Shown in pieces: positions 1 to 64,000 of a stretch of DNA of 64,000 bases. The stretch covers positions 16,430,001-16,494,000 of the forward strand of contig NC_043015.1 of assembly GCF_006345805.1 (NCBI RefSeq), read 5' to 3'. Source of the stretch: Octopus sinensis (Eukaryota). The notes under the pieces are model-generated. The model did no database searches and was not told the DNA's origin. It saw only the letters and a program-made list of their open reading frames with translations. Each line of letters begins with the position of its first letter. Within the stretch, counting starts at the first letter, position 1. The translations under genes and the position numbers were made by a program.

Positions 1-250
1 CCCACATTTGTACTGTTGATAAAACGAGAGCATCATCCCCCATTGTTGCAACCATGGCAGCATGAACGTTGTTGGGGGCTAAACCATTTTTCTCCAGGTA
101 CTTGATAACACCATGATGCCAAATTTAGTCCATTTTCAAGATGTGAGTTTACCTGGAAAGAAACAATACAGGTTGAAATTAATGCATGTAAGATTTCACA
201 GCTCTAGCATCCTTTATAGACAGCCTATGAACTTTTCAGCCTGCTCCCGA
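1..250 (-). mobile_element. 5' end of a mariner transposon, cut by the window edge
   Basis: Reverse complement matches the 5' part of the mariner at 3737-5009; TIR-like gacagcctatgaacttttcagcc at ~220-248. Confidence 0.75.
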
Positions 251-291
251 ACACCTGTCATTGGGTATGATACCTTCCTGTACAACCTGAT

Positions 292-575
292 TAACTAAAT
301 GGATAACTAGGCTATAGCCTAGTTATCCATTTAGTTATCCTTCTCTAACATATTTTAAGTATCTCAGTGATAATTCCTGATGGACCTGGGATTTTCCCTG
401 TCTTTATATCCTTAATTCCCTTATCTATCATAATACTGTGAGTTAGGATAGCTGGGTTATTCTGTTGAGTTCACATCAGAAAGACTCTCTTTCTCCCAGA
501 CAGAAAAAATTGGGCATAAGAAGCATCAGACATAGTGTGCAAGAGAGAATACTGCACTGGTATGGTCATTGATGG
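292..575. mobile_element. Scrambled RTE LINE fragments in both orientations
   Basis: ~330-500 on - reads KTGKIPGPSGIITEILK (cf. KTGKAPGPSGITAEMLK in ORF 12635); ~505-570 on + matches the RTE C-terminal region. Confidence 0.65.
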
Positions 576-602
576 GTTAAATGTAGAATCAGAAAGATGA
601 TT

Positions 603-818
603 GTGGAGGCACATAGTTTAGTGGTTAAGGTGTTGGATTCATGATCATAAGATTATGGTTTTGATTCCTGGACTGGGCAATGCATTGTGTTGTTGAGGAA
701 AACCCTTCATTTTACATTGCTCCAATCTCCTCAGCTAGCATCCTGTGATGAACTGTCATCCCATCTAGGGAAGAATATATATGTGCCAGAGAAACCAGGA
801 AACTGGCCCTATGCTCTT
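603..818 (+). mobile_element. tRNA-derived SINE
   Basis: A-box-like TAGTTTAGTGG and B-box-like GGTTTTGATTCC followed by a non-tRNA body. Confidence 0.6.
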
Positions 819-1124
819 TATGGAGTAATCTGAACTAACTAAGATCATTGTACCAGTATAAATCTTCACCAACTTCCTTGAATTTTTTTATCTAGAATTT
901 TTAATCATATGCATAGGGATCAACTATGGCTTAGTTATTTAACTAGCACTTTGCTTAATCCTACTCTTGTGGTTTTTATTTTGTAAATTGAAACTTTAAA
1001 ATGAATTATATCCAGCCTTTTAATATATCTAATGAATTTCACATAGACTGTTACACATATAACAGATAATTTTGTTGGCCTTCTTTACAATCTCTTGCTT
1101 TAATGAACATGTCCTATTTTCCAG

Positions 1125-1250
1125 GATGTCGTAAAAGTCTTCAAAATCTGTACAAAAACAAAGCAAATTCTCCATGTAAAACAGCCACTCGTGAAATTAA
1201 TCAAGATTGTGATCGCATCCTTGATGCTCCTGACCTTATTGATAATTTTT
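1125..1250 (+). CDS. CDC20: CDC20 exon (first in window)
   Basis: ttttccag| ... |gtgagt; encodes SLQNLYKNK...DRILDAPDLIDNF. Confidence 0.88.
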
Positions 1251-4200
1251 GTGAGTATTCTTTTAACTTCTTTAAAACAAATTTTTGTTAAAATCAGTCA
1301 ATAAGCATTAACAAGTATGGCTTACAAGTTCTGTCATAGAAGGTGCCACTTTGGCAAAGTGTCATCTATTGTGGCCTCACTTCAACCTTGAGAGTGAAAT
1401 TTGGCGTGAAACTCTGTAAGCCCATCAGAATGGCTGTTTTTTTGCTTTTTTTTCTGTGCAGAAAGGAGTATGGAAGAAATAGAAGAAAAGAAGGGATAAA
1501 TATCAGTGGAACAATAAGTGGGAGTGAGTGAGCAAGTGAGCATCATATGTGGTGAGATGAGAAATATGAACAGCTGGATGAGTTTTAAAGTGATTGAGAT
1601 GATGAATGCTGGTGGAAAGATGGACACAAGTATATTGAAGAAGAGGGATCAATACAGTCTCTTATACATAGACCTACTTGAGGGGATTGTGGTAGAGTAA
1701 TGGAGATGGTATGCAGCCAGTTTTTTATAGTTTGCAAGCTTCACAGGAGATCAGTAGGATGCTAAGAAGGGGTTCAAGGGTTGCAAAGTGTAGCAATACA
1801 TTGCCTAAACAGTTGCAATAAATTGTTCAGTCATTCCTTATAGCTTCATAGCGAGGCAAAATTATTTTACAACTATGTATTTTTTTTTTCGTGTAATTAT
1901 CTTCTAGAGCTATTTGTTTTCCTTCACCAGTATTGCTCCAAAGCAATATATTTACAGAACTAACTGATTGTACATAATCTTATAGGTTAATCTCAAATTA
2001 GAAAAATAAAAGGAGCGGTTGTATACTGTCAACTTAACGTGACAGTCCCGTAAAGGGAATCACACCACCGCTATTTAGCCCTAGGAAGCATCAGTGCTTC
2101 CTGTCGGGCTTGACACATTTCCTGTGTCATATATTTGCGAAGGGGAGACAAGCACCCCCACCAGCCAGGTCTGCACCTAGAGACATGCATGTTTCTGAGT
2201 CTTGCTCGTCATCAGTCTAGGGTAGCAAGGCTTGCTAGTTGAAGATGTTTGCCAAGCCCTCACAAATATATATATTTTCAGTGAAATCTATTCACTGATC
2301 ACCAAAATTAGAAATATTAAATTTCTAAATATCTCAGAGAGACATGAGTGGTGGTGAAACGATAGAGCGGTTGTATACTGTCAACTTAACGTGACAGTCC
2401 CGTAAAGGGAATCACACCACCATTATTTAGCCCTAGGAAGCATCAATGCTTGACGGTATACAACCGCTCATATCTCTCTGAGATATTTAGAAATTTAATA
2501 TTTCTAATTTTGGTGATCAGTGAATAGATTTCACTGAAATTTGTGAGGGCTTGGCAAACATCTTCATCTAGCAAGCCTTGCTACCCTAGACTGATGACGA
2601 GCAAGACTCAGAAACATGCATGTCTCTAGGTGCAGGCCCGGCTGGTGGGGGTGCTTGTCTCCCCTTCGCAAATATAAGGAGACAGGAAATGTGTCAAAGC
2701 CGACAGGAAGCGTTGATGCTTCCTAGGGCTAAATAGCGGTGGTGTGATTCCCTTTACGGGACTGTCACGTTGAGTTGACAGTATACAACCACTCTATCGT
2801 TTCACCACCACTCATATCTCTCATATTTAGAAATTTAATATTTCTAAGAAAAATAAAATCTTCTTGTCAAAATTTCCTTTGCTTAAATTTCTTTTAAATT
2901 TTTACCTACAGATTGCAATTTGCTTGATTGGTCTGCAAGAAATGTTTTGTGTGTTGCCTTGGGTCAATCATGTTATCTTTTTGGTGTGGAACAAGATTGT
3001 ATTGATGCACTGCAAAACAATGATGATAGAACTGAAGATAATTATGTTTCTTGTGTAAGCTTCAGTGCTGATGGTAGCTTCATTGGGGTTGGAAATAATT
3101 CAGGAGAACTTCAGGTATGCATGCTTACATTGTACATTGTTTCCCATATCAGGTATATTTTAAATATTACCTGACATGTAACCTGCTTTTTTTATATTTG
3201 TGGATTCTCTAATGTAAAAAATAGGGATTCTTTAGATGTTTTAGCATACAAACACAGATAATTACAGGAAGCAGTTTTAAGATTAAAATATAGAATTCAA
3301 ATTCTTTCTATTTTTCCTATGATTCAATTTGTATAAAATAATGTTAATTAAGAATTTTATCTTTTGCTATAAAGCTGTTGGAAAAGATGTCTTACATTCT
3401 TACCTCATAATCTAAGCATTAACTTTGATACTATATTATGAAGATGAAATTAATCATGTGTATAATGTTGCCCTACCATCCATAGAGTCAACAGTTCATA
3501 TCTTACTTTGTGTCTCTAGTCAAAGCACTTAACTTGCTGTACTTTAAGCCATTTAACTCTAAATAAAACTATAAGATAACTAACATTCACTGCTATAGAC
3601 AGTACATTGTGTACTGTATAATTAACATATATTTTGATTGCTTCTTCAAACATTCCTATAGTTAAAATATGTTGAGAAATTGATCTTTCCAAAATGAGAA
3701 AACTGAAATAAGCATATCACAACTCCTCCTAACAAGATGAGGTAAGTTGAAAAGGTCATAAACTGACTATGAATGAGTGATGCCAGAGCTGTTAAATCTT
3801 GCCTGCATTAATTTCAACTCTTCTTATTAATAACTGCATACAGATAAATTGACTGTTGAAAGAACACTATAGAAGTAACTAGTAGTGATTTCTCTTGAAA
3901 GTAAACAAAATTTGACATCATGATATTATCAAGTACCTGGAGAAAAACTGTTTAGACCCCAACGACATTCATGCTGGCATGGTAACTACATTATGAGATG
4001 ATGTGCCAACTTTATCAACAATGCAAAATTGGACAGCTGAATTTAGGAGGGGAAGGGAGAGTCTTGAACATTACCTGAGGTCTAGATGTTGTGCAATTGC
4101 CACTACCAAGGAGAACATTCTTTGTGTTCACCACATGCTGATGGATGATAGGTGATTGACTATGAATCAAATATCCAATGCTATTGGCATATCCTGTGAG

Positions 4201-7200
4201 AAATTTGAGAATATTTTGCACAATGAACTTGACATGATGATGGTTTCTGCTCGGTGGGTGCCACATCTTCTGACATTTGATCAAAAGTGCACCAGGCTGA
4301 TCACATCATAGGAAAATCTACACTGTTTGAGGCAGTTACAGTTTCTTTGAACATTTCCTAACTCAGGATGAGTGTTGGGTTTATCATTTTGAACCAGAAA
4401 CAAAGAGATAATCCATGTAGTGGAAACACCCCTATTCACCTACTCCAAAGAAGGCCAAGGTGATTTCATCTGCAGGGGAAGGTGATGACCTCAGTTATTT
4501 TGCAATGCAAAAGGCATTGTGTTTATTGACTACCTTCAAATGAGCTACACCTTCAATGGAGAGTACTATGCCAACTTGCTGAAGCAGTTACAAAAGGCTA
4601 TCAAGACCAAATGCCCAAGGAAACTGATGAAATGGGTTTTGTTTCATCAGGACAATGCTTCAGTACACAAGCCTTTGCTTGTAAAGGCAGTTGTGTGTGA
4701 CTGTGGATTTGAATTCGTTGATCACCATCCCTCTTCTCCTGAGTTGGCTCCATCTGACCATTATTTGTTCCTCAACATGAAAAAACACTTGGCTGGGAGG
4801 CAGTATTGTAGTGATGATCATGTCATATCTTCTGTTGAGTGTTTTGACCAACAGTATGATAGCTTTTTCATCAATGGAATCCAAGCACTGCACAGTGATA
4901 GAAGAAGTGTATGGGCCACAATGGGGACTATGTTGAAAAATAATGTCATTTGGTCACATTCTATGAGAGTATCTTGGTCAACCTACAAACTTTTCAGCTA
5001 GCCATTGTAAAAGCTTAATGGAGAAGAATGGTTACAGTTAGAAGTGTAACATAGAAAACCATTGTATACACTTGCAATAGATATGTGTCAAGTCTAGTGA
5101 TTAGTCATACAGTCAACTCTCGCTACTATGCCACCCTGCAGGACTGAGCCAAAGTGGCATAGTACCGAGGGTCTGTTATCTAAACACTACATAACCAAAA
5201 ATTTACTGAACATACAAATAAAAATTCATTGGGTAGGAAGTAAGGCCAATAAGTTCAATGCAATGGTAAAAAGAAGACATCCAAGTTTATTAAGTTCAGA
5301 TTGCTTTTAGTTAATCCCGAAGCTCTCAAAAATTGTCGGCTAACGCATCTTCTTTCGGCGGATTTCATTCATTTCATTGTCTAGCCTATCACACGCCTGC
5401 ATGACGCTGGGTTTTCCGCTGCTCTGCTGCTGCATAAACTTTCAGATAGTGCTCCATGCTCTCTGGGCATCTGCAAACGAAACGTATTCCTCTTCCACAA
5501 TTACCTCGTCGTCTTCACTTTCCACTGGCTCTTCGTTATGCATTACCTCCTTTGCTATTTCTTCTAGAGTGAAAGATCCTCCAGCAATCGTCAGCACTGA
5601 GAAAATCAAACAGCTCAATTGTTTCGTTCTCATGTGTCTTTTCCTCGGGAGGTAAAGCTTTCCAGATCTCGAGCAGCTCAGCATCCTCTGGCCCTATTTG
5701 TATTTCCTCTTCAATAAACTTGGCTTTCGCGAAACAGTTCTTAATCGTCAATTCACTGACCTGCTCCCATGCACGCCAAGCAACGTGCAGAGAGTCGAGC
5801 AATGTAAATTTAAACTCGTTTCCTTCATCCATGGCTTCGAGACGGCGGGACAGCAAGAGCTTTTTGTAATGGTGCTTAAGATTTTGTATGATTCCTTAAT
5901 CCATTGGTTGGGAATTTGCTGTCGTGTTGGGCGGAAAGAAGAGCATTTGGATGTTGTCCAAGTGGACGTCAGAAGGGTGACCAGAGAAGTTATCGAGACA
6001 GAGCAACACTTTGCGGTTTTGCTGCCTGAGTTGTCTGTCCCACGTTTGTAACATTTCTTCAAAAGTTTCTGCTGTCATCCATGCCTTCGAATTAGCCTTG
6101 TACTTCACAGGAATCTATTTGTTCTTAAACGCACGAGGTTGCTTGGAATTTCTGATCACCAGAAGAGGTAGCTTCTCGCTGCCGCTTAAGTTTGCTCCGA
6201 CCAAAAGAGTGATTCTTTGCTTGCTTTTCTTTCCCCCTGTGCACCGCACTCCCCTGAAAGCCATGGTCTTGTTCGGAAGTAGTTGCCAAAAGACTCCTGT
6301 TTCATCCAAGTTGAACACGCTCTTTCACGGAAAACTGCCTGAGCAAGGGCCAGAGAACCTCTTGTTGCCACTTAATAAGAGATTGAGAATTCACCGCTCC
6401 AGCTTCGCCCTGCACTGTCTTGAACGTGATGCCGTGATGATTTTTGAAATTGTCTAGCCAACCGTCGCTTGCCATAAAGTTCAGAATGTGCATAAGCTCA
6501 GCCAGTTTAATTGCTTTCTCCTTCAAAAGATCACCACTGACTGGCAGATTCTGTCCTCTTGCTTGTTTCAGCCACATTAGCACGCCATCATTGAGCTTCG
6601 GGTTGTGAGATTGCGTCAGCTTCATGCACTTCGATGGAATTCCAATGTTGATGGCTGCCTCGATTGCATCCTTTTTGTTGAGAATGCCCTTCACCGTGGT
6701 TCTCTTGACTTCGATGCCCCATTTCTTGCTCATTTCTCTAGCCAGCTTAGACTGGTTCGGCTCGTTTTTCGCAGCATCGATAATCTCCTTCTTTTCCTTC
6801 AGCGTAAACTCAGTCCGCTTGCGTTTCTGAGCTGACATTGTGTGCTACTTTCTGAACTTTTCCACAAGATTACAAAATGTAGGAGTACAAAATTTCGAAA
6901 AGTTGCATGCACTTCAGTTTACAAGTGGCATAGTAGCGAGAGTTGAGATTTTAGCGAGATTTTAGTAAAAATTTTTTGTCTATTATTTGGCCGGTACCGC
7001 GCAAAACTGGCATAGTAGTGAGAGTTGACTGTATTCATATAAATCTTCCTTGTTAATTACAAATTCAAAACCACATTTACATAAATATATACAAGGTGGT
7101 ATCAAAACGTTCCCAGACTAGTTTAGTAGTACACCAACAGATGTGCAGTGAGAGCTAGCAGTGACCTTCATGAGGCAGTGTGCCAAGTGATGTTGTGTTT

Positions 7201-10200
7201 ACTTCACCTGCCCTGTTTGCCAGATATAGTACCTGTGTTCTTCCATCTCTTCTCCAAGATGTAGATGCAGCTTGAAGGTTGCCATTTTAACACTGTTGTC
7301 AAGATCCAGAGTGAATTGTAGAAAGTCATTGACTCACTTATGGAAAACAACTTTCAGGCCATATTCCAAAAGTGACAGGAACGCTGGGACTGGTGTATTG
7401 CTGTGCAAGGCGACTATTTCGAAGGAGAAGATGTTAAAACTTAGGTAAAAATATTTTATTAAACATAATTAGTCTGGGAACCTTTTGATACCACCTTGTA
7501 TTTTATGTAAATAGTTAAAATATAACGAAGTTAAAGATTGAAATAAATTATTTTATGATAAGGTGTTAATAACAGCTTTTTTTTTCTCTTGGATTTATGT
7601 TAATTAGAATATTAATTATTTCAATTTAGCCTTTAAGGTTAGGTTTTATAATTATTATGATTAAAATTTTTATAAGTATTATAGTCTCTTATTTTATTCT
7701 TGATTTATGTTGTATTTAGTATACAATGATGAGTTATTAATTACATTATTAGGTTGATTCCTTTTTTTATTTTCTTAAGGATTAAATTTGTACTTGATTT
7801 ATTTGTTTAATGAAATGTTGTTCTTTGTTAGAAGTTCATTTAATTACTCAGGTATTGAGTGATATTTTTCTTGCCATACATTATACTTAATATATTGAGT
7901 ATTTATTTGATTCACTTATTGATATTATGCAGGATATAAATTATGTTATAAGATAATTAAGTTATATTCATGCAAATGAGACTCCTTTTTTTATTTGTTT
8001 ATTTATCTCTATTGGTTGTGTCATTGCTCAAAGTACATTATTTGTCTAACTCTATTAGAAATTATTGTTCCAGTTGTTCTGAGAACTAATGTATATGTTA
8101 CAATTTATTTAATCCAACTCAGTTATCTATAATCTTTTCTAAAGCACTTTTAATTGTAAATATACAGCATTAAACTGATTCTAACTAATTACATTTACAG
8201 TTCTATATTTAAGAGATGAGAAATTATGTACATTATTTAAATTATTTACATCTGATGGAAATTTGTCCTCATTTTGTTTGTTGTTAACACAATGTTTCAG
8301 CTGATATACCCTCCGGCCTTCATTAAGTGTCTTGGGGAAATTTCAAACCTGAGTTCTCATTCCTAAGGTATTTTTTGATGTTATTATTCTGACTCTTGAA
8401 GTTAGTAGCCTGCGCTCTTAACTACTACGCCATGTGCCCGTGAGCAGTTATGGAGTGAATTTTAGGGCTTATAAATCTAATATTTTCCTATCCTTCCCAT
8501 ATGCTATTCATATCTGCACTCAGTCTGCTTAGGAGGTTGTTGTGCCCTATCATATGTGCTGCTTCTTTTAGTTTTTGTATTTTCCAGTGGTGTTCTCTGT
8601 CTATTATTTTAAATTCATCCCACAGGTGGTCTCCATTTTACCATACATGATCAGCTATACCCGATTTATCAATATCTCCTAGTGTCACAGCTTTGCGATG
8701 TTCCTTTACCTTCATTTTGAGAGGGTGGCATGTTTTGCCTTTGTATAACCTACCACAGCTGTATGGGATGGAGTACACCCAGTTTTTAGTCATATTCTCT
8801 TCTATTGGTGGTTTTACTCGAAGGAGGGTATATCAGCTGAAATGTTGTGTTAACAACAAACAAGGTGAGGACAAATATCTGTCAAATGTAAATAATGTAA
8901 ATACATTTATTTGACTTTTAGAGTGTGTAGCATTGGTTATGACAAAAACCTGATGTCAGTTTATATTCAACATTTATTGCTGCATGTTTATACAAGGCTC
9001 CATGAAAATACAAACAGAATCAATCTTATATGAACATTGTATTTTACAGGTGATGAAGGTCTTCACAGATAATGCTTAAATGGATCTTTAACATCACTGC
9101 AAAATCATTTGGCAGCATTGATTTCTTCATCCATCTCTGAGTTGGTATAGAGCTGTGAAAACAGCTATTAGGGAAATTGTGCTGGTTTGAGTATGAAACT
9201 GGGAAATACTTGAGAGAAGAATTCACCAAAGACCATAACAAATGGTATCCCAATTTTCTCTGGCCTTGTATGCTCAAAACAGCTGTTTACATGGCTGTTA
9301 CCAAAAGAACGTTCTTGAACTTATCACCTGGACAATGAGTTCTGGTTGGTTGAAATTGGGGTCTGCATGCATGATAAACTCGTGATTTACATGCAGTTGG
9401 AAATGAAAGTGAAACCAGCTGCCATATTAGCCCCCTTTCCAGTCAAATTTGTAGGGTTAACAAAAGAGACAAAAAATATAATACTCTTCAGCTTGCCTGA
9501 ATTAGTCTTACTCTGCTACATTTTAATTACTATATAGCTTTTATGAGGTTCAATGGCTTTAATATTAAGGTGCTGTACCAATGATAACATAGCATGAATT
9601 TCTATCTGACAATCTTCACTTTGCTCCACTGAGCAAGGTACCTTACTCAAATGATACCAATTTGCTAGTATAAAAGAAAATTTAAAAAGCAGGTTCTACA
9701 TATACTTTATGATTGAGAAATTAGAAGGAAAAAGTGGAATTCTCTGACAGAAGTCATCCCACTTATGCAAACATTGAAACATGTATATAAAGTTGTAAGG
9801 AAATTTATTCATTCTCTATACATCTCATTTAAGGATATTTTACACATGTAAAAATACATCATGTTTTTCTTTTTTTTTTCTCTTTTGCAAGATATGGGAT
9901 ACAAAAACCAAGAAACTACTCCGTACAATGTATGGAGCAGGAACTTCAGCACATACACTCTCTTGGAATGCTAATGTTCTTAGCTGGTGAGTTAGTTTCT
10001 TTGGTTTAACTCCTCCTTGTTAATTACAATGAACTAAAGCAATAAGTTTTAACCTTGATTGTATTTCAGTACAATGTCCACATGGGTTAACTCATTAAAA
10101 ACTGCACAAGACATGTCTACTAAATATTAGATTAAATATTTAAATAAATCAATTGACCTTATTTTATTTCTAAATACTTAGCCAAGAATAAACCATTGTA

Positions 10201-13200
10201 CTTGACATCTGTTGATGTAGAGAAAGCCTTCAATAAAGTACCCCCACTATGTGATATGGTGGGCTCTGAGGAAGCAAGGAGTAGACGAGTGGCTTGTGAA
10301 AGCTGTACAGGCCATATACAGGGGTGCTGTAAGTATAGTGAGAGTTAACAAGTACAGTGAAGAATTTGGTGTACAGGCAGGTGTTCATCAAGGCTGTCCT
10401 CAGTCCCTTACTTTCCATCATTGTCCTCCAGGACTTACCAGAAGAATTCAACACTGGCAGCTCCTGCGAACTACTATATGCTGACAATCTTGCCCTCATA
10501 GACTCTATATTAGAGCCAGAAAAGGAATTCCAGGTGTGGAAGTAAAACCTGGAATCTAAGGGTCTTAAGGTTAACTAAGCAATGACTAAGATCTTAGTAA
10601 GCAAGAAAACAGACATGCTCCTATCTCCTTCAGGTAAGTGGCCCTGCTCAATTTGTGGGAAATGTATAGGCAGGAATTTCATCTTCCAAATCCCTCACGA
10701 AGAAATACGCACAGATCATGAACAGTTAAAGTTAAGAAATTCTTCTTTCAACCTCGCTTGCCTCTACCTTCTATCTTTGCATGTATCATCTTTATTCTTT
10801 CATTATTCTTCGATTACTCTCTCATTATATTGTTCTTTCAGTACTCTCTCATTATATTATTCTTTCAGTACTCTCTCACTATATTTTTCTTTCAGTATTC
10901 TCTCATTACTCTGTCTAGCTCAGTAACATGCCATTCATGTAAATTATTCTTTCAGTATTCTCTCATTACTCTGTCTAGCTCAAATATGTTTTTTGTTTAG
11001 TCTTGTCTCCCTGTTGCTCCCGGTTCATAGCCACTTATCTTTCCCCTAAAAATCTCACTTTCTCAGATTTTTCAAACCTACTTTCTTGCTCCCATGATTA
11101 ACAGAACCTCTTCCTAGTTTATGGTGCACCCGCCTTCCCACCCCCTCCACACATGCCGGAAGTTCCTATTCTTTGCCATCCCGGGGTTGCTTCCCATGAA
11201 GACTGCAAATGCTCTTTCACCATCCCTACCCCTAGTCTCGACCTATGTAAGGTAATGTTCATACAGTGCAAAATATGAAAGGCTAGTGTTATGCAGGTTG
11301 AACTGAAGGCTACTGTATTACTTGCACATGAATTCTGCCAAATGCGAGCTTTCTTTTCAGGTACATGAAGCTACTGTCCACCGTCCCAGGGTCTCTAGGG
11401 CCCATACCTCCCACACCCCCAGGGTTGGCACCCTCAACGTTGGCACACTGAAAGGTAGGTCTGGCGAGATAGTCGAGATGCTTGAACGGAGATGTGTGGA
11501 TATATGTTGCATGCAAGAAGTAAGGTGGAGAGGAGGATCTGCTAGGTTCCTCACAGGCAAGGAACACAGGTACAAGATTTTCTGGGCAGGGAACACTGAC
11601 GGGGTTGGTGGCATGGGTATCGCTGAGAAATGGGTAGATAAAGTAATTGAGGTAATCAGAGTATGTGACAGAATACTTAAGATCAGATTAGTGCTTCATC
11701 ATAGTTTAGCAACCATTATATTGGCGTATGCTCCTCAGTCGGGGCTACCTGATGGACAGAAAGACTGATTCTACGACACTCTACTTGCAGACTACCTCAT
11801 TGACGAACGACAGAGACCTTCTCTTTGTGGCTGGTGACTTCAATGGTCACGTTGGACAACATGCTGGGGGCTTCCATGGCGTACATGGAGGCTATGGCTA
11901 TGGTTCCCGCAACGAGGAGGGAACCAGGCTGCTGGAGTTCTGCGATGCAAATAATCTTATGATTTGCAACACTAACTTCAGGAAACCTACCAGCCACCTA
12001 GTCACCTACCAATCGGGCCAACATACCAGCCAAATTGACTACATCCTTGCCAGGCAAAGGGAGAGATGGCTGCTTATAAATGCCAAAACCTTCCCAGGCG
12101 AAGAATGTACCCCACAACATAGACTGGTAGTTAGTGACTTTAGGATCAGGACTAGGAGGACAACCAGAAGTCGACCAACATGGAGAAGAAGGATCTGGAA
12201 GCTTAAAGATCCTGCGAATGGACAGAGATTTAGGGACATGCTACTTGAAGCCTTTGACGAAGTAGAAGGGGATAGAGTATCACATGGGGTAGAAGGCAAC
12301 TGGACGTTTCTAAGGGACAACCTGCTGAGAGCCATTGACCAGATCTGTGGATGGTGCAAAGTCCCCTCTCGTCCCAAGGTAACGTGGTGGTGGAACAGTG
12401 TTGTAGACAGGGCTATTAGAGAAAAGAGACAGACTTGGAAGAATGGTGGTAGCAGGGAATTGTATCAGACTGTCAAAAGGGAAGCTAGGAGACAGGTCTA
12501 TCTAGCCAGAGGGGAAGCAGATAAGAAAAAATTTGCCAATGTTCTGCGCCGTGAGGACCAAAGACTGGAGGTTTTTCGCGTTGCAAGACAGTGTGTGAGA
12601 GAGAATTGTGATGTGGTAGGAGAGGTGTGTTCGCATGGAAGATGGTTCACTTGCGCTAAATGAGGATGCAAAGAGAGAGGTTTGGAGACGCCACTATGAA
12701 AGGTTGCTGAATAAAGAAAATGAATGGGATAAAGAGAGTCTGCCGAATGTTGACCCAACAGAGGGACCAGCTATCCAAGTTGACAGTTCCTTGGTAGTTA
12801 AGGCAATTAGAAGCATGAAGACAGGGAAAGCCCCAGGCCCATCAGGAATCACTGCAGAGATGCTCAAAATATCTGGTAGTGTCGGCTATAGCTTAGTCAC
12901 CCGTATAGTTAATCAGGTGATACACGAAGGAGTCATACCCAATGACTGGTGTAGCAGCATAATAGTCAACTGCTACAAAGGTAAAGGTGACGCCCTAGAT
13001 ACAAATACTTACAGAGGTATCAAGCTGTTGGATCAGGTAATGAAGGTTACGGAGAGGGTCATAGCCCAACTAATTAGAGAGAGAGTTAGTTTAGATGAGA
13101 TGCAGTTTGGGTTTGTGCCAGGGAAAAGTACCACTGATGCTATATTCCTGGTAAGGCAGCTGCAGGAGAAATACCTAGCCAAAGATAAGCCCCTGTACCT

Positions 13201-16200
13201 GGCTTTTGTTGACATGGAGAAAGCCTTCGACAGGGTCTCCCGATCCCTTATCTGGTGGTCAATGAGGAAACTAGGGATAGATGAATGGTTAGTGAGAGCT
13301 GTGCGAGCCATGTACAGGGACGCTGCTAGTAAGGTGAGGGTTGGCAACAGTACAGTGAAGAATTCCGGGTAGAGGTAGGGGTCCACCAAGGCTCAGTCCT
13401 CAGCCCCCTCCTATTTATCATAGTCCTCCAGGCAATAACGGAGGAATTCAAGACAGGATGCCCTTGGGAGCTCCTCTATGCTGATGACCTTGCTCTAATT
13501 GCTGAGTCACTATCAGAACTGGAGGAAAAGTTTCAGGTGTGGAAGCAAGGATTAGAATCGAAGGGCCTTAGAGTCAATCTAGCTAAAACCAAAGTCCTAA
13601 TAAGTAGAAAGGTAGACAAATCACAAACGCCTTCAGGTAGATGGCCCTGCTCAATCTGTAGAAAAGGTGTAGGTAGAAACTCTATAAGATGCACCAAGTG
13701 TAAGCTATGGACACATAAGAGGTGCAGCAATGTCAAAGGAAGGCTAACTAGGAAGATGGTTTTTGTATGTGGCAGATGCTCAGGAACAATAAACACTGAA
13801 AATGCTCTGAGACCAACTTCTGTCACTTTCCAGGGAGAAAAACTAGAAATAGTTGATAGCTTCCGTTACCTAGGTGACCAAGTCAGCAGCGGGGGTGGGT
13901 GTGCTGAAAGTGTAACTGCTAGACAAAGAATAGCTTGGGCAAAATTCAGAGAGCTCTTACCTCTGCTGGTGACAAAAGGCCTCTCACTCAGAGTAAAAGG
14001 CAGACTGTATGACGCGTGTGTACGAACAGCCATGCTACATGGCAGTGAAACATGGGCCGTGACTGCTGAGGATATGCGTAAGCTTGCAAGAAATGAAGCC
14101 AGTATGCTCCGATGGATGTGTAATGTCAGTATTCATACTCGACAGAGTGTAAGTACCTTGAGAGAAAAGCTAGACCTAAGAAGCATCAGATGTGGTGTGC
14201 AAGAGAAACGTTTGCGCTGGTATGGACATGTGGCAAGAATGGATGAAGATAGTTGTGTGAAAAAGTGCTACACCCTACCAGTTGAGGGAACCTGTGGAAG
14301 AGGCAGACCCAGGAAAACCTGGGACGAGGTGGTGAAGCACGACCTTCGAACTTTAGGTCTCACTGAGGAAATGACTAGAGACCGAGACCCTTGGAAGTAT
14401 GCTGTGCGTGAGAAGACCCGGCAGGACAAGTGAGACCATAACCCGTGGCCTACATGGGATGTAGCCAGCCCACTTATGCATACCTTCCCTTCTTGGGACA
14501 CAAAACTCTACTTGTGAAGACCTGTTGAGGCAAGTGAGAATCAGAATCGAAATCGATCAATGGAAATTGCAGCTGAGTTACCAGTGCCTGTGGCATGTAA
14601 GAGAACCATACGAACGTGGCCGTTGCCAGCGCCGCCCCGACTGGCCTCGTGCCGGTGGCACATAAAAAGCATCATCCGTTCGTGGCCATTGCCAGCCTCG
14701 CCTGGCCCCTGTGCCGGTGGCACATAAAAAGCACCATCCGATCGTGGCTGTTTGCCAGACTCGTCTGGTACCTGTGCCAGTGGCACATAAAAAGCACCCA
14801 CTACACTCATGGAGTGGTTGGCATTAGGAAGGGCATCCAGCCATAGAAACATTGCCAGATCAAACTGGGCCTGGTGCAGCCTTCTGTCTTCCCAGACCTC
14901 AGTTGAATCGTCCAACCCATGCTAGCATGGAAAGTGGACGCTAAACGATGATGATGATGATATACACAGTGTAAGCTATGGACACGCAAGTGCATTGGAA
15001 TAATAGGAAGGTTATCAGAGAAAGTAATATTTGTATATGGAAGATGCACAGGATCCATAAAAACTACATATATTCAGAAAATCAATTTTCTCAAATGCCC
15101 TAGAGGCTCTTTAGAGGTATTGGATAATTTCTGCTACCTAGTGGACCAAATTATTAGGTTATCTGGAAAGTTCTGAGCACTTTTTAATATACAAATAGGA
15201 ATATAAATAATTAACCTTTCAATAAATTTTATTCAATGAAATAATTTTCATTATTATTAATGACCTTTGCATATCTTTCAGGTAATTTAAATATTCCATC
15301 AGCATAAAATTTGACTGGTTTGAAGAAAAAAAGTTATCTAGATGCATTTTGACTCCATCTCAATCATTAAATGTTTTTCCTTGAAATGGGTTCTGTAGAG
15401 ACAAAAACAAGTGGTAGTTGGATGGTGCAATATCAGGAAAATATAATGGATGGAGTAAGAGGTCCCAGCCAAGTTCATGTAACTTTGTTCGGGTAGCCAA
15501 AATACATGTGGTTGGGCATTGTCTTGTTGGAACACTACCCCTTTCCTGTTGGCAATCTGCAGCCTCAATTCTCTGATTTTTTTTTTTGGGGGTTCAAATT
15601 AGCCAGTCAACGACAGTACACATCAGAATTAATGATCTGGTTTTGTGAGAGAAGCTCATAATAAATAATACCTTTGTGATCCCACCAAACACAAAGCATA
15701 GCTTTTCTGACATGGATATTCATCTTTGGTTTCTGTTTTGGGGGATCCTTATGCAAACTCCAGGATCTTTTTAGCACTAGGCTTTCATAAACAATCCATT
15801 TTTCATCTCCAGTCACAACTTGTTTCAAAAAAGGCATGCTTTCATTCCATTTCAACAGTATATCAGAAACGGAATACCGGTCCAAGCAATTCTTTTCTGA
15901 GAGTTTGTAAGAGACCCATGCATTATAACGAGAAATGTATCCTAGCTGTACTTTTAGAAAAATCAAACTCCTCTGTAAGTTCTCCAGTCATGATATTTGA
16001 GTTTTTTTTTATTTTTGCCTTCAAAACATCTTCATCCAATTTTGAAGGTCTTCTACTGTGACTATCATCTTCCAAGCTGAACTCTCCAGCTTTAAATTTT
16101 GCAAACCACCTTTGAACAGTTGATTCACCTACAGCATCATCACCATGAACTTCACAAATGTTTTGGCATGTCTTTGCAGCATTTTCTCCCGTTTTACAAA

Positions 16201-19200
16201 AGAAAAGCATTGTTAGGTGAATATGAAACTTTTGGTTATCCATTTCAATTGTAACCAGAATGAAAGAAAAATCTATTTTTAGTCAGGAGCAAAGAAGAGA
16301 TGCACTACCACTTCAAATAATGCCATACTTTTAACTCTGTTACATTACAGGTGTGTTCAAAGATTTGTTAAGAAATGTTAAAAGATTTAGCTTTAAAATG
16401 TTCAGAACTCTTCAGACAACAAAATAGTGGAAGGGGAGGATGTACAGAGAGTGTAATAACTAGAATAAGAATAGGGAGAAGAAAATCAGAGAGCTTTTTT
16501 CTCTGTTGCCAACCAAAGGTTTCTCTCTCTGAGTGAAAGGAAGGTTGTATGATGCATGCATATGAACAGCAATTCTACATGGAAATGAGATGTGGTCCCT
16601 GCATGCAGAGGACATGCAAAGGCTAGTATACTCCACTGGATGAGTAATGTACATGTATGACAGAGTGTGAATGTATTGAGAGAGAAGTTAGGCATAAGAG
16701 GAATTAGATGTAGTGTGTAAGAGAGAAACCTGCACTGGTTTGGTCATGTGATGCAGATGGATGCCGACAACTCCATAAACAAGTGCCATTCACTCAAAAT
16801 GGACAGAACTCGTGGAAGAGGGAGATCCAGGGTGGCATGGCACAAAGTACTGAATGATGACCTCAGAATGCTGAACCTTTCAGACAAGATGACAAAGGAC
16901 TGAGATATCTGATGCCTCAAGAAGACCTATGCTCCACTCAGAAGTGTTAAGGCTGCATCCCCTGGTGAAGAGGATTGGCTTCCAAAAGTCCTGTGATGGT
17001 GCCATGTAAAAATGCACTTGTGCCAGTGCCACATAAATGCACTCATGTTAGTGGCACATTAAGAGCTCCTGCCGCATACTGTAAAGTATTTGACATTAGG
17101 AAGGGCATCCAGTCATAGAAACCAAGCCAAATTAGACTGGAACTATGTGCAGCTTGCCAGCTCTGATCAAACTGTCCAACCCATACCAGCATTGAAAAAA
17201 TACATTAAAGGATGATGATGAAATCTTTCAAAAATGATGGCTATTTACTTTTGAGACATCTGTGTGTGCGTGTGTACATTTGTTCATTCATTTGGTGCAT
17301 GTTTTTTATGCTTGCATGTGGTTTGGATGGGAAGTTATTTGAAATGGCATTTTACAGCCAATACTTTTTCTGTTGCTAACAAGGATTTTTATTTCCAGAG
17401 GTTTCAAAATAGATGATGTCATAATGTCAACATGAAATGCCAACATCATCACCACTTAATTGAAATATCAGTATTCATGCATATTTGTACATGTACACAC
17501 ACACACACACTCACACAATGTGCTTTCTGCAGTTTCCATCTACCAAATTTTCTCACAACTCATTCATCTTCTATCATGCAGTGGGATCAAATTGGAAATT
17601 ACGTGCTTAAGAAGCACACTTCTTCACCACACAGTTATGCTTGCACCTAAACACACACACATGTATATATGTTTACATACACATACAGTCCAGCATATGA
17701 TAAATGTACTTTAATTTATTTTTCTAGTGGTACTAATGATGGCACAATATATCATCATGATATCCGACTTTCTGATCACGTGATCAGTACCTTCTCTGCT
17801 CATACAAGTATTGTTTGTGGCTTGAAATGGTCAGGTAATGGTCGCTATTTGGCCAGTGGAGGCAATGATAACATTGTGAATATTTGGGATTTTAATCGTA
17901 GTGTCTCCATTCAGCCATTATTAACGTTAACACGTCATAGAGCTGCTGTCAAGGTAAGATATATTTAATTACTGTCCCTTGAGTAGTTTTTAAATAGAAC
18001 TTAGAGGAAACATATGTTGACAGTATTTTTGTATAATTACAATGCAAAAAATAATTAGATAAGCAATCACACTAAAACTCCTTAAGGAGAACATGTTTTT
18101 CAGAAAGGATGACAAGGGACTGAGACTGGCAGTTTGCTGTGCTTGAGAAGACACATCAAGCTAAGTAAAATCATGATTGTCCTTGCATACAGGCAAATCT
18201 CCTACATCCCTCTTCAGCTGAGCAGTCTTAATCTTGTGGGCTCATGGTTGCTGGTGCCACATAAAAGTACCCATGCCAGTGCTGCATAAAAGCACCCAAT
18301 ACACTCTGTAAAGTGGTTGGCATTAGGAAGAGCATCCAGCCATAGAAACCATGCCAAAACAGACATGGAGCACAAGCAGCCCTTCAGCTGGCCAACTCCT
18401 GTCAAACTGTCCAACCCATTACAGCATGGAAAGTGGATGTTAAATGATGATGATGACAGAAATGTATTTGAGTAATCTAAATCCAATGAGAAAGAATAGC
18501 TTATTAGTAAGTAATATGATGAGATAGTTGTTGATGATTGTATAAAATGTGTAATTATTTAAACTACTTTGAGAATGATGTACATGTTCATATAAAATAT
18601 ACACGTCCTACTATTTGACTAACCAAAGCTTTTTATATTAAACTACAGTTTTGACTGAAGAGAATAGAAAACAACTATTTTTGGTTTACAGAAAATGCAT
18701 TTAAAAATAGATGTGTACAGCAAAACTACTCATTCTACTACAAGAGTTCACCTGTTTTCATTAGTCATATACATTGAAAGATTGTTGTACCATCAATTGA
18801 TGTAGTATGCTTTGAACAATCTTAATACTACAACACATTAACTTTTAAGCCATTGTCTGTTTTGATTGTTATCTTTTACTTGTTTCAATCATTAGACTGC
18901 TGCCATACTGGGGCACTGCTTTGAAGTGTTTAGTCCAGGGGTTGCCAAACTTTTTCAACCATCGACCCCCTTTAGCCACTTCTCCTTCCGAATCGACTCC
19001 CTTTTGTCACTTCTCAGTCTACATTGACCCCCTTTAGCCACTTCTCCTTCTGAATCGACTCCCTTTTGTCACTTCTCATTCTACATTGACCCCCTTTAGC
19101 CACTTCTCCTTTTGCATTGACCACCCTCCTCATTTAAAATACCTTAATACCTTACCCTACCGTACCATATCTTAAATGCATACCAGATAATGATGCTGCC

Positions 19201-22200
19201 AATTAAGATGTTAGCTAAAATATACATGTACGACAAATTAAAAAATTCTATTGAAGATGACTCGCTTTTTACATTTAAAACTACATGTATGAGTATACAG
19301 TATTAAACTTTCAATTTTTATGAAATTGTTTTCACGGTTAGAAAATCATATTGCTGGAATATCTTTTATTGAAATTGACAACATCAATATGAGATAGGAG
19401 CATGGTGATTCTGAATCAAGGCATTGATATCAGACTGAATGTTGGTCAGTTTCAGTCTCAAATCACTTCATTCCTCCAAGTTCGGGCAATTTCTATAAGT
19501 AAACACTTGACAGTCTGCATCCCCTCAACCACACCTCTCAATCTTTGATTACGATACAGATTACAACATCAAACCTCGAACATTAGCAACAGCAGACTTC
19601 TTACAGCAGTGAAAATTCATCATGTTTTCCCATGTTTCATGGTACTGACTAAGTATTTCAGTTCATCTGGGTGAGCTGGTCTTTCGCACACTCATACCCC
19701 CCCCCTTCAACCCCTTGGCTATTATCAACCCCCTGTAATTGCTCACCAACCTCTAGGGGATCTTTCAGACCCCCTTTGGCAATCCCTGATTTAGTCAAAC
19801 AGTAGTTATTTTTTTAAGCCTAGTACTACTTATTCTGTTGGTCTTTTTTCCTAAATTGCTAAGTTATGGGAATGTAAACAAACCCAAACCAGTTGTCAAA
19901 CAGTAGTAAGAAACAAACACAAAGTCACACACACACAATGGGCTTCTTTCAGTTTCTGTCTATGAAACCCACTCATAAAGCTTGGGATTATAATAGAAGA
20001 TTTGTCCAAGGTGTCACAAAGTGAAATTGAACCCAGAACCATATGTTTGGGAAGCAAACTTCTTACCACACAGTCAGGCCTACATAGTGATGCTGAAAAT
20101 GCACCTGCTCTTTTTAAAAAATAAGGCTGAAGAACTTAAACCAGAATCAGGTCATGGCATACATTTATAAACTTTCTTTTGATTGAAAACGGTTTACATC
20201 CATTCAGGAAATATTTTTGTGTTGAAAATTCATACTGCATAAGCTGGGTTTGAACTATTTTAGAAAGTTTTGCCATAAATCCAATTGATTTATGAAAGAG
20301 GTTAAGTTTTCAACACTATGGAATCCATCATTAATAGTATTTCTAACTTGATTCTTAGAGAATTAACCAATTTTTACTCATTTTTTTTTTTTTCATAATG
20401 AGAAGTGATCCCTGAAATATTCCAGTAACATTTAGTTTATAACAATTTGATCTGGAATCAATAATATTAATATGCTAATACCTATGTACATAAGTACCTG
20501 TGGTATGTGTCACACTTAGTTGAAAAGAAGAGGTGAAAAGAGGGAAATAAAACTTAAGCAGAAGAAGTATAGTTTAAGTGAGAGGCAAAGAGGAGGGAGC
20601 AAGGGAGAGAGGGGGGGATTGATAGTGTTAAGAGGTAAGAGAAATATAACTTGTTAAATGTAGGAGGACAGTTAGAGGAGAGGGGGATGAGAGAGAGAGA
20701 GATTTAGAGAAGTAGATTGAGTGAAGGAAAAGAGTGGATAGAGAATAATAGTGAAGGAGAATGGAACCATTCTCACAGAGAAAATGCTAGAAAACTTTTC
20801 AATTTGGACGAAAGATAATAAAGCCGTTGAAAATATGGAAATTGCAAACAGAAATGTTGCCTATCTGTCTGCCTCTCTCTAACACACACACACACACTCT
20901 ACCTCTGTCTCTCTCTCAGCAAATAGCTGTGGATGTTACTATTACTTTTCTACAGTTGAAAGGTGAGGTAGAAATAGAAAATGTTAAGAAGAGGGGTATA
21001 TTTGAAGTGAGTGGCAGAGTGAGAGAGAAAGAGAGTGAGTGATGACTGAAAGGCAAGTGGCGTTTGTTTTGTGTTTTTAAATGTTTATCAATATTTTCAG
21101 AGTAGACAGATACATAACCACAGCAAATATTGGATGTTACTTTTACTTTCCTACAATTTAATTAATTACCATTTTCTATATACTAGGTCCTCAGCCAATA
21201 TTGTATATTACTTTTAAAGATGCTTACATTTTTTGTATTTCGTAGAATTTCCCAGGGTATTATTAATACATAATTATTTGATTGTTATTAAATGAAGTCA
21301 CTATTTACAGATGCTTACAATTTTTGTTTTCCATGAAGTTTTTACAGGTCCAGCTAGTAAAGGATTAATTCAATTAAAGAAACACTTTCTTTGATTTATT
21401 GATGCAAATAAAAGTGTTTTTTAACAATGGACAATTCTCAAGACATCTCTTTATTTTTGAAGCACCCAAAAACAATTTATGGTTAAGAAAGAATATAATA
21501 ATGTTCAAATACCTTCCTGCATCATTCAAAAATTTCATCATTTTCTGTAGAATAAATATATATTTTATGCTTGTGCAACATAAAAAGCACTCAGTCCACT
21601 CTGCTGGGTGATTGGTATTCGGAAGGGCATCCAGCTGTAAAAGCCCTGCCAAAATAGATACAGAAGACTGGTGCTGTCTTCTGCCTGGCCAGCTCCTGTC
21701 AAATTGTCCAACTCATGCCAGCGTGGAAGGCAGACATTAAAGATAGATGGCGATGATATATATATATATTGTTGTCAACAATAATAGTGAACATGTATGG
21801 ATTGCTGTTGATTTGTTTGGTATGAATGTTTTAAAACAGTCTAAAATTGCCACACCACAACCTATAAAATAAAACTCCTGGAAAGATAATTAAATTTTTA
21901 TGCACTGTTATCACTAACTCGTACCAAAATTTGTCAGCTGAAGGGAAAACATTTACCTATAATTAAAACAAACCCATCTGAACCAAGGCATTCTAGACTA
22001 GTCAGAAACATATGCAGATACATGGTTGATGCTTCAAGATATTTTGTCACCATTAAGTATTATCTTCCATGTTACACATTCAGAGGTTCAACAATAAAGA
22101 GAAACAGTTTGTTTTTATAGTTTATTCAGTCATTTACCATATGTATTTAACTTGATTTTCTTTTAGCTATACTTTCAGCAAGTGTAAATTTCATTGTATA

Positions 22201-24587
22201 ATTCTCACTCAAATGAATTACATTAAAAACAGTGATAAATTTAGACTAAAGAGAAATTATTGTTTTGTCAGCATGTTTAATAGATATCACATTAAGATAT
22301 TCTTCAGTCATCATTCTACCTGTAATTATCTTTAAGTAGTCCCCTGCTCTAAACTCCTTTGTATGACAGTTGTTAGAAATAGCTGGTCCTTTTCATGATA
22401 TCAAGCAGCTGTTTCAGGTATAGAGTTTACTATTTCAATGCTACTTGATTTTAACATCATAATAAAGTTCAGTAAATACAGCACTTACTATTAAAATACT
22501 GGGCAACAATATTTTAAAGCGTTTAATTTTTAAAAGAATACTATTTATATTTCAAAGAAAAACCAGCAGAACTATTACTATGATATATCTATGATAAAAA
22601 TGATCATCTTTCCAAACAAATGTAGATGAAAATTTTAATAAAGATTTCAATGCAACTGTGTCATTGTCTTAAACCTACTTAGTTTGATTTAGTAAATATC
22701 AGTGATACCAGTAATATTATTAGTGATTAACATTTCTGTTATTTGACATAGGGATTGGCTTTCTCATTAATGTTATTTGGAGCCTAAACAGACTAGCAAA
22801 GTCCAAAGCAATCATATTTTTGGCAGAGCTTGTGTGTGGGTCTGTTATTTGTTGCAGCAAATAAAGGCTATTTTATTATTATAATCTTAATTATGATATT
22901 TATAATGTCTGTTTATAGAAAATTATCTCAATTTCTGTGTCTTAATTTTGAAACCTAATCTTGAGCTCTAACTGTGAACACAGTTACAAGTTCATCCTAA
23001 TTTTGAATTGTATTCCAAGAGAGCAGCATCTCAATGAAAAATGGTAAGAAATGATAAAAAATTGGTTAACAGTTCTAAAGCTGTATGTGAAGCTGATGGG
23101 CAGCCATCATAAAACAATGTTGTGTTAATGCAAGTTCAAATTCAAATAGAAAAAATGTACTTGTCAACCAAATCCCAGCCTTTGATAATCTACTCTAACA
23201 CATTTAACTAGATTCATTACTATTATTGAAGGCCAAGCTCATCCTAATACTCAACTGTATGTAGTAATATTTGGAATATCCATTTTTACTTTCCTTTTTA
23301 TTTATTTATTATAGGCTTTGAGCTGGTGTCCTTGGCAAGATTCTATACTTGCCAGTGGTGGAGGATCTAAAGACAAAACAATCCATATATGGAGTATACC
23401 ATCAGGAAAATGTGTCAACTCTAAACTAACACATTCACAGGTTATTGCATTACTGTTACTTCTTTCTTTGTTTTCTGTAATTCTAGAAATTTCTGTAGCA
23501 TTTAATGGAGATGTTAATATTCAGCTGTCATTTGAAAGAAAAAGAAATGTTTGTGTTTCGATGTTGCCTTGGCAAACATTGGAAAATGGAACATGCATTT
23601 TATACAATTTCTTTATTTTTTTAACCAAACCTTTTTCTGTTACCTACTACTATCCTGTGTTGCTGGATTATTCATTTTGTTAAAATAAGTAGAGAAATAC
23701 AACTTAATGCAAGTAATGTTTGAACTCCTGAATAGTTCCTTAACAATGGACACAAATGTCACTGAGGGGTTAAGGTGAGATCCTGTTTCAGTCCTACTGC
23801 ATAGTATTTTCAATAAATGTTTTTTAACATAGTCTTGAGTGGATCCAAGCCTATGAGTGAAATGGGCAGGGATAGAAAATATGAGGAAGCCTGTTGGATG
23901 GACTGTACCAGTGATTCAAAGAGTCAGCATTGTCACACACTGTCATAGAGTGGATTCCACTTGAGAATTATGTGAAGGGTACAACTGTCTGTGAAATATT
24001 TAGCCACTAACACGTTACTTAATGAATAAATAGTAGAGTTGATAAAACAACTGAAACAATCGTTGCCAAAATTGACAAATGCTCCATTTCAACCTTATAA
24101 ATATTATGTGTGTGTAATAAGCAAAAGAAAATAATACTCAACACATTTAGTTGGACATTATTTACATTTGACAGATATTTGTCCTCATCTTGTTTGTTAA
24201 CATGTTTCGGCTGATATCCAGCCTTCATCAGGTGTCTTGGGGAAATTTCAAACCTGGATTCTCATTCCTGAGGTATTTTTCGATGGATTCTCATTCCTAA
24301 GGTATTTTCTGCAAGACATTTGATGAAGACTGGAAGATATATCAGCCAAAACGTTGTGTTAACAACAAACAAGATGAGGACAAATATTCGTCAAATGTAA
24401 ATTATGTACATAATTCTTCATCTCTTAAATATAGAACTACATTTAGTTGGAGATCTGTATATTTAATAACATATTGACTCAGCTCCACATTACTTAAAGT
24501 TAAATGGGCATAATATACAAAACATTAAGTATTGTGGAGCAGAGTCATTGCTAATAATGTACATGCAAACACACACACACACATTAC

Positions 24588-24636
<49 letters not shown>

Positions 24637-27600
24637 ATAATATTAGGGAGTAAATCCAAACTTACAGGGAAAAATTAGATTTAGGATTAAATCCAATTTT
24701 ATAGTATAAATATATATTATATTAAATTGGAGATAAAACCACTATTAGGCAAATCAAACAGTGAAAACCATAAGCCAATACATAGAAAAAATATATATAT
24801 ATATTTAAAATTTATAAGTTTAAATTATTTAAATAATTTTTAAAATTTTAACTTTAATTTAAATATTTTAATTTGGAATTTTATATTTTATATTTTTTAT
24901 ATTTATATTTTATATTTTTTAATTAATTTTTTTCTATGTATTGGCTTATGATTTTCACTATTTGATTTGCCTAATAGTGGTTTTATCTCTAATTTAATAT
25001 AATATATATATATTATTAAAGTAATAAAGTTAGTGTTTGGTCATAGAGTGACCACAAACTTATAGCCAGGGATGATAACAGTACTGACAGCAGTACTGGT
25101 GGCAATAACAGCATCCCCAGGCCTGGAGCCAACCGAAAATGCACCAGTAATGTGAATACAACCGACACCCAAACCTGGAAATATATCAGGTCAGCCAGGA
25201 CAGTGTTCAAGTGATGTCTGTACAGCCACAGGTCCTCCTTCAGAAAGATGATTCGTCACATACCTGGCCAGCTATGTGTGGTGCCTCAAAGATGAAAGGA
25301 CCCCATACAATATCAAGTGCAAGATCTTAGAATGGCCAGGACCCTACACCAACAGGAGTGTATGCTTAAAGTTGAGTAAGCTAGGATTCTCAAAGATCCC
25401 TGAAACCTGGGTCACTGAATGCTCACCAAGAAATCTTCACACCATGCATCAATTTCAAGTGCTACCTGCTGCAAGCATGGGATTCTCAGTTTGCTGACTA
25501 AGTCAGGAAGATTCCTTACAATCCAATACCAGCCCGAGGGATAAATCCTTTGGTCCCCCACTCCCCTGGCCCACAAATAGCTGATCTAGGGGAGATAACC
25601 CGTCCTCAGTAATATTGGACTATTTATTCTTTGATGACTCAATGACATTAACAGATTTCTGCCTCCCAGAAGTGAAGAGTTAAATTTGTCTTCAGATTAG
25701 AGTCTGATGAGCCATCTGCAAATCTACAGCCTTTGTGGATGCAAAACCATTGGTCACTCTATGACCATACATTAACTTTATTACTTTACTGCTCTATACT
25801 TTAGAGTGTGCTTCTTTTTGGATATATGATACATTGATGATATATATACGTATATAATAAACAAAAACATATGGATATTTAAATATTACTACATGCTTTT
25901 CCATACTATAGTTTAATTCAAGCCAAATTCTTTACATAATAAGATAACATTACATGAATTTGTATTGTTATCCACCGATAGTGATAACATGGGGTCAAAG
26001 TTTTATAGAATAATAAACCAAATTTTTTGCTTATAAGATAAGTTACCCTAGGGATAATAGCGCAATTTTTCTTGAGAGTTCATATTGAAAAAAGAGATTG
26101 CAATTTTGATGCTGGTTTAAAATAACCTTAAGGTATAGCGCTTTATTAGGTAAATCTGTTTGATTTTTAAAATTTTACCTGATCTGAGCTCAAACCAGTG
26201 AAAACTAGGTTGGTTTTTATCTTTTATATTGTTGTTTTTTTATTTAATTTAGTACAAAAGGATTGATTATAATTAATTGTGGGCAATTGATTTTTATAAA
26301 TTTATAATATAAAGTTGGCAGAAAGTATGTGAATAATTTAGGATTATTTTATATTAAGATGGCAGAATAGTGTGAAGGATTTAAGATCTTTCTATGGAAA
26401 TTTTATATATTTTCTGTTAATAATGTTTCTTGAGTTAATTTTGTATGTGGTAGTGTGTATTTGTGTGTTATTCGTGGTTGCTTTTTTTACATTGTTCAAA
26501 CAGAAATAATTAAGGTATTTTCAATTGCAAAAAGATCCTAATAAGGTTGTTTTGATAGGGCTTCCTCTCTCTTTGTCAAATGTAATTAAAACCTATATAG
26601 GCACAAGATGTGTCTGAAAGAGCAGCAACTCCAAATAAGAACTGACTCAAATTGTGATGATCCATCCAACACATACCACCTGGGAACAAAACTGATGTAA
26701 AAGAATGATGGTGGTGGTGGGGAGGAGGAGAATTATTTTATCTGAAACTTTTTTTTTCTCTCTTTCAGATCACTTCATTAATATGGTCAAACGAACACCA
26801 TGAAATTGTTTCTGGACATGGATATTCAAATTATTCTCTCTCTTTCTGGAAATATCCTTCTTTGGAAAGTGTTGGAGAATTGAAAGGTAATTAAAACTTA
26901 AAAGATTTTCCAATTTCAGATCTAGATGAATATTAATGGCAGTATTTCGTTTTTACAATCTGTCTTCCATACCAGTGCTGTTTACACAATCAATTGGTCT
27001 TCTATATAAAAAAAAAATAATCCCTTGATACCATTTTAATATTTTTGCTATCACTTTTATATCAGACCATCTGCATAGAAAACTTTTAAGAGCTGGTACT
27101 GTCTGGTAGTCATGAGTACACACTGTGTTGATTCTTTGACAATCTTCTTAAAATGCTACTCTAACATTTTCAATATTTGCTGTATAAACTTTGCTGCATT
27201 ATTGTAGAGTTTTTGAAATTCTCACTGTTGGTTATGTTTACTTTCAGTCCATTAAGCTATATTTTGCTAAAGTATGAAGGTCAGCTGAAAAGTTCATAGG
27301 CTGAGTCCCCCTTGCAGTCCGCACCCTTCTTCCAACGGTGTTGCAGTGCTTGGATCCTGTTGGTCCAAAAAGTCATCAACAGCAGATATGACACGATCAT
27401 CACTGATATACTGGTTTCCAGTCAACTGTTTTTTCATGTTAAGGAACAGATGATAGTCAGATGGGGCCAAACCAGGAGAATAGGGAGGCTGATCAGCCAG
27501 TTCAAAGCCACAGTCCTGCACAGCAGCCATTGGAAACAAGTACTTGTATACTGGAGCATCATCCTGATGAAACAAGACCCCTTTTGTCAGCTTTCCTAGG

Positions 27601-30109
27601 CATTTGGTCTTAATAACCTTTTGTAACTACCTCAGCAAGTTAGCATAATACTCTCCATTAATGGTGTGGCTCTTTTGAAGATAGATAGTCAGTAAACACA
27701 ATGCTTTTTGCATCCCAAATTACTGAGGCAGATGAAACGACCTTGGCCTTGTTTGGAACAGGTGAGGAGGGGTGTTTCCACAGCATGAATTGTCCCTTTG
27801 TCTTTGGCTCAAAGTGATGAAGCCAACACTCATCCTAGGTTAGAAAATGTTTGAGAAAACCAGCTGGATTTGCCTCATTGTCAGATTTTCCCATGATGTG
27901 ATCAGCTTTTGACCAGGTGTCAGAAGACTTGGCACCTACTGAGCAGAAACCTTCATCATGCCAAGTTCATTGCGCACGATAGTCTCAAATGTGTCACAGG
28001 ATATGCTAATAGCATTGGTTATTTGATTTATAGTCAATTGCATGCCATCCACCACTATGTGGTGAGCATGATCAATGTTTTCCTTGATAGTGGCAGTTGC
28101 AGGACATCCATATGTTGGGTCATCTTCAAGACTCTTCCTTCCTCTCCTAAATTCATGTTAGGGTACTTAAATAACCACTGATGTCAAATTTTGTCATTTC
28201 CAAGAGAAGTCACTACTAGTTACTTTTAAAGTGTTCTTTGAATAGTCAGATGTCAGTTTACCAGAAAAGAAACAATGCAGTTAATAAGAAAAGTTGAAAT
28301 TAGTGCATGCAAGATTTCACAGCTGTAGTATCACTCCTTCATAGTCAGTCTATGAACTTTTCAACCCTCACCTCTTTGTAGTATGAGATAATCATTCTGT
28401 ATTCAGTATATTCCTTATCAATCCACTCTTTAATATATATGATTTCTCTTTAGTCATTGCTTGTTTTGTTATAACTATACTGTCAGTGTTGTTACCACTC
28501 AGCTGAACCTTTGTTTCTTCCACACATGGCATGCAGAATTCAGTTGGTTCCCTTGGAACATCTAATAACCGCTTTTTAGTGTTTTTATCCTGCCGTCCAT
28601 AATCAGACAACTATCTGTTAGTGTTTTATGAGACTGCACATTACAGATAGATAAGCAGACATTCACATCCACACCCTCTCTCTCTCCCCCCTCTCTCTCA
28701 GTCACCAACAAGGAGGTAGGTGGAAAGAAAGGAGCAGGGAATTATGCCAAACAACTTTGGTAGATAAAGCTGTACTGTCTCAAATAATAAAACACTGCAG
28801 GAACCTTGTGATAGTATGGCTTGAATATAGAAAGGTATTTGATACCAGTTCACACTCATGGCAACTGAACTCACTGGCAAAAGTACTTACTGCCATTGAA
28901 TTACTCATTAAGCCCTAGTAATTGAAGTGGAATGACTGTCTTTCACTATTCCAAGGTGACAGTCTATTTGTACTTATGTTTATTTTGGTCTTAAATTTGC
29001 TGTCATTTCTTCTGTGAAAATCCACTGGCTGTGTCCTACAGTCTGCTAGTGGATAAATCTTCTGCATGCCATGGTTGTCTATCTTTGCTGGTACGAGGTC
29101 GACCTGTCTGCACTAGACAACTACAGGTAACCCAGGATGCTCCCCTGGTCATTGGCATCAATGTATGTATGTATTCACAATATGTTGATGATACTCTGAA
29201 TATTTTGCTTTGTGCATTCTCGAAGGCAATAAAGAGATTTACCAAGAGTGAGAAAATTAGATTAGCAGTGGCATGAATTATTAGCTTTAAGCAAAGAATA
29301 TATAATTTTTATGTAATATAAATGGGCACAGGCGCACCCAAAGGGTTAAAAAGTCTGTTTTCATTCATGATGTCCTGTGTTTGATCTTGGGTGTCTTCAA
29401 CCCAAGCTATGTAAGTGAAATTGGGTCCATGAGTAATTTGTGGAAGTCTATTGATGAACTGTGTTTGTAATTTAAATGCCCAACCTTGGTGTCCTTTGTT
29501 TGGTTGATTCTACTTGAGAGTGTAGGTTAAAAAGGACAAGTGTTTGTGGCATACGAAGCCATTTACACTATAATTCTATGAGGAGATAGTCCAGGTGACA
29601 GTAAAACTGGGAAAAAATTACAGCACTTAAAGACTGTAGGAGTGCTCTCCCTTTAAAATATTGATTTTTTTTTTTTATTTTTACGAATATTACATTACAT
29701 GGAAGTAGAGGTAACGAGTGCTATACAGTAAGATGACCAGTACCCGCCCATTTAAATCCTTAATATGGGATTTAGTTTTAGTTCACTTTATGTATATTTT
29801 TTCTTGCTGATATCTTGAAAAAGACAAGATTATCACATTGCTTTCCTCATCTTTTAAATGTGTGATGTTATGCTTAATCGATTCAATAATGTACAAATGC
29901 CATTTTTAATTTCTTAACTACTGAGTTATTGACAAAAATCTTTGTCTTTAGGTCACATTGCAAGAATTCTAAATCTTGCTCTTTCCCCAGATGAAAGTAC
30001 AATTGCAAGTCTTTCAGCTGATGAAAGTATCAGGCTGTGGAAATGTTTCAACACAAATAAGAAAAGCAAAGAACGTCTGACACATGGAATGTTCTCGTCA
30101 ATACGTTAA
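1125..30109 (+). CDS. CDC20: CDC20/fizzy-family APC/C co-activator, 5'-partial, 7 exons: join(1125..1250,2912..3114,9892..9986,17728..17953,23315..23440,26769..26886,29952..30109)
   Basis: All introns GT-AG with matching phases (1,0,2,0,0,1); 1052 nt plus one upstream base give 351 codons with no internal stop. Motifs DRILDAP, YHHDIR, GGNDN, WCPWQ, VSGHG, ADESIRLWKCF and a terminal IR tail fit CDC20 better than CDH1/FZR1. Confidence 0.92.
2176..2221 (-). ncRNA. Type I hammerhead ribozyme motif (family A)
   Basis: Exact reverse complement of 2585-2630. Confidence 0.85.
2585..2630 (+). ncRNA. Type I hammerhead ribozyme motif (family A)
   Basis: CCTAGA-CTGATGA-C-GAG(CAAGA)CTC-A-GAA-ACATGCATGT-C-TCTAGG: 6-bp stem I, complete core, stem II, palindromic stem III, GUC cleavage triplet (cut after 2624). 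Confidence 0.87.
2912..3114 (+). CDS. CDC20: CDC20 exon
   Basis: cctacag| ... |gtatgc; YCNLLDWSARNVLCVALG...GELQ. Confidence 0.92.
3737..5009 (+). mobile_element. Full-length decayed mariner (DD34D type)
   Basis: ~1.27 kb with degenerate TIRs; ORF 4519-5001 has FHQDNA and SPELAPSD motifs; stops and frameshifts upstream. Confidence 0.88.
5110..7031 (-). mobile_element. Tigger/pogo DNA transposon with frameshifted transposase
   Basis: 24-bp TIRs cagtcaactctc(g/a)ctactatgcca with TA TSDs; CENP-B-like HTH (ORF 6302-6838) and DDE motifs FNLDETG, LCLDN, QPMD. Confidence 0.95.
7092..7498. mobile_element. Mariner-derived MITE
   Basis: 29-bp TIRs caaggtggtatcaaaa(c/g)gttcccagacta with one mismatch; TA TSDs. 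Confidence 0.9.
7560..8022 (+). pseudogene. cob: NUMT: decayed nad6 followed by the 5' part of cytochrome b
   Basis: 7867-8020 translates FLAMHYT*YIEYLFDSLIDIMQD.NY...YIHANETPFFICL, matching cob FLxMHYT..DVNYGW..YIHANGASFFFICL with stops; upstream ...QPLSLGF-like stretch resembles nad6 (weaker). Confidence 0.75.
8199..8900 (-). mobile_element. 5'-truncated Penelope-like element (family B): GIY-YIG endonuclease remnant, 3' pLTR and inverted partial pLTR
   Basis: 8820 to ~8490 reads VYSIPYSCGRLYKGKT..KEH..SGIADHVW*..WDEFKIIDRE..KLKEA; pLTR at 8199-8380; inverted pLTR piece at 8823-8898. Confidence 0.88.
8286..8331 (-). ncRNA. Degenerate minimal hammerhead (family B)
   Basis: GACAC-TTAATGA-A-GGC..GCT-GAA-ACAT-T-GTGTT; the core carries two substitutions relative to CTGATGA. 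Confidence 0.6.
9892..9986 (+). CDS. CDC20: CDC20 exon
   Basis: Long pyrimidine tract then aag| ... |gtgagt; IWDTKTKKLLRTMYG..LSWNANVLS. Confidence 0.88.
10188..10683 (+). mobile_element. Old RTE copy, segment 1 (RT region)
   Basis: Degenerate match to 13190-13680; homology breaks after ...CSICGKCIGRNF and resumes at 14962. Confidence 0.8.
10802..10982. repeat. 27-bp minisatellite, ~5 units
   Basis: Unit attattctttcagtactctctcattat; gives a 9-aa period in ORFs 10582 and 10758. Confidence 0.85.
11322..14961 (+). mobile_element. Near full-length young RTE-clade LINE (APE endonuclease, RT, PHD finger); the 5' end may extend to ~10684
   Basis: GTLNVGTL/QEVRW/GDFNGH/SQIDY endonuclease motifs; RT with FVDMEKAFD, HQGSVLSP and YADD (13477-13488); C4HC3 finger; ~3 frameshifts; modular 3' UTR; (GAT)n tail. 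Confidence 0.95.
14962..17222 (+). mobile_element. Old RTE copy, segments 2-3, interrupted by a mariner
   Basis: 14962-15151 and 16427-17222 continue the ORF2 C-terminus and 3' tail across the mariner at a TA. Confidence 0.78.
15154..16424 (-). mobile_element. Full-length decayed mariner (second family)
   Basis: Degenerate TIRs with TA TSDs at 15152-15153 and 16425-16426; ORFs with TVQRWF, VTGDEKW and MLCVWWD. Confidence 0.88.
17728..17953 (+). CDS. CDC20: CDC20 exon
   Basis: tttctag| ... |gtaaga; GTIYHHDIR..VCGLKWS..LASGGNDN..HRAAVK. Confidence 0.95.
18873..20082 (-). mobile_element. tRNA-derived SINE (family S1, long form) interrupted by a hAT element
   Basis: Matches 33274-33570 and 60561-60924; flanks rejoin across 18936-19788. 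Confidence 0.7.
18936..19788. mobile_element. Non-autonomous hAT element
   Basis: TIRs CAGGG(G/A)TTGCCAAA; 8-bp TSD gtttagtc/atttagtc; ~30-bp subterminal repeat array at 18961-19130. Confidence 0.9.
23315..23440 (+). CDS. CDC20: CDC20 exon
   Basis: tatag| ... |gttatt; ALSWCPWQDSILASGGGSKDK..HSQ. Confidence 0.93.
24156..24438. mobile_element. Head-to-head pair of family B pLTR fragments with two degenerate hammerheads
   Basis: Inverted arms; 13-bp TSD acatttagttgga at 24143-24155 and 24439-24451; CTGATGA core on - at 24225-24231; TTGATGA on + at 24320-24326. Confidence 0.85.
24589..24632. repeat. (TA)n microsatellite
   Basis: Direct reading. Confidence 0.95.
24640..25016. mobile_element. 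AT-rich fold-back element, unclassified
   Basis: ~80-bp inverted arms 24711-24791 and 24926-25010 around an AT-rich spacer. Confidence 0.7.
25017..25790 (+). mobile_element. 5'-truncated Penelope-like element (family C): GIY-YIG remnant, pLTR with hammerhead, inverted terminal piece
   Basis: Decayed reading TWKYI..TVFK..SHRSSFR..ASYVWCLKDERTPYNIKCKILE resembles PLE endonucleases; 38-bp inverted ends at 25017-25054 and 25751-25788. Confidence 0.78.
25698..25761 (+). ncRNA. Type I hammerhead motif with a long stem II and one core substitution (family C)
   Basis: TAGAGT-CTGATGA-GC(C)ATCTGCAAA..TTTGTGGATGC-AAA-ACCATTGGT-C-ACTCTA; G12 appears as A at 25743. Confidence 0.78.
25990..26568 (+). pseudogene. 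NUMT: rrnL 3' part, trnL(tag), trnL(taa), nad1 5' part
   Basis: 16S landmarks AGTTACCCTAGGGATAA and GATCTGAGCTCAAACC; two TGGCAGAA tRNA heads with TAG and TAA anticodons; nad1 frame follows. Confidence 0.9.
26423..26568 (+). pseudogene. nad1: nad1 5' pseudogene segment of the NUMT
   Basis: ICVLFVVAFFTLFKQK*L.YFQLQKDPNKV matches AFFTLLERK.LGY.QLRKGPNKV, with an in-frame TAA. Confidence 0.88.
26769..26886 (+). CDS. CDC20: CDC20 exon
   Basis: ctttcag| ... |gtaatt; ITSLIWS..EIVSGHG..FWKYPSL..ELK. Confidence 0.94.
27275..28375 (-). mobile_element. Decayed mariner, same family as 3737-5009
   Basis: TIRs ..ctgaaaagttcataggctga and its complement; ORF 27294-27575 has FHQDDA and YSPGLAPSDY. Confidence 0.88.
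28770..28881 (+). mobile_element. RT fragment of an R4/Dong-like LINE
   Basis: RNLVIVWLEYRKVFD..HSW resembles the NLxxAWIDYxKAFDSVPHSW RT motif. Confidence 0.6.
29952..30109 (+). CDS. CDC20: CDC20 last coding exon
   Basis: ctttag|; GHIARIL..SPD..ADESIRLWKCF..FSSIR* (IR tail). Confidence 0.95.
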
Positions 30110-30148
30110 CTTATACCACATAGCTTAACAAGATTTACTTCAGGTTTG

Positions 30149-30154
30149 AATAAA
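30149..30154 (+). promoter_or_regulatory. Candidate polyadenylation signal
   Basis: AATAAA 40 nt after the stop; more copies at 30169 and 30262. Confidence 0.4.
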
Positions 30155-30918
30155 TTAGCATTACTTTTAATAAATATCCCATAGTGGATAGCAAGTTATT
30201 GTTTCATAAATGAGAGACATTCCATATTTGTTGTTTGTTTGGTTTTACATGGAAGTTATTTAATAAATATATTTAATTTCTTTTTAAATTCATTGAATGG
30301 GATGACTTTATATATTTTGTATTTTGTGAATATTGTCAGTAAGAATAGGTTTAACATCACCTTGTTAATAGTACCTATTTTAAAAATAAATCCACATGAT
30401 TAACACCTTAATTTGTTATTTTTAGTGCAATTTTCTAACAATAGCATTGTTGGTTTCAGCTTCTACAGGATCAATCCTTAGTTCACTGTGTTTCTGACAA
30501 TAAGAGAGGCAAGGAAATCTCTATAACACAATGCAGAACAAATATCTCAAAGGACTTCATTCATAAAACCTGTTATTCATTTTTCTTGCTGATGTTTATA
30601 TCCTTAATTCATATACTTATATATATAAAAGATATGCATGCACCCACACATACCCACACATACATGTGAGCAGACTCAATGGGCTTTTGCAGTTTCCATC
30701 TACAAATTTCATTCTTAGAATATCAGTCAATCTGAGACTGTGGTAGAAAATAACTGTCTAAAGAAGTGTGTGGTGAAATCAAACTTGGAGTTATATACTT
30801 GTGAAGTGAACAAGATTTGATATCTAAACGCCAGCTTTGCTAGTGAAAAAAAGAAGAAACGGCTGTTAAGGTGATGAATGCTATTCTTTTCTGGAACTAA
30901 TGAACAGGAAACTACAAA

Positions 30919-31288
30919 TCTCTATACATATATAAACGGCAAAATGTCTGTCTGTGTGTTTGTCCTTTATACAAATCTACAATTTTTCAGGTAGAGGGCT
31001 CGCACTTTCTATGGTCATTCAAAACCGTCCAAGGGTGGTCGTGCATATCTTTACATTTCCCCAGTTACCCCGCAAAGCCATTAAAAAATCAATAGAAGTG
31101 ACTTTTTTGTGAATTTTCTATCCAAAACCCAATCAAAATTCCTGAAACTTGATACGCCAATTGAATGCCAGCTAGCTGTATGTGATTGGTCGGAGATTTG
31201 GACAGTACTCACATGTATGTGAGCACGCACACAGCTGTATGTGCATGCACTAGCACTATGGCCCGGCAACGCCAGGTCATAGTGCTAG
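30919..31288 (+). mobile_element. Non-autonomous Helitron
   Basis: 5' TC after A; 3' GC-rich hairpin ending CTAG before T; no TSD. Confidence 0.82.
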
Positions 31289-31355
31289 TTTTTAATTAAA
31301 ACAATCACTGAAATTTGAAAATAATGATATGACTCCAACTGTTTGCATTAATAAT

Positions 31356-31544
31356 GGTTTCAAATTTTGATACAGGGCCAACAGTTTTTGAGGGGAGGGT
31401 GAAGTCAGTTGCATTGATCCCAGTATTCAGCTGCTACTTGTTTTATCAACGACAAAATTGGTCTTGGCAGAATTTGAACTCAGAATGTAAAGACAGATGA
31501 AATGCCACTAAGTATTTTGTCCATTCTGCCAGCTTGCTGCCTTA
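31356..31544 (-). mobile_element. SINE family S2
   Basis: Matches 56004-56206. Confidence 0.75.
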
Positions 31545-31744
31545 GATCACATTAATAATAATAATAATGATAATAATAAAAAGCGATGACATCACTCCTT
31601 TGATCTCTTTAATAATAAAAAAGGGTACATCAGTCTATTTGATTCTTTTAATAATAAAGGTAATAGTTCTTTAAACTTTCTCCAGCCAATTGTTATTTTA
31701 GCAACTTTACTTCCAGAGATCCTCCTCCACTGTTAATTAGATCA

Positions 31745-32165
31745 CCTAGGTAACAAAAATGATTTACTACCTCTAGACATTCCAGAACATCTGTTTCCCA
31801 TGTATTCTTATTGTTTATTGCACCTATTCATTTGTCACAAACACTATTAACCTTCCTGTAATCCCACTGCATCTCTTATGTGTCCATAGTTTGTAACGAG
31901 TACACCAATTGGAATTTCTACAAACACCTCTTCTACATATAGAATAGGGCTGTTTACCTGAAGGGATTAACATTCCGTGTGTTTTCCTGCTGATTAGAAC
32001 TTTGGTCTTTGCTAAGTTAATTTTAAGGCTCTTCGGTTTCAGGTTTTGCTTCCATACTGAAATTTCATTTTCAGTTCTACTACAGTTTCAGCTATATGTT
32101 ATTTGTGTCTTTGTTGGGTGTCCTTCTTGATACTAACCTGTAACTGTTTTCAAGAGACCTTTGCA
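31745..32165 (-). mobile_element. Decayed RTE ORF2 fragment
   Basis: Minus strand reads ..INLAKTKVLISRK..KLWTHKRCSGITG. Confidence 0.75.
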
Positions 32166-33273
32166 GGAAGTTCTCATAACATTAGAATATTCTGTGTATG
32201 TGTGGGTGTAGTTCAAATTTACAGAAAACAAAAGACAAAGACAGGATGATGGAGCAACAAACAGGCATATTAGCTTGATGAATTATCTTCTTTCAGTTTC
32301 TGCCTACTAAATCCATTCACAAGGTATTGGTTGGCTCAGTGTTATAGAAGATACATCCCCAAGGTGCTGCATAGTGGAACTGAACTTAACTATACAAGCC
32401 ATACCAGCACTCATATCTTACTGTATTGACCAGACTATCAGATGTGATATACACCACTCATCACAATGCACTTCCTCACATTGTTCTACTTTCTGGATGC
32501 TGCTGCTCTCCTGGCTTGGTAGACAGGCCAATAGTCTGTCACAACATTACCAATTTACAGCTGAGTATATATATATTCTATGATGACTTGAAAAGCTTTA
32601 TTTGACTGAGATTATCTACTGAATATGTATTTTGCAGAACGCTTTCATGAGGCATTTTTGCTCAACCTTATAGTTGATATTCATTGTCAGTATGGATGGA
32701 ATATAAAAACTAATTAATTGATGAAAGGTATGGACAAATTTCAAAGTCATTAGATCTCATTAGGAAAGCATATTCACTTCAGTTGATGAGGCTTTAAAAT
32801 GTTTATATATATATAAAAGTGTAAGTGAAACTAGTGATACTGAATAAGAATATCCACTGTGAAGGTGAGGGAAAAAATAATTCATGGAAGTTCAGAATTC
32901 TAAATACACACATCATCTTCATTTAATGTCCACTTTTCCATTCTTGTATGAGTCAGACAAAATTTGTTGAGGCGGATATTTCTCTATCCAGATGTCCTTC
33001 CAGTCATCAACCCTCACCTGTCTCCCTTTTTGGTCAACCCACCCTGAGCTATTTTCTCTCAGTCATATTTTAGCTATTTGTAATCAGTGTCACTACTTTG
33101 TATTTCCTACTTTTTACATTTTTACCTTTCTTCTCACAGTTAGGCTTTCTAATATTGAAATCTATTTCAGTCCTTCTTCACACTGAGCATAAAGTATATG
33201 TTGAGCCATCAAAAGCACATATATTCAAATTAAGCTATCTTCTATGGTAACAGCTTAATTTATGCTTTATATA

Positions 33274-33570
33274 GCAGGTGTAACTGTGTGATTAAGAAGT
33301 TTACTTCCCAACCACATGGTTCTGGGTTCAGTCCTGGCATATGGCACCTTGGGAACGTCTTCTACTATAACCCTGAACCAACCAAGGCCTTGTGAGTGGA
33401 TTTGGTATATGGGAAACTGAAAGAAGCCCATATATATATATGTGAGTTAGTGAATGTATGTATGTTTGTATCTCTGTCTTGACACCCACCATATGACAGT
33501 TGTAAATGATTGCCAAAGTCACATAGACAGTGTCATTCATTTCCAATATTCTGCAAAAACATGTCTGATC
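33274..33570 (+). mobile_element. tRNA-derived SINE family S1
   Basis: B-box-like GGTTCAGTCC and CORE-like ggcaccttggg body; further copies near 17500, 30670, 32290, 33650 and 46870. Confidence 0.75.
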
Positions 33571-34365
33571 ATTCTCTCTGACCATGCAAACATGGAAAAG
33601 AGGACATTGAAATGTCTATGACGATATAAAAACAATGAATTTCTGCATAGTTTTCTTGAATCAAATTTCAATCACAAGGTAATGTTGATCATGAGACTCT
33701 TGCCAGAAGTGCCATACAGTGAGAATGAACCTGAAACCATATTGTTGTGAATCAAAATTCTTAACCACACAATCATGTCTTTTAAGGATACATGTATACA
33801 CTCACACACACACACAAATTCACATAGGTTCATAAGCACAGATAATTATGAATTTATCATTAACTCATCCAACAATATGATTTTCTGCAAGTGACCCGAC
33901 TTATATTTGGTTACATTGATTGTTTAATTTACTTAAAGAAACAAAAAAAAAATAATGTTGTCTTTCTTCTGTTAGGGAAAATTTATTAAATTAGTCAAAT
34001 AAAATGGGTTTGAAATTACTAGCCAGAATCCAGATGTTTACTGGAGAAGAATGTGTAATATCAATTATAATTTAAATTGTATTTTGGTGGGGGAAAACAA
34101 AAAAGAGGAAAACAAGATATCAACAAAAAATATATATGTGCCTTGTCACTTGAAGCAGCTCTGATATGGATAAATTGAAAGTATGTAATTTTAGATGGTT
34201 TAAAATTGTAAATACTTTTTTCGTTTGTTTATTTATTGATTGTTCCTTGTTTTTTTAAAAAAATAGAATTTATCAGCAAATGAGCTGGATGTCTAATCCA
34301 TAACGAGACTATAACACTTTTTTAAATGGTGCTTCCCAAACCAGAGCTGCTGACAGTCTTTCATA

Positions 34366-34450
34366 TCATGGAAGATTGCTTAGATCTCGCTTGGGTGGCG
34401 GTCCTTTTGGTTGTTCCTTTGGTTTGTTTTTTTCTTCAAACATCAATATC
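34366..34450 (-). CDS. Probable last coding exon of an unidentified gene convergent with CDC20
   Basis: Strong acceptor ttttctttctttctcttttttttag|; one open frame ILMFEEKNKPKEQPKGPPPKRDLSNLP*; AATAAA on - at ~34228-34237. Confidence 0.65.
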
Positions 34451-35751
34451 CTAAAAAAAAGAGAAAGAAAGAAAATGGTTATGGTTTATCACTCATGAAT
34501 GTAAAAGTTATTTGCTTGAATGTGTCTGGTATTCTGTACATAATGTTTTGTGTCATTGATACTATCATTCAGTTGTGACATCCGCTTAAATGGTTTTTCT
34601 GTGTGCAGAAAAGATTATCAACAAAAAAAAAATAATAATTTTAACATAAGACAGACAAATAAGAAGTATCTCATTAAAGACTCCTGTTTAGTTGGTTACT
34701 TAGCATTTTGTATTTCAAACTCTATGTGAGTTCATCAGTACATATTCAGTTCATGTGATTTGTCACTGATCTAAGTGAGTAATGTTTTAGGTAAGTGACA
34801 AGTATTTTGAAGAAATATCTCTTTATGTAGTATGCACACCACCAGTCTTTCACCAAACAGAGAAAAACCACAAGACCAACCTAATCAAAGGAAATTAGAG
34901 GGACAATCTTTGCAAGGACCTATCTGACAGCAGTTTACATCATATACAGAATTCCAAATTTGTTGCATAGGTACTCAAACAATGGCTGGGTGCATAAACA
35001 ATACTTTCAAGTCATTTACAACAAAGTCAGTATTAAACTACAAGAATGATGTAGATAGTTCCAATGTTTGTTTACTTTTTACAGTTAGATAATTCATGGT
35101 CCATTTCTAACTGAGGATTTCAACCTAGCTTTCACCTCATCTTAGTTTCTGTTTATCTAAGTGTCAAGATTAAACCAGACCAGAAGCATTTTAATGAAAC
35201 TATTAATTGAGAAACATTATCTGGTTTATCACAGATAATCTTTGCTCTAGTAAATACTTTATTCTCTGAGTTTGGAAAGCAATACTTGTTTCCTAGTACA
35301 ACATCTGTACATGTGTGCACTACCATCATATATTCCAGTACAAGTCAGATGCTTTAATATGTTCAGTTTCTGTTGAAATAATGAAAACATTAAACTTGTT
35401 GAAATAAGCATGTACTCTCTAATCGATATGACTTGTGACATTTTCTCTGAATATAAACAATTAGATTTAAGGAGACTTATGGTGATATGTATTAGCAAGA
35501 ATCATTTGTTGTAAAAGAAAAAAAAAATGTGATATATTAAGTTGCTGAAAATGTTCTCCCCACAGAGCAACCTAACTTGCCTCCTCTCATTTATCTAGTT
35601 GATATTCCACTGAAGTCATTCAAATGATCTAAATTAATTACGAGTATGTAATTTCATAGGTAGACACTCTCGCTAGGACTTTAGAACGGTAAAATGACCA
35701 AAAAAAAAAAAAAAAAGTAAGGGAGATAACTACAAAAAAATCAGCTAACAT

Positions 35752-36062
35752 CTCGGCAATCTTTCGATAATTCACTTCAGATGTCGTGACCTCTGTGACA
35801 GCTGCTAAAATGGGTGGAGGAGAAGAAAGCTAATGGGTTGTGTGTGCATGCTTGTGCTTGTCTGTGTGTGTAAACAGAACAGGCACATACACAGACAAGG
35901 ACAAGCATGCACACACAGATAAGAACAAGCATGCGCACACATAGAGGTCACAGCAGCTGTCATGGAGGTCACGAAGATATCCGAAGTGAATTGTTGAGTT
36001 GTCATGGAAACAGCCAAGTGTTTGTTTTGGTTTTGTCGGGATATATCGAAGGATTGCCAACA
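35752..36062. repeat. Unclassified inverted-repeat element with an internal microsatellite-like core
   Basis: Arms 35752-35806 and 35952-36062 are complementary (aattcacttc..gtgacctc..gacagctgct). Confidence 0.6.
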
Positions 36063-36311
36063 TCTCTCTATGTAGTTAACTAGACAGACACTCTTAATCT
36101 TGTCAACTATGTAGAAAAAGCTTTCCCCGGGGAGGTCTAACATGACTGAGTTCATTGTTTTCCCCTATTAACTTTAGAAATCAGATCCTTTCCAATCTGC
36201 TTTTTTTTTCTCCAAAAGTTTTGATCAATTCTTCTAATTAGTTATCTTCATTGCTTATTGTTTTTAGATTTTAGAGGGTGTTTTTGTCTCCCCTAGACAT
36301 TGTTCAAATTA

Positions 36312-36473
36312 CCGTATGTTAACGTGTATAAGGAACCCTGTTTTTGTCAAAAATTAGGTTAAAAAATATGGGAGTTTCTTATACATGGTTAGTATTGTAA
36401 TCCCTTACAAAACCTTTTTTCCAAATTTTAAGCCAACAAAATTAGGGAGTTTCTTATACACGTTAAAATATGG
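36312..36473. mobile_element. Tc1/pogo-type MITE
   Basis: TIR cc(g/a)tat(g/t)ttaacgtgtataag; TA TSDs. Confidence 0.85.
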
Positions 36474-37125
36474 TAATTACATTTCTGCTGAAAGCAAGTG
36501 TAAACCTAACACATTTTACTGTGTCTGGTACAGATAATTATTTCTAGAGTGACGTAAATGTGCTCATCTCTACTACATTCAAGATGAATGCCAAATTCTT
36601 AGTAAATGCTCTGGCCACAACCACCACCACCCAAGTGACTCAACTGCTTCCACTCTGCTACCAGTTGTAGAAAACATAATTTAAAACAGGAACAAATTAG
36701 TCTGATAGATTTGATTGGAATTTGTTGAGCAAACCAGATGATGTTGGCTATTTGTTTTTCTGCAGCCTTCTGTATTTGCAAAGAGTCTCAGATGTTTGCT
36801 AAAGTGAACTTTTAATCTTACTAACGAGAGCTTACACATCTTGCACTTAAAATTATCACTGTAAAAGAACTATGTCCCAATAACCTGAAAAACAAGTTAA
36901 CAGAGACCTTCAGATATCTTGATTAAGGATGAAGCTTAGCATCATTTCTTCCAGTTCTGCATTCTAATTCCATTGAGATCAACTATGCTTTTATCCTTTT
37001 GGGATCAATAAAATAAATATCAGTCAAGTGCTGGAATTAATGTAACTGACTTCTCCATCACCTCAAAAAGAAAAAATGCTGGTCCTGTGCCAAGATTTGA
37101 AACCATTATTATTATTATTATTATT

Positions 37126-37648
37126 TAAGACATTGCATATCATCCAATATTGTGATGTTGATTGAAGATATTGTGTCTACCAGGGTTTTGTACTGTCTGT
37201 CAAGTTACAAGGACCTCAGACAGACAGTACTTTATGCAACATGCATGCAGTTCTAAGTAATGCCGATTTTTGCAATATACCTAGATTGTAGGGTATTTCT
37301 AAAGTTTCCAGATGGTTTTTCAGATTGGGCAGTATTGAACCCAATGCTCTGATGACAACAGGGACAACCTGCCACATCTTGGTAATCTCAATTCTCAGGT
37401 CACGATATTTATCAATCTTTTCTCTTTCTTTCATGATAATATGTTGATACCCTGGCACTGACATGTCGATTATTAGGGACTCTCATTTGCCCCTCCTAAA
37501 GGTTACTTTTTCCAGCCTTCGATGCTCTAACATCTTGTCTGTCTGGAAGTGAAAGTCTCAGAGAATTTTTGCCTTCCCCTTTTTATTCATTACCTTTTCT
37601 GGTGTATGTTGGTACCAAGCATCTGTTACCTTGTATCCATATTTCCAG
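37126..37648 (-). mobile_element. 3' fragment of an R4/Dong-like RLE LINE
   Basis: ORF 37216-37464 has KIDKYRDL..PVVIRALG..LQKSALL, the restriction-like endonuclease C-terminus; 3' end abuts (TAA)n. Confidence 0.75.
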
Positions 37649-37675
37649 GATAATAATAATAATAATATTATTATT

Positions 37676-37867
37676 AAGGTGGTAAGCTGGCAGAATGCTT
37701 AGCAGTATTTCATCCAACCTTAGATTCTGAGTCCAAATTCCACCAGGGTTGACTTTGCCTTTCATCCTGTGAGGGTCGATAAAATAAATACCAGTTGATT
37801 ACTGAGACTGATCTAATCAACTATCCACCTCCCTGAAATTTCAGGTCTTGTGCCTATATTAGAAAGG

Positions 37868-37903
<36 letters not shown>

Positions 37904-37905
37904 TA
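37676..37905 (+). mobile_element. SINE family S2 with (ATT)n tail
   Basis: Matches 56004-56206; a partial copy lies at ~36930-37125. Confidence 0.75.
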
Positions 37906-39678
37906 CTCATTGCAAGTACATGAAATAACTAAACATTTCAGCCTACTTTCATATCATCAGCGAGATTAAATTTTGGTAAAGTGAATCGCCAAGTAGGTAT
38001 TCAGAACTATGTCTTAGAGGAAGAATATACTTGAATCCTTGGCCCAGTGTCTAATATGCTGTATAATTACACAATTACATATTCACAATAAGTCACATGA
38101 ATTTACATCACTGAGATGTTATTTTTATCTTAATATATGCAATGTTTGCTCAGATCTAATCACCTCTGATCAGTCCCAAAGTTTTGACCAATTAGATATG
38201 TCTTCTTATACCTAAATGCTGGAATGGTAAATATTGTTCAATTTGTTTAGTCCATCAGAAGAGTACTCCATTTATATCTACAAATGACAGAATTTTATCA
38301 AAAGCAGCCCAAATATGTATAGACTATTTTAAAATTAAATGGATATAAACTGAAATGATCCTGACACTAATGAATCACACATCAGGAAAAAGGTGTATGA
38401 AGATATGCATCAATCTGTGTGATGTACAGAGAAGTCATTATTTCTGTTGGTAGAATCACTTGATAAATGCTTTTAATTATCTGTCAAATGGGCCATTCTA
38501 GTTAGTAACCACTTAATTCAAAATCCAATCTATGGGTATAAATCATCAAAATCTTATTGTACCACATAACAAGGTCATGGTTAATCAAATAACAGAGTAA
38601 ATGCAAAAAGTACAGAAATACAGAGGAAAAATTGACTTTCTACACATAAAAAAATTAAAACATAAAAATTCTGAAGCATATCTTGACAAGTTGCACAATC
38701 TATGTAAACAAAATGCTCATACAAATAGTGAGGTTTGTTTCCAATTCATTGTAAACATATAGCTATGTGTAGTCTGTTTGTTGTTCAACAGACAAGGGCA
38801 TTTTTATCTGGCTTGGAAATAGATAAGGGTCGACAACAGGAAGGGCATTTGATTATAGAAAAATCTGCCACAAGACACTCTTCCAGGTAAGCATGGGAAA
38901 ATAGACATTAAAACAATGATGAGATGATGGTGGTATACTGGCTTATAAATGTGTGTGTATGAATGTAATATATGTGTGTGTTTATGTCTGTATAAATATC
39001 ATTTTATGTCTGTTTTCCATGCTGGCATGGGTTGGGTGGGTCATTACAATTTCGGTTAGATTTATAGAGAACCATTATCTTCATAGGCAAATGGGAGGTC
39101 CATATCTTGTTCAAATATTTTATTTTTGGTTTTGTTTCAATGGTTGAATGACCTTCCAATCACTGACAGTTTTACAGAGTGTTTCAAGTACATTTTATCA
39201 TGATACAACAGCACTAGAGAGGTTGTCATATTTTCAACAAGACAGGACTAAAGAGACTTCTTGACCCAATACTTTCTCTACTTATTTGTCAACCACTCTA
39301 TAGAGTTTGCTGGATGCATTTTATCATGGCAACATCCTGAGAAGGACAGATTTGTAGACTATAAGAGTAAAAAGTACTCACTACACATTTGATGTGTACA
39401 TGCACTCAAGGAAGCATTATTAAGAAATTAAATAGGAGTTAGAGCAATGACAGGAGAAAAACCAGGCTGGATGAGTGAAAGAGAAGAATATGATGGAAGA
39501 AACAGAGTGAATGGGATGAGAGAAGAGGAGAAGTCACACATTCATATAAGAAAGTAATGAAGACATGACTTAAGGAAGTGGTTATTGGAAAAATGAACAA
39601 TAAGGAGATGAAAGAATGTCAAAGATATGAATGTGGTTTAGCAAATATACACTTGATAGAATACACACACACAATATA

Positions 39679-39922
39679 CTTAAAGGGTTGTTGGTTATAG
39701 TCGGTCAGAGAACAACCATTGGTTTGGCACCTATAAAGTTCCTAGCAGTATAGGTAACTTGTTGGTGACACTGACTAACCAAGACTTTTTCCTACCTCCA
39801 ATTGTAGAGAGGTTATGAGCCTCTAGCCAACAAGTTTGACGAGTTACTTACACTGCTAAGAACTTTATAGGTGCAAAATCAATGGTCACTTTCTGACTAA
39901 CCATAACCAAAAACCCTTTAGG
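39679..39922. mobile_element. MITE with ~90-bp TIRs
   Basis: Arms c(t/c)taaagggtt..gcacctataaagttc..; TA on both flanks. Confidence 0.8.
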
Positions 39923-40155
39923 TATTTCATATTTATGAACTACTAACCAATATATATTCCATGTGGGCAGAGCCTTAGGATTGCAAGGAGGCAGCATATA
40001 AAACTCTGAGATGTTTTCATTACATGAAACTAGTAGTAGCTCATAAAAATATATATTGTGTTCATTAAATAATATATATATATACATTTTCAAAATGTAA
40101 TCACATGTGAATTGTTGGTGATCTTCCTTTTATCTTGCACTTTCCTCTGTCTCCT

Positions 40156-40190
40156 GTTTCTGAAGAAGAGCTTTGCTCGAAAGGTAAAAC
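40156..40190 (+). ncRNA. Minimal hammerhead motif (family D) in a probable solo pLTR (~40085-40300)
   Basis: GTTT-CTGAAGA-A-GAGC(TTT)GCTC-GAA-AGGT-A-AAAC; core complete; stem III reads AGGT where ACGT is expected. Confidence 0.68.
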
Positions 40191-40296
40191 CACCTTTCTT
40201 TCCTTCCCTGAGCATCTGCTAATACTTTGCATGTACCATGTACTCGCATTGTTTTTTTTTTTTTCTTGTTTGTTCTTCATTAATTTGGATTTACTA

Positions 40297-40301
<5 letters not shown>

Positions 40302-40342
<41 letters not shown>
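40302..40342. repeat. (TA)n microsatellite
   Basis: Direct reading. Confidence 0.95.
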
Positions 40343-40347
<5 letters not shown>

Positions 40348-40780
40348 TATATATATTTTATGAGAAAACTTAATGAAACATGAAATAGTTGGAGTAAAGA
40401 GATAAGTCTACTTGAAAAATACACTACAGATTTAAACATTTGAAAATACTCTCCACAAAACAAAGCATATCTAAAGAAAAACACTGTATTTAGAAGTATG
40501 GATGAAACTTTGTTTCTGGATGTCTAAGTGTGATACTTGCTATCAGCAGGTTTTTACTAGCAACAGCTTGTTGTAAAGCAAATTACTGTAATATACTTGA
40601 ATAAGCCAGAGCAGGTCAACAGTGGAAGACAACACATCATATTTAAGGAATCTCTAAATTTTTGTCTGTTTGCTAGGTCTTTGAGCTTCCATAATCTTCT
40701 TTTCCAGATTGGTTTATTTCCCTGAGTCTTTCTAGCTCTTATTCTGAAATTACAAACTAGTAACTTTGGACAGTATCACC

Positions 40781-43605
40781 ATGGATTCCAGGGAGTGCAT
40801 GGGAGCTATGGCTTTGGACCTAGAAATGAGGAGGGAACAAAACTGCTGGAGATTGACTGCCTCCTTACCAGGCAACAAGATAGATGGATCCTTAAAAATA
40901 CTAAGTATTTCCAGGTGAAGCATGTACAACCCAACATAAGTTACTAGTTAGTGGCTTCAGAATTAGAGCTAGAAAAACTCGGAGAAATAAACCAATCTGG
41001 GAAAGAAGACTATGGAAGCTCAAAGACCCAGCAAATAGAGAAAAAGCTTCTGATGAAAGAGAAGAAGAGTTGGGGACATATAGCTTAGAGGACAATTGGA
41101 AGTACCTGCAGGACAATCTACTGAGGGCTACAGACAAAATCTGTAGTTGGTGCAGAGTGCTATAAAAGCAAAAAGACAGGCCTGGAAAGACTGGAAAAAC
41201 AATGGAAGCAGAGAATTATATCAGGTAGCAAAAAGGGCAGCTAGGCATCAGGTTCACATAGCAAAAGGAATAGCTGAAGGTAAGAGATATGCAAATGTTC
41301 TACAGCATGCAGGAAAAGTATTTGACCAAAAGTAAGCCATTGTACTTAGCCTTCACTGATGTGGAGAAAGGTTTCGACAGAGTTCCCAGCTCTGTTATAT
41401 GGTGGTCTCTAAGGAAGTTAGGAGTAGAGGAGTGGCTTGTTAGAGCTGTAAAAGCCATGTACAGTGATGCTGTCAGTAAGGTGAGAGTCAGCCATGAATA
41501 CAGTGATGAATTTTGTGTACAGGTAGGGGTTCACGAGGGCTCAGTTCTCAGCCCACTCTTATTCATTATAGTCCTCCAGGTCATAACAAAGAAATTCAAA
41601 ACTAGGTGTCTGAGAACTGCTATATACTGATGACCTTGCTCTTATTGCAGAATCTTAAGCAGAATTGGAGAAGAAATTCCAGGTATGGAAACAAAATCTG
41701 GCATCAAAGGTCCTTAAAGTTAACCTTACAAAGACTAAACTGTAGTTAGAAAGAAGACAAAACTCTCATTCCATCAGGTAAATGGTCCTGCTCAGTATGT
41801 AGGAAAGGAGTTGGAAGAAATTCCATATGCTGTGCCCAGTGTAAACTATGGATGCATAAGAGGTGCAGTGGAATCACAGGTAGTTAACAGATAAAGTCAT
41901 CTTTGTATGTGGAAGATGTGCAGGAACAATAAGCACTAAGAACACATGGGAATTAGATTCTCTCAAATGCCCAGGAGGCTCTCTTGGGGTTGTAGATAGT
42001 TTCTGTTACGTAGATGACCAAATTAGCAATAGTGGAGGATACTCTGAAAGTATTGTTTCTAGAATAAGAATTGGGTTGGGGAAGTTCAGAGAGCTACTAC
42101 CTCTGTTGGTAAAAAAAGGACTCTCTCAGAGTGAAAAGTAGACTGTATAATGCTTGTGTGCAAAGGGCTATACTCCCTGGTAGTGAGACATGGGCTCTGA
42201 ATGCAGAAGACATGCATAAACTGGAGAGAAATAAAGGTAATATGCTCTGTCGGATGTGCAACATCAGTGCATGTGTACGACAAAGTGCAAATGTATTGAA
42301 AGAAAAGTTGGGCATAAGAGGAATCAAATGTAACATGCAAGAGAGGAGACTACATTGATTTGGACATGTGATGCATATGAATGAGGACAGCTGCATAAAG
42401 AAGTGTTGATTGCTGAAAGTGGATGGTACCCATGGAAGAGAGAGACCCAGGAAGATGTGGGATGAAGTGGTAAGGACTGATCTCAGGAAGTTGGGCCTCA
42501 TGGAGGAAATGACAATGGACCAAGACATTTGGCACTATGAGGTTCTTGAGAAGACCTGCCCACATCAGCAAAACTGAGTTCTAGATGCGCTGTGTGTCCT
42601 ACCCACACTTAACAAGAAAACTTCTCACACACCCTAACACAACAAACCAAACTGCATCTCTTCTCTTCCTTGCAATTCCTCTTTCATACATTATGCCTAC
42701 TTCTTACTTCCCAATCCTGTCCTCACAGCCCTGTTTTTCTGTATCATTGCTATCCGGTAGCCCCCCACCCGCCACCACTCTATATATACCCAGGTTTTTG
42801 CCACTCACTTCGCTTCCATCTCCACATTCTCTGATCAAGCTTCTTTTGCAAAATCCTGCCACTTATATTATGATGTTCAAATCTCAGAGGTATGCTCTGG
42901 CACTTGCCACCATCTATATCGCTCTCTCTTCCTTTACTCAACCACCACATTTATACTCTGACCCCCATCCTTTGTGAGTATTCCTAGCACTTTGCCACCA
43001 TTTCTATCTTGCTGTCTCCCACACTCTCTGTCTCTCCATCTCCTGCACATCCCTCAGGTTGGGTAACCATGTATCTCCTTTACAGCAGCACACCTGTTTC
43101 TGTTTTCATTCCTGAACTCTCTCTCTCCCTCTCTGTCTGTCTGTCTCTCTCTTTCTCTCTCTCTCTAACCAGCTGGGTAACCTTGTACCTCCTCTACAAC
43201 AAGATACTTCTTTCTGTCTCTATCTCAATATAACCTTTCATCATCTGATACAAGATCACCTCCTCCAATGCCCTCTCAAAATATTTTTATTTTGTCTTGC
43301 AAGGTACTTGGTGACCCTGTCAGTGCAGGTGCCACGTAAAAAGCATCCAGTCCACATTGTAAAGTGTTTGGCATCCAGCTGTAAAAAGCTTGTCAAAACT
43401 GACCTCGTCTGTGCTTGTGCCACCTACAAAAGGACTAAGTTCACCCAGCTGAATGGTTGGTGTTAGGAAAAGCATCCAGCCGTAAAAATTCTTCCAAAAC
43501 AGTTATAGAAGTTTGATGCAGGTTTCTGCCTGGCCAGCTCCTGTCAAACCATACCACCCATGCCAGCATGGAAGGCGGACATCAAATGATGATGGTGATG
43601 ATGAT
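40781..43605 (+). mobile_element. Old, internally deleted RTE copy with a long 3' UTR
   Basis: Degenerate EN/RT/C-terminal ORFs (41147, 41289, 42131); (GAT)n tail; an inverted related piece lies at ~40650-40768. Confidence 0.85.
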
Positions 43606-43630
43606 AATTTGTACTGTACAAACAATTGTT

Positions 43631-45005
43631 ATCATCATCATCATCATCATCATCATCGTTTAGCGTCCGTTTTCCATGCTAGCATGGGTTGGACAGTTCT
43701 ACTGGGGTCTGTGAAGCCAGAAGGCTTCATCAGGCCCAGTCAAATCTGGCAGTGTTTCTACGGCTGGATGCCCTTCCTAACGCCAACCACTCCGTGAGTG
43801 TAGTGGGTGCTTTTTACGTGCCACCCGCACTGGTGCCAGACAGAGCTGGCAAACGGCCACGAACGGATGGTGCTTTTTATGTGCCACCGGCACGAGGGCC
43901 AGGCGAGGCTGGCAACGGACACGAAACGGGGCGGTGCTGGCAACGGTCGCGAAACGGAAAGTTCTCTTACATGCCACCGGCACTGGTAACACATCTGCAA
44001 TTTCCATTGATCGATTTCCATTGATCGATTTCGATTCTGATCGTCACTTGCCTCAACGGGTCTTCACAAGCAGAGTTTTTACATGCCACCGGCACTGGTA
44101 GCACATCCGCAATTTCCATTGATCGATTTCGATTCTGATCCTCACTTGCCTCATCACGTCTTCACAAGTAGAGTTTTGTGTCCCAAGAAGGGAAGGTATG
44201 CATACGTAGGCTGGCTCCATCCCATGTAGAAGGCCACGGGTTATGGACTCACTTGTCCTGCCGGGTCTTCTCGCGCACAGCACACTTCCAGAGGTCTCGG
44301 TCTCTAGTCATTTCCTCAGTGAGACCTAAAGTTCGAAGGTCGTGCTTCACCACCTCGTCCCAGGTTTTCCTGGGTCTGCCTCTTCCACAGGTTCCCTCAA
44401 CCGCTAGGGTGTGGCACTTTTTCACACAACTATCTTCATCCATTCTCGCCACATGACCATACCAGCGCAAACGTCTCTCTTGCACACCACAACTGATGCT
44501 TCTTAGGTCCAGCTTTTCTCTCAAGGTACTTACACTCTGCCGAGTGTGAGTACCGGCATTACACATCCATCGGAGCATACTGGCTTCATTTCTAGCGAGC
44601 TTACGCATATCCTCAGCAGTCACGGCCCATGTTTCACTGCCATGTAGCATGGCTGTTCGTACACACGCATCATACAGTCTGCCTTTCACTCTGTGCGAGA
44701 GGCCTTTTGTCACCAGCAGAGGTAAGAGCTCTCTGAACTTTGCCCAAGCTATTCTTACTCTAGCAGTTACACTTTCAGCACACCCGCCCCCGCTGCTGAC
44801 TTGGTCACCTAGGTAACGGAAACTATCAACTATTTCTAGTTTTTCTCCCTGGAAAGTGACGGAAGTTGGTCTCAGAGCATTTTCAGTGTTTATTGTTCCT
44901 GAGCATCTGCCACATACAAAAACCATCTTCCTAGTTAGCCTTCCTTTGACATTGCTGCATCTCTTATGTGTCCATAGCTTACACTTGGTGCATCTTATAG
45001 AGTTT
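43631..45005 (-). mobile_element. Young 5'-truncated RTE copy
   Basis: Nearly identical to ~13678-14961; open 225-aa ORF 44249-44926; (GAT)n tail. Confidence 0.95.
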
Positions 45006-48000
45006 TAGGTATATAAAGTCATTTCCAAAAGATGTACATATTTTCAGAGAGCTGAGTTATTAATAAAGGCACAAAAGTACATATAATATTTGAAACAACA
45101 TAGTTATGCTGTCCACCCCTCTCTCTCCATCTCTCTCTCTCTCAACACATACATACACAGTCTCACAGACTATAATAGTAGCATTAAAACATTATCTAGA
45201 AGGTAGTAAGTACACAATGGATAAAACATTATGGAAAACCAAGTGTATTCATGAATACAAAGCAATACAATAATATTATTGTAATTTATTGCTGAAAAGA
45301 GGATATGGCTGGATGCCACATCTCAACTACATCACAAAAAATAATTGGCAGTATCTCTCTCCCCTTCTGTGTTAATCCCCAAAGGGAGATAATTTTGATT
45401 TTATTAGATTTACTTCCCTTGATTACAATGTGCTAATTAGTATTGCTTATCATGTGAAATGTAATGTTGGGAACATGCTATTGCCACTTCTATTTTAACA
45501 GATTATGTTACATTTTATAATAATTCTGCTTGTCATTGCATTACGTAGCCCCTCAGTAACATTTTCCCATGATTAGAGAAAAAGAAGGAGAGAGAAGCGT
45601 CAATGATGTAAGGTAGAGGGAATGTAATTGTACTGCTTTCACATGATTAGCTGAAGGGAAAGAGAGGAGAAAGAAAAAGAGAATGAGGTGAAGAGGGAGA
45701 GAAAAGCATCTATAATACGAGGTAGCTGAACTAAGATTTTATATCACCTATCACTTAATGCATGCACATAAGTGCAATTCCATGAAATATTCATGCTTAT
45801 TTATGTGGCAGATATATGAAATTTAACTAAAGGTTGTATCATATGTATGGGATATTTTTTTTTGTTTATGGGGAAAACGGAAAAGTAAGACTGAATATTT
45901 ATTTCATGAGTGTTGTGCATTAAGTCTATAAAACTGTGTATAAAGTATATAAAGTGTATACATAAAGTGCATTAAGTAATCATTGTGTTCCAATTTCTTT
46001 CACTTTTCAATGAGTAGCAGACACAACACAGGCTATGCTTTCAGTCTGTAATTAATTGATAAACAGTATATTGTTATGAGTAGTTAATTGTTACTAATGA
46101 TAAATATTTATTGCAAATACACAAATTAGGGATTTGTTTTAATTTTATTTTAATCTAATTTAATATTTTTATTTTGAAAATTAATATTCGGGGTAGACTA
46201 TGAGCAAGATGGTAAGATAATATCCATTATCTCAGTTTGTAAGACTTGGGAATGTAGCAGGAAGTTTCAATGATGGTTGCTTCTGATAGGCCCCTATGAA
46301 GGAAGTGCCAAGGACTCTACTTGTATGACCCTCTTTGAAACAGCAGCTGACAAAAATAAAAGGATGGATGGGTGAACATGTATACAGTTAACTAGTATTC
46401 ATTCACCATGATTTTGAAGGAAGTAAGATTATATTTATTGTACTTAAGTAATGTTATGTAATATAGGTCACAGTGACTAAAATATATTTCCACCATTATA
46501 TCACAAACTGTCATATGATTGGTAACAACCTCAGGTATAAATAAATACTTAGTTGCTTTGAAAATAGAAGAAATATTTTAATTCATTCTAAGATATCTTA
46601 AAATAAAAGAAATGTGAAATTGAACAGAATGAATGTTCCTAATGCTACTTCATGTTTATATCCTTTTTCCCACATTAGCATGGGTTCAGGAAATATATTA
46701 AAGCATTGTTTTATGTCCAGATGCACTTACTGTCACTAGCCCTTATGTATTTTCAAATAAGAGGTCTCTTATTCCATTTATCTTTGAAATGTGCTAAGTC
46801 AGCAGATGATTTGTTATCAAGAGAAAGAACACCAATAGAGAAGTGCAAATATAAACACACATACACATTTACAACAGGCTTCTTTCAGTTTCCTATGAAC
46901 AAATCCACTTTTGTTGGCCTGAGGCTATAGCAAAAGACATTTACATCCTCTACAACACATCCTCCTAATGTGATTCATAACCACTCTTATACAAATCACC
47001 ATATATAAGTGTGTTTGTGTGTGTGTGTGTGTTGATACTAACATTAACAGCTTTATACATACTGAATCTTCATGCAAAACCTTATGCTGCATTTGGCACC
47101 GTTTCTATAAAGGCTATATTATGGGGTGAGTTGTAAGCTTCCATGTCCAACTCACAATATGGACAGCCAGGTGCTACTACTTGTCTGGTTTCTAACTCGA
47201 AATTTACCTGGTTTGGTTGACCTGCTTCCCATAGTTCAACCAAATAATTTGGCCGATAGAGGTTTATTTTCAGCCAGGTATTTACTTTTTTTTATGTATA
47301 GTTTATCATTGTGCTGCATCATTAATCTTTTATTTTTCTATGTAAAGAATTCTATAGCATTTAGTTGTGCTTTCTTCTCATATCTTTGAAGTAATTGCAG
47401 AACAACATGCGATGAAGTATTTTTCTACCCAGTCCAGGAACAGAAATCACAATCTCATGAAGCCTCCTTGATACACTACATACACACAAAAAAAAAAAAA
47501 AAAAAGACCACTCAACACATTTCATGTGGTTTATTTGTAATAATAGTTTGACTCACAATTACTTTTCTTGAAGTTTCACACACAGGTAAGTAAAAAGAAA
47601 AAAAAAAACTATCTGATTGGGATTTATTTCAGATTTATTAAACTTCAAGTAATGCAATTCTGTATATGTGATTGTTGTTTCCAAATGTCTTCATTAGCAC
47701 TGCTTGAGTAAAATTAGTGCAATTGTTTACATCCTCCAGAAAACAAACATAGTTTCAGCAACTTCATCAGTTTCTCAGTTTAAAAGTGTGAGAACTGGTG
47801 AAATAAAGATATATTTCTTGAAAAACAGGTATGGGTTGGTAAAAGTCTTGGAAAAAATTATCAGCATGGAAAAACAGATGTAAAAGCAAATGGTGATGAT
47901 ACATATACATATGTAAGAACATACATATATAAGAACATATAAGCATCTGTCTGTGTGTGTATATATACACACAGTTTCCTTTAAAGGAATAGAAAAAGCA

Positions 48001-48479
48001 CCAACAAAATTTCAGCATGTCCTCCCTTAAAAAATGTAGGGTGTGATCTGAGTAAGATTTTATTGTTAACTTTAATGAAACCAATTTCATTATAGCTTCA
48101 ATGATGTAAACAAATGTTACATTCATACAGGATATTCCTAGTTACAAAAATATTACCAAACTTCTAAGCAAAGACTCATTAACACCTCTAATGTTAAACC
48201 TTATAATAAATGTGTTATACTACTTTGAAAGATGATTAATAAAAAGATAATTATTTACTTAAAAAAAGGTTGAAGATTTGTTGTAGATTTTTTTTTTCTG
48301 ATTGTATAATTCCTTGTAGCATTTATAACCACTCATTATTAACATGTTTGCTTCTGAACATCTTTATGTTTGAAGAACATTTTCAGAAAAGAATGACCAA
48401 ATCTTTTGTTAAATTTTTAGTGCCATTGCATCTCCATGAGGTTTTTATTGGATATTTCTTCACTATGTGATTCAAATTA

Positions 48480-49900
48480 TTATACTACATTTTCTTCATT
48501 TATTTCATTAAATCCAATTTGATGTGCCAACTCAACAATCCCTTGAATCTGTACAAAAGTACAGACTCCTCAAAGCACAAGAAGTCTGCAATGCAACCTG
48601 GATAAATTTTACTCAAAACAAGATTTATTGCATTTGTTTTAACTTTCTGCTCTGCCAGTGTCAAATTTCCAGTAGCACTCATCATATAGTAACCATACTA
48701 TGTTTGGCAGATTTAGCTTCTTGGAACTTGATAAATTTAGTTTCATGGAACTTGAACAATTGTTTAAAAGTGTTGCACCATAAAATGTAGGCTTTGAATA
48801 TCACAATAAGTTACTGGTCCATAGGTTAAATCAAGGTGGTTGCGTTTAGAAGTAGAAAAACTACATGAACGTTATGTGTTAGGTCATCCAGAATATACTG
48901 ATAACCAAGAGCATTGTCCATGAGAAGCAAGGCTTTATTTTCAAGGTTATTAACCTGACAGTATTCTTTGACAGTTGGGCAGAAACATGAAGCAAATCAA
49001 TCCTGGAACAATGTTCTGGTGACGAAATTTAAAGTAGCTTTCATAGCCACTAGTGCCTTAGTGGTTTGAACTTAGATATCTTGAGATATTAACATCAAGT
49101 GGGTCAGTCAGCCAGTGCTTGGAAGCCTTGAAAGCTGGTGCAGTGTTTTTCTGCTTTTTCTTTAGAAATGTAAGTTTGTCTTGGCATTTGTTTTCAAAAC
49201 AAGCCAGACTCAATCAATGTTAAAAATTTGTTGTGAATGTATCCCCCTTTGTTAATAATATTTTTCAATAAGCCTGGGAATGCAACTTCTTTGTTTGACA
49301 TGAGTGGACTCACCTATTGTCTGTATGATAAACAATTTTGAGTGATTCTTGAAACAATTAAACCAATCATGACTTGCTACAAAGTTTTCACCTTCAACAC
49401 TAGAATCCTGTTTTTACTTTAGGTCAAATGAAATTAAAAGTTTTCATTTGTATGGCAAGTAGCAAAGAGAGAGTTATATTAATGCTTATTCTCCATTGAC
49501 ATGTTCAAAACTTTTCCATATTTTCTATGACACAAGATCCACTCCTTGTTAATATTGTACAAACTAAAGGTACTGCACAAGCTTCAACTTTTTCAGTATT
49601 ACAGCAAATTGTTTATACAGTTGTAGGTCAAGAGATTTTCCAATACATTATATAGTTCACCGTCCATCATTGACTCTCTGTGACATTTCTAATATAGTCA
49701 GTCATGTTAGATTTCTTCTGTTTTAACATTTTTATGTGCCCTCAAGGTGACAATGCACATTGCAACAAGGATGAATAGGTGAATCAAGGAATTGATGTTT
49801 CCAAAGCAAAACTATAAGGAGCAACTTTTACCACCACTCAATTCAAAAGTAAAAATGTGGCTAGTTTTGAAGATGGCAGACTTCATATAGTTTGCAACTC
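48480..49900 (-). mobile_element. Heavily decayed Tigger-like transposase
   Basis: Minus strand reads LLMDNALG..NVHVVFLLLNATTLI*PMDQ*LI..FKAY; ends not defined. Confidence 0.7.
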
Positions 49901-50094
49901 AACTACTTTCTTTTAATATGCATACCTGCTTGTATCTATGTTCTCTTAAGTATTTGTACTAATTTAATATAATTTTTCATTTAATATAATGTCCAGAAGA
50001 AAGGCAACTTGTTGAATGAAAATCCAAAAGAATACATTATGTACTTAGCAAACAAGGAGTGTTGTGAAAATTTTAAGTGAATTAATAAATATTA

Positions 50095-50615
50095 GCTTCA
50101 AATCTTGGCACAAGGCCAAGCAATTTGGGGGGAAGGGGTAAGTCAATTACATTGACCCCAGTATTCAACTGGTACTTATATTATCAACTCCAAAAGGATA
50201 AAAGGCCAAGTTGACCTCAGCAGAATTTGAACTCTGAACATACAGATGAACGAAAAACTGTTAAGCATTTTGCCCAGCATGCTAACAATTCTGCCAGCTC
50301 ACTGCTCTTTAAAATGCTTCATAACGTAAGTCTCCCATGGTGGAATCAGAACACAGAACATAAAGCTGCAAATCATTTTGCTCAACATACTAGCAGGACT
50401 GCTAACACACCACCCAAGTGAATTAATAAATATTGGTGTCAAATTTTGGCACAAGGCCAGCAAGTGCAAGTACCACCTGGTACTTATTTTATTGATCCTG
50501 AAAGGAAGAAAGGCAAGTCGACCTCAGTGGCATTTATCTCTGAACACAGACAGGCAAAATGTTATACATTTTGCTCAGTAGGCTAACAATTCTGCCAGCT
50601 TACCACCTTTGAATT
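50095..50615 (-). mobile_element. Two adjacent S2 SINE copies
   Basis: ~50095-50325 and ~50435-50615 both match the S2 family. Confidence 0.75.
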
Positions 50616-50828
50616 AAAAAATATAAAAAATATCCTGAGTTAGAATGTATTGATTTGTGTCTATCAAATATATTTATTCCTTGTTTTCCTTTTTCATTTT
50701 ATATTTTAAGTATTATTGTACATAAAAGGAGTTACATCTCGATGGAATAAACAACAAAATTATATCTTCTGTGACAAACATGAAATAACAGATTTGAATG
50801 ATTAGTATACCTTGCTTTTTAAAATACT

Positions 50829-50912
50829 TACTTTAATGAAAGAACGAAAGAAAAAGAAATTACTAATACATACTTTAATGAAAGAACGAAAGAAAAAGAA
50901 ATTACTAATACA
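50829..50912. repeat. Perfect 42-bp tandem duplication
   Basis: tactttaatgaaagaacgaaagaaaaagaaattactaataca x2. Confidence 0.95.
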
Positions 50913-51518
50913 TACACTTTAAAAATTGTTATTTTACAGTTTCCAGTTATATCTGATCTTCATTAATGTTATAACAAACAAATTTGAAGTTAAATGAAAA
51001 CTATTTTTAATTTGATGGAAGCAGAAGTTTGAAAAAAAATTTTTTTATACTATATGAGCAAGACCATGAAGCAAATGACTACCCATGTGTAACTATTCAA
51101 ACCAGTTAATGTACAGCCTCAGTACATAGGGTAGAACTGTTCAACTCCAATTTCATGAATGCATGCATGTATGTACATACGTATATATGTCTGTCTGTCA
51201 TTATTTAGTTTTACAAGATTTCTTGCCAATAGAGAAAGAACCGGTTTCTAACCTAGATCTTTATTGGATTTTCTACATCAACAGGGTATTTTCATATGAT
51301 GTATGTATATGTGCAGATTTGTACGTTTTGTTTTATGTATGTATTCTCATGCATGTAGTTGCATATCTAGACATGGTCTTACATACTTAAATGTATGGAT
51401 GTACACCCCCACCCCCTATATATATATATATTGGAGTCTGGACAGCTCCATGGCTGGCCAGCTCCTCTCAAACTGTTCAACCCATGCCAGCATAGAAAAT
51501 GGATGTTAGATGATGATG

Positions 51519-51549
<31 letters not shown>

Positions 51550-54039
51550 TGTATGTATGTATGTATGTATAATTTTGTTGTTTATTTTGAGGTACAAACA
51601 CTGTAGCTTCTATGAATTTTTCCCCCAAATGCTGACATGAATAGCTGAACATGAAAAATGGTAATAAACATAAACAATATTTATTTAAAAGCCAAAGCAA
51701 ATACTAATTAGGGAAAATTTGTTTGTAGAACTTGAAATGAAAGGATTTTGTTCAGTGATGAATATAACCATTGCAAAAACATACATAAATGAAACCATGT
51801 CAATAAATGACTAAAATAAATAGAGGAGGGGTGGAAACAAGAGAAGAAGAAAAAAGTAGGTGAAGAGGGGGGGAAAGGAAGTTAGGGAAAAAGTGGAAGA
51901 GTGTTCTGTAATTTCATGTTTCACATTATCCCATTAAACAGGCAATTTCAGTTAAAAGGACAGTTGTAAGGAATCATGAAATTACAGGAAGGCAATAGAA
52001 CTGATATTATTGATATAATTTTTACATGCAAGAAATAGTTTTTTGCAAGAAAAATTAATTTTGAGCAAATAAATTATGATACCTTTGTTCTATAGGGAAG
52101 TGAAAATAAATTAAATTAAAGAATTTTGTAGATATATTGACCTTCACATTTAAGATTTTCCTAGGTCTGTTTTCACACTTCAAGATAGTGAGGATGGCTA
52201 TATACTGAATTTTAGCTGAAAAAGCACTAATGTTGGGTGCCTCAGCATACCAATGAGAGTTTTAAACATAGCATCATCTGTGAATAATGAGGGGATATGC
52301 TTATTTGTATTAGAAACTAAATTATGAAGAATATTTTGTGGATCATTAAGAGTTCTTATTAACATAAATTGATGTCTCATTCTATTTCTGATTGGGTCTA
52401 AATCTATTAGCCTCTGCGTTTATGGTAATAACTTAATAATAACTATACTAAGGTTGCTGTATACTGAAGTCTTTAAGCATAAATAATTTTATCTTTCCTA
52501 AATTTATGGCCACTCTTGTTACATATGACCAAAAGCCCATTGTCCCTATAAAGGCCACTTCTTAAGCTAGGCAGTTCTTTACACATACAGTCTAAGATAT
52601 AAATTCTGATAATCATACACAATTCAGCCACATCAAATGTACTCATGGGGGATATAAAAAAAACTCAGCACCTTTTCTCTGAATCGAAATGGTGAACTGT
52701 CAAAAATTGTAGGCATTTTCTAGTGGCCCATAAATTTCTTTTCTGTCAATAACAATATTTTGTTGTTTCCTTCATAATGGTTTGATGAATTTCTTGCTTA
52801 CTTAAAAGTATTGCTTTGATTTAGCACATAAATATACTACAGATTGACAATCATTAAGATAATATATGAGCTGTAATATTTAATATTTTCTTTATTGACA
52901 GGAAAGAGGCTTCTGTCTAACACTGCCCCTTTCATACATTTTTTTATGCATTATGGGTTAACTATAGAATAAGTTATACATACAAACAATATATAATACA
53001 TGAATACTGTAAAACAAAATAAGTTAAACCCAGTAAAAAAGAACGTTTTAACAAGAAGTGACTTAAAAAGCCTTTCATGCATTAGGACACATCTAATTCA
53101 TGCTTGTATATCAAAACTGTAGAACTTTCCCCAAGATCATGATTTAGAAACTGAGAGAATCTCCTAGATTTTAAATGATATTAAACAAATCTAATTTGCA
53201 AATCAATTCAGCCCAAAATATTGGCGACTAAATTAATGACAATAGATGGATTGAATTAAGATAATAAATGAAATCACTACAAAAGTAATATACATATTGT
53301 TGACAACGGACAAAATATATAGCTGTATTTAAGAAAAAATTCAAGTAATAATATTTGCACATTAAAAAATATCTCATCAGGGCATTATCAGTAAACATAT
53401 ATGATGAAACAATGAAATTTAAATTACAGAAAAAGTTGTATGTGTACAATGGAAAATGCAATTACAAAAGGCATGGTGAAGTCACAAGGCCTCACACTAT
53501 TTTGAATCCTCTGTCTTTCTCCTCCCACTTTCACCCCTCACTCTGTGTCATTCTCCATTCACCATTATCAACACAATCACTTACTATTTGAGTTACTTCC
53601 CCTTAGCCCTTTAGCATTCTAATTACTGTCAAATGTAATGCTTATTTATTTACATTGCTTTGGCTCATTCATGTATTATCTCATAGCTTCTATATTTTAG
53701 TGATCTGACTGTATGTCCTTAGAATGACATTGTACAGCAGGTGTGAGAAGCCAGATATGGCTGGTTTAAATGCTAAAGGGTTAACATTACACATATTTTA
53801 CTAACATTGGAGTCTGGTGCAGCCCCTCAGCTTACCAGTCCTGGTCAAACCATCCAACCCATGCCAGTATGGACAACAGATGTTAGATGATGATGATGGA
53901 TATTAATACACTGATATCAGGTTCACATATTGGTTAATTCTTTCAGAAGAATGTATAGGTACAGTGGGATAAAAATCAATAATGTTAAACTGGTAAACTT
54001 ACAGTTTTGCTTATCAGTAATGTTACTAAATCATTCTAT

Positions 54040-54800
54040 ATCATCATCATCATTAGTTAACGTTCACCTTCCATGCTGGCATGGGTTGGATGGTTTGACA
54101 GGATCTTGCTAGGGGGGAGCCTGCACCAGACTTCCATGCCTGTTTTGGTAGGGTCTTTACAGCAGAGTGCTTTTCCTAACACCAACCACTCCACAGAGTA
54201 GACTGAGTGTTTTTTACATGGTACTAGCACGGGCAAGGTTTTTATAGCTGGATGCCCTTCCAAATGCCAACCACTTTATAGTGTGGACCGGGTGCTTTTT
54301 ACGTGGCATCAACACTGCCAGGGTCACCAAGTAACTTGCAAGACAAAAAATCTTTGAGAGGGGAGAGGGTACTGGAGGAGGTGATCTTGTATCAGATGAT
54401 GAAAGTTTATAGTGAGACAAAAACAGGTGTCTTTTCCTGTAGAGGAGGTACATGGTTACCCAGTAAAAATGAGAGAGAAAGAGAGTGATTAGGAATGAGG
54501 ACAGAGACAGGTGTGCTGCTGCCAGAGGGAAGAGCAGAAGGAGAGAGTGGGAGGCAGCAAGAAAGCAGGAGAGAGATGGTGGTAAAGTGCTGGACATAGT
54601 CACAAGGGATTGGGATCAGAATATAAAAGGGATGGTCAAGTAAAAGAAGAGAGAGAGAGAGAGAGTTGGTGGCAAGTGCCAGGGCATACCATTGAGGTAT
54701 GGAGGTAATAATATAAGTGGCAGGACATTGTCAAAGAAATGTGAGTAGAGAGTAGGGGAGGGGAATGCAGTGAGTGGTGAAAACCTGGATGGTGGGCTAC
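54040..54800 (-). mobile_element. 3' UTR fragment of the old RTE family
   Basis: Reverse complement matches ~43050-43605. Confidence 0.7.
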
Positions 54801-56003
54801 CAGAGAGCAATATATATAATTATATAAAAAAAATTTTTTAAGATGTATATACTTTTAATTTTATGTTCAATCAGATTTAGAATATGTTTACTAATTATTT
54901 CTAGCTCGGTTTTGGCTGGTTCATTCAGTCCACATTTAGGGTTAAATTCTCCATTTGAATTCCTGGAATGAACATACGCAGAAAATCATAAAGAGTAAAC
55001 AGATACTCATGTACTAAAAAGACCTGTACATCCATCGCATGAGCACAAGTCTATCTACACGCACAACTACTTATATGCACATACTAACTCATATTTACAA
55101 AGTTCTGCAACAGTTTTGATTAAAACAAAAAAAGCCATGACACTTTGTTAGTGACCAGTTGAATTCAGTGAAGAACTTCATTAAATCTCAAACAAAGACA
55201 GACATACCAAACAAATACTTACCAAATAATTACCAACACAACACCCAGTTAAAATACCCAATAATCTTCAATTCACCTATCATAGGAACTACACAGTAGT
55301 GGTAGAAACAGTAAAGAAAAACAACTGCATGTTTATAAGGAAGTAGTTGAAGCATGGTGAGTTAGCCTTTGCCAATCAGCCAAATTAATTTGTGGGCTTT
55401 TGTCTGGTGTTGGGTGTCTAGAGTGTAGATGAATGATACTTGTATACAGAAGTTTAGAGTAGGGTGTTATCATCTGCACAAGAATGTGTGTGTAAGTGTG
55501 GTTAACAAATAACAGAAAGAACATTAATGCACAGACAAAAGAGTGTGGGAGACATAGTAAAACCTTGAGATATGTGGGAATTGATAAAGCTATGTCAGAG
55601 AATGAAGCTGCATGGCAGAAAAGTTTTGAACCAAGAAGTGAGGGATCAAAGGAATATGTAACTGGATATAAGAATCAAATTCATGTGATGTCCAAAGTAA
55701 GGTATACAATGGGATACACAGTATGCATTGCAAGAATTTTGAGATTGGTTATTAAGTACATTTTTAATTTTACAGTTAGAAATATAGAAAAAGCAAAACT
55801 CATCATGATGACAAAAGAGGCAAAATGAATATATAACATTAGAACATAGTCAAAACATTTCTAATTACATAAATCTTCAGGAAGACAAATCAATCAAAAT
55901 CATTTTTACCATCAATATTCTATCTACCATCCAAGATGATACTGAGAAAATCGTCATCCCATTTTATTTTCCAGTGTCTGAATAATTAATATGCTGGACT
56001 CAT

Positions 56004-56206
56004 AAGGCAGTGAGCTGGCAGAATTGTTAGCACACTGGGCAAAATGCTTAGTGGCATTTCATCTGTCTTCATGTTCTGATTTCAAATTTTGCCAAAGTCA
56101 ACTTTGCCTTTCATCCTTTCAGGGTCAATAAAATAAGTACCAGTAGAGCACTGGGGTCAATGTCAACTCCCACTAAATTGCTGGCCTTGTGCCAAAATTT
56201 GAAACC
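56004..56206 (+). mobile_element. SINE family S2, complete with TSD
   Basis: 16-bp TSD aatat(g/a)ctggactcat at 55988-56003 and 56207-56222. Confidence 0.85.
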
Positions 56207-57146
56207 AATATACTGGACTCATGGCAAACGTCTTTACCATAAAACATGTAGAAGAGTGAATAACTTACATGCACTCATTGACATGAGACTCAGCTAAAAT
56301 AAGAAACATGTGATACTGGTTAACACACAATATGTTACATCTGTTACAGAAATAAGCTAGTCTTGCCTTGAGCCACTCAGTCACAAATAACAACTAACTG
56401 ATACACTGATGGAAGAAAAATGATGATATCAAAGATATTCAAAATATGATCACAAACTGTTTCAAACTATGCAACTACATTGTCTTGCACATGCCTATAC
56501 ACATGCTCTATCCTCTTTCATGTCATGGACATGCATGGATAAATAAGCACAAAATACCATTTTATCTCCTGACCAGACATTCACATATGCACCAAAATAT
56601 GTACAACAACAGACTCTATAGCCACAAATCATTATAGTAGACAACAGTATAGTATATTCGTTACTTAAAGTGCTTTGATGTATTGACTGGATTTTTCAGT
56701 CTTAAATTACAAGCAAAGATATTTTCAGATAAGTTAAAATCAATATATCTTAATAAAAAAGCAATATTTTTAGCAGTTAAATTATTTATATTTCCATGCC
56801 TACTTTTCATCTATTATTTCTAATTTGGGATTTAACCTGTAATTTTAGAACTGCTTGTGTAAAAGTTTTATTTTTTCAATGATATTAATAACTAAAGTTC
56901 CTCAGCTTAGATATAACTATTATAACTTTTGCTTTAACTACTTCTAATCTTTTGTAGAATCTTTACACTTGGTCTATTTATTATAAATAAATCACTATTA
57001 ATAAAAAAAGAGCACTATTATTTATATTCACATTTCCAATAAATTAGACATGTATTCTAGGTGTTCATATCATCTACTATATTTCATACTACACTGGGTT
57101 TAAAATTGTATATTCTCCAATCATTCTCTCCTGTCTCTTTCTCTCA

Positions 57147-57148
<2 letters not shown>

Positions 57149-57236
<88 letters not shown>
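57149..57236. repeat. (CT)n(GT)n compound microsatellite
   Basis: Direct reading. Confidence 0.95.
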
Positions 57237-57238
<2 letters not shown>

Positions 57239-57412
57239 ACAGAGAGGGGGAAAGAAAGAAAACCCACTATAGATTGAAATATGGAAGATGCTATTAATAC
57301 TTAGAATACATGCAACTCAGCAACTATATTTTAGTGTTTCAGCTACACAATACTCCCAAAGCATCAAAAACCTATGTTAAAAATACATGTTTTCAATATA
57401 ATTCTTGCTAAA

Positions 57413-57415
<3 letters not shown>

Positions 57416-57484
<69 letters not shown>

Positions 57485-57612
57485 ATATATATATATATAT
57501 GTATATATAATATATATATATATATATATAATATATATACACACACACACATATATGTATGTGTGCAGATATGTATATATATATATTTTTGCTATATATA
57601 TATATATATATA
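57416..57612. repeat. Compound TA-rich microsatellite
   Basis: Direct reading. Confidence 0.95.
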
Positions 57613-57614
57613 TG

Positions 57615-58329
57615 TCATCATCATTTAACATCCGTTGTCCATGGTGGCATGGGTTGGACACTTTGCCCAGAGCTGGTAAGCTGAGGGGCTGCACCAGACT
57701 CCTATCTGATTTAGCATGGTTTCTACATCTGGATGCCCCTCCTAATGCCAACCACTCTGAGAGTGTAATGGGTGCTTTTACATGCCACTGGCACAGGTTC
57801 CAGTTGCATGACACTAGTATCTGCCACAACTATGATTTCACTTGGCTTGATAGGTTTTCTCAAGCACGGCATACAGCCAAAGGTCTCGGTCACTAGTCAT
57901 TGCCTCTGTGAAACACAACACTTGAAGATCATGCTTTACCACCTTGTCCCATGTCTTCCTGAGTCTACCTTTTCCACAGTTCCCCTCCACAGTTAGAGAT
58001 CAGCACTTTTTTGCATAACTATCCTTGCCCATATGATCACATGACCATACCAGCACAGTCATCTCTCTTGCACACCACAACTGATGCCTCTTATAACCAA
58101 CTTTTTTCTCAAGACACTTACACTCTGTTGTATTTACACACTGATATTGTACATCCAGTGAAGCATGCTAGCTTCATTTTTTTCAAGCCTATACATGTCC
58201 TCAGCAGTCAAGGCCCATGCTTCACTGCCGTGTAGCATAGCTGTTTTCACACAAGCATCAGGGCCCTTTGTTGCCAATATGTGTATGCTAGCATGGGAAA
58301 CGGACGCTAAATGATGATGATGATGATGA

Positions 58330-58376
<47 letters not shown>

Positions 58377-59035
58377 GCACATGCACACACACACACATAT
58401 ATATATCATTATCATCACTTAACATCCATCTTCCATGTATGCATGGGTAGGATAGTTCACAGAAGCTAGCCAGGTAGAAAAACTACCCTATGCTACTCTG
58501 TTTTGGCAGGGTTTTTATGGTTGGATGCCCTTCCTAACACCAATCACTCTGTAGAGTGGACTTAGTGCTTTTTACATAGCACTAGCACAGGTGAGGTTAG
58601 TTTTGGTATGATTTTTACAGCTGGATGACCTTCCAAATGCCAAAGACTTTACAGTGTGGACTGGATGCTTTTTATGTGGCACCAGCCCTGGCAGGCTCAC
58701 CAAGTAACTTGCAAGACAAGGAATTATTAGAGGGGTAGGAGCATTTGAGGAGAGGAACACATATCAGAGGATGAAAGGTCAGAGAGTGACAAAGAGACAG
58801 AAAGGTAGAAATAGGTGTCTTGCTATAATAGAGGGGGTATTGGACAAGCTGATCCAGTATTAAATGACGAAAGGTTTGAGTGTGCCAGAGAAATAGGGAG
58901 GCAAAATAGGTGTGCTGTTGTAAAGGGGATACATGGCTACCCAGCCAGAGGGAAGAGAGTAGGAAACAGCAAAAGTATAAGAGAGCAGGAGACATGGTGA
59001 CATGTCAGAGTATACTCACAAGTAACAAGGATCAA
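57615..59035 (-). mobile_element. Two RTE 3' fragments (~57615-58260 and ~58405-59035) separated by a short + tail and microsatellites
   Basis: Shared RTE tail ccaacccatg..catgga..(gat)n; ORF2 remnant DACVKTAMLHGSEAW. Confidence 0.7.
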
Positions 59036-59052
59036 AGCATAGATGTGATGGT

Positions 59053-59127
<75 letters not shown>

Positions 59128-59416
59128 AACCTAGAACAATTATTTTAAAGAAAAATTTAGTAAGAACACAATACCCATGTAATTCCAAAGTCTTCCTTTT
59201 TCTTTATTAAGTTTTTACTTTTTCTTATTGTGCTACTGATGAGTACTCTTTGACAACTCAGATTTTTAAAATGAACTTATTGTTTTTCTGTATGAAACGA
59301 TCATCTAAGTGAATTGAATAAATACTTTATACCATATTAACATCAAATCTCTTCCATTTATAAAAAAATATGACTGAATTTGTCAAACTTCATTCTACTA
59401 CTTAAATCATATACCA

Positions 59417-59697
59417 GGGCATCTGGTTGTAGAAAATCCATCTCAACAAATTCCATCCAACCCATGCAAGCATGGAAAAGTTAAATAATGATAATGATTG
59501 TGTGTGTGTGTGTAGACAAATCAATTTAATCAGTTCTATTACCTCCTACTTGTCCATTACCTACAAATTTGGCTATGTTACTAGATAAAAAAAGGCCTTG
59601 TATGTGTGTATGTGTGAAGGCACATGGCCTTCTTTTGCCCTTTTTTATTACCCTATGCATATATGTATGTACGTTTGTATATATGTTTGATTATATA
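59417..59697 (+). repeat. Direct duplication, copy 1 (copy 2 at 61048-61379)
   Basis: Near-identical apart from (GT)n length and one poly-A base. Confidence 0.92.
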
Positions 59698-60547
59698 AAG
59701 ATGCATTCCAGAAATTTTGAGGCTTTTTTTTAGAAGAGGCAGTTATAGCTGTCCTACATTACTGTAATTTTAGTATATCATTACAATACATATAATAAGC
59801 TGATCTACCAATTTTTACTAGTCTAGATTGAAGGAGGTGGCTGTAACAGCACTTTGAATACACCCTACTTGTTACAGCTGACTAGGTTTCTAATTTGCAG
59901 AATGCAGTCTGTATGTGAAGACAATTTGGAAGCTTACTATGCAAGTTTTGTTAAAGTGAGCAAAAATGCTACAGAAACTCATGAAATGCCCCAGACAGCT
60001 AATGGATTAACTTGCATAAGTCAAGCATTTGTTTTTTGCTGACACAAGCCAGGCAAAACAAGTCCACTGGGAAGCTCATGGTGATCCCCCTTTTCAAAAG
60101 CAAGTGCACTATCTACATTCACTGGGGTTCCTTCTGGCCAATAAAGAGTACTTTATAGAAGTTTTGAGGGAGTTCAGGAAGAGATTTCATTGCAAAAGAC
60201 CAGAGCACATGCACCAGGACAATGCACCAGTCTGCAATTCCATCCAGATAATTGACCAAATACTTATAGAAATGGGCATCTTACTCTCCCTACAGTCCAT
60301 ACCTTACTCACTGTGACTTCTGGTTGCTCCTCAGGCTGAGGTAGAAGATGAAGAAGGATGTAACAAGAGTCTAGAATATTTTTCCTTTGGAGGGTTTCCA
60401 TGGGGCTTTGATAGGGTGGCTGGAGCACTGCAAATGTACTGAAGTCAAGGGATCCTTTGTTGAAGAAGATTAGAGTTTTGTGTGTCTTTGAAATTAATAA
60501 ACATCTCTCCTGAAAAGATCTCAAAACTTCTGGGATGCAATTTGCAT
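59695..60547 (+). mobile_element. Internally deleted mariner
   Basis: Degenerate TIRs (tgcat(t/c)ccagaa(a/g)ttttgag); SKNATETHEM and HQDNAP remnants. Confidence 0.72.
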
Positions 60548-60560
60548 ATGTATATATGTA

Positions 60561-60722
60561 TTCTTTTACTTGTTTCAGTCATTTGTCTGCAGCCATGCTG
60601 GAGTACTGCTTTAAAGGTTTTTAGTCAATGAAATCAACCCCAGGACTTATTGTTTGTAAGACTAGTACTTAATCTGTTGCTCAAGTGATAGCAGGGGGAC
60701 AAAAACACACACACACACACAT

Positions 60723-60766
<44 letters not shown>

Positions 60767-60924
60767 CAGGTGTCTTTCAGCTTCCATCAACCAAATCCAC
60801 TCACAGGGCTTTGGGCAGCCCAACGCTATAGTAGAAGACACTTGCCCAAGGTGCCACAGTGGGACTGAACCCAGAACCATGTGGTTGGGAAACAAGCTTC
60901 TTACCACACAGCCACACCTGCACC
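60561..60924 (-). mobile_element. tRNA-derived SINE family S1, well preserved
   Basis: Minus strand: tggctgtgtggtaagaagc..ggttcagtcccactgtggcaccttgggcaagtgtcttc. Confidence 0.85.
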
Positions 60925-61047
60925 TATGTATATGTTGGTGTGTGTTGCTACTGCCTTGCCTTGACTTTGTTTCCAATCTTCTGTGAAAACATTACTGGTC
61001 ATGGGGTATATTACCTTACATGGTAACAGGTGAGGATTGGTGAAGGA

Positions 61048-61127
61048 AGGGCATCTGGTTGTAGAAAATCCATCTCAACAAATTCCATCCAACCCATGCA
61101 AGCATGGAAAAGTTAAATAATGATAAT

Positions 61128-61177
<50 letters not shown>

Positions 61178-61379
61178 ATGCATGTGTGTGTGTGTACACA
61201 AATCAATTTAATCAGTTCTATTACCTCCTACTTGTCCATTACCTACAAATTTGGCTATGTTACTAGATAAAAAAGGCCTTGTATGTGTGTATGTGTGAAG
61301 GCACATGGCCTTCTTTTGCCCTTTTTTATTACCCTATGCATATATGTATGTACGTTTGTATATATGTTTGATTATATAC
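61048..61379 (+). repeat. Direct duplication, copy 2
   Basis: See 59417-59697. Confidence 0.92.
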
Positions 61380-62214
61380 ATGAATGTACAAATGTTTGAA
61401 GCCATCTCCTTCTAGAATGAAAGAGCTAGTTTTTAAACAAAGAAACAAAAAGTCTGTCATTGGAATTTGGATATCACTGATAATTGTTACATATCAAACA
61501 TTAAGAATTTCTTGTATATTTTTACAGTTCTACTTACAGAATGTATCTGTAAAGTTTGTGTTTGCCAGTCTCTTTCCTTGCTTGAACATCCTAGCTTCTA
61601 CAGATTGAGGCTTAGACATTTACTAACATAATTGAAGTGCACCAATGATTATTGATATGAATATATATTTATAATCAGCGTAGAGGAGTTACAGGTTTCA
61701 AAGCAGTTGTCTATAGATATTCTCTTTCTTGTTTCAAATAACTCTACTAGGCCTATTATGTTTGCATGTAGTAGAAATTTTGATGAGAATATTCCTTGTG
61801 TTGCTATGTATTCTATAGCAACGGTGTTGTTTATATTTGCCCCAGGGCAGTCTTTTCTGTGGATGACTGTGTATTGTTTTAACATGATGTTTCAAAGGGA
61901 GCTGAAGCCTTGGTGACATTTTCCATCCCTATATCAGCAGAAAATGTAATTAAATTCAGCTGTTTCTTAGTGTTGTATTTCAGACATAGACCTTTAGATT
62001 ACCCACAAAAACTTTTTGGTTAATATAAATGACTTGCTGTTGCTGAGCCTAGAATATGGCCTCTGAATTTTCATTGAGGAAATGCCAGTGGATTTAGGGC
62101 CAAAGTAAAACAGATGTGCAGACAGACTCTCACCTTGAAAAACTGAACATCAGTTCAGAAAAAATGCAAGGTTTTATGAGCCTTTCAACAGCAGCAGCTA
62201 ATGCAGCAAGTGCA

Positions 62215-62326
62215 TTTGCCAGTGAGTTCAGTTGCCATGAGTGTGAACGGTTATCAAATACCTTTCTATATTCAAGCCATACTATCACAAGGTTCCTGCA
62301 GTGTTTTCTTACTTTAGACATTACAG
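62215..62326 (-). mobile_element. R4/Dong-like RT fragment
   Basis: Near-identical to 28770-28881. Confidence 0.6.
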
Positions 62327-63489
62327 AATAGTAAAGTGTGTGTGTGTGTGTGGGTGAATGTATGGATGGATAGATGGATGGTTGTATGTATGCATATGTG
62401 TATATGTGTGTGTATGTATGCATGTATGGATGGATGGATGTGTGTGTGTGCATGTATGTGTGTATTTACTTCCACACAAACCCCCTTAATTTAATTTGTC
62501 CTTAGTCGAAAGACACCTGTTGTTATGTCCTGTTATTTGTATTTGTGTAACCTTCTCCATTTTTTTTCATATACATTCGCTGCTTTCTTCCAAGGAATCT
62601 GATGCTCTTAGCTTAGTTTTTCCTTGGGTCTGGCCAGACTGGAGCAATCTCAAGTATAACCAGCCAAAATTGCAAAGATAATCTGGAACTCGACTGAGGA
62701 AAGAAAACTCTGAATGACCCATCCTTGTTTTCTTTGTATTGTCTGTCTGGATGTTTTGTTGTCCCTTTCTTGTATCACCTAACTGTCTGGATGTTTTGTG
62801 TTCTTGTCCCATTTTGTATTTTTCATATATATGTGTATTTATATGTATGAGTGTTTGTATGTGTCCAAGCATTCATATGAATGTATGTACATCTACAGGT
62901 ATGTATGTATGCATACAGGTATGTATTTTATTCTTTCATTCTTTTATCGGTTTCAGCTCAAAGCTGCAGCCATGCTGGGGCACTGCCATTATTCGATGAA
63001 ATAAATCTAATAAAAGCATGCCAGTTTAAAATATACATACATGTTTTATTGGAGATGTGTTAAGCATGAACTGTATAACAAGATATAAGAAGTTGCTGAT
63101 TGCCTGAAAGCTGAGATGTAGAACAATGAAAATTTGAAATGAGAGAATTTACAATAATCTAAGAGAATTTGGAGTAGGTGGAGAGAAAGAAAAGACTAAA
63201 GAACAAAAATATTTGAGTTGCATTTTTCATAGTTCTTGGTACTAAAAATAATAGCTAATCTAAATTGAATAATTTCCAAAAATTTTTGTTTTACAACAGA
63301 AATTACAACCTAATTATTAATTAAATTTCATTTAATTTGGAGAGATATTACTTATTTTAACTAGTCACATGGCCTGATCAAGATAAAATTAATTAAATCA
63401 ATCTCAATGATACATAAAAGTTTAACAAAGTCAAGTAATTTCCATCATGAGTTATTCAGTAACATACTAAACTATATGAAACAATAAAA

Positions 63490-63950
63490 TAAAGTACCAG
63501 TCAAGTACTGGAGTTGATGGTATCAACTAACCCTCTCCTCTCAAACATTTTATCAACCTTTCAGGGTTGACAAAATAAGTACTAGTTAAGCACTGGGGGG
63601 GATTTAGTCAATAAACCCACCAAATTTCAGGCTTTGTGCCTATAGTAGAAAGGATAATAATAATAATAATAATAATGATGATGATAATAATAATAATAAT
63701 AATAAGAAGAAGAAGAAGAAGAAGAAGAAGAATGATGATAATTATTATTATAATCATTAGCATGCTGGGCAAAATGCTTAGCAGCTTTCTTTACATTCTG
63801 AGATCAAATTCCACTGAGGTTGACTTTGCCTTTCATACTTTCGGAGTTGATAAAATAAGTACCAGCTGAGCGCTGGGGTTGATGTAACTGACTCACCCAC
63901 TACCTAAATTGCTGGCCTTGTGCAAAAATTTGTAAAAATTTATTATTATT
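63490..63950 (+). mobile_element. Two S2 SINE pieces separated by an (AAT)/(GAT)/(AGA) microsatellite
   Basis: Match to 56004-56206; triplet repeats at 63654-63760. Confidence 0.75.
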
Positions 63951-64000
63951 ATTACTATTGCTGGTGGTGGTGGTAGTAGTAGTAGTAGTGTTTTTGTTGT

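Follow-up and report, generated by a model that had tools for sequence, protein, structure and literature searches.

The window analysed here, a 64,000-nt stretch of the Octopus sinensis genome (positions 16,430,001 to 16,494,000 of contig NC_043015.1), carries on its plus strand a host gene of the CDC20 family, one intron of which, delimited by tblastn and splice sites at 1251-2911, contains a long palindromic insertion. The family assignment came from a homology search with a seven-exon gene model, and the exon model matched residues 211-559 of the O. sinensis and O. vulgaris annotated protein at 100% identity. The original prediction had described a hammerhead in the CDC20 pre-mRNA, about 290 nt upstream of the exon at 2912. 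The sense orientation and the distance (287 nt) were correct, whereas the gene turned out to be a divergent octopod paralogue with 49% identity to the canonical Octopus CDC20. The host intron would measure ~815 nt if the insertion were removed. In both O. sinensis and O. vulgaris, the species that carry the insertion, the annotated protein joins the two flanking exons normally, and the O. bimaculoides orthologue is intact apart from the missing element. The features of the locus are collected in Table 1.

Table 1. Features of the CDC20-paralogue intron and of the insertion within it (positions in the window).
Feature	Positions	Strand	Evidence
Upstream exon, ending ...DRILDAPDLIDNF	1125..1250	+	tblastn, splice sites, 100% match to P0121
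Host intron of the CDC20 paralogue, phase 1, GTGAGT...CAG	1251..2911	+	tblastn, splice sites, annotated protein
Left target-site duplication copy, AGAAAAATAAAA	2000..2011		identical 12-mer at both junctions
Left arm, 1.25 units of the element in minus orientation	2013..2451	-	direct repeat, unit alignment
Left-arm hammerhead-like motif, antisense to the gene; predicted cut between 2182 and 2181	2176..2221	-	exact 46-mer, descriptor match
Palindrome apex, junction of two 5'-truncated arms	2356..2459		inverted repeat, MFE structure
Right arm, ~1.2 units of the element in plus orientation	2450..2847	+	unit alignment
Sense (pre-mRNA) hammerhead-like motif	2585..2630	+	exact 46-mer, descriptor match
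53-nt tail, right end of the insertion only, unpaired in MFE	2795..2847	+	unit alignment, MFE
Right target-site duplication copy, AGAAAAATAAAA	2847..2858		identical 12-mer; O. bimaculoides empty site
Downstream exon, YCNLLDWSARNVL...GELQ, first WD40 blade region	2912..3114	+	exon model, annotated protein

Positions 2013-2846 form a single 834-bp insertion with a 12-bp target-site duplication (TSD), which measured 12-13 bp when checked against the empty site. This empty site was clean in O. bimaculoides, where the target 12-mer occurs once (L001 43310-43322). The insertion was found 100% identical in O. sinensis and, at the same site and with 99% identity, in the independent assembly of O. vulgaris. 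Judged by these sequence comparisons, it dates to the common ancestor of O. sinensis and O. vulgaris. Between the two sister species the insertion accumulated six substitutions, none of which (0/6) was compensatory, and its rate of 0.72% was about three times that of the locus (0.24%, p = 0.016). The sense motif of O. vulgaris carries one of the changes, A2600T, which breaks the A10.3-U11.3 pair of helix II with no compensatory change. Because of this substitution and the 3-fold excess, the insertion is regarded as lacking constraint, and it looks like an ordinary, neutrally decaying and tolerated transposon passenger rather than a regulatory switch.

The insertion is built from a non-coding repeat unit of 352 nt with a GC content of 42.9%. 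Folded as a circle, the unit gave an MFE of -130.4 against -84.5 ± 5.1 for shuffles (z = -8.9), indicating strong self-pairing. The left arm consists of a full unit (2100-2451) followed outward by an 87-nt partial repeat (2013-2099), and the direct repeat 2013-2099/2365-2451 showed 97% identity at a spacing of 352. Its 3' end points outward and lies at unit position 87. The right arm begins at unit position 68 and ends outward at ~140. The 5' ends of the arms differ (unit position 1 on the left, 68 on the right), the outer ends of the insertion map to different unit positions as well, and the left end lacks an inverted counterpart of the tail. The arms meet at a TT microhomology (2450-2451), and in the MFE structure an inner stem (2365-2384/2450-2469) surrounds a 65-nt loop at the apex. 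A 19-nt deletion after 2462 in the right arm is specific to O. sinensis, the segment being retained in O. vulgaris. Complementarity between the arms 2013-2355 and 2460-2794 is 93% and rises to 98% across the 138 nt around the motif, which bears out the earlier description of the left arm as a near-perfect complement. The 352-nt unit did not recur as an independent copy in the rest of the 64-kb window, nor were further copies found in 35 kb more upstream sequence of O. sinensis/O. vulgaris or in the O. bimaculoides and Argonauta loci (~170 kb of octopod sequence sampled); likewise, the spurious ORFs of the element had no matches in a collection of 5.8 billion proteins. A tRNA-derived SINE origin of the unit was rejected after ARAGORN found nothing in 1900-2950.

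Each arm holds one exact copy of a 46-mer, CCTAGA-CTGATGA-CGAGCAAGACTCA-GAAAC-ATGCATGTC-TCTAGG, at 2585-2630 (+) and 2176-2221 (-), with 0 occurrences expected by chance. With a relaxed type-I hammerhead descriptor, the window and a further 105 kb of octopod DNA yielded no sites apart from these two, and 300 shuffles yielded no match at all. The two copies are identical and not independent of each other, and they lie one per strand; therefore, no dimeric ribozyme is possible. The core boxes CUGAUGA (positions 3-9, at 2591-2597) and GAAA (positions 12-15.1, at 2611-2614) stand in the correct order and spacing. Helix I is open (CCUAGA/UCUAGG, 6 bp) and continues into the rod of the unit. Helix III, ACA[UGCA]UGU, is a 10-nt palindrome with the A15.1-U16.1 pair and has the geometry of the coral retrozyme ribozyme. 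The cleavage triplet GUC fits NUH, with the predicted cut at 2624/2625. Helix II begins with a C·A mismatch at 10.1/11.1, followed by three Watson-Crick pairs (GAG/CUC) and the loop CAAGA. A G10.1-C11.1 pair is listed as highly conserved in hammerheads (PMC4209133); the octopus motif has C at 10.1 and A at 11.1, and we judge it to be already impaired by this C·A mismatch. The Rfam hammerhead models (Hammerhead_1 and related) matched neither in the whole window nor in the motif: there was no hit at the gathering score and none at E<=10, whether 1051 nt or only 86 nt were searched. The Rfam matches that did appear, to the EF0408_EF0409 sRNA, U4 and tsr33, were spurious and caused by the palindrome.

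Several other candidate matches and readings were set aside. Under the reading as a "minimal" hammerhead of Penelope-like elements (PLEs), with a bulged nucleotide after A9 and then G10.1-C11.1, one more A would be needed in front of G12; this is equivalent to the C·A mismatch, so the motif is not rescued. Two matches to CTGATGA...GAAAC at 24204 (-) and 47752 (-) were without helix I and outside the element. In metagenome contigs, an exact scan with the 34-nt core returned no match, and a gapped scan (CTGATGA-N8-20-GAAACATGCATGTC) returned 10 loci, all chance-like, which were rejected because they had a prokaryotic coding look (a recurring Cys-x-x-Cys-His codon pattern) and were without helix I.

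The transcribed arms are predicted to form a near-perfect duplex of ~343 bp, and the RNA 1995-2911 reached an MFE of -662 kcal/mol (z = -65). In the MFE structure of the whole insertion all 46 nt of the sense motif pair with 2176-2221, and they are already fully paired with the same segment in a nascent transcript ending at 2640. The hammerhead fold alone amounts to -5.2 kcal/mol, compared with -11.1 for an alternative local fold, and forcing it in context costs +86.7 kcal/mol. The proposal that the upstream inverted arm masks the sense hammerhead is thus supported, because the motif lies fully inside the duplex and the ribozyme fold is strongly disfavoured. The duplex had also been said to end ~65 nt before the splice acceptor. 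This applies to the repeat, which ends 64 nt before it, whereas the MFE duplex already ends at about 2794, ~115 nt upstream. The hairpin is a by-product of the element's mode of insertion, not a device set beside the acceptor.

The element was compared with known retroelements. Metazoan non-LTR retrozymes are 170-400 nt long, have a GC content below 45-50%, are highly self-paired and show TSDs of >4 bp (Cervera and de la Peña, 2020; PMC7229834). The short, low-GC octopus unit (352 nt, 43% GC) agrees with these in being non-coding and self-paired and in its TSD of >4 bp. Furthermore, its motif shares with the coral and mussel retrozyme ribozymes the 6-bp helix I, a helix II segment of 13 nt, and a GAAAC that leads into the 10-nt palindrome and GUC. 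However, retrozyme tandems have at least two hammerheads arranged head-to-tail, whereas the octopus arms contain 1.2-1.25 units with one ribozyme each and are no tandem arrays. They are joined head-to-head, C·A takes the place of G-C at 10.1/11.1, and no other family members occurred in the sequence sampled. We classify the unit as a retrozyme-like repeat, of a kind presumably mobilised by PLEs, because it is a 352-nt AT-rich self-paired unit with a type-I hammerhead-like motif.

The architecture of the locus resembles that of PLE insertions (PMC4209133; 10.1101/2021.04.23.441226; PMC11167929; 10.64898/2026.07.22.740005). PLE insertions have been described as partial tandems with a neighbouring inverted copy truncated at its 5' end, a tail on one side only and a TSD whose length varies (10.1101/2021.04.23.441226), and all of these hallmarks were found in the octopus intron: a pLTR-like partial tandem, the adjacent inverted 5'-truncated copy, the tail on the right side only and a TSD of 12-13 bp. 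PLE hammerhead pairs on opposite strands and 100-700 bp apart have also been reported (PMC4209133); the octopus motifs show the same arrangement, at a distance of a few hundred bp. A purified PLE enzyme cut and extended both target strands and started reverse transcription at two internal sites, the tail being the sequence between these two start sites (PMC11167929). This mechanism predicts exactly the geometry of the octopus locus. There are differences. The octopus tail of 53 nt is longer than the published 30-40 nt (10.1101/2021.04.23.441226; PMC11167929). The motif has the canonical retrozyme layout with no long helix II, unlike the PLE "minimal" hammerheads. No reverse transcriptase/endonuclease ORF of a PLE was found at or near the insertion, and the transposon ORFs scanned in the window belonged to a LINE, a mariner and a pogo element. 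In the PLE literature examined, the only Octopus PLE clade was Naiad, which is without hammerheads (10.1101/2021.04.23.441226).

We consider that 2013-2846 is probably a lineage-specific insertion of a non-autonomous, retrozyme-like retroelement of the kind presumably mobilised by PLEs, now a decaying passenger. The insertion most likely proceeded as follows. The PLE reverse transcriptase/GIY-YIG endonuclease would have made a nick in each strand of the intron, at a distance of 12-13 bp, and each 3'-OH would have primed reverse transcription on a multimeric or circular element RNA, with the two internal start sites at unit positions 87 and ~140. Each cDNA would have extended slightly beyond one unit, and the two 5'-truncated copies would have been joined head-to-head at 2450/2451. 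The product would be the 834-bp palindrome with its 12-bp duplication at the flanks and its 53-nt tail on one side. Once transcribed, the arms would zip into the ~343-bp duplex, burying the sole sense hammerhead and looping the insertion out of the intron. More tentatively, the locus may preserve, as a "fossil" that can be dated, the mobilisation of a retrozyme by an enzyme of the Penelope-like type: both nicked strands would have been primed, and cDNA synthesis would have started at two internal sites of a circular or multimeric RNA, while the empty site in O. bimaculoides defines the exact target and TSD. We consider this narrower reading to be possible and somewhat short of an even chance.

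The long inverted arms together with a TSD are also the classical signature of foldback or MITE-like DNA transposons with long terminal inverted repeats, and the element might accordingly not be a retroelement at all. We consider this unlikely. The two outer ends do not mirror each other as inverted copies, since the left one corresponds to unit position 87 and the right one to ~140 with an unpartnered tail; each arm is a partial tandem of more than one unit, and the inner truncation points differ. In addition, a TSD of 12-13 bp is long for most cut-and-paste families, and the unit resembles a retrozyme in its properties and carries a hammerhead motif. Assembly is known to go astray at complex PLE insertions (10.1101/2021.04.23.441226), and a repeat falsely collapsed or inverted could imitate such a palindrome. 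Yet an artefact is scarcely credible here, as the independent assemblies of O. sinensis and O. vulgaris show the same structure at the same site and differ in species-specific details, and the TSD is precise and matches an empty site. A near-perfect duplex of this length transcribed with a host gene could also serve as a source of small RNAs, either Dicer-dependent endo-siRNAs or piRNA precursors, which silence the element family and are tolerated or mildly favoured by the host. Hairpin-RNA loci of such form yield endo-siRNAs in other invertebrates. However, we found no sign of selection for the duplex: compensatory changes were absent from the substitutions and the rate was elevated, which makes this role quite improbable.

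Functional readings of the hammerhead met with similar difficulties. Long near-perfect intramolecular duplexes are the RNA on which ADARs act, intronic pairs of inverted transposons such as inverted Alu pairs are ADAR substrates, and A-to-I editing is extensive in coleoids. The original prediction combined the ADAR substrate form of long duplexes and the coleoid editing with the position of the sense motif and of the duplex end near the acceptor, and proposed that hammerhead and hairpin are competing pre-mRNA folds which could affect splicing or the output of the gene. In this model their balance, possibly shifted by ADAR editing, would modulate intron cleavage, acceptor use or output. The long duplex is indeed real as an MFE prediction and, being near-perfect and within one transcript, has the form of an ADAR substrate, and its editing is plausible. 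It may be likened to the inverted Alu-type intronic pairs, in which two inverted retroelement copies in a pre-mRNA also give long intramolecular dsRNA, although the octopus arms came from one insertion event and the Alu-type copies from two independent ones. An ADAR footprint in the DNA, that is an A/G excess between the arms, was considered and rejected, because most arm differences were CpG transitions as expected from ordinary DNA decay. The switch itself is not supported and is very improbable: the penalty on the hammerhead fold is large and the motif is fully paired already in the nascent transcript; the 10.1/11.1 pair is C·A and Rfam gave no match; there is only one copy per strand; helix II is broken by A2600T in O. 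vulgaris; the insertion decays three times as fast as the locus; the element is absent from O. bimaculoides; and the annotated proteins are spliced normally across the intron. The insertion thus appears to be neutral for splicing.

Domestication of retroelement ribozymes as intronic hammerheads has been documented in amniotes, in the introns of RECK, CTCL and DTNB (PMC6155905), and the octopus motif resembles these in being a retroelement-derived type-I motif on the sense strand of an intron in a protein-coding gene. One could therefore imagine that it was recruited for mRNA biogenesis in the same way. However, the amniote hammerheads are ultraconserved and free-standing, whereas the octopus motif is recent and still lies within an intact transposon with its TSD. 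It is not conserved either: the site is empty in the congener O. bimaculoides, and helix II is mutated in the sister species O. vulgaris. Its 10.1/11.1 pair is defective, and it is buried in the duplex. The comparative data largely refute domestication, which is extremely unlikely at this locus, and nothing indicates that the host uses the hammerhead-like motif.

The main value of these results is a corrected reading of the locus: the hairpin beside the splice acceptor was left behind by a single transposition event and is not a regulatory structure, and the hammerhead would be a decaying passenger kept inactive by the hairpin. Should editing of the duplex be shown, it would be one more ordinary ADAR-substrate hairpin among the many expected in coleoid transcriptomes. 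The example is well resolved, with an exact empty site, a TSD, dating in two species, a tail and an inverted copy. It indicates that a palindromic insertion is tolerable about 60 nt from a splice acceptor; because such an insertion folds back on itself, the original geometry of the intron is almost unchanged. The locus also ties a retrozyme-like hammerhead repeat to a PLE insertion signature in a cephalopod; descriptions of such elements from this group are scarce. If copies across the genome proved to share the two 3' ends seen here (unit positions 87 and ~140) and were often joined head-to-head, this would be structural evidence from a mollusc for the use of the PLE integration pathway by animal retrozymes.

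The composite repeat spanned window positions 2013-2847. Its 46-mer, CCTAGA CTGATGA CGAGCAAGACTCA GAAAC ATGCATGTC TCTAGG, was present in two exact copies in the window, 2585-2630 (+) and 2176-2221 (-), against zero copies expected in shuffles. These sites accounted for two of the four CTGATGA-N4-30-GAAAC strings in the window (0.4 expected). They were also the only matches to a relaxed type-I descriptor (perfectly complementary 5-bp helix I, CUGAUGA, a helix II with 3 bp or more, GAAA, A15.1...U16.1 and H17) across the window and the O. bimaculoides and Argonauta loci; 300 dinucleotide-shuffled versions of the window gave no match. The arms (2013-2355 against 2460-2794) were 93% complementary over 344 columns, and 98% across the 138 nt surrounding the motif. 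The hammerhead motif and complementary arms of the original prediction are therefore real and not due to chance, and the observation as a whole was largely confirmed.

Both core boxes were present in the motif, together with GUC as the cleavage triplet, a helix I of 6 bp and a helix III formed by a 10-nt palindrome, ACA[UGCA]UGU. Its CUGAUGA-to-GAAAC segment was 13 nt, as in the retrozyme ribozymes of coral and mussel, where GAAAC is likewise followed by a palindrome and GUC (supplement, PMC7229834). Such a layout places the motif with the hammerheads of invertebrate retrozymes, not with the 'minimal' PLE type. In the retrozyme register, 10.1 was C and 11.1 was A, leaving helix II with only three Watson-Crick pairs; the G10.1-C11.1 pair of hammerheads is highly conserved (PMC4209133). 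Rfam returned no family for the motif, even at E<=10 with an 86-nt query. For the isolated motif, the hammerhead fold reached -5.2 kcal/mol versus -11.1 for a competing local fold. Each strand carried one copy, so a dimeric ribozyme is impossible. The motif is termed hammerhead-like here; it probably represents a retrozyme ribozyme in impaired form.

Other hammerhead-like strings were also observed. A second, unrelated motif (ACAC-CTGATGA-A-GGCTGG...CAGCC-GAAAC) was located at window 24204-24231 (-) and, in the loci holding its upstream copies, at L014 12118-12161 (+) and L013 12125-12168 (+). It shares with published 'minimal' PLE hammerheads the bulged A after A9, the G10.1-C11.1 pair and a helix II of 5-6 bp. 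The upstream copies satisfied the relaxed descriptor with a 4-bp helix I, and the window copy had no helix I. This motif lay within a ~150-bp repeat that occurred in two introns of one and the same gene; the repeat also held a B-box-like stretch (GGTTCGAA), and ARAGORN detected no tRNA in it. Another string, CTGATGAAGTTGCTGAAAC at 47752-47770 (-), had both core boxes, formed no convincing helices and was set aside as a probable chance match. CTGATGA-N-GAAACATGCATGTC was recurrent in prokaryotic-looking coding sequence of metagenome contigs (L003-L006, L008, L011), in which GAAACATGCATGTCGTGCCAC codes for ...ETCMSCH, similar to the haem-binding CxxCH motif. Here hammerhead core strings have arisen within genes.

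The exon beginning at 2912 encoded a CDC20/Fizzy WD40 segment (best PDB matches: S. pombe Slp1, 8e-9; human CDC20, 1e-7; FZR1, 4e-4). The exons were mapped by tblastn with a human CDC20 sequence used only as a probe. All seven had AG/GT boundaries, and a ...SSIR stop closed the last. Joined, they gave 349 aa (human CDC20 2e-101, FZR1 5e-73) with 100% identity to residues 211-559 of an annotated protein (O. vulgaris CAI9736487.1, O. sinensis XP_029648383.1) that retained the C-box (DRFIPQR) and IR tail. This protein showed only 49% identity to canonical Octopus CDC20; its orthologues in O. bimaculoides and Argonauta showed 94% and 62% identity, and a STAG (cohesin) gene adjoined in both. The host gene (window 1125-30109, +) is therefore a divergent octopod-specific CDC20 paralogue and not the canonical CDC20. 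As proposed, the sense motif lay upstream of exon 2912, within host intron 1251-2911 (GTGAGT...CAG), its predicted cleavage site (2624/2625) being 287 nt 5' of the exon.

It had also been proposed that ribozyme and hairpin compete in this pre-mRNA. RNA 1995-2911 was predicted to form one hairpin (MFE -662 kcal/mol, z = -65), in which 2013-2355 paired with 2460-2794; the MFE structure also had a 65-nt loop and an inner stem (2365-2384/2450-2469). Because the tail (2795-2847) was unpaired in this fold, the long duplex would end ~115 nt before the acceptor, and not ~65 nt as originally stated. Enforcing the hammerhead fold in context cost +86.7 kcal/mol. The complementary left arm is transcribed ahead of the sense motif, and in the predicted fold of nascent intron RNA ending at 2640, 46/46 motif nt were paired with 2176-2221. 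Thus the hairpin MFE, the folding cost and the nascent pairing, as modelled, strongly support masking of the sense hammerhead by the upstream arm but not two truly competing folds, and we found no evidence of a ribozyme/hairpin switch.

Window positions 1-4000 matched O. sinensis chromosome CM016877.1 with 100% identity. The O. bimaculoides intron aligned to window 2012 and picked up again at 2847, with a 13-bp overlap between the alignments. In the three-way alignment, AGAAAAATAAAA(G) occurred once in O. bimaculoides; in the window it stood on each side of the insertion (2000-2011 and 2847-2858). An assembly artefact was rejected, as the insertion was present at the identical site in the independent chromosome-level assembly of O. 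vulgaris (99% identity). With an empty O. bimaculoides site and a shared O. vulgaris insertion, 2013-2846 is, on these alignments, one event, later than the split from O. bimaculoides and earlier than that between O. vulgaris and O. sinensis. O. bimaculoides had its own unrelated ~0.9-kb insertion in the same intron (41868-42793 of its locus L001; window ~1443-1479), beside a poly-T run and without inverted/tandem structure or hammerhead motif, so the host intron tolerates insertions.

The O. sinensis and O. vulgaris insertions differed by 6 substitutions, a 1-nt indel and a 19-nt indel. Hairpin-compensatory changes were absent (0/6 substitutions), and A2600T in O. vulgaris broke A10.3-U11.3 of the sense hammerhead. 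Substitutions reached 6/834 (0.72%) in the insertion versus 81/33,191 (0.24%) in the collinear locus (Fisher p = 0.016). This roughly threefold rate might reflect mutagenesis associated with the hairpin, the CpG content or conversion between arms. Differences between the arms were for the most part CpG transitions. The 19 nt (ACCGCTCTATCGTTCCACC), kept in O. vulgaris, were lost after 2462 (2462/2463) from the O. sinensis right arm, between ACCGCTC direct repeats, which suggests a post-insertion deletion by slippage. At 2636 and 2639 of the right arm, O. vulgaris had the left-arm base and O. sinensis differed. All window exons were intact and 1250 was joined to 2912 in the annotated proteins; neither the sister-species substitutions nor the exon/protein check gave any sign of constraint on, or domestication of, the insertion.

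Coordinates of the insertion, host exons and other transposons in the window
Feature	Window positions	Extent or location
Left arm (minus-strand reading)	2451-2100, then 2099-2013	full 352-nt unit, then first 87 nt of second unit
Right arm	2450-2847	from unit position 68, past unit end, to ~position 140
One-sided tail	2795-2847	53 nt; right arm beyond left-arm end point
Host exons (+)	1125-1250, 2912-3114, 9892-9986, 17728-17953, 23315-23440, 26769-26886, 29952-30109	
LINE, AP-endonuclease (APE) and RT domains, frames broken	11307-14430 (+)	large intron
Mariner-type transposase fragment	4489-4998 (+)	large introns
Pogo/Tc5-type element (HTH_Tnp_Tc5, CENP-B_N, DDE_1)	5539-6844 (-)	large introns

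The 3' ends of both arms faced outward, and their differing 5' truncation points were central, joined at a TT microhomology. The unit had 42.9% GC, and its circular monomer folded at -130.4 kcal/mol versus -84.5 ± 5.1 for shuffles (z = -8.9), a long rod extending helix I of the motif. No further unit copies were found in the window or other fetched octopod loci, and ARAGORN found no tRNA-like sequence in the element region. Metazoan non-LTR retrozymes are 170-400 nt, low in GC, self-paired and equipped with type-I hammerheads (PMC7229834), and the locus fits this description in size, GC, self-pairing and type-I layout. They were proposed as non-autonomous PLE derivatives (PMC7229834), with a recent phylogenetic argument (10.64898/2026.07.22.740005). 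PLE insertions have been described as partial tandems, often next to a copy that is inverted and 5'-truncated, with a 30-40 bp tail on one side only and a TSD of variable length (10.1101/2021.04.23.441226), and PLE hammerheads form opposite-strand pairs 100-700 bp apart (PMC4209133). The locus fits these traits too, although its tail is longer. The scan of transposon ORFs in the window gave a LINE, a mariner and a pogo element, and no PLE ORF. A purified PLE enzyme nicked and extended both target strands and began reverse transcription from two sites inside the RNA, the tail being the sequence between them (PMC11167929). By analogy, we infer that two staggered nicks, 12-13 bp apart in the target, would each have primed a cDNA, templated by element RNA in circular or multimeric form, from differing starts (unit positions 87 and ~140), and that the two cDNAs would then have been joined head-to-head. 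We read the feature as a hammerhead repeat of retrozyme/PLE type that was inserted in palindromic form.
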